IMG/VR virus record: IMGVR_UViG_3300044655_001017 | Direction: 5' to 3' (one strand) | Length of the DNA: 64,000 nucleotides | From: a virus | Taxonomy: Duplodnaviria > Caudoviricetes | Part shown: positions 1 through 64,000 of the stretch, one piece after another | Numbering within the stretch: position 1 is the first letter of the stretch | How the letters are laid out: every line of letters begins with the position of its first letter | Made by a program: the position numbers and the translations under genes | The notes under the pieces: generated by a model | Databases searched by the model: none | What the model was told of the DNA's origin: nothing | Seen by the model: only the letters and a program-made list of their open reading frames with translations

Positions 1-3000
1 CCGTAATTACCAAACGTGTTAGAACAACCAACACCTCTAACGTTACTACCGTTATTAGCCCATAACCCTGTGTGCGCATAATACGTAAATGTACATACCT
101 GTTCAGTAAACGCACCATTTGTTGCAATAACACCATATGCTAAGTCGTTAAGCATAGCAAAGTCGTTACCTAACATCGAACGGTTACCGCCTGTTTCTAA
201 ATTAACTCTTAAGTTAGCACCGTTATTTAAGAAAGTTGTTACGGTTGTTGCAACAGTTGTCATTGCAGCAGTCATTGTGTTATATGCAGTAGTATTTGCA
301 CCATCTGCTAACGTTGGAAATACAACAGTTGGGGCAGATGTAAACGCACCATCTGCAATGTAATCAATTAACAGATCACACAATGAATTAACTGAAGTAA
401 CATAGCTAGCTGGGGAACTAGGTGGGTTTGCGGTAATTTGTGTTAAATTGTTGCCAGGAGATTTAATCCAACTAGTGTTAGCATTGATGATGTATCCAAG
501 TATAGTTTTTAACCGTGTTTGTGCACCTGTGCATACTAAAGTTATACCTTGAATGATAGCAGTACCATTAAAATAAAAAGAAATTGCACTATCGTAGGTT
601 TGGCTATTACCGCCATAGAACACGTCATAAGTAATTGCATCAACAATATACCCGATATCACGTTCGCTAGTTAGCACGTTGTACTGCGGATAGTTACTAA
701 GTGTAAAATTGCTTGCAATCCACGAACTAATTTCTGAGTTAATAAATGACTTATTAAGTTGAATAATATCACGAACTTTATTTTTATCAGCAGTTGCACT
801 AGTTGACCATGTTAATGTTGGAGTTGCATTTACCCCATTCGATAGCATACTTGTTACTACACGCACATTATCTGTTAAAATAGATGTATTTGAAAAATAT
901 TCATTACCTAGCGATGTAGCCTTATTAATACCTGCAACTGTTAAATCTTGCAATCCGCCAATCAACGCACTTGAATAAGGTCTTAAGAATGCTCTACCGG
1001 CATGTACTGAACGATAATTAGTTCCTAAAATAACATCAGTTGCAGCAGCATCAAGCACATATCCTACATCTCTCTGTGCTTTAACCTCATCATAACTAAG
1101 AGCTTGTGTGATTGGGTCATACATATAAGTAGTTGACGTATTTAATCGTAATACTACAGTTTTAGATGTTGCATCAAAACTTACAATATCATCAATCTGA
1201 TATCGTTTACCTCTTACATAAAACGAACATGGAGGTTGAGGTGGCCTAATATCAAGACCACTATTTGTTTCACCTACTACGGTTATAGTAAGACCGTAGT
1301 CTTCAATTTGAGTAATAGTTCCATATACCCTTCCGGCAAATCCGTCAATGAACATCCCGCCAGCAAATCGTTTATAGTTGTTACTTTGTGAAAAACTAGA
1401 ACATTCTTGAATATAAGGAGACTTAGTTTTAATGTTACCTTCTGGATCAAGTACCATACCAAATCCGCCATGTCCTTGGAATGTAACACCAATAATACGA
1501 TTTCCTTCATTACATAAGAATACGTCAATTAATTTATTATTCTTAGCAGTACTTGTTACATCTAATGGATTAGTTAAATAATGACGTCCATAATTGATAG
1601 TTCCAAATATTTTCCAATCATTGGCTTCATATAAACCGGCATTTGTAAACGGATAAATTACTGTACAGTTAAACGTATTACCGCTTACAGAGTCAATTAC
1701 GGCTTTACCTCGTTTTGCATTACCATTAGTAACATTGGTATCGGCAACAACTTTTCCAACCCAACTTAACAATGCTTGATAATTGTCACTTAGAGTAACA
1801 ACAATCTTATTAGTAACACCATCAAGTGTTGCAGTGATACCTTCAGGAGCGTAATTTGTTCCAGTGTAATCAACTAACCCAACTTCTAAACCATCAATAA
1901 CTGCATCGCGATAGAAAAATATTTTACGCCATGGACTTTGACTGATTCGATCTTTAGGACGAATTAGTGTCCTACGCATTTCATCACCACGTATTGAAAC
2001 GTTTGGTGGAAGTCTTAATGGATAATCTTCGTAGTAAATACCGCTTTCAACAAAAATTGTAATATTTAAATCTTGAACAGTTTCGCCAAATTCTAATTGT
2101 TCGTTAACTTTAAAAAATCCCGGTTTAGTTAACCGAACTTGAATAGTGTCAACATCTGGTAATACACCAACACCGGATGTATCTTCACCTGGTGCATATT
2201 TTACAATACTTGCATACGCCTCAGATGCTATAATTGACGGAGTTACACCAACTGCTGGCGCGCCAACGCCTACTACTACTTTTGCAGGAAAAATATCATT
2301 GTTTAACGGAGATCCTTGATCTACGAACCCACGGCCGCCATTATCAACAGCAATATGCCATATGCCAGTACCGTACGACGGTGTTGATGCTGCACTTATA
2401 CCAAATTGGATAATATTAGTAATAGTTTGCATACCTGATAAAAATTCATCTTGTGTTGTTTCGTCAGTGACACTAGTAGTTGTGCCAGTTACTCCAATTG
2501 ATGCAGACGGACATTGCGATATAGATGAGAACGAATATACTTGTGCAATTAGTTGATACCTGATTGCAGAAGTTTTAGTTAACACTTGTAAACCAACTCT
2601 AGTTGCAAATTGCAATGCATCTAGTGATTGTAAATAATGTGTTCCTCCAACTGCAATAGTTCTTGCGCTTGCATTTTTATAAAAACTTTTTCCAGAGGTA
2701 ACTGACTGTAACGTTCCTCCAGTAATTAAATCAATTGATAACCCGTCAATAATGTTACCTATATCTCTAAAACAGCGTGATTCGTCATATACAAATCCAC
2801 CTGCAAACTTTTCAGACACATATGTTGTAGTGCTAGTAGTAATTGCAGTAATATTAGATAAAATTAAATTACGCAACCGAATTGATGTAGTGTATGTACT
2901 ACCAACAAATGTTTCTAAATTAACAGGCACTGCTTCAGTAACTGATAAGTTTAATACTCCTATAATTGAATTAAATTTAGTATCAATTAACAACGCAACT

Positions 3001-6000
3001 TTGTTTGTTGTATCGCCGGTTATATTACCAGTAATATACGATAATGTTTTAGTTCTTGCAGTATTAATCACGTCTTGAGTAATAAGGGTAGATCCAATAA
3101 TGCTAAGTTGTTGAGCTGCACGAAAACTTGCAGTAGTTCCGCCAAATGTTATATCATAACAAATTGCAACAACAATATTGTTAACTTCTTGTATAAGTTT
3201 TGGAACATTGATTGTAATATTAGATGCAGTACCAGGACCGTATGTAGCAACAATTCCGCCAGGACCGCTAACAGTGTCTGTTGCAATAGTACTAATTACT
3301 GAATACGTAAGTATTGATCTTGCTTGTGATATCATTGCAGTAGTAATGCCAGTATTAACTGTTACTGTTAATAATGGATAACTTGGTAATTGTGTTGGTA
3401 CAGAACCAGATTCAACAATATCAATAATTGTTTGAAATAACGTTGCAATCTTATCTTGATTGTCAGTATCATTAATTACTGGGTAAAACTGATCCATATA
3501 CCACGAAGTTGATGTAGTTAATCCAGTAGTATAAACACTACGAGTAGTTTCAATTGCAGTAAACACTGTTTGTAATTCAACTGCACTGGTTAAAATATTT
3601 GGATACGCAATGCTTACTGGAACATTTAAAAAGTCAGTTACTATAGTTGCAATCAACTCAACATTGTTAGTTACTGAATCAGTTGCAACTTCTCCCTGCA
3701 GTAATGTGTCATTTCTGTATTGCCTAACTGATTGCTGATATGTAACTCCTACAATATCGTTTGCAATAATAGGCCGTACTAAACTAGATATATTCCTAAT
3801 TGCCGCAATGCATGCTTCTTTTTCTGAAGAATTAAGGTAGCTAGTAGTTGGTGTAGGCCAGTATTGTTTAGCAGCATACACGCTTTGACTGTTTCCACCG
3901 TATGTTAAATCGTATACTAAACTCCAAATAACATATTTTACATCTCGATTAGATAATGCTCTATCATATATTACATTTGGATATTCAGAACTTAAAAATG
4001 CTAATGTTTCTGCTTGAATAAATGCAATATTTTCTAACAATAGCTGTTTAGCTGATGCATGTCCAATTGGGTCCCAGGTTAGTCTACCAGTTCCATTAGT
4101 AGTTAACGGGATTGCACTGCCGCCTAATGACGTTGCTAATTTAAAATTGTTAGTTGTTCTATTAACTACATAATAATTAGTTTGAATTGAAATGCCAGTA
4201 GTTATTGATATTTGTTCAAATGATATAATATCACCATTTGCAAAACTGTGATTTAATAATGTAACTAAGTCACCCGAATCAGTAAATGAAACTGCTTTGC
4301 CTAACGGTGTAAGTTGTGCAGGATAACTTACATTTGGTAATATGCCATCAACAACATATTCTGCTATTAATTTAGTGTTTGCTTTGATTAACGCAGTTGC
4401 AACTGGCAAATTCTTAACTGCCGGAGTTAACAATAAAATATTAATTAAATTGTGTCTATCAATTGTGCCAACTACGGTAAATTGATCAACAATTAATCCC
4501 GTAGTGCCTTTATCAAAACTAATTGACGACGCAGTAGCAGCAGTCACAATGTAAGAAATAACTGCCCCACCGCTTAACGATGTTAATGTAACCGGAGATG
4601 TCGTAATGGTTTTGCTTGTAAACGTTGCATTAATATGAACACGGCTACCTACTGGGTAAATTATTGACGATTGTGTAGCAAACGTTATTGTTATAATTGA
4701 CCCATTACATACTGCAGAAACTAATGTAATTGGATTAACAGTTAACATTGATGCTAACTCAGTAGCACTTATTTTAGTATTAGCATTTTTAAATGCAATA
4801 CCTGCTTGGATACTTTGATAATTTGACTGAAATAATGCATCATATGCAAGTGCATCAATTATTTGTCCAGTATATGTTTGTAATGCTGCGGGGTTGTATG
4901 AAAAATCAATAATTTGATCTCTTACAAACTTAATTGTTTCAACCCACTGTATTAATCCATCACTAGTTGGATAATCGTGTATGTAACTCACACCTTCCCA
5001 GTATGAATTGTAATTAGTACCTGATACACTTGAATTTGGATTTGTAGAACCTAATAACACATCGTTTCCAATGCTTGTTAACAACGATGAAATTTTAGAT
5101 GCAAGTTCGGCATGATTATATACATACGGATTAACATATTTTTTATTAATGTATGCAATAGTTTCAGCTTGAATAAACTCACGATTTGCTTGCAATAAAT
5201 TAAAGGCCGACACATAACTAGCAGTTCCGCTATTTCCGCCGGTTAATGTAACTTTTTGAATTGTTGAAAAACTTTGATCCGGCCCGACAGTATACGATAC
5301 ACGTTGTTTATAAGGGCCTGGTTCTTGACTTGCAATTGATATCAATGATTCAGCGTGTAATAATGCAGACCCGAATGATTTAAATGCATAATTCCAAAAT
5401 CTACCTTCTTTACCTACAGGAGTTCTTGATTGTAAATCATCGCCACTAGTTGCAACAAATAGATTAACAGTACTTGAAAATGTTTTATTATCAACATAAA
5501 ATGCAGTAGCCGCTTGTAGATCTTCTTTATTATCAGCACCAATCGTTCCTGCTAAATCTTTAGGATGATCGTTTAGATATAATGGACCAGACATTGTATC
5601 ACCACCGCGATACACTGCATTTTTACGAGGTAATACTTCAGTTGATAAGTAGTTGCCAGTTAATGTTGAATCATATGCAGGATTAGTAGTATCAGGTACT
5701 GTTGGTTCGTTTCGTGCATTAACCGGACCAGGTACAATTACCCCTGTTGAATCTACTATACCGATTGTGCCATCTTCAGTTAATCGAACATAATTTCGGT
5801 TAGCATACCCAACGTTAACTGGTAATTGATCAAATGTTGTTTGTGTATCCCATACAAGATTAAATGCATCAACTATTTCTTGGCTTGGGTCAGGAACACG
5901 ACCTACCGGATTTAAATTTATGTTAAGTGGAAATTTAATTTCAGGTGAAATATCATCCGAAATCTTTGCAGCACGTGATGAAAATGTTACAGTATGAGTA

Positions 6001-6272
6001 TCTGTTTCAGTGTTATCTGCAATAACAATATCAATGTTTGTGCCTGGAATAATGGTTCGAGCAGCTAGTCTACTGCCATCTGCACTACCCATAATAAGTT
6101 GGTTTCCAACGTACTCGGTTCCATCACCTAATTGTGAAAGTGTTATGCGTCCTTGACCAAAAATACTATAAATTTCATTAAAGTTTTCGTTAACCTTACG
6201 AAACGAGTCACGTATACTGTCACCAGTTCCGTCGTTACCTTGTACTCCGATATCAATTATCTGTTTTGCCAT
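1..6272 (-). CDS. Giant virion structural / tail fibre-type protein, 3' end outside window (>2,000 aa)
   Basis: ATG at 6272 reads MAKQIIDIGVQGNDGTGDSIRDSFRKVNENFNEIY, like T4-type baseplate/fibre N-termini. The same frame is still open at the window edge (GLWANNGSNVRGVGCSNTFGNY). It is absent from the ORF track, consistent with having no stop in the window. It contains VESGIYYEDYPLRLPPNVSIRGDE and repeated RD(I/V)GY-type modules. Confidence 0.8.
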   Translation of the reverse strand, partial: MAKQIIDIGVQGNDGTGDSIRDSFRKVNENFNEIYSIFGQGRITLSQLGDGTEYVGNQLIMGSADGSRLAARTIIPGTNIDIVIADNTETDTHTVTFSSRAAKISDDISPEIKFPLNINLNPVGRVPDPSQEIVDAFNLVWDTQTTFDQLPVNVGYANRNYVRLTEDGTIGIVDSTGVIVPGPVNARNEPTVPDTTNPAYDSTLTGNYLSTEVLPRKNAVYRGGDTMSGPLYLNDHPKDLAGTIGADNKEDLQAATAFYVDNKTFSSTVNLFVATSGDDLQSRTPVGKEGRFWNYAFKSFGSALLHAESLISIASQEPGPYKQRVSYTVGPDQSFSTIQKVTLTGGNSGTASYVSAFNLLQANREFIQAETIAYINKKYVNPYVYNHAELASKISSLLTSIGNDVLLGSTNPNSSVSGTNYNSYWEGVSYIHDYPTSDGLIQWVETIKFVRDQIIDFSYNPAALQTYTGQIIDALAYDALFQSNYQSIQAGIAFKNANTKISATELASMLTVNPITLVSAVCNGSIITITFATQSSIIYPVGSRVHINATFTSKTITTSPVTLTSLSGGAVISYIVTAATASSISFDKGTTGLIVDQFTVVGTIDRHNLINILLLTPAVKNLPVATALIKANTKLIAEYVVDGILPNVSYPAQLTPLGKAVSFTDSGDLVTLLNHSFANGDIISFEQISITTGISIQTNYYVVNRTTNNFKLATSLGGSAIPLTTNGTGRLTWDPIGHASAKQLLLENIAFIQAETLAFLSSEYPNVIYDRALSNRDVKYVIWSLVYDLTYGGNSQSVYAAKQYWPTPTTSYLNSSEKEACIAAIRNISSLVRPIIANDIVGVTYQQSVRQYRNDTLLQGEVATDSVTNNVELIATIVTDFLNVPVSIAYPNILTSAVELQTVFTAIETTRSVYTTGLTTSTSWYMDQFYPVINDTDNQDKIATLFQTIIDIVESGSVPTQLPSYPLLTVTVNTGITTAMISQARSILTYSVISTIATDTVSGPGGIVATYGPGTASNITINVPKLIQEVNNIVVAICYDITFGGTTASFRAAQQLSIIGSTLITQDVINTARTKTLSYITGNITGDTTNKVALLIDTKFNSIIGVLNLSVTEAVPVNLETFVGSTYTTSIRLRNLILSNITAITTSTTTYVSEKFAGGFVYDESRCFRDIGNIIDGLSIDLITGGTLQSVTSGKSFYKNASARTIAVGGTHYLQSLDALQFATRVGLQVLTKTSAIRYQLIAQVYSFSSISQCPSASIGVTGTTTSVTDETTQDEFLSGMQTITNIIQFGISAASTPSYGTGIWHIAVDNGGRGFVDQGSPLNNDIFPAKVVVGVGAPAVGVTPSIIASEAYASIVKYAPGEDTSGVGVLPDVDTIQVRLTKPGFFKVNEQLEFGETVQDLNITIFVESGIYYEDYPLRLPPNVSIRGDEMRRTLIRPKDRISQSPWRKIFFYRDAVIDGLEVGLVDYTGTNYAPEGITATLDGVTNKIVVTLSDNYQALLSWVGKVVADTNVTNGNAKRGKAVIDSVSGNTFNCTVIYPFTNAGLYEANDWKIFGTINYGRHYLTNPLDVTSTAKNNKLIDVFLCNEGNRIIGVTFQGHGGFGMVLDPEGNIKTKSPYIQECSSFSQSNNYKRFAGGMFIDGFAGRVYGTITQIEDYGLTITVVGETNSGLDIRPPQPPCSFYVRGKRYQIDDIVSFDATSKTVVLRLNTSTTYMYDPITQALSYDEVKAQRDVGYVLDAAATDVILGTNYRSVHAGRAFLRPYSSALIGGLQDLTVAGINKATSLGNEYFSNTSILTDNVRVVTSMLSNGVNATPTLTWSTSATADKNKVRDIIQLNKSFINSEISSWIASNFTLSNYPQYNVLTSERDIGYIVDAITYDVFYGGNSQTYDSAISFYFNGTAIIQGITLVCTGAQTRLKTILGYIINANTSWIKSPGNNLTQITANPPSSPASYVTSVNSLCDLLIDYIADGAFTSAPTVVFPTLADGANTTAYNTMTAAMTTVATTVTTFLNNGANLRVNLETGGNRSMLGNDFAMLNDLAYGVIATNGAFTEQVCTFTYYAHTGLWANNGSNVRGVGCSNTFGNY

Positions 6273-6310
6273 ATTAAGTTACACCCCTTCTGTGAACATA
6301 TCGTTTATGG

Positions 6311-6318
6311 TATTTATC
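6311..6318 (-). promoter_or_regulatory. T4-like late promoter candidate (GATAAATA)
   Basis: TATTTATC on the + strand, about 40 nt upstream of the ATG at 6272; resembles the T4 late consensus TATAAATA. Confidence 0.5.
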
Positions 6319-6351
6319 AAAAAAATTTTATAATCTTAATGTAAATACAAT

Positions 6352-6639
6352 ATGGTCATCTCTACTGAATACATAACAACATTATATGCTCGCACTAGTA
6401 AACTAGGTGTAGAGCATACATATGTTCGAAAGAAAACTATTATAATTTTACGATGTGATAGTTGTAGTACAATTTTTAATCGTGAAAAAGGTTCAATGGA
6501 TCCTGCAAGATTATCTAATCAATTTTATCATGTTTGTAGTAGTTGTGATGCTAAAAAATTTGCACAATCAAAAGGAGTTGAACGAAGAAAAATATGGGAA
6601 ATGCCAGTTAGTAGTCTAAAGACATTAGGCCAATTATAA
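6352..6639 (+). CDS. Hypothetical zinc-ribbon protein
   Basis: 95 aa with two CxxC pairs (CDSC, CSSC). Confidence 0.6.
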   Translation: MVISTEYITTLYARTSKLGVEHTYVRKKTIIILRCDSCSTIFNREKGSMDPARLSNQFYHVCSSCDAKKFAQSKGVERRKIWEMPVSSLKTLGQL

Positions 6640-6642
6640 ATA
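6635..6642 (+). promoter_or_regulatory. T4-like late promoter (TATAAATA)
   Basis: Exact TATAAATA followed by GGAG RBS and ATG at 6659. Confidence 0.6.
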
Positions 6643-6658
6643 TGAAAAAGGAGATTTT

Positions 6659-6991
6659 ATGTTTAAATTTATTAAATCATTATTTAAAAGAAAACCAACT
6701 AACACTGAAGTAGAATCAAAATGTCCGTTCTTAGTACATACTGATATTGGTGAAAGTATTGTCATTAAAGAAGTTAAATTGGAAGATGTAAAACCAAAGA
6801 CACGCAAACCAAAAGCAACACAATTAAAAGAAGTTAACTTAGTTGAAGATCCAGTAGTAGCTAAAGGAGTTAAACCTGCAGCTAAGAAAACCAAACCTAA
6901 ACAAGTTAAATCTGAACCTGCAAAAATTGTGCAACTTGTACAACCGTTACCAACTAAGAAAAAAGGTCGTCCTAAAAAAGATAAGGTATAG
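6659..6991 (+). CDS. Lys-rich hypothetical protein with C-terminal AT-hook-like motif
   Basis: GGAG RBS; amphipathic N-terminus MFKFIKSLFKRK; ends KKKGRPKKDKV. Confidence 0.65.
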   Translation: MFKFIKSLFKRKPTNTEVESKCPFLVHTDIGESIVIKEVKLEDVKPKTRKPKATQLKEVNLVEDPVVAKGVKPAAKKTKPKQVKSEPAKIVQLVQPLPTKKKGRPKKDKV

Positions 6992-7065
6992 TAGATACAT
7001 ATAAATTTGCAATATTTGCACAAGTATGTTATTATAATACTTTATATTAACTAAGAGGTGCTACT

Positions 7066-8061
7066 GTGAAAAAAATTGGATTTGCTTGCAAATATGTTAA
7101 TAGAACTAAAACTGGATTTGAATCTGTTAAAGAATTAAATATGGGTGCTACTACAGTTGCATGGTTAGGACGCCAATCTACACAAGTAGCAGAAAAAAAG
7201 TTGTGGGACATTGCAATGCAAAATCTCACAGCAACTTCTAATCTCATTAGAAAGGTAGGTACTTTAGATGAACACTTACGTATGGTTCGTATTGGGTCTG
7301 ATGTTATTCCAATGTATACTCATGAGTTATATCGCAGCTTTTGGCAAGAACCATCAAGAATTAAAATTATCGAACAAAACTTATCTAAGATTGGACAATA
7401 TGCTAAAGATGCTAATATTCGTCTCAGTTTTCATCCTGGTCAGTTTGTCTGCATTGCTAGCGACAGAGATGATGTCATTACTCGATCTTTGGAAGAACTT
7501 GAATATCATGCTGACATGGCAAGATTTATGGGATTCGGTCAGTCTAAATTAGATCTTAAGATTAATGTACATGTTAGTGGTAGACGTGGCATAGCAGGTT
7601 TTGATGCTGCATGGCAACGAATGAGTCCAGAACTGCGTAACTGCTTAACATTAGAGAACGACGAGTACCAACAAGGTTTAGATGAGTTGTTAGCGTTGAA
7701 AGACAAGGTCGGTATCGTGCTTGATATACATCATCATTTTATTAAAACAGGCGAATATATAAAAGCATCTGATCCTAGAATACAAGGTGTACTTGAAAGT
7801 TGGCAAGGTGTTAGACCAACATTCCATTACAGTCAATCAAAATCAGAATTAATACCTCGTACTGGTATGACAACTATGGAAACATTACTTGAATCTACTT
7901 CTAAAAGTAAATTACGAGCTCATAGTGATTTTTATACAAATAAAGATATTAACAGATGGGCACTAACACATCTTGAATGGGGTAACATGATGGCGGAATC
8001 TAAAGCTAAGAACCTAGCATCATTTGAACTGTTTGACCAGTTTAAAGAAGAATTTATGTAA
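7066..8061 (+). CDS. uvsE: UV damage endonuclease (UvsE/UVDE family)
   Basis: IGFACK start, RLSFHPGQF, LENDE, VLDIHHH, HYSQS, RAHSD and ESKAKNLA motifs; GAGGT RBS before GTG. Confidence 0.9.
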   Translation: MKKIGFACKYVNRTKTGFESVKELNMGATTVAWLGRQSTQVAEKKLWDIAMQNLTATSNLIRKVGTLDEHLRMVRIGSDVIPMYTHELYRSFWQEPSRIKIIEQNLSKIGQYAKDANIRLSFHPGQFVCIASDRDDVITRSLEELEYHADMARFMGFGQSKLDLKINVHVSGRRGIAGFDAAWQRMSPELRNCLTLENDEYQQGLDELLALKDKVGIVLDIHHHFIKTGEYIKASDPRIQGVLESWQGVRPTFHYSQSKSELIPRTGMTTMETLLESTSKSKLRAHSDFYTNKDINRWALTHLEWGNMMAESKAKNLASFELFDQFKEEFM

Positions 8062-8066
8062 TCAAT

Positions 8067-8094
8067 AAAAAAGGCAGCTTACGCTGCCTTTTTT
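8067..8094. terminator. Bidirectional intrinsic terminator
   Basis: AAAAAAGGCAGC-TTAC-GCTGCCTTTTTT between convergent uvsE and queD. Confidence 0.85.
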
Positions 8095-8095
8095 C

Positions 8096-8629
8096 TTATC
8101 CTGTATATCTACAATGGCTTTTGCGAGTTTCCCACAGCTCAACTGCAGTAACCTTTGCTACATCACCTATACGTGATTGAGCATATTCAAACAAATACTT
8201 ACAAATGTTTTCACTAGTTGGTACAAAATCTACTAGTACAAAACTGTTATAATGTAATTGTTCACCTTCAGTTAATCCAACCCAGTTGTAACTTCCTAAG
8301 TTAGTAAAGTTTGCAAATGGGTGTTTGGCTTTGCTCCATTCGTTACCTGTAATTAACTTAAAGTTTGGATCATTGATATCAATCATAAACTTATGATCTA
8401 GCACATCATCTACAAATTGTTTCATAAAGTTTAAATTCTTAAAGTCTGTAACCATTTCTGAATGATCTAACGTATCAGAACCTAAAAATACTTTAATTGA
8501 ATAGCTGTGTCCGTGTAAATGCTTGCAGGCACAGTCAGTTGAAATACTTAACTCAACATGATTTAATTTTTGTGCCCATACTCTGTGTCCCATTTCAAAA
8601 TGAAACTCTTTATCTATTTCCCATTTCAT
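8096..8629 (-). CDS. queD: 6-carboxy-5,6,7,8-tetrahydropterin synthase (QueD)
   Basis: KEFHFEMGHR, CKHLHGHSY (CxxxHGH), MVTDF, LDHKF, PTSENI, ELWET. Confidence 0.9.
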   Translation of the reverse strand: MKWEIDKEFHFEMGHRVWAQKLNHVELSISTDCACKHLHGHSYSIKVFLGSDTLDHSEMVTDFKNLNFMKQFVDDVLDHKFMIDINDPNFKLITGNEWSKAKHPFANFTNLGSYNWVGLTEGEQLHYNSFVLVDFVPTSENICKYLFEYAQSRIGDVAKVTAVELWETRKSHCRYTG

Positions 8630-8656
8630 ATAATTGCCTGTCTATTAAAAAGCTAT

Positions 8657-8685
8657 ATTATATAATCATTGCTTCAAGAAGTCAA
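8657..8685 (-). promoter_or_regulatory. sigma70-type promoter for queD
   Basis: TTGACT-N17-TATAAT on the minus strand. Confidence 0.75.
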
Positions 8686-8686
8686 C

Positions 8687-9064
8687 CTACTTCTTCATAT
8701 CAGCACAACTATCTACTGCTGGACTGTTGCCAGTTGTTTCTTTACAATTCACAATAATCTTTATTTGGTCAAGATCTGATGTAATCTCATTTAATATTTG
8801 ATATTCAGAATGCACCGCCCTAACTATTTTACCAATTGCACTAACTGTCCAATACCACCAATTTACACTAACTATTAAACTAACCGAAATAATTCCCCAC
8901 CAAATTAAATTATTATTAAAACTAGAAAGATAAAACCAACTAACAATTATACCAATAACTGCTACTACTACTAACGAACTAGCATATAACCATAATCTAC
9001 GCTGCTGATAGATCACTTCTAACTCGACAGTATGATCTGTTATTTTATTTCTCACATCATCCAT
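8687..9064 (-). CDS. Small two-TM membrane protein
   Basis: Likely start MDDVRNK overlaps the upstream stop (TAATG); two hydrophobic segments. The track start at 9121 is probably too long. Confidence 0.65.
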   Translation of the reverse strand: MDDVRNKITDHTVELEVIYQQRRLWLYASSLVVVAVIGIIVSWFYLSSFNNNLIWWGIISVSLIVSVNWWYWTVSAIGKIVRAVHSEYQILNEITSDLDQIKIIVNCKETTGNSPAVDSCADMKK

Positions 9065-10521
9065 TACGCTCCTAATAAGCCAAACGGTTTCCACTCTCCC
9101 GGGGTGCCCGATTGTATACATATCCAGCCAACGTATCCATTAGTTGTTGGATTTTCATTCCAACAAATGTCACCTTTACAAAAGGATCCGTTGGATGGAA
9201 TACTTACACTATTTACAAACTTCTTATTGTTAAAACTTACAGTTCCATTAACTGATAAACTAACAGTAGGATCAGGATTAGAAATACCAATAGACAACGG
9301 CCCAAATACTTTAACTGGCCTGCGCATATCTTTAGTTGACCCTACAATTATTTCAGTTGCAGTAGCATACATTACATCGGTATTATTTGCAAGAATTGAT
9401 ATACTGTCATTTGAAGAAACAGTACTTACAGTAATTGCATCTACAGTTAACGGGTTTGCTAATGTAACTGACCCATTTAACCATGTACTGCCGTTTACTG
9501 TTAACTCTGTTAATTTACCTAATGTAACTAACGACGAATTTATTACCTTTAACCCTAATGCATTACTAGTAAGTACTTCTTCTCCGTTAATAAAGTATGA
9601 GTTTCCATTAGCTATGTCAAAAGACTCAGATGACCACACTCTTGATGGATCATCTATTAATACTAACTTCTTAGAAGAACTAGCAGAGTTCCACACTAAC
9701 CCTTTGTCGTAAATATTATTGTCTTTAGTAGCATTAAATTCTACAGAACTTGACCGATTAATTCGTACATCGGATACTATCGAATCTGCATATATTGAAC
9801 CAAAAACTCGTAACACTCCTGACTTACTAATTTGATCACTAATGTGAATTTCGCCAGAATTTTTTATAGTCATGCGAGCAGTATTATCACTAATAAATGC
9901 AATATCATGATTTGAATGAGTGCCAATCGATGCTAACCCGGATGCCGGACTACCAATAGTAATTTCAACATTATTATCTAAAATACTAATAGCTGCATTT
10001 GGTTCGTCTGTGCCTAACCCTAACCTTGCAGTAGTTTCGTCAAAGAATGCAAACCCGCCTAATGATGCAGTACCAATTACTGATAATGCAGTTAACGCAC
10101 CAACTTGTCTAAGGTTACTTCTAGTAATAGTTTGTCCTAAACTATTTGAACTTAGCACTGGAATGTTATCAATCATATATGACGAATCTACTGATAAGTC
10201 AAAGTTGCTATTTGTCCATATACGATTACCTGTACGGTAAATTAGTTGCACTGATCCTGCATCGCAATTCCAAGTAATCCCCTTGCCGTTGAGTTCGTCA
10301 AACGTCTTTGCATGCCAGTTACCAAAATCAGTAGTCTCAGAAATTAATTTTTTAACTCGCAAAACATCAGCTGTAATCTCACGTGATGATAAATCACCAT
10401 TGATATTAACCGATCCGTATGCAATGATATTGCCTTTAATAGCAAGGTTACTGTGTATTTCGGATACTGATAATTTATTAATAATAACAGTATCGTCTTG
10501 AATAGTAAATAAATGTGTCAT
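9064..10521 (-). CDS. Probable virion/tail structural protein
   Basis: 485 aa, beta-rich with an internal duplication (KGITW.../KGLVW...SFDL/SFDI); RLGLGTDEPN and GDICWN...GWICIQSGTPGEWKPFG tail-type motifs; late-promoter-like GATAAATA upstream. Confidence 0.65.
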   Translation of the reverse strand: MTHLFTIQDDTVIINKLSVSEIHSNLAIKGNIIAYGSVNINGDLSSREITADVLRVKKLISETTDFGNWHAKTFDELNGKGITWNCDAGSVQLIYRTGNRIWTNSNFDLSVDSSYMIDNIPVLSSNSLGQTITRSNLRQVGALTALSVIGTASLGGFAFFDETTARLGLGTDEPNAAISILDNNVEITIGSPASGLASIGTHSNHDIAFISDNTARMTIKNSGEIHISDQISKSGVLRVFGSIYADSIVSDVRINRSSSVEFNATKDNNIYDKGLVWNSASSSKKLVLIDDPSRVWSSESFDIANGNSYFINGEEVLTSNALGLKVINSSLVTLGKLTELTVNGSTWLNGSVTLANPLTVDAITVSTVSSNDSISILANNTDVMYATATEIIVGSTKDMRRPVKVFGPLSIGISNPDPTVSLSVNGTVSFNNKKFVNSVSIPSNGSFCKGDICWNENPTTNGYVGWICIQSGTPGEWKPFGLLGA

Positions 10522-10539
10522 AGTTAAGTCTCTTTTTAA

Positions 10540-10590
10540 TATTTATCATAACTATGGCGAAGTATTATACACGCAGAAATCTTATAAATA
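10540..10590. promoter_or_regulatory. Divergent pair of late-promoter-like motifs
   Basis: GATAAATA on minus (10540-10547) and TATAAATA on plus (10583-10590) between divergent structural genes. Confidence 0.55.
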
Positions 10591-10608
10591 CTGCAAACGA
10601 GAACAAAT

Positions 10609-12963
10609 ATGGCACTAACTGTTTGGACACAATCCTCCGGGTCTCTTGGAACATTTCAAGAAGGCCTTAATTTTGAATTACAATTACCTGTTGCTAATGA
10701 CAACGGTGTTACATACACTAAAATATCTGGTGAGTTGCCTAACGGCTTATGGTTAAGTGATAATCGCATTCTTGGTACTCCGTACGAAGTTTTGCGAGAT
10801 ACATCATCATCATTCTGTATCCGCGCTAGTAAAAATAATCAAATTTCTGATAGAACATTTACTATCACAGTTACTGGCCCAGATAACCCAGTAATATTAA
10901 CACCTGCAGGATTATTAGATATTGGCATATACAAACAACTTTATGTTGTAGACGATGCGTTTGTAAACTATCAAATAGACGCATTTGATTCTGATATAAT
11001 TGCCGGACAACGGTTAACTTATTATATCACCAACGGCACGTTGCCGCCAGGGTTATCACTTACTCCTGATGGTAAAATTTACGGTGTAGTTGAATCTGTT
11101 ACTACGTTACAACCTGCTGAAGGAAATGGAACATACGATCACGGGTATTATGACGCCGGACCTTATGATTTTGCAAATCAACAACGACAAAATGGTTATG
11201 ACGAACTAAAATATGATTATATTGGGTACGATTTCTTTTTTGTAAATCAACCTCGAACACTTAACAGATTTTATGAGTTTGTAGTAGCAGTAACTGACGG
11301 TGATACATTAACTCCGCCGCATCACACATTTCAAATTTACGTAGTTAATCCTGATACGTTTAGGGCAGATTCTGAATCATTAGTTTCTAATGCTAAATGG
11401 TTTACGTCCGATGTATCTTACATTCAAGCTCCGGTATGGCTTACTCCTTCTGACTTAGGAACATTTAGAGCAAACAATTATGTTACGTTTGTGTTAGATG
11501 TTTTTGATACAACTGCTGTATATTATGAAGTTGACGACATTACAAAGTTGCCACCTAATATGAACATTGACTTAATAACAGGCGAAATATACGGCCGTGT
11601 TCCTGTACAACCGGCAGTTACTACAACCTACACGTTTACAGTAACTGCTATTAGATATGGAGACGTTGACACTGACGAAACAAACCGTGCGTCAAGAACA
11701 TTCACTGTTAAAATTATAGGCGAACTTGATAGTATTATTACATGGAACACTTCAGCTAACCTGGGACGAATTAATGCAGGTTATGTATCAACGTTTAACA
11801 TTAATGCATCTAGTTCTATAAAAGATGCACAAATAACATATGTGATAACAGGTGGAAAATTACCACCCGGATTAACCCTATCATATGACGGTGAAATATT
11901 AGGTACAGTATCACAATTTTCTAATCAGATTAATTTTGACAATAGAACTACTGTATTTGATGTTAATGCATCAGTATATCGAGTTACGTTTGACACGTAC
12001 AATTTAAAGAAAGCGCCCGGTCAACATCTTAACATAACTGATTATATGTTAACTCCAAATTTAGGTACTCGTGCTCATAATACATTTTTTGATTCTAATG
12101 CAACAACTATCGGAAAAGCAATAAATTCAACTACGTTTAATAACTCTAATATTAAAAATGGTCTTATATCATTTGATCTAACACCTATTACTAAAACAAC
12201 ATTTGATAACAACAATACTACTATTGATCGTGTTTATAATTTTACTGTTGAAGCATACGACCAGTATTTCATTAGTGCAATTTCTAAAACTTTTACTATA
12301 GCAGTTGATACACCAAATGAAATTGATTACAGTAACATATATGTTAAACCGTATATGACACCTAGTCATAGGGCAATATGGTCTAAATTTATTAATAACC
12401 CGTCTATTTTTACTCCAGATAACTTATACAGACAATACGATTCAATGTTTGGGTTACAATCAACGTTATCTATGATAATATATGCTGGCATTGAAACTAA
12501 ACATATTTCAGCTTATAACGAATTATTATCTGAACAGGTTAAACGATTTAAATTTGGAAATTTACAAAAAGCAATTGCATATATTTCCGGTACTAAAACT
12601 CCGGTATACGAAGTAATTTACGTTAATATGGTAGATCCATTATTAGAAGACACATTGTATGCAAAGGACAACGTTACTATGTGGAGATCGCAAATATCAA
12701 ATGTTGGTGAAGTTAGGTGGGATTACTTACCATTATGGATGCGATCTATACAACCGGGTGATAGAAAACAATTAGGTTTTGTATTAGGGGTGCCACTCTG
12801 TTATTGTAAGAATGGCGCAGCTGACGAGATTTTATTAAACATTAAATATAGTAATTTTGATTTTAAATTACTTGATTATACAGTTGACAGATTTACAATA
12901 ACTAAAGTTAACGGCTACGATGCCGATAAATATATTGTATTTAACAATAGGAACCACATATGA
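10609..12963 (+). CDS. Ig-like (putative Ig/He_PIG) repeat virion protein, possibly baseplate
   Basis: Four G.LP.G(L/M).L...G.I.G.P modules followed by F(T/C)(V/I).A; Tyr-Asp-rich segment. Confidence 0.7.
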   Translation: MALTVWTQSSGSLGTFQEGLNFELQLPVANDNGVTYTKISGELPNGLWLSDNRILGTPYEVLRDTSSSFCIRASKNNQISDRTFTITVTGPDNPVILTPAGLLDIGIYKQLYVVDDAFVNYQIDAFDSDIIAGQRLTYYITNGTLPPGLSLTPDGKIYGVVESVTTLQPAEGNGTYDHGYYDAGPYDFANQQRQNGYDELKYDYIGYDFFFVNQPRTLNRFYEFVVAVTDGDTLTPPHHTFQIYVVNPDTFRADSESLVSNAKWFTSDVSYIQAPVWLTPSDLGTFRANNYVTFVLDVFDTTAVYYEVDDITKLPPNMNIDLITGEIYGRVPVQPAVTTTYTFTVTAIRYGDVDTDETNRASRTFTVKIIGELDSIITWNTSANLGRINAGYVSTFNINASSSIKDAQITYVITGGKLPPGLTLSYDGEILGTVSQFSNQINFDNRTTVFDVNASVYRVTFDTYNLKKAPGQHLNITDYMLTPNLGTRAHNTFFDSNATTIGKAINSTTFNNSNIKNGLISFDLTPITKTTFDNNNTTIDRVYNFTVEAYDQYFISAISKTFTIAVDTPNEIDYSNIYVKPYMTPSHRAIWSKFINNPSIFTPDNLYRQYDSMFGLQSTLSMIIYAGIETKHISAYNELLSEQVKRFKFGNLQKAIAYISGTKTPVYEVIYVNMVDPLLEDTLYAKDNVTMWRSQISNVGEVRWDYLPLWMRSIQPGDRKQLGFVLGVPLCYCKNGAADEILLNIKYSNFDFKLLDYTVDRFTITKVNGYDADKYIVFNNRNHI

Positions 12964-13571
12964 GTAGTATTATAACCAACACAATTCTTACTAACTATCC
13001 AGTAGCAGGAGTTGATAACGATAGTCAAGGATTCCGTGATAATTTTACGAGAATTCAAGCAGCATTGGCACAGGCTAAAGCCGAGCTTATACAATTTGAA
13101 AATAAAGCATTATTAAAAACTAATTTAAATGCCACTGACACAAATCCAGTTACTAGTGATTTAGTTGGGGGAATTATTTTAAATGGAAGATACAATAAAT
13201 TCTATGGTGCTAGTAATTACTTAGTTAATGAAGAAGTTGACGGCGTCGGTGTTAGTGATGTTACCGTTAGTATTTCGTTATGGGATGGAATATATCAATC
13301 TTTTGCATTGGCTCAAGATACAACAGTTACATTTATTCAATGGCCAGATGACGGACAATACGGAAATATTAGAGTGCAGTTTACTGCATCAACGTCGACT
13401 GATGTAACCTTAACTTCAATTACGTCGTCAAATGGCGGAACAGTAATTCCAGATGTGTCGTTTCCTGCATTAACAATTACTAATGATGCGTATTATGTAA
13501 TTGAAGCATGGAGTGTAGATCACGGTGCAACTGTATTTTTAAAATACATTGGTAAATTTAATAAACCATAA
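12960..13571 (+). CDS. Hypothetical, probably virion structural protein
   Basis: ATGA overlap with the upstream gene; YPVAGVDNDSQGFRDNF N-terminus then coiled coil. Confidence 0.65.
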   Translation: MSSIITNTILTNYPVAGVDNDSQGFRDNFTRIQAALAQAKAELIQFENKALLKTNLNATDTNPVTSDLVGGIILNGRYNKFYGASNYLVNEEVDGVGVSDVTVSISLWDGIYQSFALAQDTTVTFIQWPDDGQYGNIRVQFTASTSTDVTLTSITSSNGGTVIPDVSFPALTITNDAYYVIEAWSVDHGATVFLKYIGKFNKP

Positions 13572-13579
13572 AGGTAATT

Positions 13580-13810
13580 ATGCATCCATTAGTAAACGAT
13601 TTATCAACATTAAAAACTGCTGATATTGAAGCTAAAATAAATGATTTAACAAAAAAGTATTTTATGACTTCAAATTTTGAAGTACAATGCCAAATCTCAT
13701 CTATATTAGACTCTTACAAAGAAGAAGTAGGAAGACGACAAGCTGAAGAATGGAATAAAGTGATGGAATCAAGAAATAAAGGACTTGACAAATTAATAAA
13801 TGTAAGTTAA
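13580..13810 (+). CDS. Hypothetical protein
   Basis: AAGGT RBS, 76-aa helical ORF in operon. Confidence 0.7.
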   Translation: MHPLVNDLSTLKTADIEAKINDLTKKYFMTSNFEVQCQISSILDSYKEEVGRRQAEEWNKVMESRNKGLDKLINVS

Positions 13811-13813
13811 AAT
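13785..13813 (+). promoter_or_regulatory. sigma70-type promoter
   Basis: TTGACA-N17-TAAAAT just before the DnaE-fragment gene. Confidence 0.7.
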
Positions 13814-13819
13814 ACATAC

Positions 13820-14326
13820 ATGAAATTAGACAAATTTGCAAATCCAATTTTTAACGAAGCTGATGTGTTTGATGCCCTGTATGCAGGGCATCAGTCAGCA
13901 ATCTCAAATATCGTAGTTGAAGATAACTACGAATTTTTACAATTATCAAACATAGCAGAAATAACCTTTGCTAAAAATTTAGAAACATTAGACACTACTG
14001 TTGAAGAGTACGACAGTATTAATCAACAACATTGGTTTATGCCTGAACAGTATTATACATTTAATATACAAGAATATTGCATTAGTAAATGCAACTCCTT
14101 AGATGAACAAACTAGGGTTATTGAAGAATTGGCTGAATTTAAAAATAGAAATTTAATGCAAGTATTACAATGGTTAAAATATTTTGTCGATACTTGTTTA
14201 GCTGAAAACATAATATGGGGTGTAGGTAGAGGGTCTAGTGTTTCAAGTTTTGTATTATATTTGTTAAATGTTCATAGAATTCATAGCATTAAATATAATT
14301 TAGACTGGCGAGAGTTTCTAAGATAA
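13820..14326 (+). CDS. Stand-alone fragment homologous to DNA polymerase III alpha (DnaE)
   Basis: RVIEEL...WGVGRGSSVSSFVLYLLNVHRIHSIKYNLDWREFLR mirrors DnaE GRGSAAGSLVAY.LGIT..DP.KY.L.FERFL; only 168 aa. Confidence 0.75.
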   Translation: MKLDKFANPIFNEADVFDALYAGHQSAISNIVVEDNYEFLQLSNIAEITFAKNLETLDTTVEEYDSINQQHWFMPEQYYTFNIQEYCISKCNSLDEQTRVIEELAEFKNRNLMQVLQWLKYFVDTCLAENIIWGVGRGSSVSSFVLYLLNVHRIHSIKYNLDWREFLR

Positions 14327-14352
14327 GTATACACAACAATAAGGAGAATAAT

Positions 14353-14679
14353 ATGTCAGATTTTCATAAATCAGCTAGAGGTAAAGTCGTCGATATGAAT
14401 CGACTAATGAGTCAAAATGAACTAATGGTTGCAGTTAGCAATGTTAAAATTAATGCACGCGGGGATGAACTCGGGCCAGGCGGGCAAATTATTCGTAATC
14501 AAAATAGTGGAGAATCTAGCTATGTAGGGGTTCCGGTTGAACACCGTTCATTTGGAAATAATTTAACGCAACCACTAGTACGCCCTGAAGTAGTTACAGA
14601 AGCGCCAAATGCATTAGTACAACCAATTCCTGAACCTATAGAAAATAAACCATTAGAAAAAACATCAAAAGGCAAATAA
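14353..14679 (+). CDS. Hypothetical protein
   Basis: AAGGAG RBS; 108 aa; coupled to groES. Confidence 0.75.
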   Translation: MSDFHKSARGKVVDMNRLMSQNELMVAVSNVKINARGDELGPGGQIIRNQNSGESSYVGVPVEHRSFGNNLTQPLVRPEVVTEAPNALVQPIPEPIENKPLEKTSKGK

Positions 14680-15059
14680 TGATTAAAGGTGAGTTAGATA
14701 CAATTCATGATAACGTACTTGTTACAGATATGAATTTTGCAGAACAAGTTACTACAGGCGGCATTATTGTCGGAAGTGACAACGGTAAAACTGAAGGTAT
14801 TAAACCTCGATGGGGTAAAGTATTCAAAATTGGTCCAGACCAACATGATGTAAAAGTTGGTGATTGGATCTTAGTAGAACACGGTCGATGGACTCGAGGA
14901 GTTCAACTCGAAGATGAAAACGGCAACGTTGCTACTATTAGACGAGTTGAAACTACATCAATTTTAGCAGTCTCTGATCATTTACCTACGGATATTAATC
15001 TAGGCGCGTCAAACGCATCAACTGTACAAGAGTTCGACTTTAGTCAACCAATGTACTAA
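14679..15059 (+). CDS. groES: Co-chaperonin GroES-like protein
   Basis: IHDNVLV, TTGGIIV mobile loop, GKVFKIGP, VKVGDWILV. Confidence 0.85.
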   Translation: MIKGELDTIHDNVLVTDMNFAEQVTTGGIIVGSDNGKTEGIKPRWGKVFKIGPDQHDVKVGDWILVEHGRWTRGVQLEDENGNVATIRRVETTSILAVSDHLPTDINLGASNASTVQEFDFSQPMY

Positions 15060-15080
15060 TCAACATGAGTAATGGAGAAC

Positions 15081-15109
15081 TTGACATTCTCCATTACTTA
15101 CTATATAAT
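15081..15109 (+). promoter_or_regulatory. sigma70-type promoter inside a 12-bp inverted repeat
   Basis: TTGACA-N17-TATAAT; AGTAATGGAGAA (15068-15079) and TTCTCCATTACT (15087-15098) flank the -35 box. Confidence 0.8.
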
Positions 15110-15135
15110 ATACTTTTTAAACACAACAAAAAGGC

Positions 15136-16062
15136 ATGCAAATGGCAACAACATCATTATGGGTTGAAAAATATCGTCCAAATACAATAGATAGCTACGT
15201 ATTTAGAGATCAGCAGCAAAAAAATCAAATAGACGGGTGGATTAAACAGCAAAGCATTCCACATCTACTGTTTAGTGGTAGTGCCGGTATTGGTAAAACT
15301 ACACTTGCAAAAATATTGTTTAATGAACTAGATATTGAACCATTAGACATTTTAGAAATTAACGGATCAAGAACTAACTCAGTTGACGACGTTCGTAACT
15401 TAATTACTAACTTTGTACAAATGATTCCGTTTGGTGACTTTAAAGTTGTATTATTAGACGAAGCAGATTACTTATCAGTGAATGCACAAGCAGCATTGCG
15501 TGGGGTTATGGAAGAATATCATAACACTGCAAGATTTTTACTTACATGTAACTATCCGCATAAAATTATTCCTGCTATACATTCAAGATGTCAAGGGTTT
15601 CATATTGAAAAAGTTGATATTGTAGAATTTACTGCAAGGGTAGCTACTATTTTAGTAGAAGAAAATGTTGATTTTGATTTAGACACACTTGATACTTTTG
15701 TTAAAGCAACTTACCCAGATCTACGAAAATGTATTAATACAGTACAGATGAACAGTTTAAGTGGTACGCTTGCGTCACCATCATATAGCGATACTGGTAG
15801 CGGCGACTATAAAGTAGAAATGGTAGAATTATTTAAAGCAGGTAAAATATCCGATGCCCGTAAACTGCTATGTTCTCAAGCACGACCAGAAGAGATGGAA
15901 GAAATCTATAGATGGTTATATGATAATGTAGAAATATTTGGTAACGAGACACTACAAAATAAAGCTATCCTTATTATTAAACAAGGACTAGTTGATCATA
16001 CTATTATTGCAGATGCAGAGATTAATTTATCTGCTACATTAATACGATTAGGCAATCTGTAA
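15136..16062 (+). CDS. Clamp loader AAA+ subunit (RFC / T4 gp44-like)
   Basis: LWVEKYRP, Walker A GSAGIGKT, LLDEAD, AQAALR, SRC motif, DLRKCIN. Confidence 0.92.
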   Translation: MQMATTSLWVEKYRPNTIDSYVFRDQQQKNQIDGWIKQQSIPHLLFSGSAGIGKTTLAKILFNELDIEPLDILEINGSRTNSVDDVRNLITNFVQMIPFGDFKVVLLDEADYLSVNAQAALRGVMEEYHNTARFLLTCNYPHKIIPAIHSRCQGFHIEKVDIVEFTARVATILVEENVDFDLDTLDTFVKATYPDLRKCINTVQMNSLSGTLASPSYSDTGSGDYKVEMVELFKAGKISDARKLLCSQARPEEMEEIYRWLYDNVEIFGNETLQNKAILIIKQGLVDHTIIADAEINLSATLIRLGNL

Positions 16063-16064
16063 AC

Positions 16065-16093
16065 TTGCAGTAATGCATTTAATATAGTATAAT
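16065..16093 (+). promoter_or_regulatory. sigma70-type promoter candidate
   Basis: TTGCAG-N17-TATAAT. Confidence 0.55.
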
Positions 16094-16123
16094 ATGTTTT
16101 TATTTAATTACTAAGGAGCAACT

Positions 16124-16333
16124 ATGTTGTTAATTTATTTTAAGGTGCTAGCTGTATTATTATTCTTTCTACTACAGTTTATTTTTGTACTACCGTACTA
16201 CATGTCATCAAACGAATGGTGGGAATTTACACTAGGTTGGTTTATTTTATTAATCATTGATCCAATTGTAATTTACAAATTATGGAAGGATGCAGTTAAA
16301 CCCGTTGACGAACTTTTTAAGGATGTGAAATAA
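16124..16333 (+). CDS. Small two-TM membrane protein
   Basis: AAGGAG RBS; two hydrophobic segments. Confidence 0.7.
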   Translation: MLLIYFKVLAVLLFFLLQFIFVLPYYMSSNEWWEFTLGWFILLIIDPIVIYKLWKDAVKPVDELFKDVK

Positions 16334-16380
16334 TAACTACACTATTATTTCTCAATTATCTTTACCTCAGGTGATTACTT

Positions 16381-16812
16381 ATGAAACTTAAATTCAAACA
16401 ATACTATATGAATATTGCATACGAATCTGCAAACTTATCACATGCGATAAAATTAAAAGTTGGAGCAGTAATTGTTACCGAAACCGGGGTTATGCTTACT
16501 TCGTGGAATGGAACTCCGATTGGGTGGGATAATGTCTGCGAAGACGAAATGGATACAATTCAAACTAGTAATTCATATCTTAAAACTAAACCAGAAGTTA
16601 TTCATGCTGAGAGCAATTGCATATCAAAATTAGCAAAATCAACTGAAACTGGTAAAGGTGCTTTTATGTTTATTACACATGCTCCATGCATTGAATGTGC
16701 TAAATTAATATATCAAACTGGAATTACTAAAGTATTCTACACAGAAACTTATCGCAGTGCCGCCGGACTTGAGTTTTTAGAAAAATGTGGTATAACTGTT
16801 GAAAAATTATAA
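16381..16812 (+). CDS. dCMP deaminase
   Basis: KVGAVIV, WNGTP.G, HAESN and APCIEC zinc motifs. Confidence 0.9.
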   Translation: MKLKFKQYYMNIAYESANLSHAIKLKVGAVIVTETGVMLTSWNGTPIGWDNVCEDEMDTIQTSNSYLKTKPEVIHAESNCISKLAKSTETGKGAFMFITHAPCIECAKLIYQTGITKVFYTETYRSAAGLEFLEKCGITVEKL

Positions 16813-16815
16813 AAA

Positions 16816-16839
16816 TAGCAGCTGACTAGTCAGCTGCTA
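16816..16839. terminator. Perfect 24-bp palindrome between convergent genes
   Basis: TAGCAGCTGACT/AGTCAGCTGCTA. Confidence 0.7.
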
Positions 16840-16856
16840 GTTCTATTTTAAAACTT

Positions 16857-17588
16857 CTAACTTTCCCCGTAGAGTGCCAAAACCTCTTTTACTGCGTTAT
16901 GGCGTTCAATATCTTTATGCGTAAAATACGCAACATCAATATGGCTTAATGCCGTTTTATTATTATCTAATCTATCAATAAATTCTAATAAACCGTTATC
17001 GTGCAAGCGATCAGCTTGTGCTAAATCTCCTGTTACAACCATACGTGAATTTTCCCCTAATCTAGTAAGAGCCATCTTCATTTGATTAGGAGTTGTATTT
17101 TGAGCTTCGTCAAAAATGATATACGCATTTTTGAAAGTTCTCCCTCTCATATAACTTAGTGGACTAATTTCAATATCACCCTCAGCTAGAAATTTTGCAA
17201 TGTCTGTCTGATGGTAATACTCTCCGAATACATCAAAAATAGGTCTTGTCCATGGCGCCATCTTTTCATTTAATGTGCCTGGTAAGAACCCTAATTCTTC
17301 ATCTACCGATACTGCTGGTCTAGTTACAATAATCTTATCTATTAACCCTTCCTGAAATAATTTAATCCCATTTTGAACTGCTAACATCGTTTTCCCTGTA
17401 CCTGCCGGTCCAACTGCAAACACAATGCTAGTATCTTCATCTTGTAGCATTGCGACATATTCTTTCTGACTCTGGTTGCGCGGGTTTAATGTTACGCTGT
17501 ATCTTTTTGGTTTAATCAATTTTGGTTGTTGAAACTCAACTATGTTAACTTGCGATGTGAAACGTTTTTGTACTCGTTTTTGGGCCAT
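16857..17588 (-). CDS. phoH: PhoH-family ATPase
   Basis: GPAGTGKT, TRPAV, LGFLPG, YMRGRTF, DEAQN, TRLGE, GDLAQ. Confidence 0.93.
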   Translation of the reverse strand: MAQKRVQKRFTSQVNIVEFQQPKLIKPKRYSVTLNPRNQSQKEYVAMLQDEDTSIVFAVGPAGTGKTMLAVQNGIKLFQEGLIDKIIVTRPAVSVDEELGFLPGTLNEKMAPWTRPIFDVFGEYYHQTDIAKFLAEGDIEISPLSYMRGRTFKNAYIIFDEAQNTTPNQMKMALTRLGENSRMVVTGDLAQADRLHDNGLLEFIDRLDNNKTALSHIDVAYFTHKDIERHNAVKEVLALYGES

Positions 17589-17705
17589 ATAGTGTAACTC
17601 CTAGTTTTTTGTTAGAATGGTAGTACCCACAGCGACATGGATACTACACAGTTATTTAATGAAAGGGAGTTAAATATAAAGAAATACCGGTTGATTTTAA
17701 ACCAG

Positions 17706-17713
17706 GATAAATA
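17706..17713 (+). promoter_or_regulatory. Late promoter candidate (GATAAATA)
   Basis: 25 nt before the ATG at 17739, which has an AGGA RBS. Confidence 0.5.
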
Positions 17714-17738
17714 AGTGTAAACGTTTTAGGATATTATT

Positions 17739-18326
17739 ATGCAACACGATGTATTAGATATTATTAAAAACATTCAAGATCTATATGAAAACAACTCAAG
17801 TCTAGCAGTATTAAAAGATTTTGAACGAGTGCTTGACGAACTAGATTTGTATGTTTATGACAACTGGGAAGATGGAGAATTAGCATATGGACCAAAAGTA
17901 GACCGTCATTGGATTACTGTTGGATTTATGTGGCCAAGAGATAAAATGCCTAACCCGGACGGTGGAAAACGATTAGTTGATTTAGGATGTAAAGTTAAGT
18001 ATCAAAAATCACATATGGTTGAGCCAAGAAACATTAAAACACCAGAAGACATACGACCGGGTACTAAAAAAGGTAAATTAGACCGACATCCAATTTGGAT
18101 TGTAGAAATGCAAATGCCAAAAAAATTAGCATTTGATATGTATAAAGGTTATATGGATAAGCTAAAAAATGAAAACATAGAACCACCAAAAGAACCAGCA
18201 CAGCCAGCTCCTGCACCGGGCGGAGCACCAGCACCGGGCGGAATGCCTCCAGCAGCAGGCGGAATGCCTCCAGCAGGCGGAATGCCTCCAGCAGTAGGCG
18301 GGGCACCAGCTCCTGCACCAATGTAA
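17739..18326 (+). CDS. Hypothetical protein with Pro/Ala/Gly tail
   Basis: 195 aa, AGGA RBS, low-complexity C-terminus. Confidence 0.75.
   Translation: MQHDVLDIIKNIQDLYENNSSLAVLKDFERVLDELDLYVYDNWEDGELAYGPKVDRHWITVGFMWPRDKMPNPDGGKRLVDLGCKVKYQKSHMVEPRNIKTPEDIRPGTKKGKLDRHPIWIVEMQMPKKLAFDMYKGYMDKLKNENIEPPKEPAQPAPAPGGAPAPGGMPPAAGGMPPAGGMPPAVGGAPAPAPM
18205..18320 (+). repeat. Coding GGMPPA repeats
   Basis: GGCGGAATGCCTCCAGCA at 18237, 18258 and 18276, plus GCACCGGGCGG repeats. Confidence 0.85.
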
Positions 18327-18334
18327 GGACAAAC

Positions 18335-19063
18335 ATGATTACAGAAAGCTTACACTCGCAGGATCTTAAAAACTTAGTTAAAAAAGTTTTTGAAATTGAC
18401 TCTTATAAAAGTAAAATAGGTGACGACCAAGATGTGGTAGTGTTATCGTTTACTGTTGATCACGAAGACCCTGCAAAAGATTTAGAAAATTTTGTAGAAA
18501 TGGGTTATGATTTTGTACTTGATGCAGATGTTAGTCCCGGTGAAACTGATGACGGTAATTACAAAGTGTTTATTGAATTAGAACGCAGTAGACATACTGC
18601 TGAACAAATTTTAGAGTTATTAACCGGCATTGAAAAACTAACAGGAATGTCTGATATGAGATTTAGATATTTTAAAAGTTTTAAAAGCCAAGATGCTAAT
18701 TTAGAAAATTTAACCTCAACTATTCCGGTTGATAAAAATGCATATGATATTGCAACTAAACGAGACAAATTAGACAACTTTAGTAATTTCTTTTCAAATA
18801 GTTTTTCAGACAAGGTTGAAGTAACTAACGAATCTATTACATTTAAAAGAATATGGACCGAGCCATTGTCATTTGAGATAATTACTAGTGGTCCTAAACA
18901 AACAGTTTATAACGCAATACAAGGTCCAATTATGTTGGAAGGTAGTTCTATTGCAGAAGTAATGTACTTTACAAAATGCATAGGTAACTACAATATTACC
19001 AAGGTTGGTAATACATTTATATTTGAAAACAGCGGATGGGCTGTTGCATTGGAGAAAAAATAA
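18335..19063 (+). CDS. Hypothetical protein
   Basis: AAGGA RBS; 242 aa; coupled to the endolysin. Confidence 0.75.
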   Translation: MITESLHSQDLKNLVKKVFEIDSYKSKIGDDQDVVVLSFTVDHEDPAKDLENFVEMGYDFVLDADVSPGETDDGNYKVFIELERSRHTAEQILELLTGIEKLTGMSDMRFRYFKSFKSQDANLENLTSTIPVDKNAYDIATKRDKLDNFSNFFSNSFSDKVEVTNESITFKRIWTEPLSFEIITSGPKQTVYNAIQGPIMLEGSSIAEVMYFTKCIGNYNITKVGNTFIFENSGWAVALEKK

Positions 19064-19683
19064 TGGCATTTACATTTACAGAAGCACACTTGGCAAAAAT
19101 TATTCCAGGTAACTCATACATTTCAGAATGGTATGACGCGTTATCATCTATCTTACCAGAATACGATATTAACACACCGGAACGTGTTGCAGCATTTCTT
19201 GCACAAACTGCACACGAAAGCGGTAACTATACTGCATTAAAAGAAAACTTAAATTATAAAGCAGCAACATTACTAAAAGTATTTCCTAAATATTTTCCAA
19301 ATGCAGCATTAGCAGAATCATATGCAGGTAAACCAGAAAAAATTGCTAGCAAAGTATACGGCAGTCGTATGGGCAACGGCGATGAATCTACAGGCGAAGG
19401 ATTTAAATTTTGTGGTCGTGGACTTATCCAATTAACAGGTAAAGATAACTATACACGTTTTGCAGAAAGTTTAGAAATGGATATTAACGAAACAATTGAA
19501 TACTTAGAAACATTTGAAGGCGCTGTACAAAGTGCTTGCTGGTTTTGGGAAACTAATAACTTAAACCAATGGGCTGATAAAGGTGATATCGTTACACTTA
19601 CTAAACGCATTAATGGCGGAACTATTGGTTTAGAAGACCGCAAGCACCACTACCAGAATGCAATCAAAGTATTGAGTGCATAA
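19063..19683 (+). CDS. Glycoside hydrolase family 19 endolysin
   Basis: AAFLAQTAHESG, GRGLIQLTGKDNY, SACWFW, TKRINGG. Start placed at 19063 (TAATG overlap, GGAG RBS). Confidence 0.9.
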   Translation: MAFTFTEAHLAKIIPGNSYISEWYDALSSILPEYDINTPERVAAFLAQTAHESGNYTALKENLNYKAATLLKVFPKYFPNAALAESYAGKPEKIASKVYGSRMGNGDESTGEGFKFCGRGLIQLTGKDNYTRFAESLEMDINETIEYLETFEGAVQSACWFWETNNLNQWADKGDIVTLTKRINGGTIGLEDRKHHYQNAIKVLSA

Positions 19684-20183
19684 TGTTTATCTTACATTTC
19701 CTCCCTGATTCATATTTACTTTGGGCGGTTAACACAATCCTGCTATTAGGTGCTATTGGTACTATAGCAGGATTTTTTATTAAGTTTATTCCATTTTTAA
19801 ATCATTACAAACTATTGTTAAATATACTGTCAACATTTTTACTAGTTGTAGGAGTTTACTTTAAAGGTGGTTATGGTGTTGAGATGGAGTGGCGTAACCG
19901 TGTAGCAGAACTTGAACAAAAAATAGCGATAGCAGAAGCCCAATCAAAAGAGGTTAATATCCAAATTGAAACTCGTGTGGTGGAAAAAGTAAAAGTTATT
20001 AAGGAAAAAGTATATGCAACCAAAAAAATTATTCAAGAACACAAAGAGATTATTAACGCTGAGTGTACTGTTCCTGATGTTGCAAGGGTGCTCTACAACA
20101 GTGCCGTTAACAATGAGCTTCCCGCAGGTACCTCCGTCCTTGATGGAGCCAGCACCAACGTTAAAGACATTATCTCAAACTAA
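19683..20183 (+). CDS. Putative inner-membrane spanin (Rz-like)
   Basis: N-terminal TM segments, then coiled coil; follows the endolysin and overlaps a lipoprotein gene. Confidence 0.6.
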   Translation: MFILHFLPDSYLLWAVNTILLLGAIGTIAGFFIKFIPFLNHYKLLLNILSTFLLVVGVYFKGGYGVEMEWRNRVAELEQKIAIAEAQSKEVNIQIETRVVEKVKVIKEKVYATKKIIQEHKEIINAECTVPDVARVLYNSAVNNELPAGTSVLDGASTNVKDIISN

Positions 20184-20313
20184 ACCAGAACTAAGTGATA
20201 TATTAGAAAATGCTAGTGAGAATTACGGTTCTTACTATGAACTACGAGAACGATATCTTGCATGGCAAGATTGGTACAAACAACAAACGAAAATATATGA
20301 GGACGTAAAATGA
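20014..20313 (+). CDS. Putative outer-membrane spanin lipoprotein (Rz1-like)
   Basis: Lipobox LMLQGC (Cys26, Ser at +2), Pro-rich mature region; overlaps the 3' 170 nt of the Rz-like gene in another frame. Confidence 0.65.
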   Translation: MQPKKLFKNTKRLLTLSVLFLMLQGCSTTVPLTMSFPQVPPSLMEPAPTLKTLSQTKPELSDILENASENYGSYYELRERYLAWQDWYKQQTKIYEDVK

Positions 20314-20714
20314 AAAGAGTATTAGCAGTTATTTTACTTAGTATGCTATCTGGTTGCGCAGCAATGGATGCGTATTTTATGGCAAAATTTGATCAAAACG
20401 AATATCAATTAATCAATGACGTTCGGAGTCTTTCGCAAATAGGATCAGAGTTTTGTAGTAATCAACAACAAATGGTTCCTATTGTAGATCGTATATATTT
20501 AAAAAGTATTGAATTTAAAAACTATGCTGAATTTATACCAGAAAACAAAGTAACTATGAAACTATCAGAATCATTAATGGATTTAACAGAACCATTACAT
20601 GTACGATATCATAAAACAGAAAAAATAAGTGAAGCATATTGTAAACAAAAAATGGATATTTTAACAAAAGCGGCAACTACAATTGCCCAAACTATAGGGA
20701 GTAAACCACGATGA
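20310..20714 (+). CDS. Lipoprotein of unknown function
   Basis: MKRVLAVILLSMLSGC lipobox. Confidence 0.75.
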   Translation: MKRVLAVILLSMLSGCAAMDAYFMAKFDQNEYQLINDVRSLSQIGSEFCSNQQQMVPIVDRIYLKSIEFKNYAEFIPENKVTMKLSESLMDLTEPLHVRYHKTEKISEAYCKQKMDILTKAATTIAQTIGSKPR

Positions 20715-20980
20715 GTACACAAGATATTTTAAATAGTTTAAGCGGATACGATACTGTTAAAAGTCACGCTCTTGCAGATGCAGCAGCAGAACTTAAAGGA
20801 TTAACTGAAGACTTTCAAAACGGTGTAATTAGCGCGTCTGAATATGAAGAACTATTACAAGATATTTCTACAACTGGAATTATCATCGAAGATGCGGCAG
20901 CACTTAACGCACAAACTGAATTAAACAAAATTATAAACACTGCAATCACAATTGCATCAACCGCTGCAAAAGCAATTTAA
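20711..20980 (+). CDS. Hypothetical helical protein
   Basis: ATGA overlap; 89 aa. Confidence 0.7.
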   Translation: MSTQDILNSLSGYDTVKSHALADAAAELKGLTEDFQNGVISASEYEELLQDISTTGIIIEDAAALNAQTELNKIINTAITIASTAAKAI

Positions 20981-20997
20981 ATACAAGGAACGTACCA

Positions 20998-21468
20998 ATG
21001 GAACAAAACGAGGATTTTATGACAAAATACTGGCGCCCAATGATGGCAATGACATACATGATTACATGTTTGTTTGACTTCGTGCTAGGACCGATATTAT
21101 ATAACATTTTGCAATACTACAACCCAGGTCAAAACTTAGACATGTGGCAACCATTAACATTACAAGGTGGTGGGCTTTATCACATTGCAATGGGTGTTGT
21201 ATTAGGTATCTCAGCACACGGCCGTACACAAGAAAAAATTGCTGGTCCTAATTTACCAGATTTTAGCAGCTTTACTCCACCGCTAGCGGCTCCAGCACCT
21301 GCGCCCGTATATGCTCCAGCACCTGCGCCTGTATATGCTCCAGCACCTGCGCCTGTATATGCTCCAGCACCCGTAGTAGAAGCAGCGCCGGAACCAGTAG
21401 TTGAAAAGGCTCCTGTTAGAAAAAGAGCAATAGCAAAACCAATTCCAAAATCAGATGACCCAATCTAA
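20998..21468 (+). CDS. Putative holin (3TM / GTA-holin-like) with Pro-rich tail
   Basis: YWRPMMAMTYMITCLFDF...WQPLTLQGGGLYHIAMGVVLGISAHGRTQEK; lies in the lysis cluster. Confidence 0.65.
   Translation: MEQNEDFMTKYWRPMMAMTYMITCLFDFVLGPILYNILQYYNPGQNLDMWQPLTLQGGGLYHIAMGVVLGISAHGRTQEKIAGPNLPDFSSFTPPLAAPAPAPVYAPAPAPVYAPAPAPVYAPAPVVEAAPEPVVEKAPVRKRAIAKPIPKSDDPI
21289..21371 (+). repeat. 24-bp tandem repeat, about 3.5 copies (APAPAPVY)
   Basis: GCTCCAGCACCTGCGCCYGTATAT three times plus a partial copy. Confidence 0.95.
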
Positions 21469-21477
21469 GGATAACTT

Positions 21478-21708
21478 ATGAAAAAACTATTATCACTAAT
21501 TATTATTAGCATGTTAGCAGCACCAGTTGCGTATGCAAATCACGAAGAAGGACACGTTGGTCCAACTACTAAAGAAGTTTGCAAAACTGTAAAAGGTAAG
21601 AAACAATGTAAAACTATCAAAGTTCATAAGAAATTTGAAGGTAAAAAAGTTCCACCTAAAAAAGCAGTTGTAAAACCTGCTCCAAAAAAAGTAGTAAAAC
21701 GTAAATAA
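21478..21708 (+). CDS. Small secreted Lys-rich protein
   Basis: Signal peptide ending AYA, two Cys, very basic C-terminus. Confidence 0.7.
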   Translation: MKKLLSLIIISMLAAPVAYANHEEGHVGPTTKEVCKTVKGKKQCKTIKVHKKFEGKKVPPKKAVVKPAPKKVVKRK

Positions 21709-21716
21709 TCAAAATA

Positions 21717-21768
21717 TTGACAGGTCAGGTCTTGTATAGTATAATTACTATACAAACTGACCTTTTTT
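21717..21768 (+). promoter_or_regulatory. sigma70-type promoter overlapping a terminator-like hairpin
   Basis: TTGACA(21717)-N17-TATAAT(21740); hairpin AGGTCAG..TTGTATAGT / ACTATACAA..CTGACCT, then a T run. Confidence 0.75.
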
Positions 21769-21782
21769 ATGAGAAATTAACC

Positions 21783-22616
21783 ATGACAGACTTTTATTCA
21801 AAATTAGGTGTGTCCAACGACGCATCACAAGACGATATTAAAAAAGCATATCGTTCGTTAGCAAACAAACATCACCCTGACAAAGGCGGAAACCAGGCAA
21901 CGTTTAAAGATATTTCAGTAGCGTATGATACGTTAAGTGATCCACAAAAACGTCAAGAATATGACATGCAACAAAATGGACACCAATTTAGTGGATTTGG
22001 AGGGGGACAACATTTCCATTTTGATATGAATGATGTATTTGGACAGCATGCGCATTTTACAAATATGTTTGGAAATGGGTTTAGACAACAACAACGTAAT
22101 AAAGATTTAAATCTACAAGTGCAAGTAACATTAGTTGAATCATTTAACGGTAAACAAGTAGATGCAACATTTAATTTACCCAGTGGTAGACCTCAAACCG
22201 TTTCTATAAACGTACCTGCAGGCATTGATCACGGAGACGCTATCCGATATAACGGATTAGGTGACGATTCTATCTCCGGTATTCCTCGAGGAAATCTTAA
22301 TGTTACTATTCATGTACTGCCAGATCGTAACTTTAGACGTGAAGGTAATGATTTATATACTACATTAGATATTAATCCAATTGAAGCAATGATTGGATGT
22401 ATTAAACCGGTTAACACTATTACCGGAGGAACTATTGATTTAACAATTAGACCTGGAGTAGAAACAGGAACAAAATTTGCAAACGGTTCCGGTTTTACTA
22501 ATTTACATAGTAAACAAGTTGGACAATTTATTACAATTATTAATATTAAAGTTCCTGCAATTACTGATCCTTCATTAATTTCACAATTAAAAATATTAAA
22601 CAGTCAAATAAATTGA
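21783..22616 (+). CDS. dnaJ: DnaJ/CbpA-type co-chaperone (no zinc finger)
   Basis: MTDFYSKLGV, IKKAYR, HHPDKGG, AYDTLSD, G/F-rich region, C-terminal domain; true start 21783. Confidence 0.9.
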   Translation: MTDFYSKLGVSNDASQDDIKKAYRSLANKHHPDKGGNQATFKDISVAYDTLSDPQKRQEYDMQQNGHQFSGFGGGQHFHFDMNDVFGQHAHFTNMFGNGFRQQQRNKDLNLQVQVTLVESFNGKQVDATFNLPSGRPQTVSINVPAGIDHGDAIRYNGLGDDSISGIPRGNLNVTIHVLPDRNFRREGNDLYTTLDINPIEAMIGCIKPVNTITGGTIDLTIRPGVETGTKFANGSGFTNLHSKQVGQFITIINIKVPAITDPSLISQLKILNSQIN

Positions 22617-22640
22617 CTTTTAATTGTAATAGTGTATAAT
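22613..22640 (+). promoter_or_regulatory. sigma70-type promoter candidate
   Basis: TTGACT-N16-TATAAT upstream of clpA. Confidence 0.6.
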
Positions 22641-22674
22641 ATAACTTTATTAACAACTACACAAGGAACTTATT

Positions 22675-24969
22675 ATGGTTGAACCAAGCGAAAATTTACA
22701 AGCAATTTTTGATAAAGCTATCTCGTCTGCAAAAAATATGCATCACGAGTATGTAACACTTGAGCATGTATTGTTCGCAATGCTCATGGAGGATAAAGCA
22801 TTTACTGACTCACTAGACCATTTTGGTGCTGACACTTTATTTTTAAAAAATGTAGTTCTTGACCATTTGCAATCAAAATGTCACGAAATTACTACAGTTG
22901 ATGTAGTCGTTAAACCTAAGAAAACACAAGCAGTTGAACGCTCATTAAATCGCGCATTTACGCAAGTGTTGTTTAACGGTGGCACACGTATTGAACCGGC
23001 TGACTTCTTTTTAGCTATGTTGGGAGAAAAACGATCTTGGGCGTTTTATTATGTAGCACAAGTAAACATTACTAAAGAGAAATATGCCGAATACGTTCAA
23101 AATGTTACGTTAGATGAAGATACACCTGCAGGTGCAGCTAAACCTAATTCACAAACACACAAAGCGTTACAGGCGTATACTACTAATTTAAACGAGGAAG
23201 TTAAGAATAGTAAAATTGATCCTGTTATTGGCCGTGTAGATGAATTAGAACACATCGCACTAGCACTCGGACGTCGCAGTAAAAACAATGTTATTATGGT
23301 AGGTGATCCGGGCGTAGGTAAAACTGCAATTGCTGAAGGGCTTGCATTTAATATTGTAAATGGATCAGTTCCTGAGTTCCTTATAGATTATACTGTGTAT
23401 AATTTAGACATTGCTGCAATGTTAGCAGGTTCTAAATACCGAGGTGATTTTGAAGAACGTTTTAAACAAGTAATCAAATCATTACAAAAACTTGGTAAAT
23501 GCGTATTGTTTATTGATGAAGCACACATGATTAGTGGCGCAGGTGCATCAGGTAGTTCATCAAACGACTTAGCAAATATGATGAAACCTGCATTAAGCAA
23601 AGGCAATATTAAAGTTATTGCATCAACTACATGGGACGAGTATCGTAAACACTTTGAGAAAGATCGGGCATTGATGCGCAGATTCCAACGTATTACAGTT
23701 GATGAACCTACTCAAGAAATGACTTTACAAATTCTTAAAGGTATTAAGAAATATTACGAAGGACATCACAAACTTAAAATTAAGGACGAGGCATTGCAAG
23801 CGTCAATTAAATTATCTGTAAAATATCAAGCAGATAAAAAATTACCTGATAAAGCAATTGACTTAATTGACTGTGCGTGTTCACGATTTAACTTAAAAAT
23901 TGCTGATCAACGGGTAGTTACTGAAGCTGATATTCAGTTTGAATTAGCTAAAATGGTTAACATGCCAGTTGAACAAATTATGCAAACTGAAACTAGTTCG
24001 CTAATTACCCTACAAGAAAAACTTGAAGCTGAGGTATTTGGTCAAGATACTGCGTTAACTGAAATTGTTGATAAAATTATGGTTGCACAAGCAGGTTTAA
24101 AATCAGAAAATAAACCAATTGGCAGCTTTGTATTTATGGGGCCTACCGGTTGCGGTAAAACTGAGACTGCTAAGGCACTTGCTAAACATTTAAATACTAA
24201 ATTATTGCGATTTGATATGTCAGAATATCAAGAGAAACACAGTATTAGTAAACTGATTGGTAGTCCTCCTGGTTATGTAGGATTTGAAGATAATGCAGGT
24301 CTTTTGATTACACAAATTCAAGAGAATCCTAATGCTGTACTATTGTTTGACGAGATTGAAAAATCGCATCCTGACGTATCTACTGTATTATTACAAATGA
24401 TGGACAACGGGTTTATTACAGGATCAAATGGTAAACAAGCTGATTGTCGTCACATTGTATTAATTTTAACTACTAATGCCGGCGCTCAAACTGCAGAAAA
24501 GAATCAAATTGGTTTTGGTGCTCAAGAAAAAGACTATTCAGATGCAGATCTTAAGAAATTCCTATCGCCTGAATTCCGTAACAGATTAGATGGTGTTATT
24601 ACATTTAACAAGTTAAGTAAAGATTCAATGGTAAAAGTTATTAACAAGTTCATTGATGAAGTACGTGATCAGGTTAAAGACAAAGGTATTCGTATTAAGA
24701 TTGATAAGTTTGCAACTAATTGGTTGTTAGAAAAAGGTTTTGATCCTAAAATGGGTGCTAGACCACTACATCGCATTATTGATAAAGAGATCAAACGTGA
24801 TCTTGCTAAAATGATGTTATTTGGTGATCTTAAAACTGGCGGGTGGCTAACTGTTACAGTAGTAGATGATAACATTTCACTTGTTGCTAAACCTAAGTTA
24901 GCTAAAGTACCACTACTTACTGCTAAAGAAGTACTTACTAGTGTATTTAGTGTTGAAGATGCAGATTAA
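22675..24969 (+). CDS. clpA: ClpA-type AAA+ unfoldase
   Basis: Clp N-domain (HEYVTLEH), two AAA modules (GDPGVGKT, FIDEAH; GPTGCGKT, LFDEIEK), no ClpB middle domain, IGF loop QIGFG. Confidence 0.92.
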   Translation: MVEPSENLQAIFDKAISSAKNMHHEYVTLEHVLFAMLMEDKAFTDSLDHFGADTLFLKNVVLDHLQSKCHEITTVDVVVKPKKTQAVERSLNRAFTQVLFNGGTRIEPADFFLAMLGEKRSWAFYYVAQVNITKEKYAEYVQNVTLDEDTPAGAAKPNSQTHKALQAYTTNLNEEVKNSKIDPVIGRVDELEHIALALGRRSKNNVIMVGDPGVGKTAIAEGLAFNIVNGSVPEFLIDYTVYNLDIAAMLAGSKYRGDFEERFKQVIKSLQKLGKCVLFIDEAHMISGAGASGSSSNDLANMMKPALSKGNIKVIASTTWDEYRKHFEKDRALMRRFQRITVDEPTQEMTLQILKGIKKYYEGHHKLKIKDEALQASIKLSVKYQADKKLPDKAIDLIDCACSRFNLKIADQRVVTEADIQFELAKMVNMPVEQIMQTETSSLITLQEKLEAEVFGQDTALTEIVDKIMVAQAGLKSENKPIGSFVFMGPTGCGKTETAKALAKHLNTKLLRFDMSEYQEKHSISKLIGSPPGYVGFEDNAGLLITQIQENPNAVLLFDEIEKSHPDVSTVLLQMMDNGFITGSNGKQADCRHIVLILTTNAGAQTAEKNQIGFGAQEKDYSDADLKKFLSPEFRNRLDGVITFNKLSKDSMVKVINKFIDEVRDQVKDKGIRIKIDKFATNWLLEKGFDPKMGARPLHRIIDKEIKRDLAKMMLFGDLKTGGWLTVTVVDDNISLVAKPKLAKVPLLTAKEVLTSVFSVEDAD

Positions 24970-25564
24970 TACTACTAAAAAATTATACAAAGGCAAATAC
25001 CAGTACAATATTGTGCTGGTATGCGCATTTAGTCATGTATTTAGAGGTCCTGATAGTAATGCATATTTTAATAGAATTAATCGTGAAGAAAAGTTACTTA
25101 ACACTAATAACACATGGCGATCACCGTTAGATCTAGCATATACTATGGAGATTTATAACAAACTAGCAGATATGGATGACTACAGTACTCGAGTTGAATT
25201 TCCTACAGTTACAATTTACACTAATGAATATAGCAACATTATTAGACTACGTGATATTAATGTAGATAAAGTTCGCAGTATTAGTATGCCGCCTGCTAAT
25301 TTAACAGCAGGTACAGTTTACATGCCAACAATGAACTACGAATTTCGTGTTACTATTGGCAGAACTGAGAAACAGTATTTAGATTTCTTAGAATGGGCAG
25401 ATGCTATTAACAAATTACGAGTTACTAACGGCTGTAGAGAAATGTTGTTGCAGCAAGCTAGTTACGGCGGCGGGCATTTTTACGTAACCGGTGAAAATAT
25501 GTTGCTCATGTGTAAAATGCAACTTGCAGGTATAAAACTTACAGTTGACCGGATAGTGCATTAA
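24959..25564 (+). CDS. Hypothetical protein
   Basis: Start MQINTTKK overlaps the end of clpA. Confidence 0.7.
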   Translation: MQINTTKKLYKGKYQYNIVLVCAFSHVFRGPDSNAYFNRINREEKLLNTNNTWRSPLDLAYTMEIYNKLADMDDYSTRVEFPTVTIYTNEYSNIIRLRDINVDKVRSISMPPANLTAGTVYMPTMNYEFRVTIGRTEKQYLDFLEWADAINKLRVTNGCREMLLQQASYGGGHFYVTGENMLLMCKMQLAGIKLTVDRIVH

Positions 25565-25565
25565 G

Positions 25566-25573
25566 TATAAATA
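25566..25573 (+). promoter_or_regulatory. T4-like late promoter (TATAAATA)
   Basis: Exact motif heading the 25596-32574 cluster. Confidence 0.65.
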
Positions 25574-25595
25574 TACTAATAACACGGGATTAACT

Positions 25596-25970
25596 ATGCG
25601 TATTAAAGATCTACTTGAAAATGCTCACTTTAAAAGTGAAGAGTTTATTAAACAATCTGAGGACGGTAATGAGATTGATTTTGATTTAACCGAAGATTTA
25701 GTTTTCTTTTTAAACAACGACGACGATGCGTATCGCCGGCACCTTTTACCTGCAGTGTATAACTTTATTGATAAACAAAAAGCAGGTAACAACCCTAAAT
25801 ATACTATTTTTAAAACTGCAGTAGCAGATGGTTATAAACGGTATACTAAAGAATACCCTATGCGAGAGCTACCAACTGAAATAGATACTAAAATTTGGAA
25901 GTTATCTTGTAAGAAAATCTTTAATGACGTATCTAAAGATATGAAAGACGGTACTTACGACCACACTTAA
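25596..25970 (+). CDS. Hypothetical protein, possible capsid-internal protein
   Basis: MRIKDLLE N-terminus. Confidence 0.7.
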   Translation: MRIKDLLENAHFKSEEFIKQSEDGNEIDFDLTEDLVFFLNNDDDAYRRHLLPAVYNFIDKQKAGNNPKYTIFKTAVADGYKRYTKEYPMRELPTEIDTKIWKLSCKKIFNDVSKDMKDGTYDHT

Positions 25971-25990
25971 CATTATATAGAGGTAATAAC

Positions 25991-27706
25991 ATGGCAGGAA
26001 TTGCACATCCTGAAGATCTTATCATTAATGAAGGATCTAACGGCGCCCATCGAGCAGTTAATGAATTAACTAGTCTTTCTTATAACACTAACACATTAAC
26101 TATCAAATGGGACGGGTTTCCTGCTATAGTTTTTGGTCGCAACAGTAACGGCACACTAGTGTTTGTTGATAAACACATGTTCAAACAAATCGCCGCTGGC
26201 AAACTCAACTTTACTACTATTAGAGATTACGATAATGCTCGTAACGTTAATCGTAGTGACCTATGGGACAAAGAAGATATCTTACGCCCTGCATTAGAAA
26301 GAATTATCCCAAACGTAACTGATACTTATTATATGGGCGACTTGTTATGGGCTGGGATTCCTTCTAGTAATACTAATTCATTTGTCTTTAAACCTAACAC
26401 TGTTGAGTATCAGGTTAAACATAACAGCGACCTAGGACGATCAATTTCTAACAGTGTAGGAGGAATTGCAGTCCATACCTTTTTTCCAGGATTAACTGCA
26501 GAAGACGAGCCTATTACTGGATTTAACGGATTTTCAGAATGTAAAGATATTACGTTTATTGCAACTGAGATGACAACTAAACCAATTATTAGTATAAACA
26601 ACGCATTATTATTAACTGCACAACACGCAATAACAACACACAGTAACGCTGTAGACGCGTTTATTGCTAAATTAACAGAGTTAAAATGTAAATGTGTAAT
26701 TACTGCAATAGGTCCATTTATTTCTAGTATGATTGAGTCTGGTAATATAGAAACTAATATAGTTTTAAGATTTATTGAATTTGCAACACCTAGATTTACT
26801 CAATCTGCTCGCACTAAACTGTTTTCTCCAAATGGAAACTTACGCAACGACATTTATATTGGTATTGTAGGATTATGGGAAATATGGAGTGCAATTTATA
26901 ATCTTAAATTAGATATTAAACGTCAGATAGATGTCCATCAACTGTACAGTGCTGTACAACCTGTAATAAATAGTATTATAAGTCACGAAGGCTATGTGTG
27001 CGGTGCCGGTGTTAACAAAATAAAAATTGTTAATCGATTAGAATTTAGTCGTGCTAACTTTTCTAAATACAAAGTTTCTGCAGAGGAAATTAAAGAAAAA
27101 AGTAACATGCCAATGGCAACTTTTTGCTTTGGTAGAATGAATCCTCCTACAGTTGGACATAAGAAAGTTATACAACAAACGGTAGCACTTGGAAAAGAAC
27201 ATGCATATATTTTTGCAAGTAATAAACATGACCCTAAAAGTGATCCATTAGAGTACGATGTTAAAACCGAATTTATTAAAAAAATTTATCCTGATTATTC
27301 TAACTTTATGGTAACTGAATATGTTAGAGATCCATGGCAAGCTGCATGCTGGTTGTATGATAGAGGATACCGACACATGACTTTTGTTGCAGGCAGTGAT
27401 AGACTAGGAAACAATACTAGAAGTTTAGAAACTGCACTTAACAATTGGAATAGTGGTCCATCTCGCACAACTGATTATGCTCGCGGCCCAAACGGTAGAG
27501 AACATGTAGTATTAAAATTTGTTAGCAGTGGAGATCGTAAAGATGAAACTAATAACGCTAGTGGTACATTAGCACGTGAATACGCTAAAATAGGTGACAA
27601 GATTAATTTCCAACTAATAACTGGTGTAAGTGAAGATATTACAGTGTGTGGTAAAACCTTATATGAAGCTACTAGAGAGGGAATGAATGTACAACGGAAT
27701 GAATAA
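25991..27706 (+). CDS. Two-domain protein: ligase-like nucleotidyltransferase plus HIGH-family (cytidylyltransferase-like) domain
   Basis: N-terminal IKWDGFPA (KxDG) and EGYV; C-terminal FCFGRMNPPTVGH and FVAGSDR. Confidence 0.7.
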   Translation: MAGIAHPEDLIINEGSNGAHRAVNELTSLSYNTNTLTIKWDGFPAIVFGRNSNGTLVFVDKHMFKQIAAGKLNFTTIRDYDNARNVNRSDLWDKEDILRPALERIIPNVTDTYYMGDLLWAGIPSSNTNSFVFKPNTVEYQVKHNSDLGRSISNSVGGIAVHTFFPGLTAEDEPITGFNGFSECKDITFIATEMTTKPIISINNALLLTAQHAITTHSNAVDAFIAKLTELKCKCVITAIGPFISSMIESGNIETNIVLRFIEFATPRFTQSARTKLFSPNGNLRNDIYIGIVGLWEIWSAIYNLKLDIKRQIDVHQLYSAVQPVINSIISHEGYVCGAGVNKIKIVNRLEFSRANFSKYKVSAEEIKEKSNMPMATFCFGRMNPPTVGHKKVIQQTVALGKEHAYIFASNKHDPKSDPLEYDVKTEFIKKIYPDYSNFMVTEYVRDPWQAACWLYDRGYRHMTFVAGSDRLGNNTRSLETALNNWNSGPSRTTDYARGPNGREHVVLKFVSSGDRKDETNNASGTLAREYAKIGDKINFQLITGVSEDITVCGKTLYEATREGMNVQRNE

Positions 27707-28110
27707 TGAAACGATATACAACTGAAGATATACGAAAATTTGAGATTGCGGTAAATGAAATGAAACGTAGTTTAATCCGTGAAGGTAAACTACGTCAATC
27801 CTCAAAAGATGCAGCATCTGGGTTAGATGTATGGCCTGCATTAAATAACAACAATAATCCATACGATGCTTATAGATTTGGTATTGCACTGGCAGGGGCG
27901 CCTGATTTTAAAACTGATAAAAAAGGTCCAAACGGTGGAGATTTTATGACATTGTCATTTACTAGTGGCGATGAAGAAATATTAAATTCAGCTGCAAAAC
28001 AAATGGGCGTTAGCAGATCATCTGTTGCATCAAAAAAATCTAAAGAAACAGATGATGTACATAAAGTTAGTCCAGTTGCTAATAAAAAGCGTAACCGGTA
28101 TGGGGTTTAG
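27706..28110 (+). CDS. Hypothetical protein
   Basis: Coupled ORF; NPYDAYRFGIALAGAP. Confidence 0.7.
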   Translation: MKRYTTEDIRKFEIAVNEMKRSLIREGKLRQSSKDAASGLDVWPALNNNNNPYDAYRFGIALAGAPDFKTDKKGPNGGDFMTLSFTSGDEEILNSAAKQMGVSRSSVASKKSKETDDVHKVSPVANKKRNRYGV

Positions 28111-28113
28111 AAT

Positions 28114-28374
28114 GTGAAACAATATAAAATAACATCTGAAAATATATTACAAGACAGTCCTGATGACTGTTTTCTTGCACCCGACGATCCAATACAAGAA
28201 CTAAAGATCGCTCATTATTTAGGTGGACTTGGTGCCGATGCTAGATTACACGAATATCGCGCAAAGAAAACTGAACAAAAAACGTTCAGTGATGAGCGCG
28301 GTAAATATCAACGCGAAAATAATATCAAACCCGGAACTCCTGCATGGTTTGAACTATGGAGTAAACCGTTATGA
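28114..28374 (+). CDS. Hypothetical protein
   Basis: GTG start; IKPGTPAWFELW. Confidence 0.65.
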   Translation: MKQYKITSENILQDSPDDCFLAPDDPIQELKIAHYLGGLGADARLHEYRAKKTEQKTFSDERGKYQRENNIKPGTPAWFELWSKPL

Positions 28375-28622
28375 AAATTAGAGAAATTATATCAGAAACT
28401 GCATCAGCAGGTGCTACTAGTTCTGCAAGTATTGGTACAGTTCCTAACCCACATATTAGCCCAGGTACCGCTAGAGGCAAAAAATCATATACAGGATCGC
28501 CCGGAAAAAGCGGAACTAAATCGCCTCCTCAGCCATCACCAACAAAACAAAAACCAACTGACAATGCATTAGATATGAAGGGTGTTAGCTTATTTGGTGG
28601 CGGAACTATTAAAAGAGGCTAA
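28371..28622 (+). CDS. Hypothetical protein, possible capsid-internal protein
   Basis: MKIREIISE N-terminus, then a low-complexity region. Confidence 0.7.
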   Translation: MKIREIISETASAGATSSASIGTVPNPHISPGTARGKKSYTGSPGKSGTKSPPQPSPTKQKPTDNALDMKGVSLFGGGTIKRG

Positions 28623-28644
28623 ATATACAATAACGGAGTTTACC

Positions 28645-30192
28645 ATGACACACAGAAAAAAACTTTCAGAATTTGCAGGTCTCGAAGTAGAGTTGCCAAA
28701 AATTGAATTATCAGAACCGACTGTTGACATTGCATCAAATGAACTACAGCAGGATACACACGACGTTAATGCTGACGACGAAGGTGCAATGATGAAAGCT
28801 GACTTATACAAGTTAGCAAAATACAGCGTTAAATTATTTAAAAAAATAGAAGACGAAGATCAATTTGAATCTTGGGTACAGGCTAAAATTACAAAAGCTG
28901 CAGATTATATTTCTTCAGTTTACCATTACCTAGAATACGAAATGAAGTTTAGCGAATACGGCGATAAGATAGAGAATAGCGATATGTACTCAGAAAGTGA
29001 AAAAAGACAAATGAAAAATGCATTAATGGAAGCAAAGAAATCTCTTGCTGCCCTTAAAATTAACCAAGCTGACAAACTTAACCCGTTATCAGAAGCTAGA
29101 CGTAGTAGTAGCAAACCAGAAGTTAACTTTACTAAAGATGATTTAACCAGTTTACAAAACATTGCTGATTTAAACACATTAAAAACTAGAGCACTTGATT
29201 TAATCACAACACCCTCTAAACATCCAGTTACTCCTGATCTAGTTAACTATTCTAAGAACGCACTTGAAAATTGTAAAACACCGGCTGCAGTAATTATTTT
29301 CATGTACAATATGTTGTTAGGTGGTGAAGGGCTTGCAGTTATTGGTACACGCCACGGTATGGATGCTAGTCATTACAGAAAATCACGCGGTGGACTTAAA
29401 GATCCTGGTGAATTTAAAGAAGGCTTTAACGAAGTGTGTAGCGCATGCGGTGGTGCAGGCCATGTTGAAAAGAAAATCCCAGAAGCTACTAGAGTAAAAG
29501 TTGAAAAATATAATCGTCAAGCTAAAGCATTTAGTGCTGCTTCAAAACGGTTAGATAAAAATAAAAATGGTATTCCGGATGATATGGAAAGTGATGCCGG
29601 TGGTGAAGAATTTACTGCTACAAAAAAAGCAGCTCCAAAAAAATCATCGCCATTTGATAAAGAAGAATCTAAACCAAAAAAATCAGCTCCTAAAAAATCA
29701 TCTGATAACGAAGACGATTGTGACTCAGATAGTGAAAAACCTGATTCAAAAAAATCAGCTCCTAAAAAAGATAGCGGAAATCCATTTGCAAAAAAATCAG
29801 CTCCTAAAAAAGAAAAATCTGAAGAAGGTGATTCTAAAACAGAAAGCATGTTTGGCGGATCAGTATATGGTGAATCAGTAACACCTGTTAAAAAAACAAG
29901 TGGTGTAGCTGATAAAAAAGGCGGAAATCTATTTGCTAAAAAAGATGATGCTAAAAAAGACGGCGGCAAAGAGTTTGGAAAAGCATTAGACAAAGCTAGA
30001 GCAGATGTTAAAGAATCTGCTAAAGAAAAAGCTAAAAAAGATTACGATAAAGATGGCAAAATTGAAACCGGCAAAGAAGAACATAAAGGTTCTGTTGATA
30101 ATGCCATTAAATCATCTAAAGAAAAAGAATGCATGAACGAATCAGTTGAGTTAACACGTTTGAGAGAAATTACTTCACGAGTGATTAGATAA
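28645..30192 (+). CDS. Large charged low-complexity protein, possible capsid-internal protein
   Basis: GGAG RBS before ATG 28645; CSACGGAG; DKNKNG and DYDKDG; KKSAPKK repeats. Confidence 0.75.
   Translation: MTHRKKLSEFAGLEVELPKIELSEPTVDIASNELQQDTHDVNADDEGAMMKADLYKLAKYSVKLFKKIEDEDQFESWVQAKITKAADYISSVYHYLEYEMKFSEYGDKIENSDMYSESEKRQMKNALMEAKKSLAALKINQADKLNPLSEARRSSSKPEVNFTKDDLTSLQNIADLNTLKTRALDLITTPSKHPVTPDLVNYSKNALENCKTPAAVIIFMYNMLLGGEGLAVIGTRHGMDASHYRKSRGGLKDPGEFKEGFNEVCSACGGAGHVEKKIPEATRVKVEKYNRQAKAFSAASKRLDKNKNGIPDDMESDAGGEEFTATKKAAPKKSSPFDKEESKPKKSAPKKSSDNEDDCDSDSEKPDSKKSAPKKDSGNPFAKKSAPKKEKSEEGDSKTESMFGGSVYGESVTPVKKTSGVADKKGGNLFAKKDDAKKDGGKEFGKALDKARADVKESAKEKAKKDYDKDGKIETGKEEHKGSVDNAIKSSKEKECMNESVELTRLREITSRVIR
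29677..29811 (+). repeat. Dispersed 21-bp coding repeat (KKSAPKK x3)
   Basis: AAAAAATCAGCTCCTAAAAAA at 29677, 29749 and 29791. Confidence 0.9.
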
Positions 30193-30194
30193 TC

Positions 30195-30749
30195 ATGGAC
30201 ATGAAGAAAATTCTACAGGCAATGGATTCAGTTAAAACATCTGCTCCTATAGAAAATACAAATGACATGAAACAATTTATGTCAATTGTAACCGAAGGAT
30301 CTAATCCTCATAAAGTTGCATTGCCTATACAAATGGCAATGCAACACTATGCTAAACCAGTTGAAGAAGAATTAACTACAAAACAAACTAGACCATCATT
30401 ACTTAAACAGTATATGGCAGAAGCATCTGCAGAACAAGATGCAGTTCAATCTACTAAAGATGCTAGCCTTAAAATGTATGCTCAAAAGATTGCATATAAA
30501 GTAATGGGCGAGTCTGCAGATCTAAGATTAGGACCGCCAAACGCCGAATCTAATCCACAAGACGTGGTCAAAGTAGACATTCCGTTACTAATGCGTTTAT
30601 TAGAATACGCTAGAGAAGATGCACAAACTGACATAGATTTACACAATGTAACAGAAATGTTAATTAAGTTGAGTGCAAAAGGTAATGTTCTAACAATGGA
30701 TCATTATAATCAAATCGTAAGCAATCAGAGGACAGACGATGAATTTTAG
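30195..30749 (+). CDS. Hypothetical protein
   Basis: 184 aa; DIPLLMRLLEYAREDA. Confidence 0.7.
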   Translation: MDMKKILQAMDSVKTSAPIENTNDMKQFMSIVTEGSNPHKVALPIQMAMQHYAKPVEEELTTKQTRPSLLKQYMAEASAEQDAVQSTKDASLKMYAQKIAYKVMGESADLRLGPPNAESNPQDVVKVDIPLLMRLLEYAREDAQTDIDLHNVTEMLIKLSAKGNVLTMDHYNQIVSNQRTDDEF

Positions 30750-32574
30750 AGAATTAATGGACACTCTCGATAAGATTAATAAACCAATGTTATCAGAAGC
30801 GTTAACACTATCGGCAATTATTGCAATAACATCAGGATATGAACAAGATGACAAAGTTCGTATTCCTAAGTTAGCAGATCTTGCTAAACAAAACGGGTTA
30901 GAAGGGTTAGTTGATCCAGTAACTGGTCATTATATTAGTAACGAAGGCGATGAAGATGACGAAGTTCCCTTTGAAGTTGGCCAAAAATTAGCACAGGCTG
31001 GGTTACTTCCTAAAAATGCTAGATTAGAACAAGCAGGTTGGTTTGATAATCAAGACGTTTGGAATAAAGCAAATGCAGGATTAGTTGATCAAAGTTCGCA
31101 GATATCAGGTCAAGCAAATGATCTTGCTGACAAGATTAAAAAATTACAAGAGTTGTTTGGCAAATATGTTGAATTGTATAATAAAAAACATTCTGTAAAA
31201 ACAGGTGCTGCTCCAGTAGCAGGTGCTACTCCTCCTGGAATAGTTCCGCAAGGCGCACAAAATGTAATGAATCAAGCACACACTATGTTTAACAATGCAA
31301 CTGCAAATATGCCAGGAATGCAAGCTGCAATGAATAATATTCCAGGAATTAACAATATTCCTCCTGCAGTGAAAGAATCACAAGGTTTATCAAATGCGCT
31401 AATTGAGTCATTTGGGTACAATGTAGTAACAGAGGATGCTACAAGTGATCTAGCTGCAAAAGCAGTAGGTAAACGAATTCCCGGTTTAGGGTTAGCATTT
31501 GGTGCAAAAGACGCATATGACAGAGCTCAAAAGGGCGACTGGGCCGGAGCCGGTATAGCCGGTCTTTCAGGTCTTGCGTCGACTATTCCAGGTCTTGGTA
31601 CTGCAGCATCAATTGGATTAGATGGAGTTAACGCTGTTCGCGATTATGAATCAGATGATTCTAACGATATAGCCCCTACTAGTAACCCAATTGCACAACT
31701 ACAACAAATAATTGGTGCAACTCCTGATGGAAAATTTGGTCCAAAATCAGCAAAAGCATTGTCAGTTTGGCAAGAAAAAAATGGATTAATCCCAACTGGA
31801 AAACCGGATGCGCAAACATACGCAAAAGCAGGAATTGATATGAAACAACAAACTGTAGCAGAATCAATTGCATCACTACGTGACAGATTAGAAGCAATTG
31901 AAAACCAACCACATTTAGATGAAGGTGTAGGCGATTGGCTTAAAACTGGCTATAACGCAGCCAAAACTGCAGGAAAAGAATTTATGGGCGGATTTAACCG
32001 TCCTGATGCTATTAGAAATGCATCACAAGCTGCAGCAGGCGGCGTTGGTAATCCAAGTAAAGCTGCAAAAATTGGCGCGGGATTTGGTAACAACAAACTT
32101 AAAACTGGTGTAGCGGCAGGTGCAATTGCCGGTGCAGGTGCAATGGATGCTGCTAACAGTTATGATGCAGCACACGCACAAACACAAGGTCAATCTCCAG
32201 TTGGTAAACATCACGGTGGCGGACACGGTGGACATGGCGGTGGAAGTTATCCTCCAATCGATCCTGCAATCCAACAAGCATTAAAGGCTAAAGGTGCAGA
32301 CTTAGGAACAACTGGTCCTAATGGTGACGGCGTTGATGGGGTTAATGGCCCATTAACACAAGCTGCTATTGCAAAATTTGGTATGCCAAATGGCCAACAA
32401 GCGCAAGGCCAACAAGCGCCAGCAGCAGATGCAGCAGATGCAGCAGGTGATAAAGAAATGGCAGATTTAAAAGCGCAAATTCAAGCAATAACAGGTGAAC
32501 TTAGCAAATCAGGCAATGCCGACGCGGCAAAAGCAGCAACTGACATGCAAGCAAAACTCAGTACTATGCAATAA
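30739..32574 (+). CDS. Probable virion protein with two peptidoglycan-binding-like modules
   Basis: LQQIIGATPDGKFGPKS...WQEKNGL..TG and IQQALKAKG...VDGVNGPLTQAAI; Gly/Ala-rich hydrophobic hairpin. Confidence 0.7.
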   Translation: MNFRELMDTLDKINKPMLSEALTLSAIIAITSGYEQDDKVRIPKLADLAKQNGLEGLVDPVTGHYISNEGDEDDEVPFEVGQKLAQAGLLPKNARLEQAGWFDNQDVWNKANAGLVDQSSQISGQANDLADKIKKLQELFGKYVELYNKKHSVKTGAAPVAGATPPGIVPQGAQNVMNQAHTMFNNATANMPGMQAAMNNIPGINNIPPAVKESQGLSNALIESFGYNVVTEDATSDLAAKAVGKRIPGLGLAFGAKDAYDRAQKGDWAGAGIAGLSGLASTIPGLGTAASIGLDGVNAVRDYESDDSNDIAPTSNPIAQLQQIIGATPDGKFGPKSAKALSVWQEKNGLIPTGKPDAQTYAKAGIDMKQQTVAESIASLRDRLEAIENQPHLDEGVGDWLKTGYNAAKTAGKEFMGGFNRPDAIRNASQAAAGGVGNPSKAAKIGAGFGNNKLKTGVAAGAIAGAGAMDAANSYDAAHAQTQGQSPVGKHHGGGHGGHGGGSYPPIDPAIQQALKAKGADLGTTGPNGDGVDGVNGPLTQAAIAKFGMPNGQQAQGQQAPAADAADAAGDKEMADLKAQIQAITGELSKSGNADAAKAATDMQAKLSTMQ

Positions 32575-32587
32575 AAGTTTACAACTT

Positions 32588-32615
32588 AAAAAAGGCAGCT
32601 AGTCTGCCTTTTTTT
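32588..32615 (+). terminator. Intrinsic terminator
   Basis: AAAAAAGGCAG-CTAGT-CTGCCTTTTTTT. Confidence 0.85.
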
Positions 32616-32636
32616 ACCTTTATTTTACCAAGCCAG

Positions 32637-32665
32637 TTGACATACTGAGCAAACGAATATATAAT
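32637..32665 (+). promoter_or_regulatory. sigma70-type promoter for the polymerase operon
   Basis: TTGACA-N17-TATAAT. Confidence 0.8.
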
Positions 32666-32696
32666 ATATACTTTATAACACAAAGGAGAAGTACTA

Positions 32697-32951
32697 ATGA
32701 GTAGAGCATATGGTCCAGAAGAAAAAGCTAAACTTGAAAAATTAATTAACGAAGGTTCTTTAGTTTTACGTGAAGTTGAAGACTTACAAGCTGGCTTAAA
32801 AGATACTGTAAAAGCAGTAGCAGAAGAATTACAAGTTAAACCAGCAGTTATAAATAAAGCTATTAAGATAGCTCATAAAGGAAATTGGGCAGATCATAAT
32901 GAAGATTGGGAAGAAGTTGAAGCAATCTTAGACATTACAAAACGTATTTAA
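32697..32951 (+). CDS. Small dsDNA-binding protein (T4 DsbA / GapR-like)
   Basis: LKDTVKAVAEELQVKPAVINKAIKIAHK pattern; AAGGAG RBS. Confidence 0.6.
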   Translation: MSRAYGPEEKAKLEKLINEGSLVLREVEDLQAGLKDTVKAVAEELQVKPAVINKAIKIAHKGNWADHNEDWEEVEAILDITKRI

Positions 32952-32974
32952 CAAGTAGTAAAATGGAACGGCAG

Positions 32975-33022
32975 GCAGGCCATAAGCTGCAAAAGGGTAT
33001 TTGTGAGCCACAAGTCACATAC
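32975..33022 (+). promoter_or_regulatory. Twin hairpins sharing the loop GCCAYAAG
   Basis: GCAG-GCCATAAG-CTGC and TGTGA-GCCACAAG-TCACA. Confidence 0.5.
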
Positions 33023-33035
33023 ACTGAGATACAAT

Positions 33036-33209
33036 ATGGAAGAATTTAATACCTGTACGGAATGCATCCGTCCGGAAGTATGTACAGTAAGATGTGAATG
33101 CAGTATCATTGTTCATGGATCAGAAGAAGTTGCAAAACAACGCGACGAAGCGATGTTTATGGAATGGATTAATGATCATGCAACTAATCGCGATAGAGGT
33201 GCAGAATGA
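33036..33209 (+). CDS. Small Cys-rich protein
   Basis: MEEFNTCTECIRPEVCTVRCECS; ATG at 33036 preferred over the GTG inside the hairpin; ATGA overlap with the polymerase start. Confidence 0.5.
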   Translation: MEEFNTCTECIRPEVCTVRCECSIIVHGSEEVAKQRDEAMFMEWINDHATNRDRGAE

Positions 33210-35869
33210 GTTATGTAGATGCATGGTTTGATCGCGATAATGATGTTATTAAAATTGTAGAAAGAAATTCAAAAGGTGAACGGGAATACAAAGATATTGC
33301 CGTTAAACACACATTATATTATACAGACCCGAAAGGGAAATATCAATCAATTTACGGAGACCCCGTATCAAAAGTAATTTGTAACAATACAAAAGAGTTC
33401 CGCAAAGAACTTTCAATACACGGTAATAAAAAGCTGTTTGAAGCAGATATTAATCCAATTTTTAAATGCTTATCAGATAACTACCTTAATCATGACGCAC
33501 CTAAATTAAATATTGCGTTTTATGATATTGAGGTTGATTTCGATCCAGAACGCGGGTATGCATCACCCGATGATGCGTTTATGCCTATTACTGCTATTGC
33601 AGTGTATTTACAATGGTTAGATACTCTTATTTGTTTAGCAATACCTCCAAAGACATTAACTATGGATCAAGCTAAAGAACAAATTAGAGATATTCCAAAT
33701 ACTATTCTCTTTAACACAGAAGCAGAGATGTTAGACACATTTTTAACACTGCTTGAAGATGCTGATATTATTAGCGGATGGAATAGTGAAGGATTTGATA
33801 TACCATACACTGTAAATCGTGTTACAAAAGTTCTATCAAAAGATGATACACGCAGATTCTGCTTGTTTAATCAATTACCAAAAAGACGTGAATATGAAAA
33901 GTACGGCAAAGCTGCAGTAACATACGACTTTGTAGGACGTGTGCATTTAGATAGTTTACAATTATATCAAAAGTACACATATGAAGAAAGACATAGTTTT
34001 AGACTTGATGCTATTGCTGAATATGAGTTAGGTGATCGTAAAACACAGTACGAAGGTACGCTTGATCAGTTATACAACAATGACTTTAGAACGTTTATTG
34101 AGTACAACCGTCAAGATACTATGCTATTACACAGACTTGATACAAAATTAAAGTTTATTGACCTAGCTAATACACTTGCACACGAGAACACTGTATTACT
34201 ACAAACTACTATGGGTGCGGTTGCTGTAACAGAACAAGCAATTATTAACGAATCACATCACAGAGGGTTTGTTGTACCTAACAGAAAAGGTAAAGCAGAA
34301 CCAATTCAAGCTGCAGGTGCGTATGTTGCGTATCCTAAAGAAGGAATTCATGACTGGATTGGCTCGCTAGATATTAACTCTCTGTATCCAAGTGCCATTA
34401 GAGCATTAAATATGGGTCCGGAGACTATTGTAGGACAACTTAGACCAATCGTAACTGACGAATACATAGGCTTACAACTAGCTAAAGGTAAATCGTTTGC
34501 TTCTGCATGGGAAGGGTTGTTTGGTACACTTGAATATACGTCTGTTATGAATGAAGAAATAGGTACTGATATTACAATTGACTGGGAAAATGGCGATACT
34601 GATATATTAAGTGCTGCTGAAGTATACAGATTGATATTTGAAAGTAATCAGCCATGGGTTATGTCAGCTAATGGAACTATCTTTTCATATGAAACAGAAG
34701 GTATTATTCCTGGATTACTAAAGCGATGGTATGCAGAACGTAAGGATATGCAGAAAAAGCTAAAAGAAGCTATTAATGCAGGTAATAAGATTGAAGAAGA
34801 ATATTGGGATAAACGTCAGCTGGTTAAGAAGATTAACCTAAATAGTTTATATGGTGCTATTCTTAATCCTGGATGTAGGTTCTTTGATAAACGTATTGGG
34901 CAATCAACTACGTTAACTGGCAGACAAATTGCTAAACACATGGCAGCTAAAGTAAATGAGATTATAACCGGCGAATACAATCACACAGGTAAGTCTATTA
35001 TTTACGGTGACACTGACTCTTGTTACTTTTCAGCGTATCCTACACTTAAACGTGAAATAGATAATGGTAGTTTACCATGGTCTAAGGAAACTGTTGTTCA
35101 ATTATATGATCAAATTAGTGATCAAGTTAATAGTACATTCCAACAGTTCATGCTTGATGCATTTCATTGCCCTAAATCACGTGGTGAAGTAATTAAAGCT
35201 GGTCGTGAGATTGTTGGTAGTAAGAGCTTATTCATTACTAAAAAACGTTATGCAGTACTAGTATACGATAAGGAAGGTAAACGTAAGGATACACTTGGTA
35301 AAAACGGTGAAATTAAAGCTATGGGCTTAGATTTAAAGCGTAGTGATACACCTGAATTTATTCAAGACTTCTTATCACAAGTATTAGAAATGGTATTAGG
35401 TGGTGATACTGAACAGCATGTACTAGATTACATCAGTAAGTTTAGGATATCGTTTAAAGCTAGACCAGGTTGGGAAAAAGGTTCGCCTAAACGCGCTAAT
35501 AGCATTACGTCTTATTTAGAAAAAGAAGCTAAACAAGGCAAAGTTAATATGCCCGGACATGTTAGAGCAAGTTTAAACTGGAATACACTAAAACGTATGT
35601 ATGATGACAAGTATTCGATGTCTATTACAGACGGTGCAAAGGTAATTGTATGTAAACTTAAACAAAACCCATTAGGGTTTACAAGTGTTGCGTACCCAGT
35701 AGATGAATTACGCTTACCGCAATGGTTTAAAAACCTACCATTTGATCATAATGGAATGGAAGATACTATTATTGATAACAAACTTGATAACTTGATTGGC
35801 ATTTTGAACTGGAAATTAGCTGACACGTCAGATAGAAACACATTTAACAGTTTATTTGAATTTGAATGA
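33206..35869 (+). CDS. Family B DNA polymerase (T4 gp43-like)
   Basis: Exonuclease motifs YDIEV, GWNSEGFDIPY and YNRQD; polymerase motifs DINSLYPS, KINLNSLYG and YGDTDS. Confidence 0.97.
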   Translation: MSYVDAWFDRDNDVIKIVERNSKGEREYKDIAVKHTLYYTDPKGKYQSIYGDPVSKVICNNTKEFRKELSIHGNKKLFEADINPIFKCLSDNYLNHDAPKLNIAFYDIEVDFDPERGYASPDDAFMPITAIAVYLQWLDTLICLAIPPKTLTMDQAKEQIRDIPNTILFNTEAEMLDTFLTLLEDADIISGWNSEGFDIPYTVNRVTKVLSKDDTRRFCLFNQLPKRREYEKYGKAAVTYDFVGRVHLDSLQLYQKYTYEERHSFRLDAIAEYELGDRKTQYEGTLDQLYNNDFRTFIEYNRQDTMLLHRLDTKLKFIDLANTLAHENTVLLQTTMGAVAVTEQAIINESHHRGFVVPNRKGKAEPIQAAGAYVAYPKEGIHDWIGSLDINSLYPSAIRALNMGPETIVGQLRPIVTDEYIGLQLAKGKSFASAWEGLFGTLEYTSVMNEEIGTDITIDWENGDTDILSAAEVYRLIFESNQPWVMSANGTIFSYETEGIIPGLLKRWYAERKDMQKKLKEAINAGNKIEEEYWDKRQLVKKINLNSLYGAILNPGCRFFDKRIGQSTTLTGRQIAKHMAAKVNEIITGEYNHTGKSIIYGDTDSCYFSAYPTLKREIDNGSLPWSKETVVQLYDQISDQVNSTFQQFMLDAFHCPKSRGEVIKAGREIVGSKSLFITKKRYAVLVYDKEGKRKDTLGKNGEIKAMGLDLKRSDTPEFIQDFLSQVLEMVLGGDTEQHVLDYISKFRISFKARPGWEKGSPKRANSITSYLEKEAKQGKVNMPGHVRASLNWNTLKRMYDDKYSMSITDGAKVIVCKLKQNPLGFTSVAYPVDELRLPQWFKNLPFDHNGMEDTIIDNKLDNLIGILNWKLADTSDRNTFNSLFEFE

Positions 35870-35877
35870 ACTACTTA

Positions 35878-35906
35878 TTGACAAATTGATACAAATATAA
35901 TATAAT
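35878..35906 (+). promoter_or_regulatory. sigma70-type promoter for the clamp/TGT operon
   Basis: TTGACA-N17-TATAAT. Confidence 0.8.
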
Positions 35907-35927
35907 ATATAAAACTAGGAGATATAC

Positions 35928-36665
35928 ATGAAAAACTTTTTACAAGATTTAGTAGCACATACACACACATTAACCGTTTTACCATTAGTTAAAGTAACCG
36001 CAACTGCAGAAAATGCAGTGATCGAATCAGTAGCAGAAGATAGATCAGTAATGCTGTACGCAACTACACATACGCCAGTTAATGGTCTCGAACCATGCAT
36101 CTTTGGTATGCCAAACTTAAACAAATTAGACTTACATCTTAAATGTCCAGAATATAAAACTGATGCAACTATTAAAGTTGTACAAGAAACTAGAGATGGT
36201 GTGAAAATTCCAACAGGGTTACACTTTTCTAATGTAGCCGGCGATTATGAAAATGATTATAGATTTATGAATGAAGAAATCGTTAGTGCAAAAGTAAAAA
36301 GACCAAAACTTAAAGTAGAAATTGTGTATGACTTAGATTTTATTCCAGCTGAGGTAAGCATTCAGAGATTAAAACACCAAGCTGCTGCACATACTGAAGA
36401 AACTGTATTTCAACTAGTAACAGTTGATAACGATCTAGTATTTAGATTTGGTGATGCTAGTACACACGCAGGATCATTTGTATTCCATCATAACATTAAT
36501 ACTACATTAAAAAATACATGGTCATGGCCAATTACTCCAATTTTAAGTATTTTAAACTTAAATGGTAACTTAACTATGAAAGTTTCAGATCAAGGTTCGT
36601 TACAAATTATAGTTGACAGTGGTATTGCAGTTTATAACTACACTATTCCAGCATACACAAAATAA
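35928..36665 (+). CDS. Probable sliding clamp (gp45/PCNA-like)
   Basis: 245 aa, directly after the polymerase; alternating beta/alpha pattern; ends YNYTIPA like PCNA; a clamp loader is encoded in the window. Not a motif-level identification. Confidence 0.6.
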   Translation: MKNFLQDLVAHTHTLTVLPLVKVTATAENAVIESVAEDRSVMLYATTHTPVNGLEPCIFGMPNLNKLDLHLKCPEYKTDATIKVVQETRDGVKIPTGLHFSNVAGDYENDYRFMNEEIVSAKVKRPKLKVEIVYDLDFIPAEVSIQRLKHQAAAHTEETVFQLVTVDNDLVFRFGDASTHAGSFVFHHNINTTLKNTWSWPITPILSILNLNGNLTMKVSDQGSLQIIVDSGIAVYNYTIPAYTK

Positions 36666-37057
36666 TGATGGATATTAGAAAAGCATTAAAATTATTAGAT
36701 ATCATATATGTAAACGAAAACGATAGCATTAAATCGTCAGTTGATAAACTAACAATGTTAGCGCAATTAGATATGCCATCTTATTCTATGCCAGGACCGT
36801 TTGAACAGTTTTATGTTGATTACGAATACATGAAACAACGTGTGCAAGGACTTGAATCGAGATTAACCACACTTGAAGATTATAATCGAAACCCATATAC
36901 AAATTACACTGTTAATTCGCATATAGTTGGACATGTTACTGCAAGTCCGCAGTTTGTAAGTGCATTTAACAGAATTACACAATTAGAAACTGAATTACAA
37001 GTTACTAAAACGTTACTTAGTAAGTTATTAACCCCAGAACAGGAAGAAGATGAATAG
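36665..37057 (+). CDS. Hypothetical coiled-coil protein
   Basis: Coupled to flanking genes. Confidence 0.65.
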   Translation: MMDIRKALKLLDIIYVNENDSIKSSVDKLTMLAQLDMPSYSMPGPFEQFYVDYEYMKQRVQGLESRLTTLEDYNRNPYTNYTVNSHIVGHVTASPQFVSAFNRITQLETELQVTKTLLSKLLTPEQEEDE

Positions 37058-38945
37058 AAACTTAACAGCAACACAACAGGATTATGCCGTGTTTTTGCCA
37101 GCAACGTCGGGTTTTTACTCGACGTTTGTTGGAAAACAACGTTACGGCAATTATGTTGAGCCGTCACGTATTCCAACATCATTTAAAGCAGGCGTAGAAG
37201 GTCTTAATTACTTAGAACCAGAAAAAGGTGAATTTTATTACAGATGGTGTTTGTATTCAGCAGGGCATGCAAACTTAGATTTAAATAAGTTTGACGAAAG
37301 TGAAGATATGTTCCGTAATAGAGATAGAAGTACTAGCTGGGTGTTAGGTGACTCCGGAGGCTTCCAAATAGGGAAAGGTGTATGGGAAGGCGAATGGAGA
37401 GATCCTAACAGTGCAATAGTACAAACAACTATGGCTGATTGCATTGCTAAAGGTATTGAAACTGTTCCTGTACTTGACTCAACAGGAAATCCAGTAGTTA
37501 ACAAAAAAGGTGTTCCTAAAACTACTAAAATTGATCACGTTAAACTATATCAAGCTCGGTTAGATGCTGCTCAAAAGAAAAGAGAGCAAGTATTAGCATG
37601 GATGGATACGTTAATGGATTACGGAATGGTACTTGATATTCCAGCATGGGTTGAACGAAGTCCTGCTGGTAAACTTGCAACTGGTATTACAAGTTATGAC
37701 GAAGCAGTTGATGCTACAATTTATAACAATGAATACTTTATGAAACACCGCAATGGTAACTGTAAATTCTTAAACGTATTACAAGGTGAAACCCATACAC
37801 AAGCTGACGATTGGTATAGTAAGATGAAAGACTTTTGTGATCCTGCTATATATCCAGATACACACTTTAACGGGTGGTCAATGGGTGGTCAAAATATGTG
37901 TGATGCCGAACTAGTACTTAAACGTGTAGTAACATTAAAATTTGACAACTTGTTACAAGAAGGCAAACATGATTGGATGCATTTCTTAGGAACCAGTAAA
38001 TTAGAATGGGCATGCTTTTTAACTGATGTACAACGTGCAGTGCGTAAATATGTTAATCCAAAATTTACTATTAGTTATGATTGTGCTAGTCCATTTTTAG
38101 CTACTGCTAATGGTCAGGTATATATTACTACAGAATTAGATGATAGATCTAAATGGGTGTATCGAATGGTTCCAAGCGTTGACGATAAAAAGTATGCACA
38201 AGATGCTAGACTATTTAAAGATGCAGTAATACAAGATGGTATTTTTAGTGTGTTTGATCCAAGTCCATTAATTGATCAAGTAGCAATTAAAGACGTGTGT
38301 ATATATGGTCACGGTGTTCCTAATTGGACAGAAGTCAATAACGATAATGTTGATCATGCTAACCTATTTACAGATCCAAAATATTTAAATGATCCTAAAT
38401 ACTGGATAACATTAGGCGATGCAAATAAAATTAACAAGATTGGTAAAACTAGTTGGGATAGTTTTAGCTATGCTATTTTAATGGGGCATAATGTGTGGAG
38501 TCACGTTAATGCTGTACAAAAAGCAAATGAAGCTTACGACAACGGTATAATTCCTCGAATGTTAATAGGCGAAAAAACTCAACCGTATGTTGTTAGAGAT
38601 ATTATTGACCGGATTATTGCGTGTGATGATAGAACCGTTGCTATTAAGATGATTGAAGATCTTGAAAAGATATGGATGGCTATTCCGGGCACTAGAGGTA
38701 ACACTGGCAAAAACATAGTTAACAACGAAACTACTACTACTACTAATTATGTAGCCGAATCAATTATTACAGAAAAAGTTGAAAAAATTAGAAAAGTGTT
38801 ATTAACAGATCTTACATCACAAGTTAACAACTTATTTGATTTTGATGACAATATTACAGAAGAAGTAGAATCCGATGACTATGAGTTTTCTGAAGAAGAC
38901 GAACTTACCTTATCTAACCTAGAAGATAGCATTAAACATGAATAG
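37050..38945 (+). CDS. TGT-fold guanine transglycosylase (DpdA-like)
   Basis: GDSGGFQ, VLDIP, VLQG, SMGG, HFLG, SYDCAS and GHN match the order of TGT active-site motifs; no CxCxxC zinc motif. Confidence 0.82.
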   Translation: MNRNLTATQQDYAVFLPATSGFYSTFVGKQRYGNYVEPSRIPTSFKAGVEGLNYLEPEKGEFYYRWCLYSAGHANLDLNKFDESEDMFRNRDRSTSWVLGDSGGFQIGKGVWEGEWRDPNSAIVQTTMADCIAKGIETVPVLDSTGNPVVNKKGVPKTTKIDHVKLYQARLDAAQKKREQVLAWMDTLMDYGMVLDIPAWVERSPAGKLATGITSYDEAVDATIYNNEYFMKHRNGNCKFLNVLQGETHTQADDWYSKMKDFCDPAIYPDTHFNGWSMGGQNMCDAELVLKRVVTLKFDNLLQEGKHDWMHFLGTSKLEWACFLTDVQRAVRKYVNPKFTISYDCASPFLATANGQVYITTELDDRSKWVYRMVPSVDDKKYAQDARLFKDAVIQDGIFSVFDPSPLIDQVAIKDVCIYGHGVPNWTEVNNDNVDHANLFTDPKYLNDPKYWITLGDANKINKIGKTSWDSFSYAILMGHNVWSHVNAVQKANEAYDNGIIPRMLIGEKTQPYVVRDIIDRIIACDDRTVAIKMIEDLEKIWMAIPGTRGNTGKNIVNNETTTTTNYVAESIITEKVEKIRKVLLTDLTSQVNNLFDFDDNITEEVESDDYEFSEEDELTLSNLEDSIKHE

Positions 38946-39462
38946 ACAGTATAATAACATAACTACTAACACTGCTAAATTTTTTGTTGGTAACGAGGTA
39001 GAACACACACCAGCATATGGTTTAAAAACATTGTTTGTTGTTGGTAATCAAACTATAGAAGCAGTACATTATCGGTTAGATGCTGAAGAAGATGTTACAC
39101 ACATCTTCTTTGGTGCAAACCATAGCTTTAATCCAAATACACCAGGTGCATGGATTGACTGGAATCACATAATTGAACACTTTTTAAAATTAGGCAAACA
39201 GTGTTCATTAGATATTCCATTTACAGTAGTAAACGATTTTAATAATAAAACTAACTTATGTTCATATTCAAATTTTATTCCACAAATTAGAATTCCGGTT
39301 GCAAATATTAAAGATTGGAGTTATAATACAATGATAAAATTAGATGACATAGATTTTAACGCAACTAATCCCGGGGTGTGGACACATAACTTAAAAGCAT
39401 TGCAAAATGATGATGTGTTTACTAGCTGGACTGACTATAACAACGACAATATAATTAAATGA
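38938..39462 (+). CDS. Hypothetical protein coupled to the TGT-like gene
   Basis: Overlaps both neighbours; GNEVEHTPAYG, HIFFGANHSF, TNPGVW. Confidence 0.7.
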   Translation: MNRQYNNITTNTAKFFVGNEVEHTPAYGLKTLFVVGNQTIEAVHYRLDAEEDVTHIFFGANHSFNPNTPGAWIDWNHIIEHFLKLGKQCSLDIPFTVVNDFNNKTNLCSYSNFIPQIRIPVANIKDWSYNTMIKLDDIDFNATNPGVWTHNLKALQNDDVFTSWTDYNNDNIIK

Positions 39463-39818
39463 CAGATACACAAATGATATGGGTTTCTTTTAAGAAAGAA
39501 GGAATTCACCATTACCCCGATGCATTAACTAACCCTAACTTAATAGATGTATCTTTTTTAGGACATCCACATAGACATATATTTCATTTTAAAGTATGGA
39601 TAGAAGTTACGCATTCTGACAGAGACATTGAGTTTATACAATTTAAACGATGGTTAGAATCATTGTATATTAGTTCAACATTATCATTAGATAACAAAAG
39701 TTGTGAAATGATAAGTAATGATTTATCATTAACAATTAGAAATGAATACCCTAATAGGGAAATTTGGATTGAAGTTTCTGAAGACGGCGAAAACGGATCA
39801 TTTATTAAGTATTTGTAA
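39459..39818 (+). CDS. T-fold QueD paralogue, DpdL-like (predicted CDG decarboxylase)
   Basis: FLGHPHRHIFHF (LxxxHRHxF in place of CxxxHGH), DRDIEF, SCEM, VSEDGENG. Confidence 0.7.
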   Translation: MTDTQMIWVSFKKEGIHHYPDALTNPNLIDVSFLGHPHRHIFHFKVWIEVTHSDRDIEFIQFKRWLESLYISSTLSLDNKSCEMISNDLSLTIRNEYPNREIWIEVSEDGENGSFIKYL

Positions 39819-39819
39819 T

Positions 39820-40032
39820 ATGAAACATTTTGTCTCAAAAGCTATGCTTGAACAACAGATTAATCGGTTACGCCAAGAGATATCAGACTTTGAAATCCAA
39901 CATATGAAATCAGTTAACCCTAAACTTAAAAACGTATTACACATTAAACAATTAAGAAATCAACTGTACGATTTGAAGGAACAACTGCTAATTCGTACTA
40001 ATCAAACTATATTAAAAAACGGAAGAAAATAA
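39820..40032 (+). CDS. Hypothetical coiled-coil protein
   Basis: Start MKHFVSK right after the upstream TAA. Confidence 0.55.
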   Translation: MKHFVSKAMLEQQINRLRQEISDFEIQHMKSVNPKLKNVLHIKQLRNQLYDLKEQLLIRTNQTILKNGRK

Positions 40033-40033
40033 A

Positions 40034-40288
40034 ATGGCTAAAAATTACAAAACATTCTCATACTTAGAATCACGTCCAGATGTTGTTAAAATCTTTGAAG
40101 ATTTAGAAGCATTCCATGACTTTTGCAGAATTGAGTTACGTAAATTTGATCCAGCAGATTTATATCGCAAAGATAGTAAATCGTACGGTTCGTACATAGC
40201 AAGTAAACGTCCACGTAAACCATATCAAGGTAATAAACCATGGCCAAACGGTGTTAGACCTAAAAACACATATCAAAAAAAATCTTAA
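40034..40288 (+). CDS. Hypothetical basic protein
   Basis: 84 aa, in operon. Confidence 0.7.
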   Translation: MAKNYKTFSYLESRPDVVKIFEDLEAFHDFCRIELRKFDPADLYRKDSKSYGSYIASKRPRKPYQGNKPWPNGVRPKNTYQKKS

Positions 40289-40301
40289 TCTTATTTTCAA
40301 C

Positions 40302-40323
40302 TGAAAGCCCTACGGGGCTTTCA
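40302..40323 (+). promoter_or_regulatory. Stable hairpin with UACG tetraloop (terminator or mRNA-stabilising)
   Basis: TGAAAGCCC-TACG-GGGCTTTCA just before the glycosyltransferase RBS; no U tract. Confidence 0.6.
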
Positions 40324-40337
40324 CCGCAGGACATATT

Positions 40338-41435
40338 ATGAAATTAAAACCTACTATTTGGATATTTGCTATTGAACCATTAGATACTCGGTATACTAAA
40401 CAATGGATCGAGCATATTCCATCACAACTTAAAGAACACGTTGGTGATTACAACATTGTACAAATTACTGGTGATCAACAAGACTCAGAAGTAACACCGG
40501 GTGCATTTTTAAACTTTATAGATACTAACATTTGGAAAGGATCACAGCTTGTTGGTTTTTTAAAAAACTATAAACGTACTACAACAGCTGACCATTTCTT
40601 ATTTACCGATGCATGGAATCCAGCAATTATAAACTTAAAGTACATTAAAGACTTAATGAGATTAAATTGGACATTTCACGGTTTGTGGCACGCTGGCAGT
40701 TACGACAAACACGATTTCTTAGGTTCAATTGATCACGGTTGGGTTAAACTAGCTGAAAAGAGTTATTATGCAGCATTTGATCATAATTACTTTGCAACTG
40801 AATTCCACGTGCGTATGTTTATGGAACAATTATTAAACAACGGAATGACTAGTGAAAATCCGTGGTTTGAAGAAGATTGGGATGAACGTTACGACGATGG
40901 TAAAATTGTACGCACTGGTTGGCCAATGGAATACTTAGCAGACGAACTAGCGCCGTATGCTAATAAAGAGAAACGTGATTTAATTGTATTTCCACATAGA
41001 GTTGCTAGCGAAAAACAAGTTGATATTTTTAAAGCATTAGCTCATCAATTACCACAATACGACTTTGTTGTATGTCAAGAACAAAAGCTAAGTAAAGATG
41101 AATATCACAACCTGTTAAGCGAAGCAAAGATCGTGTTTAGTGCTAACTTACAAGAAACATTAGGCATTAGTTGTTATGAAGGTGCGTTACTTGGTGCTAT
41201 TCCGATGGTTCCTGATAGATTAAGTTATAAAGAAATGTATATGTATCATTTTAAATATCCATCAGAATGGACTGCTAGTTATGCAGACTACGAATCACAC
41301 AGTTATGATTTGTGTAACAAAATTATCCATTACATAGAAAACTATAATGATATTGTACCATATGTTAAACAACAAGCCGATTACTTAGCACTGGAATTTT
41401 TTAATGCAGGAGATTTATATGACAAGTTTAAATGA
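40338..41435 (+). CDS. GT-B (GT4-like) glycosyltransferase
   Basis: PHRVASEKQ, ETLGISCYE (EX7E), GAIPMVPDRLSY. Confidence 0.8.
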   Translation: MKLKPTIWIFAIEPLDTRYTKQWIEHIPSQLKEHVGDYNIVQITGDQQDSEVTPGAFLNFIDTNIWKGSQLVGFLKNYKRTTTADHFLFTDAWNPAIINLKYIKDLMRLNWTFHGLWHAGSYDKHDFLGSIDHGWVKLAEKSYYAAFDHNYFATEFHVRMFMEQLLNNGMTSENPWFEEDWDERYDDGKIVRTGWPMEYLADELAPYANKEKRDLIVFPHRVASEKQVDIFKALAHQLPQYDFVVCQEQKLSKDEYHNLLSEAKIVFSANLQETLGISCYEGALLGAIPMVPDRLSYKEMYMYHFKYPSEWTASYADYESHSYDLCNKIIHYIENYNDIVPYVKQQADYLALEFFNAGDLYDKFK

Positions 41436-41835
41436 TACAATAACAACATCAGCTGGGTGTGATACTATTACATTTACGATGGATGGAGATCTACGTTACG
41501 GTATACCAGCTTTTGATACTATTACACTTAGTGACTATGTATCTAGTTCAACTGCTAGCGGAATATACAATGGAACAATGATGGGAACTGCTCCGTACAC
41601 AATTAGTAATTCTTCTACTATTGGAATTAATGGGGGTTCATCTTATTACACCGGCACTGGTGGTTATTGGAATCAATCATATAACGGTAAACCATTTGAA
41701 GATAACTTTCCAGAATGGAATGCATTTAGAGAGTTGTGTGATGAATATCCAGGATTAGAAAGAGCATATCAAAACTTAAAAACTTTTTATACTATGTGCC
41801 ATGCAGATAGTTTATTACCAAAGGACGATAAATGA
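41419..41835 (+). CDS. Hypothetical protein
   Basis: GGAG RBS; Thr/Ser/Gly-rich, then CDEYPGLERAYQNLKTFY. Confidence 0.65.
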   Translation: MTSLNDTITTSAGCDTITFTMDGDLRYGIPAFDTITLSDYVSSSTASGIYNGTMMGTAPYTISNSSTIGINGGSSYYTGTGGYWNQSYNGKPFEDNFPEWNAFRELCDEYPGLERAYQNLKTFYTMCHADSLLPKDDK

Positions 41836-42362
41836 AAGTAGTAAAATACAGTTGGAAACAATTAGAAGGTGCGGCATTGGAGATTGCACGTCAAATACAA
41901 AAAGATAACTGGAAACCAGATTACATTGTTGGAATTACACGCGGTGGACTTATTCCTGCAAACTTACTTAGTCAGTATCTTGGAGTTAAGATGTTAACAT
42001 TACACGTTAGTTTACGTGATCATCCGGATGATAACGAACACAATGCATGGATGGCATGTGATGCATTTGGAATTACTGATGACGAACTAGCAAGTACCGG
42101 ACAAGCTAAAAACATCTTAATTGTTGATGACATAAATGACTCAGGTGCAACCCTTGCTTGGATTAAAGAAGATTGGCAATCATTGTGTTTACCAGATAAC
42201 ATACGATGGAAAAACGATGTTTGGCATAAGAATGTTAGATTTGCTGTAGTGTTTGATAATGCTGCTAGTAATGCACATGTTGATTATTGTGCTGAAGAAT
42301 TTGATAAACGAGACGATCCAATTTGGATCGACTTTCCATGGGAAAACTACTGGAAGAAATAA
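41832..42362 (+). CDS. Type I phosphoribosyltransferase (Gpt-like purine PRTase)
   Basis: VGITRGG and LIVDDINDSGAT PRPP loop; WIDFPWE ending. Confidence 0.88.
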   Translation: MKVVKYSWKQLEGAALEIARQIQKDNWKPDYIVGITRGGLIPANLLSQYLGVKMLTLHVSLRDHPDDNEHNAWMACDAFGITDDELASTGQAKNILIVDDINDSGATLAWIKEDWQSLCLPDNIRWKNDVWHKNVRFAVVFDNAASNAHVDYCAEEFDKRDDPIWIDFPWENYWKK

Positions 42363-42694
42363 TGGAACTACACTCAATAGCTAAAAAACACGGTATACGA
42401 AGTATAGACGTTGAACAATATTATGCTACAGATGGTAATTATTCGTTAGATTGGTCAAGATCAAACCTGCCAAGCGAACGAGCAAACATTACAAGGTCGT
42501 TAACTGTTAAAATACACGAGAGAGATTTTATAACGTTAATTGACAACGCTGAAAAGTGTGAAGACTGGAATAAAAAATTTTATGAAGATATGTATGTTAG
42601 AGATTCTAATCCAACTGTTAAAGCAGCATACGAAAAATATCAAATGTTTTTAGAAATAGCAAGATCGGAGGTAAAAAATGACAGATTTAACTAA
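42362..42694 (+). CDS. Hypothetical protein
   Basis: Start MELHSIAK at the TAATG overlap. Confidence 0.65.
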   Translation: MELHSIAKKHGIRSIDVEQYYATDGNYSLDWSRSNLPSERANITRSLTVKIHERDFITLIDNAEKCEDWNKKFYEDMYVRDSNPTVKAAYEKYQMFLEIARSEVKNDRFN

Positions 42695-42839
42695 AGAAGA
42701 ATTACAAGAAAAAATTGCACAAGTAAAACGTGATATTGCTAAACATAGCGATTCAAACAATCAACGTATGCTGTTAGGTTTGTCACAATATTTAGAATAC
42801 TTAGAAGACGACTTAAAAACATTGACAAACAAGCAATAG
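42678..42839 (+). CDS. Small hypothetical protein (53 aa, below the track cut-off)
   Basis: GGAGGT RBS; MTDLTKEELQEKIAQVKRDI...KTLTNKQ then TAG. Confidence 0.7.
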   Translation: MTDLTKEELQEKIAQVKRDIAKHSDSNNQRMLLGLSQYLEYLEDDLKTLTNKQ

Positions 42840-42850
42840 TGTTGTATAAT
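42822..42850 (+). promoter_or_regulatory. sigma70-type promoter for the folE-queE operon
   Basis: TTGACA-N17-TATAAT. Confidence 0.8.
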
Positions 42851-42876
42851 ACACACTTACAAATAGGAAATTAAAT

Positions 42877-43548
42877 ATGAGCTTTAATAAAACAAAAACC
42901 GATCTAGAATTAGGTTTAGCAATACATAATCATTTAGTAAGTTTAGGTGTAGAAACTCCAGTAACTGAAAAAATCTTAACAGCATCGGAAAAGATTAATA
43001 TCATTCAGGACAAGTTTTATGATATTATGGTAACATTAGGATTAGACTTAACAGACGATAGTTTAGCAGATACACCTAAACGTGTTGCAAAGATGTTTGT
43101 CAACGAAATATTTTGGGGCCTCGATTACGACGCATTTCCAAAGTGTACTACTATTCAAAATAAGATGGGATACAATGAAATGTTAATTGAACGCAACATT
43201 AACGTACAAAGTAACTGCGAACATCACTTTGTAGTAATTGACGGGTTTGCAACAGTAGGTTACATTCCAAAAGATGTTGTACTTGGATTAAGCAAAATTA
43301 ATCGCGTAGTTGAATACTTTGCAAAACGTCCACAAGTACAAGAAAGATTAACAGAACAAGTATTCCATGCATTGGCATACATTTTAGATACTGATAATAT
43401 TGCAGTAGTTATTGATGCAAAACACTATTGTGTTGCTGCAAGAGGTGTAGAAGATACAGGTAGCACTACTATTACTAGTAAGTTAGGCGGTGCATTTAAA
43501 AACGATCCAACTACTCGTGCAGAATTTATGAGTATTGTAAACAAATAA
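42877..43548 (+). CDS. folE: GTP cyclohydrolase I
   Basis: TPKRVAK, CEHHF, GLSKINR, RPQVQERLT, HYCVAARGV. Confidence 0.95.
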   Translation: MSFNKTKTDLELGLAIHNHLVSLGVETPVTEKILTASEKINIIQDKFYDIMVTLGLDLTDDSLADTPKRVAKMFVNEIFWGLDYDAFPKCTTIQNKMGYNEMLIERNINVQSNCEHHFVVIDGFATVGYIPKDVVLGLSKINRVVEYFAKRPQVQERLTEQVFHALAYILDTDNIAVVIDAKHYCVAARGVEDTGSTTITSKLGGAFKNDPTTRAEFMSIVNK

Positions 43549-43556
43549 GGAGAGTT

Positions 43557-44000
43557 ATGAAAGACTTAAAACCACAAATTCCAGCAGTAGGCATTATGAA
43601 AACAAGTGACTGGGGTAACAGTAAAATTTATAAAATTCAATGCACATGCGGCAACGACGATGATAGTATTGAGTTTATGGTTGAGGCAGATGATCTTAAT
43701 ATGATTACTGTAACTACATTTACAACGCAAAAAACTGCGTACTGGGATAGACCATTTGATGTTTCAAACACATACAAAATTAAAAATTCGTTTTTAAGCA
43801 GTATTGCATACGAAACATTGAGCTTTCTTAACGGGTTTCAGCATCGTATTAAAATGACATGGAATTTGTGGTTTAATGGTTATCTTAAATATCAGCAATC
43901 AACTATAATGACTGAACAACAGACATTAAACTATGCAGAAACATTGAAAGCTGCTATTAAAGATTGCAAAGATTTTCGTAAACAAGATAGGAACAATTAA
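43557..44000 (+). CDS. Hypothetical protein
   Basis: AAGGAG RBS; CTCG motif. Confidence 0.7.
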   Translation: MKDLKPQIPAVGIMKTSDWGNSKIYKIQCTCGNDDDSIEFMVEADDLNMITVTTFTTQKTAYWDRPFDVSNTYKIKNSFLSSIAYETLSFLNGFQHRIKMTWNLWFNGYLKYQQSTIMTEQQTLNYAETLKAAIKDCKDFRKQDRNN

Positions 44001-44839
44001 TGTTATTAAAAGTATCGGAATTATTTTACTCATTACAAGGCGAAGGGCGATTTATGGGAGTACCGTCCATCTTCTTACGTACATACGGTTGCAACTTTAA
44101 ATGCCAAGGGTTTGGCATGCCTAAAGGTGAACATAGTGTACAAGCAGATGCTATTGCTAATAACGGTGTGCAATATCATTCGTATGATGAGTTACCGTTA
44201 GTAACTACTGGCTGTGACAGTTATGCAAGTTGGCATCCAACGTTTAAACATCTAAGTCCAACTATGTCAATAGACGAAGTTGCAGCTAAAATGATTGAGC
44301 TGTTACCTAACAATGAATGGGGTGGTGTACACTTAGTTATTACAGGTGGCGAACCATTACTACCCGGTTGGCAAAAGATATATCCAGAATTACTAAGACA
44401 CCCATTATTAGCAGACTTAAAAAACATTACATTTGAAACTAATGGTACACAAGAACTGTTACAAGATTTTGAAAACTACTTATACATGGAAAGACGGTAT
44501 CAAACTACGTTTTCAGTTAGTCCTAAGCTAAGTGTAAGTGGCGAGCCTAGAGAAAAAGCTATACGTCCTGAGATTGTAACAGAATATCAATTTTCAGGTC
44601 ATAGTTCATTCTTAAAATTTGTAGTAGCATCCGAAGACGATGTAACAGAAGCACTTGAAGTAATGCAGCTATATAAAGACAACGGATTTAGAGGTGATAT
44701 TTACTTAATGCCAGTAGGCGGTGTAACTGATGTATACAATCTTAATAATCGACGAGTAGCAGAACTTGCATTAAAGCACGGATTGAGATACAGTGATAGA
44801 CTTCACCTCCCTCTCTTCGGTAACAACTGGGGAACATAA
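44000..44839 (+). CDS. queE: 7-carboxy-7-deazaguanine synthase (radical SAM, QueE) with a split Cys motif
   Basis: ELFYSLQGEG, FLRTYGCNFKC, GCDS, ITGGEPLL, FETNG, SVSPKL, LKFVV, YLMPVGG, RLH. Confidence 0.88.
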   Translation: MLLKVSELFYSLQGEGRFMGVPSIFLRTYGCNFKCQGFGMPKGEHSVQADAIANNGVQYHSYDELPLVTTGCDSYASWHPTFKHLSPTMSIDEVAAKMIELLPNNEWGGVHLVITGGEPLLPGWQKIYPELLRHPLLADLKNITFETNGTQELLQDFENYLYMERRYQTTFSVSPKLSVSGEPREKAIRPEIVTEYQFSGHSSFLKFVVASEDDVTEALEVMQLYKDNGFRGDIYLMPVGGVTDVYNLNNRRVAELALKHGLRYSDRLHLPLFGNNWGT

Positions 44840-45291
44840 TGTTTGAAAATTTTATAAAGAAAGTGTTTGGTGGTGAAAATCCAGAACTAAAACATCAACA
44901 AGAAGTACAAGCTGCAATTAAAGCTAAACAACAAGCTAAGGTTAAACCTAAACCTAAACCTAAAGCTAAAGCTAAAGAAAAGGTAATTGAAAAATTGCCA
45001 TTAACTGATAAAGAAAAAGCCACGTTAAGAAAAGAACCATGGGTTGATGTAATTGGATTTAAAGTTAATCCAAGTAACATTAGAAACGGTTTCTTTGAAA
45101 TTGATTGGAATGATTATTGGATTGAAAAATTAAAACAAGAGGGTTACGGGTTTGATGGTGATCCTGAAGAAGAAATAGTAGGTCGTTGGTACAGAGATAT
45201 TTGTATGAACGCTGCAGCCGTCGAAGGTGTTGATATATCAGATCAAGACTTCGGTTTCCTTAACGTGCAACGAGCAACAGGTAACAAATGA
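44839..45291 (+). CDS. Hypothetical protein
   Basis: KPKPKPKAKAK linker; EPWVDV...GFFEIDWND. Confidence 0.7.
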   Translation: MFENFIKKVFGGENPELKHQQEVQAAIKAKQQAKVKPKPKPKAKAKEKVIEKLPLTDKEKATLRKEPWVDVIGFKVNPSNIRNGFFEIDWNDYWIEKLKQEGYGFDGDPEEEIVGRWYRDICMNAAAVEGVDISDQDFGFLNVQRATGNK

Positions 45292-46274
45292 CATTTATTT
45301 TAGTTGACACTTCAAACTTATTTTATCGAGCTAGGCATTCAGTGCAAGGCAATGCTGACTTAAAACTTGGTATGGCATTACACATTACATTTAATAGTGT
45401 TAAAAAAGCATGGCAAGACTTTGATGGTACACATGTAGTGTTTTGTTTAGAAGGACGCAGTTGGCGTAAAGACTTTTACGAACCATATAAACGCAATCGT
45501 GCAGAAACTCGAGCTGCTATGACAGTGCGTGAACAAGAAGAAGATAAACTTTTTTGGGAGGCATACGGTGATTTTACAACATTTTTAAATGAAAAAACTA
45601 ATTGTACCGTATTGCAACATTCACGTTTAGAAGCTGACGATTTAATTGCCGGATTTATTCAACTGCATCCGGAAGATAAGCACGTTATTGTTAGTACAGA
45701 TACTGATTTTCATCAACTAATTAGTGAATCTATTAGCCAGTATAACGGCGTAGCAGATCAACACGTTACACATACTGGTTATTACGATGCTAAGGGTAAA
45801 CCTGTAATTGATAAAAAAACAGGTGAACATAAAGTACCGTTTGATCCGGAATGGATATTATTTGAAAAATGTATCCGTGGCGATACTAGTGATAATGTGT
45901 TTTCAGCATATCCGGGTGCAAGAACTAAAGGTACTTCAAAGAAAATAGGATTAACTGAAGCATTTGAGGATCGCAACACAAAAGGATATGCATGGAATAA
46001 CTTCTTATTACAAAAATGGACTGATCATAATGGTCAAGAACATCGAGTTTTAGATGATTACGAACGAAATCGCGTATTAATCGACTTAACTAAACAGCCA
46101 GAAGACATACGTACAATTATCAACGAAACTATTAGTAATAATTCTAAGCCAAAGTGTATTACACAAGTTGGTTCACGAATGATTAAATTTTGCCAGTCAT
46201 ATGATATGAAAAGAATGATTGATAATATTCAAACATTTGCAGAACCTTTTCAAGCAAACTATCCAACAACATAA
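45288..46274 (+). CDS. 5'-3' exonuclease / T4 RNase H-like flap nuclease
   Basis: LVDTSN, LEADD, STDTDFHQL, GDTSDNV. Confidence 0.9.
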   Translation: MTFILVDTSNLFYRARHSVQGNADLKLGMALHITFNSVKKAWQDFDGTHVVFCLEGRSWRKDFYEPYKRNRAETRAAMTVREQEEDKLFWEAYGDFTTFLNEKTNCTVLQHSRLEADDLIAGFIQLHPEDKHVIVSTDTDFHQLISESISQYNGVADQHVTHTGYYDAKGKPVIDKKTGEHKVPFDPEWILFEKCIRGDTSDNVFSAYPGARTKGTSKKIGLTEAFEDRNTKGYAWNNFLLQKWTDHNGQEHRVLDDYERNRVLIDLTKQPEDIRTIINETISNNSKPKCITQVGSRMIKFCQSYDMKRMIDNIQTFAEPFQANYPTT

Positions 46275-46276
46275 CT

Positions 46277-46477
46277 ATGAAAAAGATTACATTACAAAAA
46301 GAAGAACTAATCGAAATACTAGCAGTATTAGACAAATTCCCAGAAGTAGAAAAGATTGATATATCGTATGATAACAATAGTGGTATTGGTTACTTACTTA
46401 ACATATCGTTTCCGTATGTAGTAAATGGGGTTGCTACTACTCAAACTGTTGAAATTACCGGTGTAGATCAATGGTAG
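46277..46477 (+). CDS. Hypothetical protein
   Basis: 66 aa, in operon. Confidence 0.65.
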   Translation: MKKITLQKEELIEILAVLDKFPEVEKIDISYDNNSGIGYLLNISFPYVVNGVATTQTVEITGVDQW

Positions 46478-46956
46478 AAATTGAATTACACGCTAAACCT
46501 ATAATAGATGGCAAATTTTGGATCGTAGAACAAGACGGTTTAAAGGTTGCTACTTTGCACAAGAAAGAAAACAACAAATACGTGTTAAGTAACACAGACG
46601 GTGAAATACTTTTTAATAAAAAAGAAGAAATAACCAATCAATTTGGATCTAATTTCTTTTTAAACAAACATAATATAAAAGTATCAGCAGTAGACACAAA
46701 TGAATGTTACGGGTATCCAACAAGTTGTAAACCGTATAATGCGGTATATGACGTTAGACGCAAGTTACCGCTATTTACTAAAAGTGATCAAAGTAAAAGT
46801 TTATATTGCGCCGGATACTATACAATTAAGTTTGAAAAAGGTTGGGTTAAGAGTTTCTGTCCTAAGGTAATTACTATTGAAAGAAATGAACATAAAGGCC
46901 CGTTTAAAACAGAATTTGAAATGAAACAGGTATTATCAAATGCAAAAACAGATTAA
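46471..46956 (+). CDS. Hypothetical protein
   Basis: 161 aa, overlapping neighbours. Confidence 0.7.
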   Translation: MVEIELHAKPIIDGKFWIVEQDGLKVATLHKKENNKYVLSNTDGEILFNKKEEITNQFGSNFFLNKHNIKVSAVDTNECYGYPTSCKPYNAVYDVRRKLPLFTKSDQSKSLYCAGYYTIKFEKGWVKSFCPKVITIERNEHKGPFKTEFEMKQVLSNAKTD

Positions 46957-47188
46957 CACATCTCCTATTACCCAGTTTGCTCAATTGTTACGTGCAACTG
47001 AGCTTTCTCAGCAAAAAGAAGTTAAAATCCCAATTCATCAAGCTAGATTACTTAACTTAGCGTTAACTGAAATGTTAGATCAACTACATCAAGACTATAC
47101 ACTGTTGCTTGAGACATTACAACAGAAAGACAATGCTGAAGTTATTACTGTGCAATTTGACGGTGGAAGTTTTAGCGACAAAGAATAA
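46940..47188 (+). CDS. Hypothetical protein
   Basis: 82 aa, in operon. Confidence 0.65.
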   Translation: MQKQINTSPITQFAQLLRATELSQQKEVKIPIHQARLLNLALTEMLDQLHQDYTLLLETLQQKDNAEVITVQFDGGSFSDKE

Positions 47189-47189
47189 C

Positions 47190-47197
47190 GATAAATA
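47190..47197 (+). promoter_or_regulatory. Late promoter candidate (GATAAATA)
   Basis: Upstream of 47221, which has a GGGGA RBS. Confidence 0.45.
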
Positions 47198-47220
47198 CAC
47201 GTAGTTAATAGGGGGACTAT

Positions 47221-47496
47221 ATGTCACGACCAAAACCGCGTGTATTATTAGAACATCTTGATCCAAACACTCTTCAATTAGATCAAATTTTAGAAGCAGA
47301 CGCTATATGGGCAGTTGTTTATAAGGATGAGCCGTTTAATTTAAAAACAAGTTTAAACCAAAATGACTCTAAATATAAAAAATCGTCCTTTTCAAATCCA
47401 GGACATGCGCACAGTTTAGCAGCTAAGTTAAATAGTATGTTTAACTGCAGCGATTTCACTGTTGTAAAGCTAACTAAAGGGGTTACAGTGCGATGA
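47221..47496 (+). CDS. Hypothetical protein
   Basis: MSRPKP; FSNPGHA. Confidence 0.7.
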   Translation: MSRPKPRVLLEHLDPNTLQLDQILEADAIWAVVYKDEPFNLKTSLNQNDSKYKKSSFSNPGHAHSLAAKLNSMFNCSDFTVVKLTKGVTVR

Positions 47497-47876
47497 TTCC
47501 AAGAGATACACTAACACGTATATTTTTAGACCAATGGGGTAAATGTTCTGATGACACTAACGTGAAGTTATATTCACGTAAATGGTGGCAATCATCACGA
47601 GTAGGAAAACAAACAGCTTATAGATTAAGCGATGATGGCTTTGAGTTCTTAACTAACGCATTAGAACTCAAATCATACGAAATCCCATTTACAGATACAA
47701 TTGAGATAAGTCCGCAGACTATTGTGTTCTTAGAACGGTATTTAGATTGTCCTTATTACTTAACATATAAAAGTATAACAGTGTTCTCAGAACGCAAATG
47801 CGTTGAACTATATTTCTTTTCAGATGACATACGACGATTTGGATTAGCAAAAGCAATGAAAGAACGAACTTCTTAA
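47493..47876 (+). CDS. Hypothetical protein
   Basis: ATGA overlap; 127 aa. Confidence 0.7.
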   Translation: MIPRDTLTRIFLDQWGKCSDDTNVKLYSRKWWQSSRVGKQTAYRLSDDGFEFLTNALELKSYEIPFTDTIEISPQTIVFLERYLDCPYYLTYKSITVFSERKCVELYFFSDDIRRFGLAKAMKERTS

Positions 47877-47889
47877 TTAAAAATAAGTA

Positions 47890-47917
47890 TTGACGTTTGC
47901 TAAAAATACTGTATAAT
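47890..47917 (+). promoter_or_regulatory. sigma70-type promoter candidate
   Basis: TTGACG-N16-TATAAT. Confidence 0.6.
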
Positions 47918-48012
47918 ATGCTACATAGTTTGTTAGCAACACAACATATTAACACTGCTACAAGTTATTTAATTTACTTTTTCTTTTTTACTAACCTATG
48001 AGGTAATAATTT

Positions 48013-49104
48013 ATGAGCAACAACATCGCATCACGTACAGTCGGCCCAAAAGGCGCTAAAAAATCTTTACGCAAAGCGTTTAGCAGTAAACGTCCATTGT
48101 TTATTTGGGGACCTCCAGGAATTGGTAAATCAGACATTATTAAACAACTTGGTACTGAGTTAAATGCTCATGTTACTGACGTGCGTTTAAGTTTATGGGA
48201 GCCAACAGACATTAAAGGTATTCCATACTTTGATTCAGTAGACCAAACAATGGTATGGGCTCCACCATCAGAGCTGCCTAGCAAATCATTTGCTGAAAAA
48301 CACAAAATGATTATTTTGTTCTTAGATGAGATGAATTCTGCTGCACCAAGTGTACAGGCTGCTGCTTATCAACTTATTTTAAATCGTCGCGTAGGACAAT
48401 ACGAATTACCAGACAACGTTGTTATTGTTGCTGCTGGTAACAGAGAAACAGACAAAGGTGTTACTTATCGCATGCCAGCTCCATTAGCCAACAGATTTAT
48501 CCACTTAGAAATGGCTGTTGAATGGGATGACTACTTTGAATGGGCTACAGACAACAATGTACATCCAGATGTTGTTGGTTACTTAACTGCTTGCAAAAGT
48601 GATTTATACACCTTTGATTCAAAATCAGCAGATAGAGCATTTGCTACACCACGTTCATGGAGCTTTGTTAGCGAGTTGTTAACAGATGGCGACACTGACT
48701 CAGATACATTAGCTGACTTAGTTGCTGGTTCAATTGGCGAGGGTCTTGCTATTAAATTTATGGCACACAGACAGTTTTCAAGTAAACTTCCTGATCCACG
48801 CGCTGTACTTGACGGTAAAATTACACATTGCGAAACTAAAGAGATTTCAGCAATGTATTCACTAACTGTTAGTATGTGCTACGAGTTGAAAGAACTTTTC
48901 AACAAAAAATCTCCTAACAAAAACACAGCAATGAACAATTACTTTTTGTTTATGATGAACAACTTTGAAACTGAAATTGCAATTATGGGTACTAAACTTG
49001 CGTTATGCTCATACAAATTGCAAATTGATCCAGACGACATTGCGTGCTTTGATGATTTCCACAGCAAGTACGGCAAATACATTACTGCTGCAAGCGGTCA
49101 GTAA
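48013..49104 (+). CDS. MoxR-like AAA+ ATPase
   Basis: GPPGIGKS, LFLDEMN, AAGNR, PLANRF, TPRSW. Confidence 0.88.
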   Translation: MSNNIASRTVGPKGAKKSLRKAFSSKRPLFIWGPPGIGKSDIIKQLGTELNAHVTDVRLSLWEPTDIKGIPYFDSVDQTMVWAPPSELPSKSFAEKHKMIILFLDEMNSAAPSVQAAAYQLILNRRVGQYELPDNVVIVAAGNRETDKGVTYRMPAPLANRFIHLEMAVEWDDYFEWATDNNVHPDVVGYLTACKSDLYTFDSKSADRAFATPRSWSFVSELLTDGDTDSDTLADLVAGSIGEGLAIKFMAHRQFSSKLPDPRAVLDGKITHCETKEISAMYSLTVSMCYELKELFNKKSPNKNTAMNNYFLFMMNNFETEIAIMGTKLALCSYKLQIDPDDIACFDDFHSKYGKYITAASGQ

Positions 49105-49115
49105 TACCAAAACAG

Positions 49116-49144
49116 TTGACACCGCCGCAAGGCGGTGTTATACT
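49116..49144 (+). promoter_or_regulatory. sigma70-type promoter with a GNRA hairpin in the spacer
   Basis: TTGACA-N17-TATACT; ACACCGCC-GCAA-GGCGGTGT. Confidence 0.7.
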
Positions 49145-49174
49145 TTGTACTTTATAATTATGCAGGAGTAATTC

Positions 49175-50353
49175 ATGGCTTTAGATTCAATTGTTGATAA
49201 AATTATCGTAGCTCGCGTAGGCTTACTATTACGCCATCCTTTCTTTGGTACTATGGCAACACGTTTAAAAATTGTAGACGGATCCGACTGGTGTCCAACT
49301 GCAGCAACTGACGGTCGTCATATCTTTTATAATCGTGAGTTTTTTGAACCGTTAACTGTAAAACAAATTGAATTTGTTATTGGTCATGAAATTCTACACA
49401 ACGTTTTTGATCACATGTCACGTCGTGATGGTCGCAATCCTAAAATCTTTAATATTGCATGTGACTATAATGTAAATGGTCAGTTAATTCGTGATAAGAT
49501 CGGTGAAGTTCCGCCTGTTATTAAAATCTTCCACGACACTAACTATTACGGTATGGGTTCTGAAGAAATTTATGATAAGTTACTAGAAGATCACGATGAA
49601 GAGTCACTTTCTAAAATCGGTGAAATGCTCGACGAACACATTGACTGGGAAAGTGCAGGCCCAAACGGTCGTCCAACATACAGTAAAGAAGAATTGAAAA
49701 AGATTCGTGATGAGATTCGTGAAGCCACTATGACTGCAGCACAAGCAGCTGGTGCAGGTAATACTCCGGCAAGTATTGCGCGGTTGATTAGAGATCTTAC
49801 TGAATCTAAAATGAACTGGCGTGAGATTTTACGTCAGCAAATTCAAAGTACTATTAAAAATGACTTTTCGTTTATGCGTCCTAACAGAAAAGGTTGGCAC
49901 ATGAATGCTATTTTGCCAGGTACTAACTATGACGAAACAATTGATATCTGTGTTGCAATCGATATGTCAGGTTCAATTGGCGATGATCAAGCTAGAGATT
50001 TCTTAAGTGAGATTAAAGGCATCATGCAAGAGTATCAAGACTTTAGTATTAAGTTATGGTGCTTTGATACACAAGTATACAACGAAGCATCATTTACCGG
50101 TTATACTATTTCTGAATTTGATGAATATCAACCAAAAGGTGGCGGTGGTACTGACTTTGATGTTAACTGGGAATATATGAAGGAAAATGACATTGTTCCT
50201 AAAAAGTTCATTATGTTTACTGACGGGTATCCGTTTGGCAGTTGGGGCGACGAAACGTACACAGATACTTTATTTATTATACACGGTAATGATTCAATTG
50301 TTCCACCATGGGGCGAATATTCATACTATGAGTTTTCAAAAGAAAAGGCATAA
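49175..50353 (+). CDS. Metallopeptidase-like (HExxH) plus vWA domain protein, MoxR partner
   Basis: TAATDG, GHEILH, MIDAS DMSGS, GGGT, FTDG. Confidence 0.88.
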   Translation: MALDSIVDKIIVARVGLLLRHPFFGTMATRLKIVDGSDWCPTAATDGRHIFYNREFFEPLTVKQIEFVIGHEILHNVFDHMSRRDGRNPKIFNIACDYNVNGQLIRDKIGEVPPVIKIFHDTNYYGMGSEEIYDKLLEDHDEESLSKIGEMLDEHIDWESAGPNGRPTYSKEELKKIRDEIREATMTAAQAAGAGNTPASIARLIRDLTESKMNWREILRQQIQSTIKNDFSFMRPNRKGWHMNAILPGTNYDETIDICVAIDMSGSIGDDQARDFLSEIKGIMQEYQDFSIKLWCFDTQVYNEASFTGYTISEFDEYQPKGGGGTDFDVNWEYMKENDIVPKKFIMFTDGYPFGSWGDETYTDTLFIIHGNDSIVPPWGEYSYYEFSKEKA

Positions 50354-50641
50354 ATGGCACTAAAAAATGGAAAACCTAATCCATTAGATTATTTTAAAAT
50401 GCGGAGAGTAGATTTTGCTTGTCCGCATTTTGAATACTTTACTATTAATAAATCAAGAACGGATTTACTCGAATTTATTAATGAATGGATTACTAAAAAC
50501 TTAAATAGCAGATACTACATTGGAAAAGGAATTTCATTAGATAGTAATAACGCTATTGTTTACAACATTACAATTGGGTTTGAATCAGAAAAAGAACTTA
50601 GCTTTTTCACAATTGCATGCCCGTACATACATTCAAGATAA
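50354..50641 (+). CDS. Hypothetical protein
   Basis: Starts right after the upstream stop. Confidence 0.7.
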   Translation: MALKNGKPNPLDYFKMRRVDFACPHFEYFTINKSRTDLLEFINEWITKNLNSRYYIGKGISLDSNNAIVYNITIGFESEKELSFFTIACPYIHSR

Positions 50642-50672
50642 TTAAGTATATTAGACTTACAAAGGAAACATT

Positions 50673-50903
50673 ATGACAGAAAATACACAAGCAGTACCAG
50701 AAACTGCAGCAGAACCAACTCAAGAACAATCAGGTACAGATCTTACAATTAATGATCTAAACGCATTAAAAACTATTATTGACATTGCAAGTTCGCGTGG
50801 TGCATTTAAACCAAATGAAATGGTTGCTGTTGGTCAAACATACACCAAGTTAGATTCTTTTTTAGCAGCAATTGCCGAACAAGCTAAAGCAGGAGCTCAA
50901 TAA
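50673..50903 (+). CDS. Hypothetical protein
   Basis: AAGGA RBS; IDIASSRGAFK. Confidence 0.75.
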   Translation: MTENTQAVPETAAEPTQEQSGTDLTINDLNALKTIIDIASSRGAFKPNEMVAVGQTYTKLDSFLAAIAEQAKAGAQ

Positions 50904-51565
50904 TGGCTGAACTTAAACACGTCGGTCGAGTTATTGGATCAGGCAAAAAATGCATTGTAGCATATCGTACATTGCCAGGCGACGCATACAACTGCTTAGT
51001 TGTACCTACTGAAAACTTACCCGATAGTTATCACGATGCGTTAATTAACTTAGTTGAGAGTAATGCAGGACAAAGTTCATACGAATTTGCAGAAGCTATG
51101 GCGCGTACTAATTTTCCAGATGGATACATTATGTTAACTGCGTTACATACTCAAAATAGACTAGTTAAAGTTTCGACTGATCAAGTTGAAATGCTACCAA
51201 CTACATCACAGTCAATTAAATTGTCTGAATTAAATCAAATTATTGCAGAACAACGCGGTACTACAGTTGATGAGCTTTCATTAAAATCAGCAGTAAAAGA
51301 AGAACCGTTTAAAGAAAAAGAAACTGCAAAAACTGAAGATCCAAAAGCGGCACTTGTTGAACTATTGACTCCCGAGCAAAAAGCTAAACACTATCGTTCA
51401 GAAGCAGATCGCCTTTCAAAAGAAGCTGCATCTTTACGTAGACAAGCTGAAGAATTAGTACCAACTGCTAAAAAAGTTAAATCTGAAACTGTAGCAGAAG
51501 AAGTAGTAACTACAACTACCGCAAAAAAGGAAAAAGTTGTTAAAACAGACGAAACCGCTTCCTAA
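50903..51565 (+). CDS. Hypothetical protein
   Basis: TAATG overlap; 220 aa. Confidence 0.75.
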   Translation: MAELKHVGRVIGSGKKCIVAYRTLPGDAYNCLVVPTENLPDSYHDALINLVESNAGQSSYEFAEAMARTNFPDGYIMLTALHTQNRLVKVSTDQVEMLPTTSQSIKLSELNQIIAEQRGTTVDELSLKSAVKEEPFKEKETAKTEDPKAALVELLTPEQKAKHYRSEADRLSKEAASLRRQAEELVPTAKKVKSETVAEEVVTTTTAKKEKVVKTDETAS

Positions 51566-51857
51566 AGAAGTAGTTGCACACTGGCCAGAAGTATTTGAAG
51601 AGGTATCACTTAATGTGTTACCTCTTCTTTATTTGCATTCAGTAGTTATTAATTTTAAAGATAATAAGTCTTGGGAAATAAAATTAACAACTAAAATAAA
51701 AAAAGATGGATGGAATAGCTTTCAACAGAGTTTATCAGAATTGTTAAATTCGTATGAAGAAGAAATAGACGATGTAGATTTTAAACTAGATGCAGTAAAA
51801 GTAAAAAAAGATGTAGAAAAACTAACCAATAAATTTTTAAAGAAACAAAAATTATGA
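51537..51857 (+). CDS. Hypothetical protein
   Basis: TTG start with AAGGA RBS; WPEVF. Confidence 0.65.
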   Translation: MLKQTKPLPKEVVAHWPEVFEEVSLNVLPLLYLHSVVINFKDNKSWEIKLTTKIKKDGWNSFQQSLSELLNSYEEEIDDVDFKLDAVKVKKDVEKLTNKFLKKQKL

Positions 51858-52621
51858 ACATTAAATTAGTATCATATTCTCAACCAACTGAAGAATTTGC
51901 TGAATTAGGAATTACCGATGCACAAGAACTTATAGCATTTTGCGCTCGTGTAAGTAATCCGTCAAATCAGTTTAATACAGAAACTTCAGAAAAACTTATC
52001 AACTACTTAATTAAGCATGCGCATTGGTCACCGCTTGAAATGGTTAATGTGTGTTTAGAAGTAAATACCACCCGCGATATTGCACGTCAATTACTACGTC
52101 ACGCTTCATTTAGATTCCAAGAGTTTAGTCAACGCTATGCAGATCCAACAAACGATCTGTCTTTTGAAATACGCGATGCTAGATTTCAAGATCCTAAAAA
52201 TCGTCAAAATTCAATTACAATTAATACTGCAGAAGAAGAGGCGATTAATGACGAATGGCATCTAAGACAAGAAGCTCATATTAATTCAGCAAAAGCACAA
52301 TATGAATGGGCAATTAGCAAAGGCATTGCTAAAGAGCAAGCTCGTGTCGTTCTTCCAGAAGGCAACACTAAAAGTCGTGTGTATGTTAACGGGACGTTGC
52401 GCTCATGGATTCATTACATACAAGTGCGCAGTAACGTGGATACACAGCTTGAACACAAACAAGTTGCAGTAGCGTGTGCGCAAGCAATTAGCGCAGTATT
52501 TCCAATGGTAAATGACTTTGTTTATAAGGAAGAACCAGTTTTAGAACCTATTAAAGAAGAAATTGTTGAACCTAAAAAACTTAAATGGCATCAACACTTT
52601 TTTAATTTTTACAAACACTAA
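51854..52621 (+). CDS. thyX: Flavin-dependent thymidylate synthase
   Basis: ARVSN, HWSPLE, TRDIARQLLRH, QEFSQRY, EQARVVLP, LRSWIHY, TQLEH. Confidence 0.9.
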   Translation: MNIKLVSYSQPTEEFAELGITDAQELIAFCARVSNPSNQFNTETSEKLINYLIKHAHWSPLEMVNVCLEVNTTRDIARQLLRHASFRFQEFSQRYADPTNDLSFEIRDARFQDPKNRQNSITINTAEEEAINDEWHLRQEAHINSAKAQYEWAISKGIAKEQARVVLPEGNTKSRVYVNGTLRSWIHYIQVRSNVDTQLEHKQVAVACAQAISAVFPMVNDFVYKEEPVLEPIKEEIVEPKKLKWHQHFFNFYKH

Positions 52622-52628
52622 TCACAAC

Positions 52629-52650
52629 AAAGCCGGCATATGCCGGCTTT
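52629..52650. terminator. Palindromic terminator between convergent genes
   Basis: AAAGCCGGCAT/ATGCCGGCTTT. Confidence 0.75.
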
Positions 52651-52661
52651 ATCATTTATAT

Positions 52662-55600
52662 TTACAAGTTAAAATCCTTACTATACGTCTTACCTACTAC
52701 TAAAGGAGCATCTTTAAAATATACGTTCACAAACGCTTTTCCTCGAAATGCATTGTCTGGAATTGATAGTGTAGATGTAGAACTCGACTCTCCAACTGTA
52801 GAAAACGAATAATCGTTTGGATCAACTAATTCATACGTTGCCTCATATACTTTTTTGTGTATATTATTAGTAGCACTTGTAATATTATCAGTAACAGATA
52901 TAGTAGACCAGTCATTGTTTACAACGTTTGATATCCCTCCGGTTAACTCACGCGACGGTATTGCAGGTAATGATGGTAGTAATACTGGTCCTGTAATGGG
53001 ACCAGTATTACCTCCTCCTTGCACTGGTCCAATAATAACAATTCCAGCATTTGGGTCTGCTAACCCAATTGCTGTTGTTTTTGTTGCAGTTTTACCATCT
53101 ACAAACGTAATTGTTAATATTGCTGATCCAATTATACCATATGGTATAGTGCCAGTTCCTGTTCCTGTCTGTATAGGTAAGGTTATCTGTGGAGAAACAC
53201 CTACAGTAACACCAGTACCGCCAGTACTATATGTGTAAACTGCAGTTTTTGATATAATTTCTAACTGACTTGTTGTTGTATCAGATACTACAAACACAGT
53301 ATTAGAACCGTTTTTAGTATTTGAGGTAGTAGTAAAGCTTCCAGTAATTACACGTAATGCTTCGTCAACTGCAGTTCTACCACTTGTAGATTCAGTCGCA
53401 TAACCTGTAGCATTTCTTGCAATAACTGTTACTGTATAATTTACATACTGTTGCAAATTATTATATGCGCGTATAAAGAGTCCGTTATTTTCAGAAATTA
53501 TTGTCGGATAGTTTGGATTTACATCTATATTTGTTTCATAACTAGCTACTGCACCACCTGAGGTCGGAGCCCTCCATTGGATTGCTAAACTCGAAGGTGA
53601 TATTGCACTAATTAACAAACTAGTAGGTTTTCCGGGAGATGCAGGTGGTTGCTGTATTAACTCCTGTATTCCAAACGATCTCGTAATTGGTAACGTTCTA
53701 TCATCTCGAAAATGCAACGTTAATGTTGCAGATCCAATAACACCTGCTGGCATTACAAATGAAGTTATTGGTGTGTTTCCCGCTAGTGTATCATATTTTT
53801 GAACGTTATATTGAGGAGCTGCCTCACCACCAACATACCCAGTAACATATGATGCTAAGAATGATCTGCCATCAATATTAGCTGATACAATATTGTCAGA
53901 TATAGAAATAGTAACAAAATTAGTAGTACCTTGTCGCGTACTAGTTATATTAAATTCACCTGTGTAATCTTGCGGTAGTAAGGTAAACGCAGTAGTAGCA
54001 GTTGTCTGTGCAGAATTTGATCCTGACACATTAATTGCAGTTACTGTAATTGTATATAATGTATGTTGAGTTAACCCCGATAATGTAGTTGTGTACAAAT
54101 CTCCAGATGCATCTGTTGTTGTATAGATTGTGTCAGTACCATTAATTGGAGTACTTGTCGCATATTGTGCAGAAACTGTATATCGGTCAGCTGACCCACC
54201 TATTGGGCTAGTAGTCTTACGCCAGTGAACTAACATTGACGTGTTTTGTATTCGACTTACACTTACTGCCGACGGTGCGCCTGCTACCGATTGCACTGCA
54301 GGTAAATTAGATTTTTCTGTCGAAACTGTTAATTTTTGTCCATCTGCATATGTTAATGTTAAAAATCCTTGGCAGTCAGTCGAAAATGCAATATCAATTG
54401 GGTTTGGTGCCGACTGAGCTGCTGTCTTAGTTGCTTTAGTACCGTATACATAATAATAAGTACGTTGTGCGCTAATATCATCACTAGTAATGTTAGCTGT
54501 TATTGATGCAATTACTTTAGTACGATTTGTGTCGTAAGCTAAATTTAAAGTTAATGTACCTGAATATTCATGCACTGTACCAGGTGAAATTGTACGACCA
54601 GTCCACGGAGTCCACGATCCTATATTATCGCCATACTGTGATTCAACATACTCAAAAGTAATTGATACCATACCATCGTCTGGGTTTGACCCTGCAAATC
54701 TAAATCCAGTCGGGACATACGATGTTCCGCCTTTGCCGCCAGTTGCACCATCTTTAGATGTATTACCAAGAGTTCCGGCGGCGCCACCTGGGGCGCCGCC
54801 ACCACCGCCACCGGCGCCACCTTTACCGCTTCCATCAGAGCCTGTTACACCGTTAGAAATTGCAGAATAAGATGATGATTGGTTAGTAGCAGAGGCATTA
54901 CCACCTGCACCACCGCTTTCTGTTGAATAACTTCCTCCGCCGCCGCCACCTGCACCTACACATACCGGGGTTCCTACAAAAGAAGTCCCAATAAATATTG
55001 CAGATGCGCCGCCGCCTGCACCGCCGCCGCCTGATTCAGATGCACCACTCTTCCCTCCAGAGCCGCCTATTCCTAATACGTTGTTAACAGCAATACCCGG
55101 TGCATACCGAACACTTTCTGCCGGAGTTCCTAGTTGCCCGACTACTACGGATAAAGAAGTAGCTGATGTTAATGCAGTCGATGTACCACTTATTGAATCA
55201 CCAGGAGTTGGATTTCTACTATATCCCATACTTCCGGCAGCTCCTGAAACAACAACTGATTTAACTTTCACACCGTCTCGAAATACGATAACACCCGATA
55301 CTCCGTAATGTTTAGTAACCGTTTTTATTACATCTGTAATAGTTAGTGTAGCAGTTCTAGTATTCCCATCTTCAAATTTTGCAGTAAACGTACCAACACC
55401 TGCACCGGGGTTACTATCTTTATACTCTATTGTTAACTTACCAGTACTATCTAAATTTGCTTTATGCCACGAACTGTTGCTTGTAAAAGTACCTGTACCA
55501 ACTATTGATATTAACACTTGTGAGCCAGCTTTACCACCTGTTATCATTACGTTTGAAGTTCCATTAGATCCGCGTGACGCAGGATCAATTACTATCGATT

Positions 55601-58600
55601 GATTATATATTGTTGCAACTTCTAATGTAATATCTGCACTACTAACAAACAATGATGCATTTGTATAAGGATTGTTAGTAGTAAATTTTATAGTAAATGC
55701 CAAATAACCAGTTAATCCGACAACTGGACTTGCTTGTAAATTTGCAAAAACTTGATAGGTATTTGATGATAAAAATGTAGTATCTTTAGTTGTTAACACA
55801 CCAGTTGTTTCGTTAGCACCTAGTGACCGGCGTATTAATGGATTAGTTGTTTCTACAGTAATTGTTATTGGTAATATTCTATCAACTGGATCAAATTGAG
55901 CTACTACTTTATACACAGTAGTATCAGTAACTTTTAATGTAAACGGCTGTTCTTTGATAGATGCAATAATTTGTGGTTTTGGAGGTTCATTAACTGTTAA
56001 TATAGCAGAACACGATGGTGTTTTGCTATTAAAACTTGCAGTAAATGTTTTAATTCCACCAGTTTTCCATGTACTAATGTTTGCTGTGTAATTTCCATTT
56101 ACATCTAATTTAAATCCTTGTCCAACTGCATAGTCCACACCCATATCTTTCACAGGAGCACCAGTTGAAAGTATAGACCCCTGATCTTCAGGTTTACCGC
56201 CGCTAATACTCAATGTAGACACTTCGTTATAATTAACAGTTGGCTTAACAATTTTCATAGTTGGGGCATATACAATTGCAATTGGAGGTGCATTAGGAAC
56301 TATAAATTCTAATATTTTAGAAGTTATAGTACACGTTGGTTCTGTTACACTTGTAAATTGAACTTGAAACTGTTCGGAATTTTTAATCTCTTGACGATAT
56401 GCTGATGTATATGTAATTTCAAGCGTTGAGGTGCTACTAGTAGTTACAATTTTAGAATTAGTCGAACCTTGATTTAATGCTCCAAAAATAAATGTGTGTG
56501 ATGCATTAACAATAGAACACTTAAATTGTTCACCAGTAAACGCAGGAGACACTGCAGCTGTAATTCTTAAAGTTCCAGTTTCCTTGTTAACAACTGCTGA
56601 TGCTGACGCTGGCATAGTAATACCTGCGATACTTCCAACACCGTTACCATTAAAATAACCTGTAATATCAACAGTATGTTTTAGTTTTTTTGAAGTATCC
56701 TCAAGTTTTACTTTTGGACTTGACCCTTGATTTGTTAACACTTTTCCAGGTTCGGTAGCGTCTACTGATATATAAAATTCAGTTACTGTATCGTCTAACT
56801 GATTTGCAACTGCAGTAAAATCAAACCAAGTATTATTAGATGGATCTTTAGTTTTACTTCCACTATTAGTTTGTAACCCTAATCGTTTATAATCAACACC
56901 AATTAAAGTCCAGCTTATTAAAGTACCGGCAGGAACTGACGTTGGCGTTGTAACTGTAAATCGAACTGTGTTCTTTGTTGGTGTTTCATCAATTGTCAGA
57001 AAATTAGCAGTAATTACATACGAATCCGGAGCAACTAATGTAAATGTAGGTTTAAGACCAGTAGACCCAAACCGTAAATTAGTACTTTGAGGGAGACTAT
57101 AATTAAGAGTATGTGGCTGATTTAATAGTTGGTTACCTGTTACTGTCCGGACATCGCTAATCTTACCTGTTGCCGGCGCTTGAGAAAGTGCTGTAGGATC
57201 CGGAACACTAACTATGCGTTCTACTGTAAAAGGAGCCGGAGTTGGTGTATATGCATCTGGATCAGCAAAAATTTCAATTGTTGTAAATGGATAATAATAG
57301 GGTACAAATACTTTATACACTAAATCTGGAGCATTTTTTCCTGCTGGACTATGTATTAAAGTATTACCAGTATCAAGATAAATATCTATGTTTTTAAGGT
57401 AATACAGCTCTACATATGTATACGTATTGGAATGGTTTATCTCGTATGTTAAGAGAGCTCCGCCAATTCTTAATTCAAGAAGAACTGCAAACCCTATCCA
57501 TATGGCAGATAAACTAGGTGTTGCAACACTAAAATCAAGTTTGGCTTGGTTAGCAGGTAGAGTTATTGAACCAGTTAACACCAATTGCGGCGGCAGCACT
57601 GGAGTGCCTGTACCAGCTATATTTTTCCAAGGCACAATCACCCAGTCAATTACCCGATCCGATGCAGTAGGTCCATCGGTAGTAAGAGTAAACTCCATTG
57701 GATCACCTAGTATAACCTTACTATACTTAGCTGTTAAGTACCAGTATTTATAATTTGGTGTAGTTGGACCACCTGGGGTAGTTGTAACTGGACCACCTGG
57801 GGTAGGTGTAACTGGACCACCTGGAGTAGTTGTAACTGGTGCATCTTTAATTGTTACTGTCCCGCTAGATACATAACTAGATTGCGCAAGGTTGTATAAT
57901 CTAACAGTAAAAGGTCTGCTACCTTTTGCTGGGTTAGGATTAACAGTAGTTAACGTAAGTGTTCCGGCATATCCGGTAATTAAATTTACATTTAGTGTCA
58001 TGCTACCTTCACCAAAATCGCTAGCGGTAATTGCGCCAGGGACTGTTGAGACAATCTCGCATAACAACTGTGTATTAATATCAAGCTTTGGTGACGTAAC
58101 TTCAAATACTATAACATTACCTGCCGTAACCTCGCGGGCTGTTTCTTTAATTTTATACGGTGTATCCTCAGTAATAGTAATAGTTGGGCTACCGCCTGTT
58201 AATATAATTAATACATTACTTTGATATATTTCAACTTGGAACTGTTCCGACCCTTCTGGAGCGATGAGTGAACCAACTGTTGTTGATATAGAAAGATTGT
58301 AAGAACTTGCTTCTTTAGTTACTATAAACGACCCAGTTAAACTAGCCGGTGAAAAATCAGAGCCGTCTAACGTGCTACCATTAGCACCTACTCCAATAAG
58401 TCTATAAGAGTATGTTATGTCTTGTAGTAACTTTGGAGTTGAGAATACAAATGTTGCTGTATTACCCTCCATTACTGAATTATTTGGAGTAGTTGAAGTT
58501 AATGTATATACTGCAAGTTCTGTAATTTTTACAATTGGACTCGGTAAACCTAACGTAACCGGTGTTTGACTACCTTGAGGTCTTAATTCAATACGGAATG

Positions 58601-61600
58601 ATTCATCAACTTCTTTAGGTGAATTAGCTGCAGCAAGTAACGTAAAATTACCTAAACCATATTGATCAATCGTAACTGGATTAGTTAACGATGACAATCC
58701 AACAAAATCATCAGAAGTTATAGTACTGTTAGCTTCAGGAACAATCGTATATGTCATTGTTGTACCAAACGAAGCATCCGGAGTTGAAATATCAAATCTT
58801 ACGCCAGTTGAACTACCTTCTGTAATTGAAGAATTATTTGCTTTAATTAGGTAAGGAGTTGCATCAACTAATGATACTGGCATTGCGCTAGTAGCAACCT
58901 CTGTGCCGTTAACTGACCCAGTACGTAACACAAGTAAGAACATACGATCAGCGTCAATTCTATTATTATTTGCAGAAGCTGTTACAGTAATAGTAGTGCG
59001 ACCTAATTTACTTGCAGTGCCCGGATTGTCATATGTAATATATACCGGAGATGAACTTTGAGTTTGCAATAATTCGCAATTATTACTTCTAACTGTCGAC
59101 CAATAAAGCGGAGTTGCTGGTAATACGTTATCTGTAAGAACGTCAAATATAACCGATTCACCTTCTATAATTTTTGTTTTTCTAGGAACAACATCGTATG
59201 TTGGTGGTTCTGGTTCTGGAACCACTATAGTTTGAGAGGTGTCAACCATAGTAACAACTGTACTAGTAGCTAATAAAGTTCCTGATGTACTCCACAATTT
59301 TAACCCAAAATTCTTAATACCCGATTCAGTAAATGTATCTTTGTTTATTGTTCTAAAAATCTTTGCAGAATTACCATTAACTGTAACTGATCCGGATGTT
59401 GAATCAGTAAAGTCCGGATGATCGGTTGTGTTTATGGTACCAAGGGTTGAAAACGTAGTCCAGTTTAACTGGAGTTTTTCTTGATCTGAAATCCATGGTG
59501 TAGTAACATTAAACTGTACAGTATCGCCTTCGTTAGCTGACACTACCGACGGACTAATAGTATATGGTATAATCTCATTTAATGTAATTAACTCCGACTC
59601 TTTTTGAACTGCACCTAATTTTGAATCAATACGTAATTGAATCTTGAATGTTTCAGGCTCTTCAGTTACATTATCACGTCTAGCTGAAATAATAAATGAA
59701 CCTTTATTTTTTGTAGTAAGTGCATACCCATCTAATCGTTGTGCTGCGCCACCTTGCGCATCCGATACAATAAAATCATCAGCAGTAATATTACCAGCAT
59801 GTCTTAGTGTAGTCCAAAATATTTTAGTGTTGTCCGGTAAAGATGGTGTTGTAAAACTAAAAGTAATTGCAGTTGAGCCTTCAGTAAATGACGGTGTAGA
59901 CGCATTAATTGTAAACCCAACATCTTCACCAATTGTAACTATCGAACTAGTAGCAACCTTAGTACTAATTGCAGAGCCTGTTTTTAAAATTAAATGGAAC
60001 GATTCTTTGCCTTCAGTTAATGCGTCAAGAATTGCAACCCTAGGAATAGTTCCCATGTTACCGTTAATCTCAACAGTACCTGATAATCTGTTATCTGTAA
60101 AATCCGATGCTGTAATTGATCCAGTATCTACTACAGTTTGCCAGTATAATAGTGTTCCGTTTGCTAAAAATGGTGTTTTAACTTCAAAATTAACACCTGG
60201 TTGATTTTCAACAATATATGATGTTGTTGGTAAAATTTCATAAGCAACGGTTTCAGTAATAGAAGTAAGTTGGCTTGAAACTAAAATTGGGCCGCTAGTA
60301 CCTTCAGATGCCCGAATTTCTAAATGAAATTGTTCAATACCTTCTACTAATAAATCGGTTGCAGCACGTCTAAGAATACTACCTTTATTAGCATTAATTA
60401 CAACCGTACCATCGATTGCGTTATCTGTAAAATCAGATGCGATAACAACACCTTGTCTAGACACAGTAGTCCAGTATAATATAGTACCATTAGTCAACCA
60501 CGGTGTAGTAAGATCAAACATAACACCTGCTCCAAGTGCACCGCTTGTAGTACTTTCTGCCATTGTTGCCGGAGTTCTAAGTAATTGATAGGTTACAGTT
60601 TCGTCAATAGTAATTGGATCACTATCAACTAACCATTTTGTCATCCCAACGTCTGAATATACCGATAAATGAAATGTTTCATTACCTTCAGTTAACAAAT
60701 CTTTTTTTGCTTTTCTAACAACAATACCAACGTTATTTTTTATAACAACTGAACCAGTTAATGTACCATCAGTAAAATCTGTAGCTGTTAGCACACCGTT
60801 ATCTTTAACTGTTTTCCAATATAATTTTGTATTTACTGGAAGTTTTGGTGTGTTAATAGTAAACGTTACTTTAGTTGTTGAATCTTCTGGAATAGAATTA
60901 TCATCAGCAAGTACAACATACGGTACATCTGGTTCAATAGAAACTTTATCAGTAATTTTTACTAATTCACTAGTTTGAACAGTTTTTGAAATACCAGTAT
61001 CTAGATTAACTACTGACAACACAATTTGATAAGATTCTGCAGTAGTTTCAGATAATGTATCTTCATAAATTGTTCTATACAATTCAGTTAAGTTTCCATA
61101 TACTGTGATAACGCCATTTAATCTATTATCTAAAAAGTCGTTTGCTTGAAGTGACGGTGTTAATACTTTTGTTGACCAATATAAATCAGTTCCATCTTTT
61201 ACATTTTTAGTAACAATTCGGTATAATATAGTTTGACCTTCTGTTACTGCAGTTGTTGACAACGGTAAAATTGAATATGTCGGCGCAGGTGGTGTCAACG
61301 AAGTGTCTGTAATTATTTCTAATGAACTTAATTGTGCAAGTACTGGACTTTTAGGATCGTTATCAATTCTTAATTGAACTTGGAATTGTTCTTTACCTTC
61401 TGTAAATAAGTCTGCAGCCGGAATTAATGTAAATGTTCCAGTATTGCCTACAATATCAACTGTTCCGTATAACGTGTTTAATACAAGATCCGATGTTGGA
61501 TCAAAATCAGATTTTGAAATACTAGTACCAAACACTGTAAAATATAACAAGCCGTCGGAGAAATTCGTAGTTGTTACAGTAAACACAACATTAAGATTTG

Positions 61601-62486
61601 TTTCATTAACGCTAGCTATAGACCTTGATAATGCATAAGTTGGGTTAGACACCCCTGCAGCAAATTCACTATATGCAATCGGAGGTGAAATATCAACATA
61701 ACTACCTGATGCATAATACGCGCTAACAACACTATGAATTACACCAGTTACATTTGCTCCGGCGTTTATGTAATAAATTGTAAAAACAATAGTAGCAGTG
61801 TCATTATCTTTTCTAGCTACAATTTGATATATATTAGCCGACGGCGTATCTGATTTAGTTTTCTTAAATACAATTTGATCATCTGCAGTTAATGATTTAA
61901 AACCAACTGACGATCCTGTTGATTTAGTCGAAGTAGTTGATGCATATTTAAAACTAACTACTCCTAATCCAGATAATAATGAACTCCATGCAACTGATTT
62001 TGTATTAGTTGCAGTATTAACACTCGACGCACTAAATTCAATGGAACTACCGGTATTAAAATAATAACGCATTTGTTCCGCGTCATCAAACTGTACAGTT
62101 ACTGTGTGAGTAGTTGTATTGTTCCATGTGTTAGACGGTGTTTCTTCGTTTGCTAACTCAACCCTAGTTGCTTGTGTTGAATGAGGCGGCACTAATTTTG
62201 ATGCCTCAACTTGAGTCATTACTGTTAAAAATTGTGACCACTGTCCTGCAGTAATGGTAGTTCCTATTACAGAAATAGGAAGTGTTGCAGGTATACCAAC
62301 TTGGTGATATTTAGCAGCTAGTATATCGTTACGTAATTCTGTAAAATCAGGTATTTGTGCCGGAACAGTAGTGGCTAACTGAGAACTTTCTAATAGTTGT
62401 CCGTATCCAAACTCGTTTGCCCCAACACCTAGAATTTTTGAAATTCTAGCTTGGAGTGCATTATAATCACTTGTTAAAATTGCCAT
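52662..62486 (-). CDS. Giant (3,274 aa) adhesin-like tail fibre / virion protein
   Basis: Phage-type N-terminal module, at least 11 tandem Calx-beta-like repeats, Gly-rich domain, two FN3 domains; AAGA RBS-like sequence before the ATG. Confidence 0.85.
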   Translation of the reverse strand: MAILTSDYNALQARISKILGVGANEFGYGQLLESSQLATTVPAQIPDFTELRNDILAAKYHQVGIPATLPISVIGTTITAGQWSQFLTVMTQVEASKLVPPHSTQATRVELANEETPSNTWNNTTTHTVTVQFDDAEQMRYYFNTGSSIEFSASSVNTATNTKSVAWSSLLSGLGVVSFKYASTTSTKSTGSSVGFKSLTADDQIVFKKTKSDTPSANIYQIVARKDNDTATIVFTIYYINAGANVTGVIHSVVSAYYASGSYVDISPPIAYSEFAAGVSNPTYALSRSIASVNETNLNVVFTVTTTNFSDGLLYFTVFGTSISKSDFDPTSDLVLNTLYGTVDIVGNTGTFTLIPAADLFTEGKEQFQVQLRIDNDPKSPVLAQLSSLEIITDTSLTPPAPTYSILPLSTTAVTEGQTILYRIVTKNVKDGTDLYWSTKVLTPSLQANDFLDNRLNGVITVYGNLTELYRTIYEDTLSETTAESYQIVLSVVNLDTGISKTVQTSELVKITDKVSIEPDVPYVVLADDNSIPEDSTTKVTFTINTPKLPVNTKLYWKTVKDNGVLTATDFTDGTLTGSVVIKNNVGIVVRKAKKDLLTEGNETFHLSVYSDVGMTKWLVDSDPITIDETVTYQLLRTPATMAESTTSGALGAGVMFDLTTPWLTNGTILYWTTVSRQGVVIASDFTDNAIDGTVVINANKGSILRRAATDLLVEGIEQFHLEIRASEGTSGPILVSSQLTSITETVAYEILPTTSYIVENQPGVNFEVKTPFLANGTLLYWQTVVDTGSITASDFTDNRLSGTVEINGNMGTIPRVAILDALTEGKESFHLILKTGSAISTKVATSSIVTIGEDVGFTINASTPSFTEGSTAITFSFTTPSLPDNTKIFWTTLRHAGNITADDFIVSDAQGGAAQRLDGYALTTKNKGSFIISARRDNVTEEPETFKIQLRIDSKLGAVQKESELITLNEIIPYTISPSVVSANEGDTVQFNVTTPWISDQEKLQLNWTTFSTLGTINTTDHPDFTDSTSGSVTVNGNSAKIFRTINKDTFTESGIKNFGLKLWSTSGTLLATSTVVTMVDTSQTIVVPEPEPPTYDVVPRKTKIIEGESVIFDVLTDNVLPATPLYWSTVRSNNCELLQTQSSSPVYITYDNPGTASKLGRTTITVTASANNNRIDADRMFLLVLRTGSVNGTEVATSAMPVSLVDATPYLIKANNSSITEGSSTGVRFDISTPDASFGTTMTYTIVPEANSTITSDDFVGLSSLTNPVTIDQYGLGNFTLLAAANSPKEVDESFRIELRPQGSQTPVTLGLPSPIVKITELAVYTLTSTTPNNSVMEGNTATFVFSTPKLLQDITYSYRLIGVGANGSTLDGSDFSPASLTGSFIVTKEASSYNLSISTTVGSLIAPEGSEQFQVEIYQSNVLIILTGGSPTITITEDTPYKIKETAREVTAGNVIVFEVTSPKLDINTQLLCEIVSTVPGAITASDFGEGSMTLNVNLITGYAGTLTLTTVNPNPAKGSRPFTVRLYNLAQSSYVSSGTVTIKDAPVTTTPGGPVTPTPGGPVTTTPGGPTTPNYKYWYLTAKYSKVILGDPMEFTLTTDGPTASDRVIDWVIVPWKNIAGTGTPVLPPQLVLTGSITLPANQAKLDFSVATPSLSAIWIGFAVLLELRIGGALLTYEINHSNTYTYVELYYLKNIDIYLDTGNTLIHSPAGKNAPDLVYKVFVPYYYPFTTIEIFADPDAYTPTPAPFTVERIVSVPDPTALSQAPATGKISDVRTVTGNQLLNQPHTLNYSLPQSTNLRFGSTGLKPTFTLVAPDSYVITANFLTIDETPTKNTVRFTVTTPTSVPAGTLISWTLIGVDYKRLGLQTNSGSKTKDPSNNTWFDFTAVANQLDDTVTEFYISVDATEPGKVLTNQGSSPKVKLEDTSKKLKHTVDITGYFNGNGVGSIAGITMPASASAVVNKETGTLRITAAVSPAFTGEQFKCSIVNASHTFIFGALNQGSTNSKIVTTSSTSTLEITYTSAYRQEIKNSEQFQVQFTSVTEPTCTITSKILEFIVPNAPPIAIVYAPTMKIVKPTVNYNEVSTLSISGGKPEDQGSILSTGAPVKDMGVDYAVGQGFKLDVNGNYTANISTWKTGGIKTFTASFNSKTPSCSAILTVNEPPKPQIIASIKEQPFTLKVTDTTVYKVVAQFDPVDRILPITITVETTNPLIRRSLGANETTGVLTTKDTTFLSSNTYQVFANLQASPVVGLTGYLAFTIKFTTNNPYTNASLFVSSADITLEVATIYNQSIVIDPASRGSNGTSNVMITGGKAGSQVLISIVGTGTFTSNSSWHKANLDSTGKLTIEYKDSNPGAGVGTFTAKFEDGNTRTATLTITDVIKTVTKHYGVSGVIVFRDGVKVKSVVVSGAAGSMGYSRNPTPGDSISGTSTALTSATSLSVVVGQLGTPAESVRYAPGIAVNNVLGIGGSGGKSGASESGGGGAGGGASAIFIGTSFVGTPVCVGAGGGGGGSYSTESGGAGGNASATNQSSSYSAISNGVTGSDGSGKGGAGGGGGGAPGGAAGTLGNTSKDGATGGKGGTSYVPTGFRFAGSNPDDGMVSITFEYVESQYGDNIGSWTPWTGRTISPGTVHEYSGTLTLNLAYDTNRTKVIASITANITSDDISAQRTYYYVYGTKATKTAAQSAPNPIDIAFSTDCQGFLTLTYADGQKLTVSTEKSNLPAVQSVAGAPSAVSVSRIQNTSMLVHWRKTTSPIGGSADRYTVSAQYATSTPINGTDTIYTTTDASGDLYTTTLSGLTQHTLYTITVTAINVSGSNSAQTTATTAFTLLPQDYTGEFNITSTRQGTTNFVTISISDNIVSANIDGRSFLASYVTGYVGGEAAPQYNVQKYDTLAGNTPITSFVMPAGVIGSATLTLHFRDDRTLPITRSFGIQELIQQPPASPGKPTSLLISAISPSSLAIQWRAPTSGGAVASYETNIDVNPNYPTIISENNGLFIRAYNNLQQYVNYTVTVIARNATGYATESTSGRTAVDEALRVITGSFTTTSNTKNGSNTVFVVSDTTTSQLEIISKTAVYTYSTGGTGVTVGVSPQITLPIQTGTGTGTIPYGIIGSAILTITFVDGKTATKTTAIGLADPNAGIVIIGPVQGGGNTGPITGPVLLPSLPAIPSRELTGGISNVVNNDWSTISVTDNITSATNNIHKKVYEATYELVDPNDYSFSTVGESSSTSTLSIPDNAFRGKAFVNVYFKDAPLVVGKTYSKDFNL
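57765..57839 (-). repeat. 24-bp tandem repeat x3 (PVT[T/P]TPGG linker)
   Basis: TGGACCACCTGGRGTAGKTGTAAC three times. Confidence 0.93.
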
Positions 62487-62500
62487 TTATTTCTTGCTCC

Positions 62501-64000
62501 TTACAGCACTAATGCTTCAACTATTTTAATATCTTCAAACTCGCTAGAATCTAATGCAACTGCAAATACAAAACTTGAATCATCTGCATTTGTATAACTT
62601 CTTGCTACACCACTATCAGTAGAAATTAATCGATCACCTTTTGTTACTTTTCCAACTACTTTTACCGGTACGCGTCCTTTTAATGCAATTGCAATGCCGC
62701 CTTCTAGGCTAGCATTCATTAAGTACGCAGGATCTTGTGATACGGTACCAATTGCACGATGTCCTGATGTTGCAGCAGTAACTTCGTTATCACCGCCGAT
62801 CATCATTACAGTTCCCACGTCATATACTGCATCGGCTAAGTATTTTTCTGCAATATCACCATTTCCTAAAAATGCATTACCAATAAAGTATGTTGCAGTA
62901 ATTGACCCTGCGGTACATTGGATTCCACCAAATTCGATAATATCATTTGTTCTTACTACTACAGTATCCGGATCTGCTGCTGCACTAGCTAATTTTGCAA
63001 CGCCGTCGAGTGTTACTCCATCGGCACTAGTTGCATTACCTTCAAATGTAGTTGCATATACTGTATTAAATTTTTCAGTAGGTGAACCAATATTTGAATT
63101 ATTCGCATTACCAGGTATAATATTTTGACCAACTAATTTCATTGGATATTTTGTTAATGTTAATTCAGTTGTTTTAAATGTAATTGTACTGTTGCTTTGA
63201 TTGTAAAATGTAGGTGTAGATCCATCGATTGATATAAGTAATCTTTCATTTGGAGCAGCACCGATTGATAATCCAGTATCTGCAAAATTTGCAAGATTTG
63301 GAAAAATTGGTAAAGTTTTGTTAATGTACTCGCTAGATTCAAACCCATCTAATCTTTGAGAATCAGATGCAGTTCCCCAAAACTGATACGTATCCGATGT
63401 AAATAATGTTGAATTAATTCCTTTAATAGTAATACCGGGATAAATGGTTAAGAAACCAACTGAAGTTAAATCCTCTGTAGGATCTAAAGTAAATTCAGCT
63501 GACGCGCTGCTAATTACAAACGTAGTAACATTGTCAATCATTGCTTCTATAACTTCGTAAGATTCACCGTCATCTGCTAATACTGTACTAGATTTCATTG
63601 CAGTTGAAATACCAATAAGTTTCCCACCAATTAATACATTTTCAGTTGCACTTTTACACCATAGTTGTTCATTAGTAGTATTCCAAAATAAATCACCAGT
63701 TTCTAAATCGTTAATCTTAGTAACACTATTATTTACAACTACCTCAACTACTCCAAGTGTACGCCATTTTCCAGTACCGTTGTTAAGTTTTAATTTTTGT
63801 TCAGAAGTATCATACCATAGTTGGCCAACGATTGCTTTTGGTGGAGCAGTTTGACTTGCAAAATTCTCAAGCAACCATGTGTAATTTTCGTTTTGAGCTT
63901 CGCCATAACCGGCATAATTTTTGCCAATTAATTTAAGATCAAGAGTAGTATTGATTGTGCCATCATCTACTACTGCTGCTTGATCACCGTTGTATTTGTT
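62501..64000 (-). CDS. Tail fibre / baseplate-associated protein, 5' end outside window
   Basis: The frame stays open upstream of the track start (NKYNGDQAAVVDDGTINTTLDLKLIGKNYAGYGEAQNENYTWLLENFA...GQLWYD); C-terminal GDIAEKY...IALKGRVPVKVVG. Confidence 0.85.
   Translation of the reverse strand, partial: NKYNGDQAAVVDDGTINTTLDLKLIGKNYAGYGEAQNENYTWLLENFASQTAPPKAIVGQLWYDTSEQKLKLNNGTGKWRTLGVVEVVVNNSVTKINDLETGDLFWNTTNEQLWCKSATENVLIGGKLIGISTAMKSSTVLADDGESYEVIEAMIDNVTTFVISSASAEFTLDPTEDLTSVGFLTIYPGITIKGINSTLFTSDTYQFWGTASDSQRLDGFESSEYINKTLPIFPNLANFADTGLSIGAAPNERLLISIDGSTPTFYNQSNSTITFKTTELTLTKYPMKLVGQNIIPGNANNSNIGSPTEKFNTVYATTFEGNATSADGVTLDGVAKLASAAADPDTVVVRTNDIIEFGGIQCTAGSITATYFIGNAFLGNGDIAEKYLADAVYDVGTVMMIGGDNEVTAATSGHRAIGTVSQDPAYLMNASLEGGIAIALKGRVPVKVVGKVTKGDRLISTDSGVARSYTNADDSSFVFAVALDSSEFEDIKIVEALVL

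Follow-up and report, generated by a model that had tools for sequence, protein, structure and literature searches.

Why should a phage that already possesses a full family B replicase also carry a short piece of the bacterial replicase DnaE, under a promoter of its own and ending just where the catalytic residues ought to begin? The question is raised by positions 13,820 to 14,326 of a 64,000-nt stretch of DNA (hereafter the window, at its full length) from a virus of the Caudoviricetes, an uncultured lake jumbo phage (IMG/VR record IMGVR_UViG_3300044655_001017). A preliminary description of this mini-DnaE, made from the letters alone, offered three interpretations and chose none of them: a decoy or dominant-negative inhibitor of the host replisome, one half of a split polymerase, or a re-purposed nucleotide-binding module. 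The analysis reported here argues for the second and finds nothing in support of the first. Judging from sequence comparisons, the gene is probably the N-terminal nucleotide-binding unit (hereafter the N-half) of a minimal split DNA polymerase III alpha, which would be completed by a separately encoded C-half and would, once assembled, act as an enzyme of short synthesis.

Homology and Boundaries of the 168-Residue Protein

The gene is an intact open reading frame (ORF) that runs from ATG to TAA on the plus strand, with the clean stop that had been noted at the outset. Its parts are as follows:

13820..14326 (+): candidate N-terminal (NTP-binding) unit of a split minimal Pol III alpha, 168 aa plus stop
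13820..14023 (+): residues 1–68, family-specific and very acidic N-terminal extension (pI 4.05, net charge -10)
14024..14323 (+): residues 69–168, helical DnaE palm part, strand beta1, GS loop and next helix, equivalent to E. coli alpha 278–393, with terminal EFLR
14219..14239 (+): loop G134-V-G-R137-G-S139-S140, invariant in 81 sequences, counterpart of E. coli G359-P-G-R362-G363-S364-G365

The homology to DnaE that the preliminary description had proposed proved significant. The Pfam family PF07733 (DNA_pol3_alpha) matches residues 95–167 to positions 22–94 of its 260-position profile (E = 2.5e-9; 37.6 bits, for a cut-off of 23.9 bits), PHROG 11127, a 171-position model, matches from end to end (E = 7e-38), and a look-up in the ESM Atlas returned only virus clusters of the N-half's own family. 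An AF2 model of the protein, built on 32 relatives, reached a mean pLDDT of 85.7; when it was compared with 48,161 PDB chains, seven C-family polymerases stood out at Z 7.6–12.3, the next chain being at 3.7. Residues 69–168 of the model align with E. coli Pol III alpha 278–393 and with M. tuberculosis DnaE1 306–413 (Z 10–12; rmsd 2.2–2.8 Å over 94–98 residues), and the same search also aligned them with PolC 824–965. Identity to solved DnaE proteins amounts to 16–20%.

In the profile alignment, R137-G138-S139 falls on E. coli R362-G363-S364, within the G359–G365 loop, the triphosphate-binding GS motif of the Pol-beta-like fold, and the terminal E-F-L-R falls on R390-F391-L392-N393. In E. coli alpha, D401 and D403 are catalytic residues and D555 is the third catalytic carboxylate. 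Since EFLR sits on residues 390–393, the chain stops about 8 residues short of D401 and 10 short of D403, i.e., just before the catalytic aspartates, exactly as first noticed. The equivalents of all three carboxylates are absent from the 168-residue polypeptide and present on the partner described below. Within these 168 residues, which comprise only the palm segment 278–393 plus the extension, no PHP, fingers, beta-binding or OB domain was found.

Set against bacterial alpha, the N-half shows an added acidic N-terminal domain, a new invariant histidine and the replacement of an arginine by glutamate. The acidic extension is present in most family members, with D15, Y21 and D65 invariant, and residues 1–68 have no counterpart in any of the 48,161 solved chains searched. 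His152 is invariant and family-specific, E. coli alpha having Thr377 at this place, and the position of E. coli R390, which we take to contact the phosphates of the incoming nucleotide, is occupied by Glu (or Asp) throughout the family. Because the protein has a pI of 4.67 and a net charge of about -11, DNA binding by the N-half alone is unlikely. A zinc site composed of C87, C91, C126 and H152 was considered and rejected, as the cysteines vary across the family. A C-terminal clamp-binding peptide was likewise discarded, the tail NLDWREFLR being unlike the NxLF[DE]F tails of the phage's polymerase and of its DpdA-like enzyme; this tail corresponds to the FERFL segment of DnaE.

Conservation, Promoter and Gene Neighbourhood

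The truncated look of the gene is the sole point in favor of a decaying pseudogene derived from a full-length phage DnaE, a reading that the preliminary description had already doubted for want of a downstream remnant. Protein database clusters (90% identity) contain at least 1693 relatives of 166–171 aa. Across 88 loci (80 from IMG/VR, the others from cultured phages), the ORF is intact in every case, measures 162–177 aa and ends at EFLR within one residue, and pairwise dN/dS lies at about 0.05–0.2 when limited to pairs with dS<1. A profile search of 1.84 billion representatives yielded 2048 clusters; the best 150 of them are 98–222 aa long, with each match extending to the C-terminus, and no fused N+C form occurs among these 150. 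A search for longer proteins gave a single relative, the 301-aa P0121, which also ends at EFLR. In this chimera, from a 2.4-kb metagenome contig, about 190 residues of unrelated sequence are linked to the final ~110 of an N-half; recombination or mis-assembly probably produced it.

Cultured relatives, 31–44% identical to the window protein, are found in Rak2/GAP32/121Q-like phages, PA5oct, Atu_ph07, Phosso, Serratia BF and Erwinia SNUABM phages, all of which are large T4-related myophages. The N-half belongs to the core genes of phages infecting Enterobacteria, Pseudomonas, Rhizobiales, Xanthomonas, Vibrio and uncultured lake hosts, with no host-specific variation among them.

The surroundings of the gene are equally regular, and the following features of the window are referred to below:

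13580–13810: gene for a conserved 76-aa helical protein, directly 5′ of the N-half in 80 of the 88 loci
13785..13813 (+): sigma70-type promoter TTGACA-N17-TAAAAT, 11/12 match
14353–14679: 108-aa gene (phrog_14844), always directly 3′ of the N-half, including in GAP32, PA5oct, Phosso and Atu_ph07
15136–16062: clamp loader gene
33206–35869: family B polymerase, 887 aa (PF00136 and PF03104)

The sigma70 promoter that had been assigned to the gene is indeed there, overlapping the last codons and the stop of the upstream 76-aa gene, and its pattern is kept in all 77 related metagenomic loci, invariably with a spacer of 17. From the end of the -10 hexamer to the N-half ATG, the distance is 6 nt in the window and 5–7 nt in 70 of the 77 loci, and the -35 element reads TTGACA in 75 of them, despite CTT and GAC being minority codons in these upstream genes. 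In the related loci examined, no Shine-Dalgarno sequence precedes the N-half. This arrangement suggests early transcription by the host RNA polymerase and a nearly leaderless mRNA. As a side observation, the C-terminal codons of the 76-aa gene serve also as the -35 element; no family match was found for the protein that this gene encodes.

A block of genes is kept in almost all of the 80 IMG/VR loci, in the order Ig-domain late gene, 203-aa gene, 76-aa gene, N-half and 108-aa gene, and continues with a GroES-like gene and an RFC/gp44-like clamp loader, often followed by dCMP deaminase and PhoH. Cultured phages retain the downstream part of the block, which starts at the 108-aa gene and includes the clamp loader. 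The gene that follows the N-half is small, conserved and unrelated to it, and the absence of a downstream DnaE remnant stands, as does the presence of a complete family B polymerase in the window. The 108-aa protein has a conserved stretch of ~55 residues at its start (motif NARGDxLGxGG) and a variable tail. Elsewhere in the same region, a T4-type late promoter, TATAAATA (10583–10590), lies 19 nt ahead of the Ig-domain (He_PIG) gene at 10609–12963, and a perfect 12/12 sigma70 consensus (15081–15109) precedes the clamp-loader gene at 15136, so that late and early units alternate within 5 kb.

Taken with the 88 intact ORFs and their fixed end, purifying selection, the 2048 clusters and the conservation of both promoter and synteny refute decay, and the pseudogene reading can be given practically no weight.

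A Second Gene Family Carries the Catalytic Residues

If the gene is one half of a polymerase, a complementary DnaE part is expected elsewhere in the genome; the preliminary description had called for a search for such a part, and it was found outside the window. The partner belongs to a second family, of about 186 aa and starting with MPDIDIDF, which keeps the three catalytic Asp, the Lys of KxDFL and the finger motifs. Its invariant positions comprise D3, D5 and D7; HNTG; K63 and D65 in FKIDFLNV, the DnaE KxDFL motif with E. coli K553 and D555; RPAKR; and F..HA..Y. The finger motifs RP and F.K.HA.AY are invariant throughout the family, which numbers at least 7813 members of 185–200 aa.

The C-half profile matches M. 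tuberculosis DnaE1 (E = 4.6e-6) in four collinear pieces, where C-half residues 1–13 correspond to 413–425 (MPDIDIDF identical), 37–85 to 482–531, 53–137 to 566–663 and 153–175 to 765–788, the alignment passing over most of DnaE1 426–565. The AF2 model of the C-half matches C-family polymerases only (Z 5.5–8.9; E. coli 401–781). Among cultured phages, Phosso XYS97594.1, which starts with MKKVTDIDIDF, and its Atu_ph07 homologue are C-half genes, and three IMG/VR contigs of 270–372 kb carry the C-half with E-values of 1e-55 to 1e-65, the closest being a 186-aa ORF that starts with MPDIDIDF. PHP, thumb, clamp-binding and OB domains were found in neither half.

The C-half family has no precomputed Pfam domain. 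When four complete relatives were searched with PF07733, PF17657 and PF02811, models that cover the palm, fingers and PHP domain of DnaE, nothing except the N-half gene rose above the cut-offs, and no PHP match appeared in these four genomes. The reading that the genome holds no partner, drawn from this Pfam result, was wrong: the sub-threshold PF17657 matches in these relatives (E 0.002–0.007) were the partner gene. In another locus (L093:1492-2052 (-)) and in GenBank records, PF17657 is likewise the best Pfam match of the C-half and again below the cut-off (E 0.006–0.04). GenBank mostly labels the C-half “hypothetical protein,” and the labels go as far as “putative membrane protein.” The match spans two annotated CDS in many Rak2-like records, whose gene models are probably in error at this point.

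The Two Halves Abut on DnaE and Travel Together

The model of the N-half ends at M. tuberculosis DnaE1 413 and C-half residues 1–13 start at 413; hence the second half takes up the DnaE sequence exactly where the first leaves off, with only about six residues of the DnaE NPERVS linker missing between them. No intein, which had also been sought on the advice of the preliminary description, was found in either half, as the DnaE-like sequence of the N-half continues to its very end and that of the C-half begins with its first residue. Any association of the halves must therefore be non-covalent.

Both halves are present in 12 of the 12 genomes tested, namely GAP32, PA5oct, Phosso, Atu_ph07, three IMG/VR contigs, Stenotrophomonas CM1, Ralstonia RsoM2USA, Salicola SCTP-2, Vibrio 2.275.O and the Alishewanella phage Slickus01. 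In PA5oct, the pair consists of EST35_0288 and the ORF at 143956–144501, and in GAP32 of GAP32_323 and the ORF at 213328–213909. In a phage collection, the N-half occurs in 92 records and the C-half in 96, with matching genus tallies. Inside one phage clade, co-occurrence of this kind can be plain co-inheritance. The halves lie 147–176 kb apart in the two largest of the three IMG/VR contigs. In Slickus01 (OQ508957.1, 141.6 kb), they are located at 68373–68831 and 79817–80032, only about 11 kb apart, and the split mini-polymerase is thus not confined to genomes >200 kb.

In the genome under study, a tblastn search with the Phosso and Atu_ph07 C-halves found no C-half in the window. A C-half protein, P0135 (186 aa, starting with MPDVDIDF), has 38 of its 38 sequence-index words in the same genome, 125,828 nt past the end of the window, i.e., about 175.5 kb downstream of the N-half gene; this placement is an index-word match. 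The P0135 cluster and the window protein also share 355,155 bp as their largest contig. Ahead of the three C-half genes that were examined, no evident copy of the N-half promoter pattern was seen.

These results bear on two readings in which the N-half would act without the C-half. According to the first, the N-half alone would be a non-catalytic nucleotide/phosphate sensor or a replisome adaptor, and its co-occurrence with the C-half would reflect shared ancestry. The invariant GRGSS loop and His152 would suit a stand-alone sensor, the acidic N-terminal extension could be a protein-binding surface for an adaptor, and the location of the gene in a conserved block, from the 76-aa gene through the 108-aa and GroES-like genes to the clamp loader, and under its own promoter at a distance from the C-half, fits an independent role. 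Against this, the end of the N-half is the exact start of its partner, strand beta1 has no partner strands inside the protein, and the 12 of 12 co-occurrence extends to very divergent genomes and to a 141-kb phage. A stand-alone role is accordingly judged improbable.

The second reading is the decoy or dominant-negative fragment directed against the host Pol III holoenzyme. The origin of the protein from a host-type replicase and its plausible early expression would fit such a role. The known partner-binding sites of alpha lie elsewhere in the chain, with epsilon binding at the PHP domain, beta at about residue 920 and the C-terminus, and tau at the C-terminal region, and the segment 278–393 holds none of them. 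It is this lack of every known partner-binding site, together with the status of the N-half as a syntenic core gene across unrelated hosts, free of host-specific variation, that makes a decoy unlikely; the identity of only 16–20% to solved DnaE and the existence of a dedicated catalytic partner speak against it as well. We consider it very improbable, and this part of the preliminary description falls away, the split-polymerase half being the part that stands on account of the MPDIDIDF partner, the co-occurrence and the abutment on DnaE.

Proposed Enzyme and Function

In the split polymerase proposed here, the two halves would associate non-covalently and complete one beta-sheet across the active site. 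On the one hand, the N-half would position the triphosphate of the incoming nucleotide. On the other hand, the C-half would contribute the metal ligands and the template contacts. The product would be a nucleotidyltransferase of about 354 residues, devoid of PHP, thumb, clamp-binding and OB domains. The AF2 models of the separate halves are consistent with such an assembly, since their certainty is low exactly at the would-be shared sheet: in the N-half alone, residues 131–140 have a pLDDT of 76 and form no strand, and in the C-half alone, residues 1–70 have a pLDDT of 41–56, the remainder being at about 90. The searchable literature holds no experiment on binding or polymerization by the two halves. 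As the predicted complex would have no thumb and would retain little of the fingers, it need not be active as a DNA polymerase.

The assembled pair could instead be a specialized nucleotidyltransferase engaged, for example, in template-independent 3′ tailing, in the production of a nucleotide signal or in the handling of modified (7-deazaguanine) nucleotides. Pol-beta-fold enzymes cover many non-polymerase activities, and a pair without thumb, clamp-binding, OB and PHP domains, in a phage that has a full family B replicase at its disposal, fits a non-polymerase role. In DnaE, RP and F.K.HA.AY bind the template and the incoming dNTP, and the invariance of these finger motifs in the C-half argues for templated synthesis; the neighbourhood of the N-half gene, moreover, shows no link to modification genes. 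A non-polymerase role is on balance unlikely.

For the split polymerase, the most likely role would be DNA synthesis in short, distributive stretches, as in repair, gap filling or primer extension, alongside the family B replicase, with the N-half probably expressed early from its conserved sigma70-type promoter. Such a role is the most economical guess that can be made for this enzyme, and the same guess is made by Iyer et al. (PMC7824862). More tentatively, the 168 and 186 aa of the two proteins may together represent the smallest working C-family DNA polymerase known, operating by beta-sheet complementation in the absence of PHP, thumb, clamp-binding and OB domains, either as a dedicated repair or primer-extension enzyme of jumbo phages or as a living model of the ancestral Pol III core, with the acidic N-terminal domain as a docking or regulatory module; we hold this fuller version to be possible, short of probable. 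The notion of an ancestral Pol III core is a speculation of Iyer et al. (PMC7824862).

Comparison with Known Systems

The split arrangement itself has been described. A “minimal split DNA polymerase III alpha” was reported from group 2.2 jumbo phages, which are T4-related and Rak2/PA5oct/Atu_ph07-like, and the formation of an active enzyme from the two units is presented there as a prediction (Iyer, Anantharaman, Krishnan, Burroughs and Aravind, 2021; Viruses 13:63, PMC7824862). The likeness to the system described here extends to a stand-alone N-terminal palm unit with a GS loop that ends before the catalytic DxD, to a distant gene in the same genome for the Mg2+/template-binding unit, and to a T4-related phage with a family B polymerase and an RFC-like clamp loader, with homologues in Rak2-like phages, PA5oct and Atu_ph07. 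No essential difference was found, the present case being an uncultured freshwater member that is 31–44% identical to the cultured ones.

Two earlier genome papers deal with members of the same gene family: CBB_328 was annotated as a “truncated DNA polymerase III alpha subunit” (PMC5259590) and Atu_ph07 gp316 was taken for a polymerase subunit (PMC6102473). In these papers, the truncation was noted or a polymerase assumed, and the partner gene went unrecognized.

The N-half shares the fold and motifs of palm segment 278–393, including R362-G363-S364, with E. coli DnaE1 (2HNH/5FKV), the M. tuberculosis enzyme (5LEW) and PolC (3F2B). In contrast to bacterial Pol III alpha and PolC, which measure about 1160 aa, the N-half has 168 aa and lacks the PHP domain, catalytic Asp, thumb, fingers, beta-binding and OB parts. 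Cyanobacterial DnaE-n and DnaE-c likewise make up a C-family polymerase from two distant genes. Unlike the cyanobacterial split DnaE, the phage pair has neither intein blocks nor room for them, one half ending at FLR and the other starting with MPDIDIDF. Moreover, the phage break lies inside the palm beside the active site, whereas the cyanobacterial break comes after about residue 774.

Significance for the Phage Family

As the split arrangement was published in 2021, the finding is confirmatory and the gene is a further instance of a described pair. In detail, the present analysis contributes a junction fixed to the residue, statistics on selection and length, the observation that Pfam misses the partner, the acidic 68-aa extension, the conserved near-leaderless promoter and the presence of the pair in a 141-kb phage. 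The length distribution and dN/dS of the homologues, which the preliminary description had put forward as a check, show fixed lengths and purifying selection, with no sign of decay.

Environmental phages carry this family in very large numbers (at least 1693 N-half clusters and at least 7813 for the C-half), and its annotation is poor. The N-half passes for a full “DNA polymerase III alpha subunit.” The C-half lies beyond the reach of Pfam and is for that reason mostly “hypothetical,” a warning that any search for the partner relying on Pfam only will return a false negative. If the two-gene active site is true, it would set the lower limit for a catalytic core in the bacterial replicase family, and some T4-like phages would run two unrelated polymerases in parallel.

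Follow-up and report, generated by a model that had tools for sequence, protein, structure and literature searches.

A divergent transglycosylase-like phage enzyme and the replicative DNA polymerase share a putative docking motif beside a predicted sliding clamp

Background

The 64,000-nucleotide stretch of DNA analysed here (the window), whose source is an uncultured jumbo phage, raises the question of why an enzyme resembling tRNA-guanine transglycosylases (TGT) should carry, at the start of an acidic tail, nearly the same short peptide that ends the phage DNA polymerase. In T4 and RB69 replication, the extreme C-terminal peptide of the polymerase gp43 is the clamp-binding element, and the eukaryotic enzymes DNMT1 and UNG2 are both tethered to PCNA via a short peptide in a disordered region and act on the bases of new DNA. 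A preliminary description of the window proposed that the enzyme likewise rides the sliding clamp and modifies guanines in nascent phage DNA. We asked how far this proposal agrees with predicted structures, gene context and the relatives of this phage.

Results and discussion

The replication locus

The genes and sites on which the argument turns are the following.

15136-16062, plus strand: RFC/gp44-type clamp-loader ATPase (Pfam matches)
33206-35869, plus strand: T4-type family-B replicative DNA polymerase, 887 aa (Pfam, phrog_262 and gp43 structure matches)
35843-35866, plus strand: putative C-terminal docking motif of the polymerase, FNSLFEFE (translation; kept in relatives)
35878-35906, plus strand: promoter-like site with the full sigma-70 consensus, TTGACA-17-TATAAT, preceding the clamp operon
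35928-36665, plus strand: PCNA-fold sliding clamp, 245 aa (from predicted structure only)
36665-37057, plus strand: small, poorly conserved ORF, 130 aa, between clamp and transglycosylase
37050-38945, plus strand: divergent TGT-superfamily enzyme, candidate DNA 7-deazaguanine transglycosylase, 631 aa (Foldseek, hhalign)
38823-38846, plus strand: putative docking motif VNNLFDFD in the disordered tail of the enzyme (translation; kept in relatives)
38847-38942, plus strand: acidic tail, ending in an amphipathic helix that most relatives conserve (EF.E.E...L..LE type)
38938-39462, plus strand: 174-aa gene overlapping both neighbours, without family match

The polymerase matches the Pfam DNA_pol_B and exonuclease domains (8e-37 and 2e-18) and phrog_262 (4e-201), and its thumb region resembles the T4 and RB69 gp43 structures (about 1e-10). 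The product of the 35928 gene had been described as a probable clamp, and its AF2 model (pLDDT 93.7, pTM 0.89) bears this out: every top Foldseek match is to PCNA, 9-1-1 or a viral clamp (E 9e-11, TM 0.6-0.7), indicating that the protein is, as modelled, a PCNA-fold sliding clamp. No sequence-level match was found to the PDB or to T4 gp45. The clamp loader matches DNA_pol3_delta2 (5e-15) and AAA (1e-14) in Pfam, as well as Rad17 (E 3.6e-7) and, under the cut-off of that model, the Gp44 lid (E 0.0012).

The promoter-like site agrees with the consensus at 12 of 12 positions with a spacer of 17 nt, no terminator-like site was found on the plus strand between it and about 40300, and the genes across 35928-39818 abut or overlap one another. 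Judged by this arrangement, the clamp, transglycosylase-like and DpdL-like genes form one operon, in agreement with the earlier claim that the enzyme gene lies under the same promoter. The order polymerase-clamp-transglycosylase is kept in 158 of 160 IMG/VR loci, with the clamp gene between the two motif-bearing genes; the 130-aa ORF has a homologue in only 2 of 80 loci and no family match in Pfam or PHROG.

Two tails with one motif

Translation gives FNSLFEFE as the final eight residues of the polymerase and VNNLFDFD as residues 592-599 of the enzyme, where it is followed by 32 Asp/Glu-rich residues. The AF2 model of the enzyme has pLDDT below 50 at residues 553-582 and 587-613, which fits the disordered tail that had been predicted, and a short helix at residues 615-630 (pLDDT about 70) that is kept in most relatives and is absent where the motif itself forms the C-terminus. 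With the motif defined as hydrophobic-x-x-[L/F]-F-[D/E], 129 of the 130 complete enzyme tails of relatives carry it, in three architectures, in one of which it is the exact C-terminus, the same as in the polymerase. Nearly all of the roughly 130 related loci have a polymerase ending NTFN[SK]LF[ED]F, and both proteins keep the motif in the cultured Pseudomonas phage PA5oct and Vibrio phage 2.275.O. The two motif-less members with readable context belong to bacterial or integrated elements that have neither polymerase nor clamp.

The preliminary description expected the motif to co-vary between the two proteins, and this holds in part. The pairs (polymerase / enzyme) are FNSLFEFE / VNNLFDFD in the window, LDDLFDF / VNNLFDFS in locus L084, LQAFFEF / LNEFFEF in locus L146, NTDLFDW / NNDLFGW in Vibrio phage 2.275.O and FDSLFGW / FNSLFDV in PA5oct, such that lineage-specific variants match, FFEF with FFEF and DLFDW with DLFGW. 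In all four independent cases where Leu in the polymerase has changed to an aromatic residue, the enzyme has an aromatic residue too, and no case runs the other way, although four events give a sign test of only p 0.125. Against this, at seven loci (about five lineages) the polymerase motif has Leu where that of the enzyme is aromatic, and co-variation was not found at the D/E position.

The clamp as partner

We co-folded the clamp trimer with enzyme residues 580-631 and obtained an ipSAE of 0.37, against 0.08 for the best control; two unrelated partners, and an unrelated protein replacing the clamp, scored 0.00-0.08. Agreement between runs covers at least 43% of contacts, with a partner pLDDT of at least 38. 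Of 80 solved complexes 58 reach the pass mark, as do 2 of 110 mismatched pairs, but passes at scores of 0.60 or less comprise only 7 of the 80 solved complexes and both passing mismatches, and unless backed by a good prior, a pass as weak as this is likelier to be wrong than right. The co-fold thus lends weak support to binding of the enzyme tail by the clamp.

The peptide might instead be a real docking element whose partner is another hub of the replisome, such as the single-strand-binding protein, the helicase/primase or a phage factory scaffold. The motif is kept in both proteins and yet the clamp co-fold is weak, no column of the clamp alignment tracks the motif variants, and the acidic stretch past the motif resembles, by our reading, the acidic tails used by SSB-type hubs. 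We nevertheless regard such a hub as rather unlikely, given that homologous T4-type polymerases use the extreme C-terminal peptide (SLDFLFG in T4, the LF-type ending that had been cited for gp43) as clamp binder, that the clamp gene lies between the two motif-bearing genes almost throughout, and that the control co-folds score near zero. A hub of this kind would still bring the transglycosylase to replicating DNA, though without a ride on the ring. The clamp is most likely the partner.

A divergent transglycosylase and its substrate

The top 50 Foldseek matches of the enzyme model are all tRNA-guanine transglycosylases (E about 1e-4), although the model is mediocre (pLDDT 67) and its segment with DSGGFQ is poorly modelled. 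An alignment of 98 diverse family members matches E. coli Tgt in hhalign (88.8%, E 2.5e-6), pairing DSGGFQ in both proteins, LDIP with FDEC and YDCASP with FDCVMP, and thereby aligning D101 (of DSGGFQ), D196 and D344, the nucleophile Asp included; these residues are invariant or nearly so across the family. With Tgt and QTRT1 the enzyme shares the fold and the motifs DSGGFQ, xDxx, QG, GG, LG and DCxxP, at about 10% identity in structural alignment. It differs from them in having no recognisable zinc-binding subdomain (a CxCxxC...H site was not found) and in a gene context that points to DNA, not tRNA. No match was found in Pfam, NCBIfam or PHROG, and none of the 98 members reaches Pfam TGT. 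The protein, described earlier as TGT-like, belongs to the tRNA-guanine transglycosylase superfamily, in which it is very divergent.

Genes of 7-deazaguanine synthesis, with a purine phosphoribosyltransferase-like gene in their cluster, accompany it in the window:

8096-8629, minus strand: 6-pyruvoyl-tetrahydropterin synthase family protein, QueD (Pfam PTPS 1.8e-28)
39459-39818, plus strand: DpdL-like T-fold protein, proposed CDG decarboxylase (similarity to phiST DpdL)
41832-42362, plus strand: purine phosphoribosyltransferase-like protein (Pfam Pribosyltran 5e-17)
42877-43548, plus strand: GTP cyclohydrolase I, FolE (NCBIfam FolE 3e-94, above cut-off; Pfam 4e-60)
44000-44839, plus strand: QueE-like radical SAM enzyme (phrog_2076 1e-57)

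FolE and QueE lie downstream of the enzyme operon and QueD elsewhere. The DpdL-like protein has 31% identity (E 1e-16) to CGPG_00067, the DpdL of Cellulophaga phage phiST, and carries the LxxxHRHxF signature. The QueE-like protein matches the NCBIfam QueE models at 1e-12 to 1e-14, under cut-off, and the phosphoribosyltransferase falls under the cut-off of the NCBIfam xanthine PRTase model.

Because the TGT fold and catalytic motifs occur beside 7-deazaguanine synthesis genes, the likely substrate is DNA, not tRNA, as had been suggested. Canonical TGT (PF01702) is absent from PA5oct, Vibrio phage 2.275.O and a complete 372-kb relative, and in these three complete genomes, all bearing deazaguanine genes, the 37050-type enzyme is the sole TGT-superfamily gene, accompanying the QueC/QueF route in the Vibrio phage and a route without QueC in the other two. 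Moreover, the restriction-enzyme resistance pattern of PA5oct DNA points to modified G, in a paper that named QueE and PTPS but no transglycosylase (PMC12191111), and every phage known to carry deazaguanines in DNA encodes a transglycosylase (Cui et al. 2023).

These observations also bear on the idea that the enzyme is not a DNA base-exchanger at all, but a tRNA transglycosylase or a TGT-fold glycosylase or base-salvage enzyme, with the deazaguanine genes serving tRNA or nucleotides. The missing Pfam match, the distant relation to DpdA3 and the phosphoribosyltransferase, which could indicate a nucleotide-level route, lean that way; the conserved catalytic Asp residues, the sole-gene status, the behaviour of PA5oct DNA and the presence of a transglycosylase in every phage known to have deazaguanines in its DNA make it improbable, and a replisome docking motif makes little sense on a tRNA enzyme.

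Rarity of the motif

In the window, LF[DE]F occurs in just three ORFs of at least 60 aa: the polymerase, the transglycosylase-like protein and a membrane-like ORF that carries it internally. Across 80 related loci with 3470 ORFs, the proteins that bear such a motif at the C-terminus comprise 78 polymerases, 18 that are transglycosylase-like and 9 others, and a genome-wide census of the complete relative revealed no wider set of motif-bearing clients. After clustering at 50% identity, 33 of 97 enzyme representatives fit the strict rule, where shuffled tails give 7.6 +/- 2.7. From this rarity and, chiefly, from conservation across relatives, we conclude on sequence grounds that the resemblance is not due to chance. 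That it reflects chance, or the composition of acidic Phe-rich disordered tails, is very improbable and already contradicted by the comparative data: about 5% of the ORFs of the complete relative do have a loose motif within their C-terminal 45 residues, but the motif persists across some 130 loci, even where core identity has fallen to 30%, and across three cultured lineages, holds its place while flanks, spacing and architecture vary, has variants that agree between the two proteins, and is in its strict form four times commoner than in shuffled tails, with 0 of 500 shuffles reaching the observed count.

Proposed mechanism and known systems

The folds and gene context, the alignment of the catalytic motifs, the deep conservation of the docking motif and its partial co-variation are best explained, we think probably correctly, by a new DpdA-like DNA transglycosylase that is recruited to the replisome, most likely via the clamp, and feeds on phage-made deazaguanine, the enzyme representing a separate, previously undescribed branch of the TGT superfamily. 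The polymerase and enzyme motifs would both insert into a hydrophobic pocket of the clamp, and the transglycosylase, co-transcribed with the clamp, would be concentrated on fresh phage duplex, on clamps at or behind the fork. There it would most likely replace guanine by a 7-deazaguanine base, probably 7-deazaguanine itself, which the phage's own FolE, QueD, QueE and DpdL-like enzymes would make, and tethering may allow efficient modification of phage DNA only.

The name DpdA, used earlier, holds as a functional analogy, with the enzyme falling in none of the described DpdA subfamilies tested. With DpdA1-DpdA4, especially DpdA3 of phiST and Campylobacter phages, it shares the TGT-superfamily catalytic core and presumably the reaction, from G in DNA to 7-deazaguanine; phage DpdA genes are likewise encoded with FolE, QueD and QueE, close to the polymerase gene, and phiST shares the DpdL-like gene. 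However, the enzyme is about twice the size of phiST DpdA3 (631 versus 259 aa), gives only a weak hhalign match to DpdA3 (82% over 83 columns) and has no BLAST-level similarity to phage DpdA among GenBank phages, and its long disordered tail carries a polymerase-like docking motif that phiST DpdA3 lacks. In published DpdA work, insertion reportedly counts as post-replicative, and no connection with the replisome is named. As the preliminary description supposed, no published account was found of a transglycosylase docked on the replisome or clamp, and a clamp-docked base-exchange enzyme would be an arrangement so far undescribed for this kind of enzyme.

The C-terminal clamp-binding peptides of T4 and RB69 gp43 (also gp33 and gp55) and PIP boxes are a further known parallel: the window's polymerase, homologous to gp43, likewise has at its extreme C-terminus a hydrophobic short peptide centred on LF (SLDFLFG in T4, FDSLFGW in PA5oct, FNSLFEFE in the window), and the clamp gene is adjacent. 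The clamp has no detectable sequence similarity to T4 gp45, its best structural matches being PCNA, and the second putative client is here a DNA-modifying base-exchange enzyme, a class of which we know no member among gp45 partners. DNMT1 and UNG2 offer an analogy in concept, fork coupling by a clamp-binding peptide, but they belong to unrelated families with unrelated chemistry, whereas here the aim would be wholesale base replacement in a viral genome.

A peptide motif shared by polymerase and enzyme

Translation of the window bears out the two peptides read in the preliminary description, one closing the DNA polymerase, a homolog of T4 and RB69 gp43, and one followed by 32 mostly acidic residues in a protein of the TGT superfamily (hereafter the enzyme); LF[DE]F occurs in just three ORFs of the window. 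The features concerned are as follows.

15136-16062: RFC/gp44-type clamp-loader ATPase
33206-35869: DNA polymerase, 887 aa
35843-35866: FNSLFEFE, C-terminus of the polymerase
35878-35906: sigma-70 site, perfect consensus
35928-36665, plus strand: PCNA-fold protein, 245 aa (hereafter the clamp)
37050-38945, plus strand: enzyme, 631 aa
38823-38846, plus strand: VNNLFDFD, within the enzyme

As had been proposed, the clamp and the enzyme lie under one sigma-70 site. The five genes between 35928 and 39818 abut or overlap and have no terminator-like site among them, so that this segment looks like one operon. The earlier comparison with T4 gp43, whose C-terminal peptide was said to be of the SL(D/F)..F type, also holds: gp43 ends in SLDFLFG, a known clamp-binding peptide.

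The window's nearest kin are IMG/VR contigs from uncultured phages, the longest of them 372 kb (the proteins of one related locus, L001, are 92-96% identical to its own), and the remoter kin are the group of the Pseudomonas jumbo phage PA5oct, Vibrio phage 2.275.O and Sinorhizobium phage Phosso. We compared two sets of 80 IMG/VR loci, in which the enzyme is 54-92% (first set) or about 30-45% (second set) identical to that of the window, and the order polymerase, clamp, (variable genes), enzyme is found in 158 of the 160 loci. The polymerase C-termini read NTFNxLF[DES]F with little variation. In the enzyme, hydrophobic-x-x-[L/F/Y]-F is kept in 129 of 130 complete tails despite their differing length and sequence, which upholds the proposal that the motif is conserved in TGT homologs and gives it the character of a short linear motif, i.e. 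a disordered or terminal hydrophobic peptide conserved while its flanks vary. The motif is found in three settings: twelve residues past a conserved GTRG segment with an acidic tail after it; at the very C-terminus, like the motif of the polymerase (e.g. TTFDSLFE, LNESLFEF); or, as in the window, after a spacer and with the acidic tail next. A motif of this kind at the C-terminus was seen, over the 3470 ORFs in the first set, in 78 polymerases, 18 enzymes and 9 further ORFs, and under a strict rule the motif is found in 33 of 97 representatives of the wider family, versus 7.6 +/- 2.7 in shuffled tails.

A second conserved tail element lies at 38847-38942 in the window and is shared by relatives: an acidic run that closes with an amphipathic helix of the EF.E.E...L..LE type. 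Tails with an internal motif always have this element, and tails whose motif is C-terminal lack it.

The enzyme family

Neither the enzyme nor its 98 diverse relatives, searched singly and as profiles, has a sequence match in Pfam, NCBIfam, PHROG or PDB, and none of the 98 family members matches Pfam PF01702 at E <= 0.01. The AF2 model of the enzyme is mediocre (pLDDT 67, with the N-terminal 110 residues poor), and its TM to TGT structures is consequently just 0.24-0.42; the best 50 PDB matches listed by Foldseek are all tRNA-guanine transglycosylases, with E of 1e-4 to 1e-3 and probability 1.0, and the model has the TIM-barrel fold of the TGT enzymes. A profile of the family aligns to E. coli Tgt with a probability of 88.8% and E 2.5e-6 (hhalign), pairing GDSGGFQ with TDSGGFQ, LDIP with FDEC, NVLQG with GIIQG, GWSMGG with GYAVGG, HFLG with YLMG, and YDCASP with FDCVMP. 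The enzyme has both the Asp of DSGGFQ and the nucleophile of DCxxP; across the 98 members D344 is invariant and D101 nearly so, and D196 is also invariant or nearly so. The Tgt counterparts of D101, D196 and D344 are the aspartates for substrate binding and the nucleophile. No conserved Cys/His cluster of the zinc type (CxCxxC...H) is seen in the invariant columns, the stretch past D344 being unaligned to Tgt.

Clustered at 90%, this family has more than 7500 proteins, and at 50% it has 1069 representatives. It defines a large branch of the TGT superfamily, none of the 98 members tested having a Pfam match. It aligns only weakly with DpdA3, over 83 columns with a probability of 82%, and tblastn against GenBank phages gave no match between the enzyme and other phage DpdA at E <= 5. 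By profile, then, the family appears distinct from DpdA3, and by tblastn from the other GenBank phage DpdA.

The two motif-free members with readable context, at the related loci L085 and L190, lie in bacterial-looking or integrase-bearing surroundings, on bacterial or integrated elements where neither a polymerase nor a clamp is near; one has TopA, DprA, a TIR protein and an OGG-family gene, and the other has QueE-like and PTPS genes and a phage integrase. These surroundings indicate that the enzyme family also exists outside lytic jumbo phages.

The clamp and the partner of the motif

The product of 35928-36665 had been called a probable clamp. Its sequence, searched singly and as profiles against Pfam, NCBIfam, PHROGs and PDB, matched only a function-unassigned PHROG, and sequence kinship of its family with T4 gp45 was rejected (hhalign probability 0.7%). 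The AF2 model, folded with 47 homologs, has a pLDDT of 93.7 and a pTM of 0.89; every one of the best 50 PDB matches listed by Foldseek is a PCNA, a 9-1-1 or a viral sliding clamp (E 9e-11, TM 0.6-0.7), with about 265 columns aligned to PCNA, and the protein shows the two tandem clamp domains, in about 230-260 aa, of this type of clamp. The expected partners of a sliding clamp, a loader and a replicative polymerase, are both encoded, and the polymerase gene adjoins that of the clamp in 158 of 160 loci. We therefore accept this product as a predicted phage sliding clamp, on structural grounds only, those of a PCNA-type fold in a confident model. A clamp function is thereby assigned to the function-unassigned PHROG, whose PA5oct member is annotated as a 'structural protein'.

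That PA5oct homolog, EST35_0314 (7915-8661 of locus L081), owes its annotation to mass spectrometry of virions. Its fold predicts a sliding clamp, and its presence in virion preparations would mean either that it is packaged or that it is a contaminant.

Regarding the partner of the motif, the clamp gene sits between the two motif-bearing genes, those of the polymerase and the enzyme. The earlier suggestion that the enzyme's tail binds a trimer of this protein receives weak support from co-folding: three clamp copies with enzyme residues 580-631 score 0.37, against 0.08 for the best control, with runs sharing at least 43% of contacts and a partner pLDDT of at least 38. Of 80 solved complexes 58 reach the mark used, and so do 2 of 110 mismatched pairs; passing scores of 0.60 or under come from just 7 of the 80, yet from both mismatches. 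The main rival reading is that the motif docks on a replisome hub other than the clamp; no column of the clamp alignment varies with the switch from L to an aromatic residue that the motif shows in some lineages. A genome-wide search for motif-bearing tails in the complete 372-kb relative gave, besides the polymerase and the enzyme, background matches only. Weighing these observations, we consider the clamp the probable partner of the motif.

Co-variation of the two motifs

The preliminary description had suggested testing whether the motif changes in step in the polymerase and in the tails of the enzyme. Several lineage variants do match between the two proteins.

Motif variants of the polymerase and the enzyme in related loci and cultured phages
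Locus or phage; polymerase; enzyme
L146; FFEF; FFEF
L164; FFEF; FFEE
L002; FFDFD; YFDFGD
L084; LFDF; LFDFS
Vibrio phage 2.275.O; NTDLFDW; NNDLFGW
PA5oct; FDSLFGW; FNSLFDV

On a polymerase tree built without the motif residues, the change from L to an aromatic residue in the polymerase motif has four independent origins, and the enzyme is aromatic in 4/4 with none opposite; a sign test on these four events gives p 0.125, the lowest value reachable. Against this, an aromatic residue in the enzyme motif goes with a Leu in the polymerase in seven loci (about five lineages), and at the D/E position polymerase and enzyme do not co-vary. Given the sign test and the seven mismatched loci, co-variation of the two motifs is suggestive, not proven.

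The polymerase gene of PA5oct (2608-7834 of L081) is split by a Hef-like homing endonuclease gene, and it is the C-terminal fragment that keeps FDSLFGW.

The 7-deazaguanine pathway and the substrate

Downstream of the enzyme lies a DpdL-like gene with 31% identity to DpdL of phiST (E 1e-16) that carries LxxxHRHxF, the published DpdL signature, and after it come genes for a purine phosphoribosyltransferase, FolE and a QueE-like radical SAM enzyme. A further pathway gene lies 29 kb from the rest:

8096-8629, minus strand: PTPS/QueD (Pfam 1.8e-28)

The enzyme is in this way encoded together with genes of 7-deazaguanine synthesis (FolE, QueE, QueD, DpdL-like), and members of its family are also found beside such genes in PA5oct, Vibrio phage 2.275.O and the loci L084, L086 and L190. 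QueC was not found in the complete relative or in PA5oct; in Vibrio phage 2.275.O the same enzyme family is paired with QueC and QueF. A six-frame search with PF01702 of three complete genomes (the 372-kb relative, PA5oct and Vibrio phage 2.275.O) revealed no canonical TGT. In a preprint (PMC12191111), the restriction-enzyme resistance of PA5oct DNA points to modified G; QueE and PTPS are named there for PA5oct, and a transglycosylase is not. An earlier comparative study credits PA5oct with a deazaguanine synthesis and incorporation system, its main text giving no detail. From the pathway genes, the lack of a canonical TGT and the modified-G pattern of PA5oct, we read the enzyme family as the predicted DNA transglycosylase of these phages, doing the job of DpdA. 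By this reading, the family would supply the transglycosylase so far missing from PA5oct-like therapeutic phages, in which the DNA behaves as G-modified DNA does.

Within the deazaguanine cluster, a 365-aa protein (40338-41435) has sub-threshold matches to glycosyltransferases (E 0.02-0.05); a sugar-decorated base is possible but unsupported. A 147-aa protein (43557-44000) showed no match to CGPG_00066 of phiST.

A proposed mechanism

We propose that a strong promoter of the early type co-expresses the clamp, the enzyme and the DpdL-like genes; that the tail motif would dock the enzyme onto clamps at or behind the fork; and that the enzyme would there flip guanines out of the new duplex and swap in a 7-deazaguanine base made by the phage, so that only DNA copied by the phage's own machinery would be marked. 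As for the conserved acidic helix that follows the motif, it could serve to hold a further partner, or to cover the DNA-binding face until the enzyme has docked. In a wider reading, to which we give an even chance, a whole, abundant lineage of jumbo phages (thousands of metagenomic members, PA5oct and Vibrio phage 2.275.O) has a new DpdA-like enzyme that rides a PCNA-like clamp by the peptide of the polymerase and writes 7-deazaguanine into daughter duplexes at the fork, and not after replication. It has been argued that all such modifications are post-replicative, and noted that DpdA3 replaces all G (Cui et al. 2023).

A replisome-docked transglycosylase, as proposed here, would join in a new way two known kinds, enzymes of the DpdA type and clamp clients; literature searches for DpdA or deazaguanine together with sliding clamps or clamp binding returned nothing relevant, and no 'DpdA5' was found. 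If the wider reading is true, the coupling would make modification self-selective and replacement extensive; of all phage enzymes of DNA hypermodification, this one would be the first known to be a client of a clamp, and its reaction the first replisome-coupled transglycosylation. A docking peptide shared with the polymerase offers a testable answer to how phage DNA is found, how host DNA is spared and how every G is replaced in some phages, namely recruitment to the replisome, and the idea can be tested directly in two cultured phages, PA5oct and Vibrio phage 2.275.O.

Other possible clients and further genes of the window

A UvdE-family UV-damage endonuclease at 7066-8061 (Pfam 2.6e-38) ends in ...SFELFDQFKEEFM, of the LF[D]xF type; from this loose likeness to the motif, the protein may be another docking client. 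In some related phages, the transglycosylase gene is followed a few genes on by a member of a third family, of about 195 aa, which the window lacks. Its members include the following.

L064, 8931-9506
L019, 13251-13853
L050, 10512-11087
L052, 10787-11371
and relatives of these

This family ends in the motif too (Y.SLFEETV, YQNLFEETI, SKLFDFGD), and two members have weak, sub-threshold matches to MutH-like proteins (E 0.006 and 0.011). From these matches, the family could be a nuclease that docks on the same hub as a further client.

The window is phage DNA with a G+C content of 35%. Apart from its polymerase, which is of family B, and the clamp loader, its genes include those for ThyX, PhoH, a dCMP deaminase and a ClpB-like ATPase, and there are two giant ORFs:

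3-6272, minus strand: giant ORF, >2090 aa
52662-62486, minus strand: giant ORF, 3274 aa

Jumbo phages of 'group 2.2' reportedly have a split minimal Pol III alpha, with a family-B polymerase also present (Iyer et al. 2021). A 168-aa ORF at 13820-14326, whose Pfam match (2.5e-9) is to the NTPase domain of DNA polymerase III alpha, fits such an arrangement.

Follow-up and report, generated by a model that had tools for sequence, protein, structure and literature searches.

The gene cluster at positions 37050-44839 of the window (the whole stretch of viral DNA analysed here, 64,000 nucleotides), taken together with a queD gene outside it, is supported as a DpdL-type, CDG-branch 7-deazaguanine system, an already known kind published by Cui et al. 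in 2023 (PMC10516641). The likely explanation is that these genes form a DpdL-type module for modifying phage DNA, on the 7-carboxy-7-deazaguanine (CDG) branch, for which QueC is not needed. Judged from its genes, the phage should be able to replace guanines in its own DNA with 7-deazaguanine. New here are a very large transglycosylase clade, without a name, nearest to DpdA2 and devoid of the DpdA-family zinc site; a GT4 glycosyltransferase and a 174-aa protein that adjoin dpdL in several unrelated phage lineages; and a purine phosphoribosyltransferase (PRTase) that goes with dpdL whatever the DpdA type. A dpdL-linked glycosyltransferase and purine-salvage enzyme go unmentioned in the main text of the defining DpdL paper (PMC10516641).

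Gene content and order

The source is an uncultured lake jumbo phage with a genome of roughly 355 kb. All genes named in the preliminary description of this DNA were found, and all lie on the plus strand except queD:

8096..8629, minus strand: QueD, CPH4 synthase, 177 aa (PF01242, E = 1.8e-28, above cut-off; C-x3-HGH motif)
37050..38945, plus strand: DpdA-like TGT-fold transglycosylase, 631 aa (an acidic low-complexity tail follows the catalytic barrel of about residues 1-505)
38938..39462, plus strand: conserved 174-aa protein, fold unassigned (ends overlap both neighbouring genes)
39459..39818, plus strand: DpdL homologue, proposed CDG decarboxylase, 119 aa (phrog_17812, E = 3e-34)
40034..40288, plus strand: basic conserved 84-aa protein between dpdL and the glycosyltransferase gene (same position in 71 of 80 related contigs)
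40338..41435, plus strand: GT-B / GT4-like retaining glycosyltransferase, 365 aa (AlphaFold2 pLDDT 88)
41404..41835, plus strand: 143-aa protein, function unassigned (variably present, in 21 of 80 related contigs; no Pfam or NCBIfam match)
41832..42362, plus strand: type I purine PRTase, XGPRT-like, 176 aa (PF00156, E = 5e-17, above cut-off)
42877..43548, plus strand: FolE, GTP cyclohydrolase I (PF01227, E = 4e-60; NCBIfam NF006824, E = 3e-94, above curated cut-off)
43557..44000, plus strand: 147-aa protein between folE and queE (18 of the 80 related contigs have it; its counterpart in the relative G005 is 76% identical)
44000..44839, plus strand: QueE, CDG synthase, radical SAM, 279 aa (phrog_2076 'QueE-like radical SAM', E = 1e-57; PF04055 above cut-off)

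The order DNA polymerase (polB), DpdA-like transglycosylase, 174-aa protein, DpdL, 84-aa protein, glycosyltransferase, PRTase, FolE and QueE was kept in 80 IMG/VR contigs, and parts of it were seen in 41 further, more distant contigs; the arrangement is therefore not due to chance. The transglycosylase gene lies among replication genes, a short way downstream of polB. Neither the 84-aa nor the 147-aa protein matched a family in Pfam, NCBIfam or PHROG.

Predicted synthesis of CDG by a QueC-less gene set

By homology, FolE, QueD and QueE would together convert GTP to CDG. Both folE and queE, as first described, held up against the family models listed above, although the NCBIfam QueE models matched the window QueE only below their cut-offs. 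In an alignment of five phage QueE sequences, C31, C35 and C72 were invariant, with a 36-residue spacer preceding the third cysteine. The queD gene had been called distant, which is right for its position (28 kb upstream of the cluster and on the opposite strand) but not for its sequence, given the Pfam score and the intact motif; the orthologue in G005 is 86% identical.

The reported absence of queC, queF and queA from the window was borne out. Pfam scans of its ORFs found none of these genes and no canonical tgt (one scan gave the best 25 of 50 families, anything further being weaker than about 1e-6), and phmmer, given the E. coli proteins QueA, QueC, QueF and Tgt as queries, found no match at E<=10 in the window translated in all six frames. 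Likewise, queC was not found in G005 (the closest complete relative, 372 kb), PA5oct, ACP17 or phiST, and neither QueC nor QueF was found within 10 kb of dpdL in the 41 more distant dpdL loci. Counting against the QueC-less reading, the more distant relative G003 has, 130 kb away from dpdL, a PP-loop gene that is QueC-like.

The DpdL homologue

DpdL has been defined as a QueD paralogue in which L-x3-HRH-x-F replaces C-x3-HGH, with decarboxylation of CDG as its proposed reaction, and it occurs in phages that have FolE, QueD, QueE and a DpdA but lack QueC (PMC10516641). The preliminary description had given this paralogy, motif and reaction in agreement with that paper, and the T-fold protein that it singled out is indeed a clear homologue of named DpdLs: it contains LGHPHRHIF, an exact instance of the motif, and is 56% identical to ACP17 gp125, 53% to PA5oct gp166 and 31% to phiST gp040. 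Profile tests did not confirm homology between DpdL and QueD, to which a language-model lead alone pointed. Following the published proposal, the window protein would remove the carboxyl group of CDG to give 7-deazaguanine. The DNA of phiST contains 100% dDG; counting against the proposed activity, no dDG was obtained when dpdL of phiST or of ACP17 was expressed together with dpdA in E. coli (PMC10516641).

A TGT-fold transglycosylase related to DpdA2

The 631-aa protein had been described as a TGT-fold enzyme, and structure prediction agreed: the AlphaFold2 model (pLDDT 95.8) gave Z. mobilis TGT for all top Foldseek matches (E = 2e-7) and aligned with TGT over about 310 residues in VIA-align (Z 20-21). 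No match was obtained in Pfam (including PF01702), NCBIfam or PHROG, and HMMER linked the protein to no TGT. When its family profile was compared by hhalign, the values were 96.3% for ACP17 DpdA, 95.6% for VH7D DpdA2, 89% for E. coli Tgt and 80.7% for phiST DpdA3, which suggests that the closest relatives are ACP17 DpdA and the experimentally active VH7D DpdA2. The profile alignment with E. coli Tgt brought together the DSGGFQ motif, the base-binding Asp, the QG loop and the nucleophile Asp, and of the catalytic aspartates D101 and D344 were invariant and D196 was present in 72 of 73 sequences.

With Salmonella bDpdA (PDB 7UI4) and DpdA2 of Vibrio phage VH7D, the window protein shares the TIM-barrel TGT fold, the acid/base Asp in DSGG(F/L)Q, the base-binding Asp and the nucleophile Asp in (Y/F)D(S/C). 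It differs from both in an insertion of about 60 residues after the DSGGFQ loop, in its C-terminal subdomain, which is followed by the acidic tail, and in lacking the CxCxxCx22H zinc site. The DpdA family is reported to conserve this zinc motif (CxCxxC...H); its absence and the lack of a HMMER link to any TGT count against the module as proposed. We propose from the fold and the three aspartates that the enzyme would put 7-deazaguanine in the place of guanine in phage DNA, probably at short motifs and not at every G.

Conserved partners of dpdL

The top fold matches of the glycosyltransferase were glycogen synthase, BshA, MshA and GlgM, with a pterin glucosyltransferase at rank 21, and E273-x7-E281 was invariant in a 40-sequence alignment. 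All 17 phage records with matches covering at least 80% of the protein were dpdL phages. In 76 of the 80 related contigs the gene immediately upstream of dpdL encodes the 174-aa protein, a weak homologue of ACP17 gp122; none of the 2957 metagenome clusters of its family carried a Pfam domain, and a profile search against PDB sequences gave no match. No ThyA-family gene was found in G005, ACP17 or X1, and the window encodes ThyX; glycosylation of hydroxymethyl-pyrimidines is thus rejected as the role of the glycosyltransferase. Perhaps together with the 174-aa protein, it may be a missing pathway helper, or may put a sugar on the deazaguanine. HuiG of huimycin synthesis, modelled as a glycosyltransferase acting on a 7-deazapurine scaffold, is a chemical precedent to which we liken it by description, although the substrate of HuiG, an actinomycete enzyme, is a free base derived from preQ0 (bioRxiv 10.64898/2026.04.15.718813).

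Among solved chains, the PRTase comes closest to archaeal purine PRTases and to XGPRT of E. coli. Its phage homologues include those of the dpdL phages BUCT-ZZ01, the Cellulophaga phiST group and PA5oct (gp163), and it accompanies dpdL alongside all three DpdA types. The enzyme would most likely recycle expelled guanine to GMP, again feeding FolE.

Comparison with characterized phages

PA5oct (Wroclawvirus; gp162-gp168) and the Acidovorax phage ACP17 (gp119-gp126), whose dpdL was named in the 2023 paper (PMC10516641), carry orthologues in the same order, including PRTase and QueE. Besides DpdL, identity to the window is 34% for the DpdA-like protein of PA5oct, and 43% (PA5oct gp167) and 36% (ACP17 gp124) for the glycosyltransferase. 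The ACP17 transglycosylase is of DpdA2 type and is tied to the window protein by profile comparison only, not by BLAST. In the records of these phages, both glycosyltransferases and ACP17 gp122 are annotated as hypothetical.

The phiST system (FolE, QueD, QueE, DpdL and DpdA3) resembles that of the window in its CDG genes without QueC, its L-x3-HRH-x-F DpdL, its TGT-like enzyme and its genome-encoded purine PRTase (PMC10516641). It differs in the low DpdL identity (31%), in a short DpdA3 of 259 aa, and in having a MazG-like NTPase and a kinase-like ATPase beside dpdL but no glycosyltransferase or 174-aa protein. Whereas dDG was measured in phiST, the window system is known from genes alone.

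Alternative routes and the predicted base

The PRTase counts against a transglycosylation module in that it is also compatible with a nucleotide-pool route, a reading that we consider rather unlikely. Here the PRTase would join CDG or 7-deazaguanine to PRPP, DpdL would decarboxylate the base or nucleotide, and the deaza-nucleotide would be reduced, phosphorylated and then incorporated by the phage polymerase, leaving the TGT-fold enzyme a secondary or proofreading role. Such a route has its model in tubercidin synthesis, where TubE is a CDG-specific PRTase and decarboxylation comes later, on the nucleotide (PMC6112128), and would fit the failure of heterologous dpdL plus dpdA alone (PMC10516641), the MazG-like NTPase and kinase-like ATPase of phiST, and the company of PRTase and dpdL with every DpdA type, including in this dDG phage. 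Against this, nearly all loci keep, next to dpdL, a TGT-fold enzyme whose catalytic triad is intact, the PRTase resembles an ordinary XGPRT, as fits guanine salvage, and the window yielded no MazG homologue; moreover, the blocks free of GA and GG in G005 and the motif-like pattern in which PA5oct DNA responds to restriction, both described below, point to sequence-specific modification, which the pool could not achieve. Very improbable is that the phage merely raises CDG supply, host QueC makes preQ0, this is inserted as dPreQ0, and DpdL does something else. Every DpdA tested before the 2023 study inserted preQ0 (PMC10516641), VH7D DpdA2, the nearest validated relative, takes preQ0, preQ1 and CDG, and QueC was present in most bacteria of a control panel; but dpdL was never beside queC or queF among the loci examined, its defining paper places it in QueC-less phages, and phiST, with the same gene logic, has dDG and no dPreQ0 (PMC10516641).

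There is very little probability that the product of the CDG genes, PRTase and glycosyltransferase is a free 7-deazapurine, as nucleotide or glycoside like tubercidin or huimycin, that serves host takeover and is no DNA base. A QueC-less set of CDG genes does occur with a purine-type PRTase and a decarboxylating step in tubercidin clusters (PMC6112128), and a PF13439 glycosyltransferase with a 7-deazapurine core in huimycin clusters (bioRxiv 10.64898/2026.04.15.718813). Tubercidin synthesis differs from the system here in that its decarboxylase TubF belongs to the UbiD enzymes and not to the T-fold proteins, that it ends in a free nucleoside and that it involves no transglycosylase; genes for a UbiD decarboxylase, a GMP reductase or a Nudix protein were not found by Pfam or NCBIfam in the cluster, whose operon has a conserved base-exchange enzyme beside the DNA polymerase gene, and PA5oct DNA is itself modified at G (PMC12191111). 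Least credible of all is action of the TGT-fold enzyme on host or phage tRNA. Its best structural matches are tRNA-guanine transglycosylases, which counts against a DNA role, but this ranking is biased by a PDB rich in tRNA TGT entries (all 50 of the matches listed). Profile similarity to phage DpdA2 enzymes exceeds that to E. coli Tgt, no tRNA genes were found in the window, the gene lies among replication genes, and PA5oct DNA is modified.

For the DNA-modification module, the preliminary description had offered dDG, dCDG or a new derivative as the product. These options are reasonable, and the last is strengthened by the finding that the glycosyltransferase and PRTase are conserved partners of dpdL. 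Plain dDG is our tentative first choice as the predicted final base; a glycosylated or otherwise decorated deazaguanine is possible and comes next, dCDG is unlikely, and the remaining probability goes to some other base. The DNA of PA5oct, a cultured relative with orthologous genes, resists cutting at G-containing restriction sites and is attacked by modification-dependent nucleases (PMC12191111). The genome of G005 contains runs of 154-295 nt that include G and C but are free of GA, GG, TC and CC, which fits motif-specific DNA modification.

Gene content of the module

7-Deazaguanines protect phage DNA against restriction enzymes and CRISPR. The deoxy-7-deazaguanosine (dDG) branch is the least understood of these DNA modifications, its key enzyme DpdL being itself a prediction. 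The system in the window belongs to a branch of 7-deazaguanine modification already published, the DpdL type, which does without QueC. All genes between 37050 and 44839 lie on the + strand, and directly upstream are a family-B DNA polymerase gene (33206-35869) and then two small genes.

Genes of the module and the separate queD gene (coordinates, strand, product and evidence)
37050-38945, +, 631-aa TGT-fold, DpdA-like enzyme
38938-39462, +, 174-aa protein
39459-39818, +, DpdL homologue, 119 aa; motif and homology to named DpdLs
40034-40288, +, 84-aa protein
40338-41435, +, glycosyltransferase, 365 aa; weak family signal, Pfam Glycos_transf_1 weakly matched
41404-41835, +, 143-aa protein
41832-42362, +, type I phosphoribosyltransferase, 176 aa; PF00156, E 5e-17, 62 bits (cut-off 26.3)
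42877-43548, +, FolE, GTP cyclohydrolase I; NCBIfam NF006824, E 3e-94, 314.5 bits (cut-off 202)
43557-44000, +, 147-aa protein
44000-44839, +, QueE, CDG synthase; phrog_2076, E 1e-57; PF04055 (radical SAM) above cut-off
8096-8629, -, QueD, CPH4 synthase; PF01242, 99.4 bits (cut-off 22.4); C-x3-HGH in alignment

The gene content given in the preliminary description was borne out, with family matches for FolE and QueE, a DpdL motif and a predicted TGT fold. Its distant queD is distant in position: the gene encodes a clear PF01242 protein with the C-x3-HGH motif and lies outside the cluster interval, on the opposite strand. QueE matched the NCBIfam QueE equivalogs below their cut-offs only; its C31, C35 and C72 were invariant in an alignment of five phage QueE sequences. 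The spacing of these cysteines is C-x3-C-x36-C, with a similar insertion in the QueE of phages PA5oct and X1, and ACP17 QueE has the usual C-x3-C-x2-C. Pfam and NCBIfam searches gave no match for the 631-, 174-, 119-, 84-, 143- and 147-aa products, and for the 174- and 147-aa proteins nothing usable came from PHROGs, Atlas features or a PDB profile search either.

The gene order is conserved: polB, g245, DpdA-like, g174, DpdL, g84, glycosyltransferase, (g143), phosphoribosyltransferase, FolE, (g147), QueE, g150 and exonuclease follow one another in 80 IMG/VR contigs. One close relative (L004), whose transglycosylase is 86% identical to that of the window, carries homing-endonuclease-like genes (NUMOD3, DUF723) at 12753-13484 and 18569-19351; these are inserted inside the module, 3' of dpdL and 3' of queE, and leave the module genes intact.

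The 119-aa protein is a DpdL homologue

DpdL is recognized by the signature L-x3-HRH-x-F, which replaces the C-x3-HGH of QueD (PMC10516641). The type member, CGPG_00067 (gp040) of phage phiST, was picked as the CDG (7-carboxy-7-deazaguanine) decarboxylase candidate because phiST, whose DNA contains 100% dDG, encodes FolE, QueD and QueE without QueC; ACP17 gp125 was the second dpdL cloned by the same authors (PMC10516641). In the window, LGHPHRHIF lined up with the DpdL motif of ACP17, X1 and phiST and with the C-x3-HGH of the window's own QueD. Residues L34, H38, H40 and F42, together with two glutamates, were invariant in 16 DpdLs. The window protein shares 56% identity with ACP17 gp125 (E 4e-47), 53% with PA5oct gp166 and 31% with phiST gp040 (E 2e-14). 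In both the window and its closest complete IMG/VR relative (G005), FolE, QueD, QueE and a DpdA-like enzyme are present and QueC is absent. By homology and gene context, then, the 119-aa protein is a DpdL homologue, and the statement in the preliminary description that LxxxHRHxF paralogues of QueD were predicted to decarboxylate CDG agrees with the published account (PMC10516641).

Profile comparisons did not recover the relation of this protein to QueD. A Pfam scan gave no PTPS match, the DpdL profile did not match the window QueD significantly (hhalign), and it found no significant match among PDB sequences. Its Atlas features lay near PF01242-bearing (PTPS) clusters, with a score of 0.95. 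For phiST DpdL, an HHpred probability of 99.9% is reported (PMC10516641), and the QueD-like T-fold of the window protein is a prediction adopted from that work. At least 22 contigs encode a DpdL identical to that of the window, and the six of them that were listed come from six different samples of JGI metagenomes, so that the phage is a recurrent member of its environment.

QueC was not found in the window or in four further phage genomes

Pfam scans of the window ORFs, including a giant open-ended one, listed no QueC, QueF, QueA or standard Tgt among their matches, and phmmer searches with the E. coli QueC, QueF, QueA and Tgt proteins found none in the six-frame translation. The claimed lack of queC and queF in the window was thus supported by two methods. 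We extended the analysis to G005, which spans 372 kb with terminal repeats and carries a module 57-92% identical to the window's and a QueD that is 86% identical: QueC was found there neither by Pfam nor by phmmer. Likewise, no QueC was found in the PA5oct, ACP17 and phiST genomes. There were two exceptions. A more distant relative (G003) encodes a 207-aa PP-loop protein (L086, 1075-1695), 130 kb from its dpdL, that matches the C-terminal zinc region of QueC only (30.8 bits), and in the cluster of phage X1 a PAPS-reductase-like PP-loop gene (L091, 5197-5730) lies between folE and the glycosyltransferase gene. Either protein could be an alternative CDG-activating enzyme. A search of phage records for DNA near-identical to the window found none, and scanning IMG/VR and JGI metagenome contigs by exact words did not recover the contig from which the window comes.

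A predicted TGT-fold transglycosylase of an unnamed clade

The 631-aa protein belongs to a large family, with 870 clusters among 50%-identity representatives and more than 7,500 metagenomic sequence clusters in a 90%-identity collection, none of them bearing a Pfam domain. Its AlphaFold2 model, built from a 73-sequence alignment, had a pLDDT of 95.8 and a predicted TGT-type TIM barrel. The top Foldseek matches were all to Zymomonas mobilis TGT (prob 1.00, E 2e-7), and VIA-align superposed the model on bacterial and mammalian TGTs with Z 20-21 over about 310 residues (rmsd 4.3-5.2). This kinship was revealed by fold and profile-profile comparisons only; a HMMER profile of the family retrieved no TGT from PDB sequences. 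Profile-profile alignment with E. coli Tgt showed shared motifs, namely DSGGFQ, the QG loop, MVLD-IP against FDECTP (base-binding Asp) and SYDC against MFDC (nucleophile Asp). In bDpdA, D95, D130 and D256 act as general acid/base, in base recognition and as nucleophile, and are catalytic and invariant in bDpdA and TGTs (PMC10164549). The counterparts of these three active-site aspartates are D101, D196 and D344; the first and the last do not vary among the 73 members, and D196 is shared by 72 of them. Sequence and model together place the 631-aa protein among the transglycosylases of the TGT/DpdA superfamily.

A structural Zn site, CxCxxCx22H, has been described as a conserved feature of DpdA enzymes (PMC10164549). 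The 631-aa protein has no CxCxxC, its cysteines beyond residue 345 are all single, and the family consensus has one conserved Cys alone in the Zn-site region. Profile comparison, which covered DpdA2-type proteins, DpdA3 and E. coli Tgt, gave 96.3% with ACP17 gp123, 95.6% with the experimentally active VH7D DpdA2, 89% with E. coli Tgt and 80.7% with phiST DpdA3. ACP17 gp123 itself is probably DpdA2-type, since it resembles the corresponding proteins of nt-1 and VH7D. BLAST did not link the 631-aa protein to DpdA2-type proteins. Since the Zn site is missing, we did not file the protein in a named DpdA subfamily; it probably works like a DpdA, with DpdA2 nearest by profile only. The module differs from the DpdL-type cases described so far: its transglycosylase clade is Zn-less and unnamed, and it has a conserved glycosyltransferase, the 174-aa protein and a phosphoribosyltransferase.

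The TGT-fold enzyme has the sequence NLFDFDD in its acidic tail (38800-38945), and SLFEFE forms the end of the polymerase (35840-35869); both are similar to the clamp-binding peptides of T4-like polymerases. The idea of a conserved clamp-binding peptide in this tail was weakened, as no more than 25 of 172 members of the family have even a loose LF(D/E)F-type motif; in a few of them it forms the very C-terminus.

Glycosyltransferase and phosphoribosyltransferase genes accompany dpdL

The top structural matches of the predicted fold of the 365-aa protein were all GT-B, the nearest being GT4 retaining glycosyltransferases, and both glutamates of its E-x7-E motif (E273 and E281) are invariant. On its modelled structure, the protein is a GT4-like retaining glycosyltransferase of the GT-B fold. 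Phage-database matches covering at least 80% of it (Phosso, the PA5oct group, ACP17, BUDD, X1 and BCSR5) were dpdL-bearing in 17 of 17 records, with the two genes at most 4 kb apart in every record and directly adjoining in Phosso, PA5oct and ACP17. Among 41 dpdL loci from more distant sources, the glycosyltransferase occurred alongside 631-type and DpdA2-type transglycosylases, never DpdA3.

A role for this enzyme on hydroxymethyl-pyrimidines was rejected: genes of the ThyA family are missing from three glycosyltransferase-bearing genomes (G005, ACP17 and X1), and in the window ThyX and a dCMP deaminase are encoded. In the huimycin pathway, a glycosyltransferase has been modelled as acting on a 7-deazapurine scaffold (bioRxiv 10.64898/2026.04.15.718813), which makes a deazaguanine that bears a sugar a serious possibility. 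By this analogy, the dpdL-linked glycosyltransferase might add a sugar to 7-deazaguanine, either within DNA or while the base is still to be inserted, a proposal that we advance tentatively and consider less likely than not. If it is true, the DNA of PA5oct, ACP17 and lake jumbo phages carries a glycosylated deazapurine, a purine hypermodification undescribed in any genome, and the 174-aa protein is a further undescribed component.

The nearest solved chains to the 176-aa protein were archaeal purine phosphoribosyltransferases and XGPRT, and it scored below the cut-off of all NCBIfam equivalogs. Its sequence indicates that it is a type I purine phosphoribosyltransferase of the XGPRT/HGPRT subfamily. 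Of the 11 phage records with a homologue, 6 belong to phages with dpdL, phiST with its dDG among them, and a further homologue is present in PA5oct; in metagenomic dpdL loci they accompany all three DpdA types. Most simply, the enzyme would recycle expelled guanine to GMP, and hence back to FolE. A nucleotide-pool route via this enzyme is kept alive by analogy with tubercidin, in which TubE is a CDG-specific phosphoribosyltransferase and decarboxylation then takes place on the nucleotide (PMC6112128).

Proposed pathway and position of the modification

In the reading that we prefer, exchange of the base into DNA, homology suggests that FolE, QueD and QueE would convert GTP to CDG, DpdL would convert CDG to 7-deazaguanine, and the TGT-fold enzyme, judging by its predicted fold and catalytic residues, would exchange this base into DNA. 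The DpdL step is a prediction even for the type member, and expression of phiST or ACP17 dpdL with dpdA in E. coli yielded no dDG; because of this result, the authors suggested that enzymes not yet identified may also be required for dDG (PMC10516641). The words "glycosyltransferase" and "phosphoribosyl" do not appear in the main text of that paper (PMC10516641). We name the GT4 glycosyltransferase, the 174-aa protein and the purine phosphoribosyltransferase as candidates for the missing steps. The main value of the analysis lies in these candidates being testable in growable phages, as the cultured PA5oct, ACP17 and X1 carry the glycosyltransferase-bearing dpdL module.

DNA is the probable substrate of the 631-aa enzyme, given its position beside polB and the modification of PA5oct DNA at G. 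PA5oct DNA shows a resistance pattern that points to modification of G within GA and/or GG, and modification-dependent nucleases cut this DNA (PMC12191111). In G005, about 16% of positions normally carry GA, GG, TC or CC, and three runs of 154-295 nt with 20-25% G+C are free of all four (L095, 51895-52091, 54111-54264 and 54448-54742); they comprise promoter-like, hairpin and coding sequence. In the window itself, no such run reaches 100 nt. Three indirect observations favour modification of DNA at short motifs: the position of the gene among replication genes, the PA5oct restriction pattern and the GA/GG-free runs in G005.

Other features of the window

No tRNA genes were found across the whole window. 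A giant ORF on the - strand (3-6152) runs off the window start, encodes at least 2050 aa and has no Pfam match. An apparently ORF-free stretch of 2.8 kb at 3303-6152 is no gap; it lies inside this ORF, which is missed by lists that drop open-ended frames. A second giant - strand ORF (52662-62486) encodes 3274 aa. Pfam matches at 10609-25970 include ClpB-like AAA+, DnaJ-like and Cpn10-like chaperones, PhoH, a clamp-loader-like protein and the dCMP deaminase; the ThyX gene is located further on, between 26 and 64 kb. A UvdE-type UV-damage endonuclease gene (7066-8061, +; PF03851, E 3e-38) adjoins queD.

Follow-up and report, generated by a model that had tools for sequence, protein, structure and literature searches.

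A virus-specific glycosyltransferase linked to DpdA and DpdL in a lake jumbo phage suggests a sugar-bearing guanine analogue in DNA

In a lake jumbo phage, a glycosyltransferase (GT) gene is linked to dpdA and dpdL, which points to an undescribed guanine analogue that would carry a sugar in DNA. The gene lies in a stretch of 64,000 nucleotides from a Caudoviricetes virus (IMG/VR record IMGVR_UViG_3300044655_001017), referred to here as the window. With slightly better than even confidence, we propose that its product is a soluble, nucleotide-sugar-dependent GT4-like enzyme that carries out a dedicated tailoring step of the DpdA/DpdL pathway and yields glycosylated 7-deazaguanine. To our knowledge, all DNA glycosylation described so far is found on 5-hydroxymethyl-pyrimidines and all 7-deazaguanines described in DNA are sugar-free, and our literature search found no report of a glycosylated deazaguanine in DNA or of a DpdA-associated GT. 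If true, the proposal would join DNA glycosylation and 7-deazaguanine chemistries in very widespread environmental jumbo phages.

The GT is a GT4-like GT-B protein of a nearly virus-only family

The open reading frame at 40338-41435 is confirmed as a real, conserved gene. At least 8000 homologues are found at E <= 1e-3 in a metagenomic collection at 90% identity, the family comprises 1078 representative clusters in a 50%-identity library, and this conservation far exceeds chance. Atlas clusters show the family to be 95-100% viral. It is also acidic, with a median pI of 5.6 and a value of 5.2 for the window protein. No Pfam, PHROG or NCBIfam model matches the GT at default thresholds and PADLOC returned nothing usable for the GT, DpdA or the bacterial-island proteins described below. 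The window protein scores 14.7 bits (E 0.022) against Pfam Glycos_transf_1, below the cut-off of 26.4 bits, and 50 of 66 relatives match the same model at E <= 0.1 with a best value of 3e-8. Searching the PDB with a family profile returned the GT4 glucosyltransferase 8xsg as the best match (2.3e-5), an oligosaccharide glucosyltransferase (PMC12159676). Read directly, the sequence shows neither a signal peptide nor a membrane segment. Longer proteins with the GT fused to another domain were sought and none was found, which is weak evidence, and 10 kb of the cluster had no megablast match among 50,697 phage records.

An AlphaFold2 (AF2) model of the GT based on 66 homologues (mean pLDDT 93.3, pTM 0.91) consists of two Rossmann-like domains with the active-site cleft between them, the arrangement that defines the GT-B fold. 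Residues 2-365 of the model align with GT4-type GT-B enzymes, which Foldseek retrieves at E 1e-10. The closest structural match is sucrose-phosphate synthase (6kih, Z 25.6), followed by BshA and MshA at Z 23-24; alignments with 6kih, 3mbo and 3c4q cover 300-316 residues at Z 24-25.6 and rmsd 2.8-3.4. The EX7E motif reads QETLGISCYE, with E281 invariant and E273 shared by at least 90% of 66 diverse members, and a GT4-like R221/K226 pair is located in FPHRVASEKQ, both residues again being found in at least 90% of the 66 members. We take the EX7E glutamates and the R221/K226 pair to be donor-binding residues as in GT4 enzymes. The GT is probably a retaining enzyme. Complex prediction for the GT and residues 1-550 of DpdA gave a score of 0.00, which counts neither for nor against binding.

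Gene neighborhood and linkage to DpdA and DpdL

The GT gene is located in a deazaguanine cluster. An earlier sequence-only reading had described a GT-B enzyme with an EX7E motif between TGT/DpdL-like genes and a phosphoribosyltransferase (PRTase)/folE pair, and the open reading frame, fold, motif and neighbors were all verified (Table 1).

Table 1. Features of the deazaguanine cluster and associated genes in the window.
Feature	Position	Strand	Evidence or occurrence
Canonical QueD (6-carboxytetrahydropterin synthase), encoded 30 kb away from the cluster	8096..8629	-	Pfam PTPS 1.8e-28
DpdA-like DNA (deaza)guanine transglycosylase, 631 aa, TGT fold, long C-terminal tail	37050..38945	+	DSGGxQ, AF2 fold
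Conserved 174-aa protein, no assigned function, between DpdA and DpdL	38938..39462	+	In 67/80 related IMG/VR loci
DpdL, 119 aa, QueD-like T-fold, proposed CDG decarboxylase	39459..39818	+	LGHPHRHIF; phrog_17812 2.8e-34
Small conserved 84-aa protein	40034..40288	+	75/80 related loci, always just 5' of the GT
GT4-like GT-B glycosyltransferase, virus-specific family	40338..41435	+	365 aa, ATG start, AF2 fold, EX7E
Purine phosphoribosyltransferase, XPRT/HGPRT-like	41832..42362	+	Pfam Pribosyltran 4.8e-17
FolE, GTP cyclohydrolase I	42877..43548	+	Pfam GTP_cyclohydroI 3.7e-60
QueE-like radical-SAM 7-carboxy-7-deazaguanine synthase	44000..44839	+	Pfam Radical_SAM 3.8e-7
Conserved 150-aa protein 3' of QueE, no assigned function	44839..45291	+	54/80 related loci
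ThyX	51854-52621		

The DpdA-like protein carries a D101-S-G-G-x-Q106 motif that is invariant in 33 sequences and shares 34% identity with PA5oct gp316. PDB sequence searches with DpdA-like proteins returned nothing, so a fold search was needed to assign the protein; the best 50 fold matches of its AF2 model (pLDDT 87.6) are all tRNA-guanine transglycosylases, at E about 1e-6. The window protein gives no Pfam TGT match and two relatives score no better than E 0.03-0.04, a weak profile signal resembling the 'distant homolog' status of DpdA3 (PMC10516641). The DpdL motif agrees with the published LxxxHRHxF (PMC10516641) and the protein is 52-59% identical to GT-adjacent homologues in Phosso, ACP17, PA5oct and BUDD. 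The QueE-like protein has homologues annotated as QueE in PA5oct, BUDD and ACP17 and matches NCBIfam QueE models at 7.5e-14 to 1.7e-8, under their cut-offs. CKHLHGH in QueD is the sole CxxxHGH motif in the window. With a TGT-fold DpdA bearing DSGGxQ, FolE, QueD, QueE and the DpdL motif, the window encodes the proteins expected of a DpdA/DpdL system. No sugar-nucleotide or deacetylase genes are found in the window.

The other members of the cluster are conserved to varying degrees. The phosphoribosyltransferase, which matches the NCBIfam xanthine PRTase model at 5.9e-16 (under cut-off), is present in 48/80 related loci and has a weak homologue in PA5oct. The 174-aa protein has no family match in Pfam, PHROG or NCBIfam but is 25% identical (6e-9) to a 132-aa ACP17 protein encoded between FolE and DpdA. 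Atlas searches with this protein and with the large bacterial protein described below gave nothing informative. The 150-aa protein shares 46% identity over 72 aa with a 203-aa PA5oct protein at the equivalent position, and the 84-aa protein has no Pfam or PHROG match.

Co-occurrence of the GT family with DpdA/DpdL, the check that the sequence-only reading had proposed for its idea of a glycosylated deazaguanine, is strongly positive, and it extends over several lineages of phages and over islands in bacteria. DpdA and DpdL are both present at all 41 GT-bearing IMG/VR loci with adequate flanks and DpdA is found at 24 of 26 GT loci in genome assemblies (median gap 656 bp), a co-occurrence that comes largely from related phages, the independent lineages being about six phage groups and several alphaproteobacterial island types rather than hundreds. 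The remaining two assembly loci encode DpdL, FolE and QueE. The GT-DpdA linkage is kept despite altered gene order in PA5oct, Phosso, ACP17, BUDD and BCSR5; the PA5oct GT is EST35_0317 and the ACP17 GT is ASD50404. Among metagenomic GT relatives at 29-34% identity, L128, L136 and L138 are accompanied by DpdA (HMM E 5e-49 to 3e-59) and L131 and L134 by DpdL with FolE or radical-SAM genes. An apparent absence of DpdA in L121, L124 and BUDD was rejected; the misses of the DpdA profile used (A4) represent limits of sensitivity, because BUDD annotates a queuine tRNA-ribosyltransferase adjoining the GT. In the opposite direction, Vibrio phage 2.275.O has a DpdA-like gene and no GT, and phage phiST makes dDG without a GT (PMC10516641). 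The dependence of the GT on DpdA is one-way, as would be expected of a downstream tailoring step. The GT sits in a replication/nucleotide module beside PolB, away from structural or lysis genes.

Outside phages, in alphaproteobacterial islands, the module is pared down to four genes, which encode a YhhQ-like transporter (Vut_1), the GT, DpdA and a large protein of no assigned function. FolE and QueE were not found near the island GT. The GT tracks DpdA rather than 7-carboxy-7-deazaguanine (CDG) synthesis, since the islands keep GT and DpdA with no FolE/QueE nearby. This module may represent an undescribed modification-based island. Several lineages also place sugar-related genes at the GT: GlmS and a BshB-like deacetylase lie beside it in PhiXhv-12, where DpdA and FolE are encoded elsewhere, Polysacc_deac_1 adjoins it in L138, and dTDP_sugar_isom and Epimerase_2 adjoin it in L131. 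These deacetylase, GlmS and isomerase/epimerase neighbors hint that the sugar may be a hexosamine in some lineages.

Proposed tailoring of 7-deazaguanine and competing explanations

From fold and gene content, we infer an acceptor, attachment position, sugar and order of steps as follows. FolE, QueD and QueE would convert GTP to CDG, which DpdL would convert further, presumably decarboxylating it to 7-deazaguanine. Guanine in phage DNA would next be replaced with the deazaguanine through the DpdA-like transglycosylase, and the GT would attach a sugar to the deazaguanine moiety, our best guess being a hexose or N-acetylhexosamine from a host UDP-sugar. Transfer would most likely take place on DNA after insertion and less likely on the free base beforehand. 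A glycosylated 7-deazaguanine would add bulk against restriction and other DNA-targeting defenses.

The sequence-only reading put forward a 7-carboxyl or hydroxyl substituent as the sugar's handle. This is doubtful, since in phages the GT is always accompanied by DpdL, which is proposed to decarboxylate CDG and lies beside the GT in the window and in each of the four cultured phages that were compared. A site shared by all 7-deazaguanines, for example N2, or action before insertion would fit the gene content better. N2 glycosylation is known in huimycin and the dapiramicins (PMC7439116). No handle at C7 would be needed, because HuiG of the huimycin cluster, which transfers GlcNAc from UDP-GlcNAc, glycosylates the 7-deazapurine scaffold at its exocyclic 2-amino group (PMC7439116; bioRxiv 10.64898/2026.04.15.718813). 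As a counterpoint, DpdL would leave a 7-deazaguanine with no O or N at C7, so that the classical major-groove handle is missing.

It is improbable, though less so than the alternatives that follow, that the acceptor of the GT is a free small molecule from the pathway, such as a pterin intermediate, free CDG/DG or excised guanine, and that the sugar never sits on DNA. Such an activity could trap, solubilize, export or regulate the base pool, comparable to cyanobacterial BGluT acting on tetrahydrobiopterin or HuiG acting on a deazapurine metabolite. The closest solved structures use small-molecule acceptors (malate, inositol phosphate, fructose-6-phosphate, ergothioneine and tetrahydrobiopterin), and the fold matches include the tetrahydrobiopterin glucosyltransferases 5zer, 5zes and 9v0l along with other small-molecule GT4 enzymes. 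Given these relatives and the acidic character of the family, a free-base or metabolite acceptor fits at least as well as DNA. FolE and QueD also produce pterins and the substrate of HuiG is a free 7-deazapurine (PMC7439116). However, dozens of other GT4 matches are placed at least as high as the pterin glycosyltransferases and the constant partner of the GT is a DNA-acting enzyme. The island GT keeps DpdA and a base transporter and, with no FolE/QueE nearby, pterin intermediates are no constant partner of the GT.

Glycosylation of a protein or the envelope (virion protein, DpdA or a replication protein, LPS, teichoic acid), with only an indirect link to DpdA, is less probable still. Lipids, polysaccharides and proteins are common GT4 acceptors, TarM, GtfA, PglA, WbnH and PimA are among the fold matches, and the best sequence-profile match in the PDB acts on oligosaccharides (PMC12159676). 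This explanation, which the sequence-only reading had listed as an alternative, is nevertheless a poor fit for a nearly virus-only family located in replication and deazaguanine modules by PolB instead of among structural or lysis genes. The GT moreover accompanies DpdA into non-phage bacterial islands and its sequence is free of export or membrane-anchoring segments.

We consider it very unlikely that the TGT-fold enzyme inserts deazaguanine into tRNA for glycosylation by the GT, in the way that QTMAN (GTDC1) mannosylates queuosine of eukaryotic tRNA-Asp. The nearest Atlas folds of the GT include a bacterial cluster that bears the name tRNA-queuosine alpha-mannosyltransferase (PF12038, QTMAN_N; TM 0.71/0.73), and among solved folds TGT is the one closest to the DpdA-like protein. 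The QTMAN cluster, however, is no closer in fold than other GT4 clusters and QTMAN_N is matched by 0/66 GT members even at E 0.1. DpdA3-type enzymes are linked to fully modified DNA in phiST and CP220 (PMC10516641) and PA5oct DNA is itself resistant to G-site restriction enzymes (PMC12191111).

A T4-like GT acting on 5-hydroxymethyl-pyrimidines independently of the deazaguanine genes is extremely improbable. This is the sole established class of phage DNA glycosylation, its enzymes are GT-B and a cyanophage (S-TIM5) protein named DNA alpha-GT is at rank 12 in the BFVD list. At TM 0.45-0.51, however, that protein resembles the GT no more than generic GT-B proteins do, and genes for pyrimidine modification are absent from the bacterial islands. 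Of five phage genomes with the GT, three (the complete ACP17, BUDD and BCSR5) lack the ThyA family, which makes the route unlikely. The sequence-only reading, which had rejected such a handle, saw no hydroxymethyl-pyrimidine synthase in the window and ThyX as the only thymidylate synthase. This holds for the window ORFs scanned, which were all but two giant ones on the minus strand and a handful of small ones: no ThyA (PF00303) or hydroxymethylase was found among them.

For the favored reading, a GT that tailors 7-deazaguanine, published observations offer points of contact. PA5oct DNA withstands enzymes at G-containing restriction sites and its modification is chemically undefined, END nucleases sense its modified G (PMC12191111), and expression of ACP17 dpdA and dpdL in E. 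coli produced no dDG (PMC10516641). Sugar on deazaguanine would, if true, bear on both the modified G of PA5oct and the failed production of dDG. We tentatively suggest, at somewhat less than even confidence, that the PA5oct, ACP17, Phosso, BUDD and BCSR5 groups, a highly abundant set of lake/marine jumbo phages and a number of alphaproteobacterial islands have DNA in which 7-deazaguanine bears a hexose or hexosamine, linked either to N2 or, by DpdL-coupled decarboxylative C-glycosylation, to C7. This would be the first sugar-bearing guanine analogue in any genome, and the 540-850-aa island protein may read the mark. The question is directly testable because five cultured phages carry the GT gene. 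A new bulky G modification would be relevant to restriction/CRISPR evasion, Pseudomonas phage therapy candidates and metagenome sequencing artefacts, and the GT could serve as an enzymatic tool for labeling 7-deaza-dG DNA.

Comparison with known systems

The T4 alpha- and beta-glucosyltransferases and the trypanosome base J glucosyltransferase transfer a sugar from a UDP-sugar onto a pre-installed non-canonical DNA base, as proposed here for the GT. The T4 enzymes share the GT-B fold with it, but no specific sequence or fold kinship is evident: neither is among the best 50 PDB matches of the window GT and the model named alpha-GT aligns at TM 0.51/0.45. T4-type systems further differ in relying on a hydroxymethyl-pyrimidine pathway, whereas the presumed acceptor of the window GT is a purine analogue.

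QTMAN (GTDC1), whose name is given to a bacterial Atlas cluster at TM 0.71, is likewise a GT-B enzyme and places a sugar on a 7-deazaguanine derivative already present in nucleic acid. It modifies the cyclopentenediol of tRNA queuosine, an acceptor that GT-bearing phages cannot make, and the GT members contain no QTMAN_N domain at E <= 0.1. A suspected likeness of the C-terminal half of the GT to GTDC1/QTMAN was rejected, the Pfam QTMAN_N domain being undetected and the fold echo generic only.

BshA/BshB and MshA/MshB provide the best structural matches at an identity of 10-12%, and their pairing of a GT4 enzyme with a deacetylase recurs by the phage GT in PhiXhv-12 and L138. BshA and MshA work in thiol biosynthesis on malate or inositol phosphate, and the window cluster has no recognizable deacetylase. 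HuiG from Kutzneria albida is encoded, like the phage GT, among FolE, QueD and QueE, and the two are likened by gene-cluster logic and chemistry only, not by sequence (PMC7439116). HuiG differs in that it belongs to secondary-metabolism clusters lacking DpdA, where its acceptor is a free, O6-methylated preQ0. Huimycin is a beta-glycoside, whereas GT4-like enzymes usually retain configuration.

The cluster as a whole resembles the DpdA3-type systems of phiST and Campylobacter phage CP220, with a FolE, QueD and QueE route to CDG and no QueC seen (PMC10516641). As in the system of Cui et al. (2023), a DpdL with LxxxHRHxF is combined with a distant TGT-fold DpdA by the DNA polymerase (PMC10516641). 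ACP17, named there as a DpdL/DpdA phage, carries the GT within its cluster. Cellulophaga phage phiST has plain dDG and no homologue of the window GT; compared with phiST, the GT-bearing lineages add a constant GT and, in many cases, a PRTase and two or three conserved proteins of no assigned function.

Fold and conserved residues of the glycosyltransferase

The phage contig is novel, with about 35% GC and no nucleotide-level relatives among 50,697 phage records. Its glycosyltransferase (GT) returned no match in Pfam, PHROGs or NCBIfam at default thresholds. At least 8000 homologues are found in a 90%-identity protein collection, the best 120 of which carry no precomputed Pfam domain, and the 50%-identity library holds 1078 representative clusters. 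Pfam Glycos_transf_1 is reached by 50 of 66 relatives at E ≤ 0.1 (best 3e-8), and the family profile matches the UDP-glucose-dependent GT4 enzyme AmGGT (8xsg, E = 2.3e-5) (PMC12159676). A structure predicted with AlphaFold2 from a 66-member family alignment (A1; mean pLDDT 93.3, pTM 0.91) aligns full-length to GT4-type GT-B enzymes, including sucrose-phosphate synthase (Z 25.6) and BshA, MshA and BA1558 (Z 23-24), with Foldseek E-values of about 1e-10. The open reading frame, the fold model and the EX7E pair E273/E281 (within QETLGISCYE) bear out the GT-B enzyme proposed in the sequence-only reading. R221 and K226 (within FPHRVASEKQ) are conserved too, as are E13, R18, Y19, W23, Q70, D91, W93, H118, G120, D123, D126 and E140 in the N-terminal acceptor domain, many of them aromatic or acidic. 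The enzyme looks catalytically competent. Its family is 95-100% viral in Atlas clusters.

Co-occurrence with deazaguanine genes

The DNA guanine transglycosylase DpdA and the QueD-like protein DpdL accompany the GT in all 41 IMG/VR loci with enough flank (of 80 loci). Among full-length, well-flanked matches on GTDB genome contigs, DpdA is present in 24 of 26 (median gap 656 bp), the other two having DpdL, FolE and QueE. Many loci are mutually related and represent about six independent phage lineages plus several bacterial island types. Distant representatives (29-34% identity) share the same context, and adjacency to deazaguanine genes persists while gene order varies by lineage (see table). 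Co-occurrence with DpdA and DpdL, the check proposed earlier, is thus positive; the linkage is strong and, as far as the literature shows, new. Our search found no paper on a glycosylated deazaguanine in DNA or on a DpdA-associated GT.

Homologues are encoded by Sinorhizobium phage Phosso (47% identity), the Pseudomonas PA5oct group (44%), Acidovorax phage ACP17 (36%), Xanthomonas phages BUDD and X1 (24-26%), Burkholderia phage BCSR5 (21%) and the PhiXhv-12 group (26%, partial). Five cultured GT-bearing relatives exist, which makes the question experimentally accessible. For PA5oct, published work inferred that G is modified within GA and/or GG, noted QueE and PTPS genes and left the base unassigned (PMC12191111). 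The PhiXhv-12 genome carries a DpdA-like gene (2.4e-13) and FolE away from its GT. In Vibrio phage 2.275.O a DpdA-like gene is present but no GT homologue is detectable, and the genome of this phage would serve well as a reference for what the GT changes. Phage phiST likewise makes 7-deazaguanine deoxynucleoside (dDG) without a GT (PMC10516641). The GT therefore follows DpdA but not the reverse, the pattern expected of a downstream tailoring enzyme.

An operon-like module found in isolates of Pelagibacterium, Devosia, Ochrobactrum, Methylobacterium, Azospirillum, Magnetospirillum, Shimia, Sulfitobacter and Thalassobius also contains the GT, together with a YhhQ-like Vut_1 protein (PF02592 at 28.5 bits in L098, above cut-off), DpdA and an uncharacterised 540-850-aa protein. 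The YhhQ family comprises preQ0 and preQ1 transporters; some islands have DpdL and QueD where others have the Vut_1 protein. A histidine kinase and response regulator pair often adjoins the module, and integrase or resolvase genes lie nearby. FolE and QueE were not found in the alphaproteobacterial islands, indicating that the GT has DpdA as its constant partner, and not synthesis of 7-carboxy-7-deazaguanine (CDG). PADLOC matched no island protein, and the module may be an undescribed DNA-modification, possibly restriction, island.

The cluster in the window

The DpdA-like protein has tRNA-guanine transglycosylases as all of its top 50 PDB fold matches and shares 34% identity with PA5oct gp316; we read it as a DpdA of a distant, DpdA3-like kind. 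DpdL is recognised by its published signature, LxxxHRHxF, and is a proposed CDG decarboxylase (PMC10516641). The 174-aa protein between them recurs at 67 of the 80 related loci, and the ACP17 132-aa protein is a distant homologue (25%, 6e-9); family and Atlas searches gave no lead. The purine phosphoribosyltransferase (PRTase) belongs to the cluster at 48 of the 80 related loci and has a weak homologue in PA5oct. It may convert DpdA-released guanine to GMP and so feed FolE; together with the 2-deoxyribosyltransferase-like gene of the distant relative L136, it may point to salvage of excised guanine or a nucleotide-level route. A family B DNA polymerase (PolB) precedes the cluster. Its C-terminus, NSLFEFE (35846-35866), resembles NNLFDFD in the disordered DpdA tail (about 38802-38822), a likeness in sequence that may reflect a docking peptide common to both; no such tail is present on the GT.

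Assembled contigs from at least 20 lake-water metagenome runs (20 studies, 2020-2025) contain half or more of the 31-mers sampled from 37050-45291, indicating that the phage is widespread and recurrent in lakes.

Features of the window, and genes at loci carrying GT homologues (L numbers)
Genome or locus	Feature or gene order	Coordinates	Strand	Detail
Window	Giant ORF, at least 2090 aa	3-6272	minus	runs off window
Window	UvdE-type UV endonuclease	7066-8061		2.6e-38
Window	Canonical QueD	8096-8629	minus	CKHLHGH; 30 kb from cluster
Window	ClpB-like double AAA+ chaperone	22675-24969
Window	DpdA-like, 631 aa	37050-38945		invariant DSGGxQ; model pLDDT 87.6
Window	174-aa protein, no function assigned	38938-39462
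Window	DpdL	39459-39818		LGHPHRHIF
Window	GT	40338-41435	plus	ATG start, 365 codons
Window	Purine PRTase	41832-42362
Window	FolE	42877-43548
Window	QueE-like radical-SAM gene	44000-44839
Window	MoxR AAA+ protein paired with DUF2201 metallopeptidase-VWA protein	48013-50353
Window	Giant ORF, 3274 aa	52662-62486	minus
PA5oct	PolB, DpdA-like, GT, DpdL, then QueE
ACP17	QueD, FolE, 132-aa protein, DpdA, GT, DpdL, QueE
Phosso	DpdL, GT, FolE, QueE			DpdA 170 kb off
BUDD	FolE, GT, annotated queuine tRNA-ribosyltransferase, DpdL, QueE
BCSR5	GT, weak-TGT 446-aa protein, QueE, FolE
Xanthomonas phage PhiXhv-12 (L086)	GT adjoining GlmS and BshB-like deacetylase	7642-10876
Vibrio phage 2.275.O._10N.286.54.E11 (MG592671.1, 349 kb)	DpdA-like gene	330312-331490		same clade, 30% identity
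L128	DpdL, GT, DpdA
L131	dTDP_sugar_isom, Epimerase_2, FolE, DpdL, GT, radical-SAM gene, QueD	4316-9017		coordinates: sugar genes by GT
L134	DpdL fusion, radical-SAM/SPASM gene, GT	578-1645		coordinates: 355-aa fusion, DpdL-like region (LxxxHRHxF) plus extra sequence, adjoining the other two
L136	GT, DpdA; Pribosyltran and nucleoside 2-deoxyribosyltransferase-like genes nearby	8384-10410		coordinates: the nearby genes
L138	QueE, FolE, DpdL, GT, DpdA, Polysacc_deac_1, methyltransferase, QueD	9001-12891		coordinates: Polysacc_deac_1 and methyltransferase, after GT and DpdA
L098	Alphaproteobacterial island	5427-10001
L112	Alphaproteobacterial island	9495-14321
L116	Alphaproteobacterial island	6008-10990
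L117	Alphaproteobacterial island

Acceptor and sugar

Because the GT appears competent, belongs to a mostly viral family and tracks a DNA base-exchange enzyme, it very probably acts in the deazaguanine DNA-modification pathway. That it places a sugar on the deazaguanine moiety is somewhat better than an even bet. Every nucleic-acid glycosylation known to us, in T4, in base J and, for tRNA, by QTMAN/QTGAL, takes place on the polymer, and on these grounds we favour a reaction in which the GT would act on deazaguanine in DNA, after insertion. The acidic pI of the GT and the small-molecule GT4 enzymes among its structural neighbours keep a free-base step open, and a role confined to metabolites, glycosylating for example a pterin or the free base, is unlikely but the foremost of the alternatives. 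Glycosylation of a protein or the envelope is improbable beside the linkage to DpdA. A QTMAN-like action at the tRNA level is more doubtful still, with QTMAN_N absent in all 66 family members. T4-like glycosylation of a hydroxymethyl-pyrimidine is scarcely credible: an alpha-GT-named model is no closer to the GT than generic GT-B, ThyA-family genes are missing from ACP17, BUDD and BCSR5, and, as noticed before, the window encodes ThyX, with no ThyA or hydroxymethylase family among the ORFs scanned.

Across three lineages, the genes directly beside the GT include GlmS, a sugar isomerase and epimerase, and sugar deacetylases from two unrelated families, and BshA and MshA, among the best fold matches, use UDP-GlcNAc as donor. 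This hints that some lineages, at least, use a hexosamine and, in deazaguanine phages with sugar genes, at an N-acetylhexosamine that is afterwards deacetylated. The window's own cluster contains no deacetylase, GlmS or sugar isomerase/epimerase gene, so its sugar may simply derive from a host UDP-sugar.

While the deazaguanine linkage of the sequence-only reading stands, its C7 handle is probably wrong: DpdL (52-59% identity) strictly co-occurs in the phages, which makes a carboxyl acceptor less likely. A glycosylated base is a well-motivated proposal. In huimycin and the dapiramicins the sugar sits on the 2-amino group of a 7-deazapurine (PMC7439116; bioRxiv 10.64898/2026.04.15.718813), and by analogy attachment at this position, common to 7-deazaguanine, CDG and preQ0, would be chemically precedented. 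HuiG is encoded in a cluster with FolE, QueD, QueE and QueC; deletion analysis of the gene cluster, together with modelling, assigned the GlcNAc transfer to it (PMC7439116; bioRxiv 10.64898/2026.04.15.718813).
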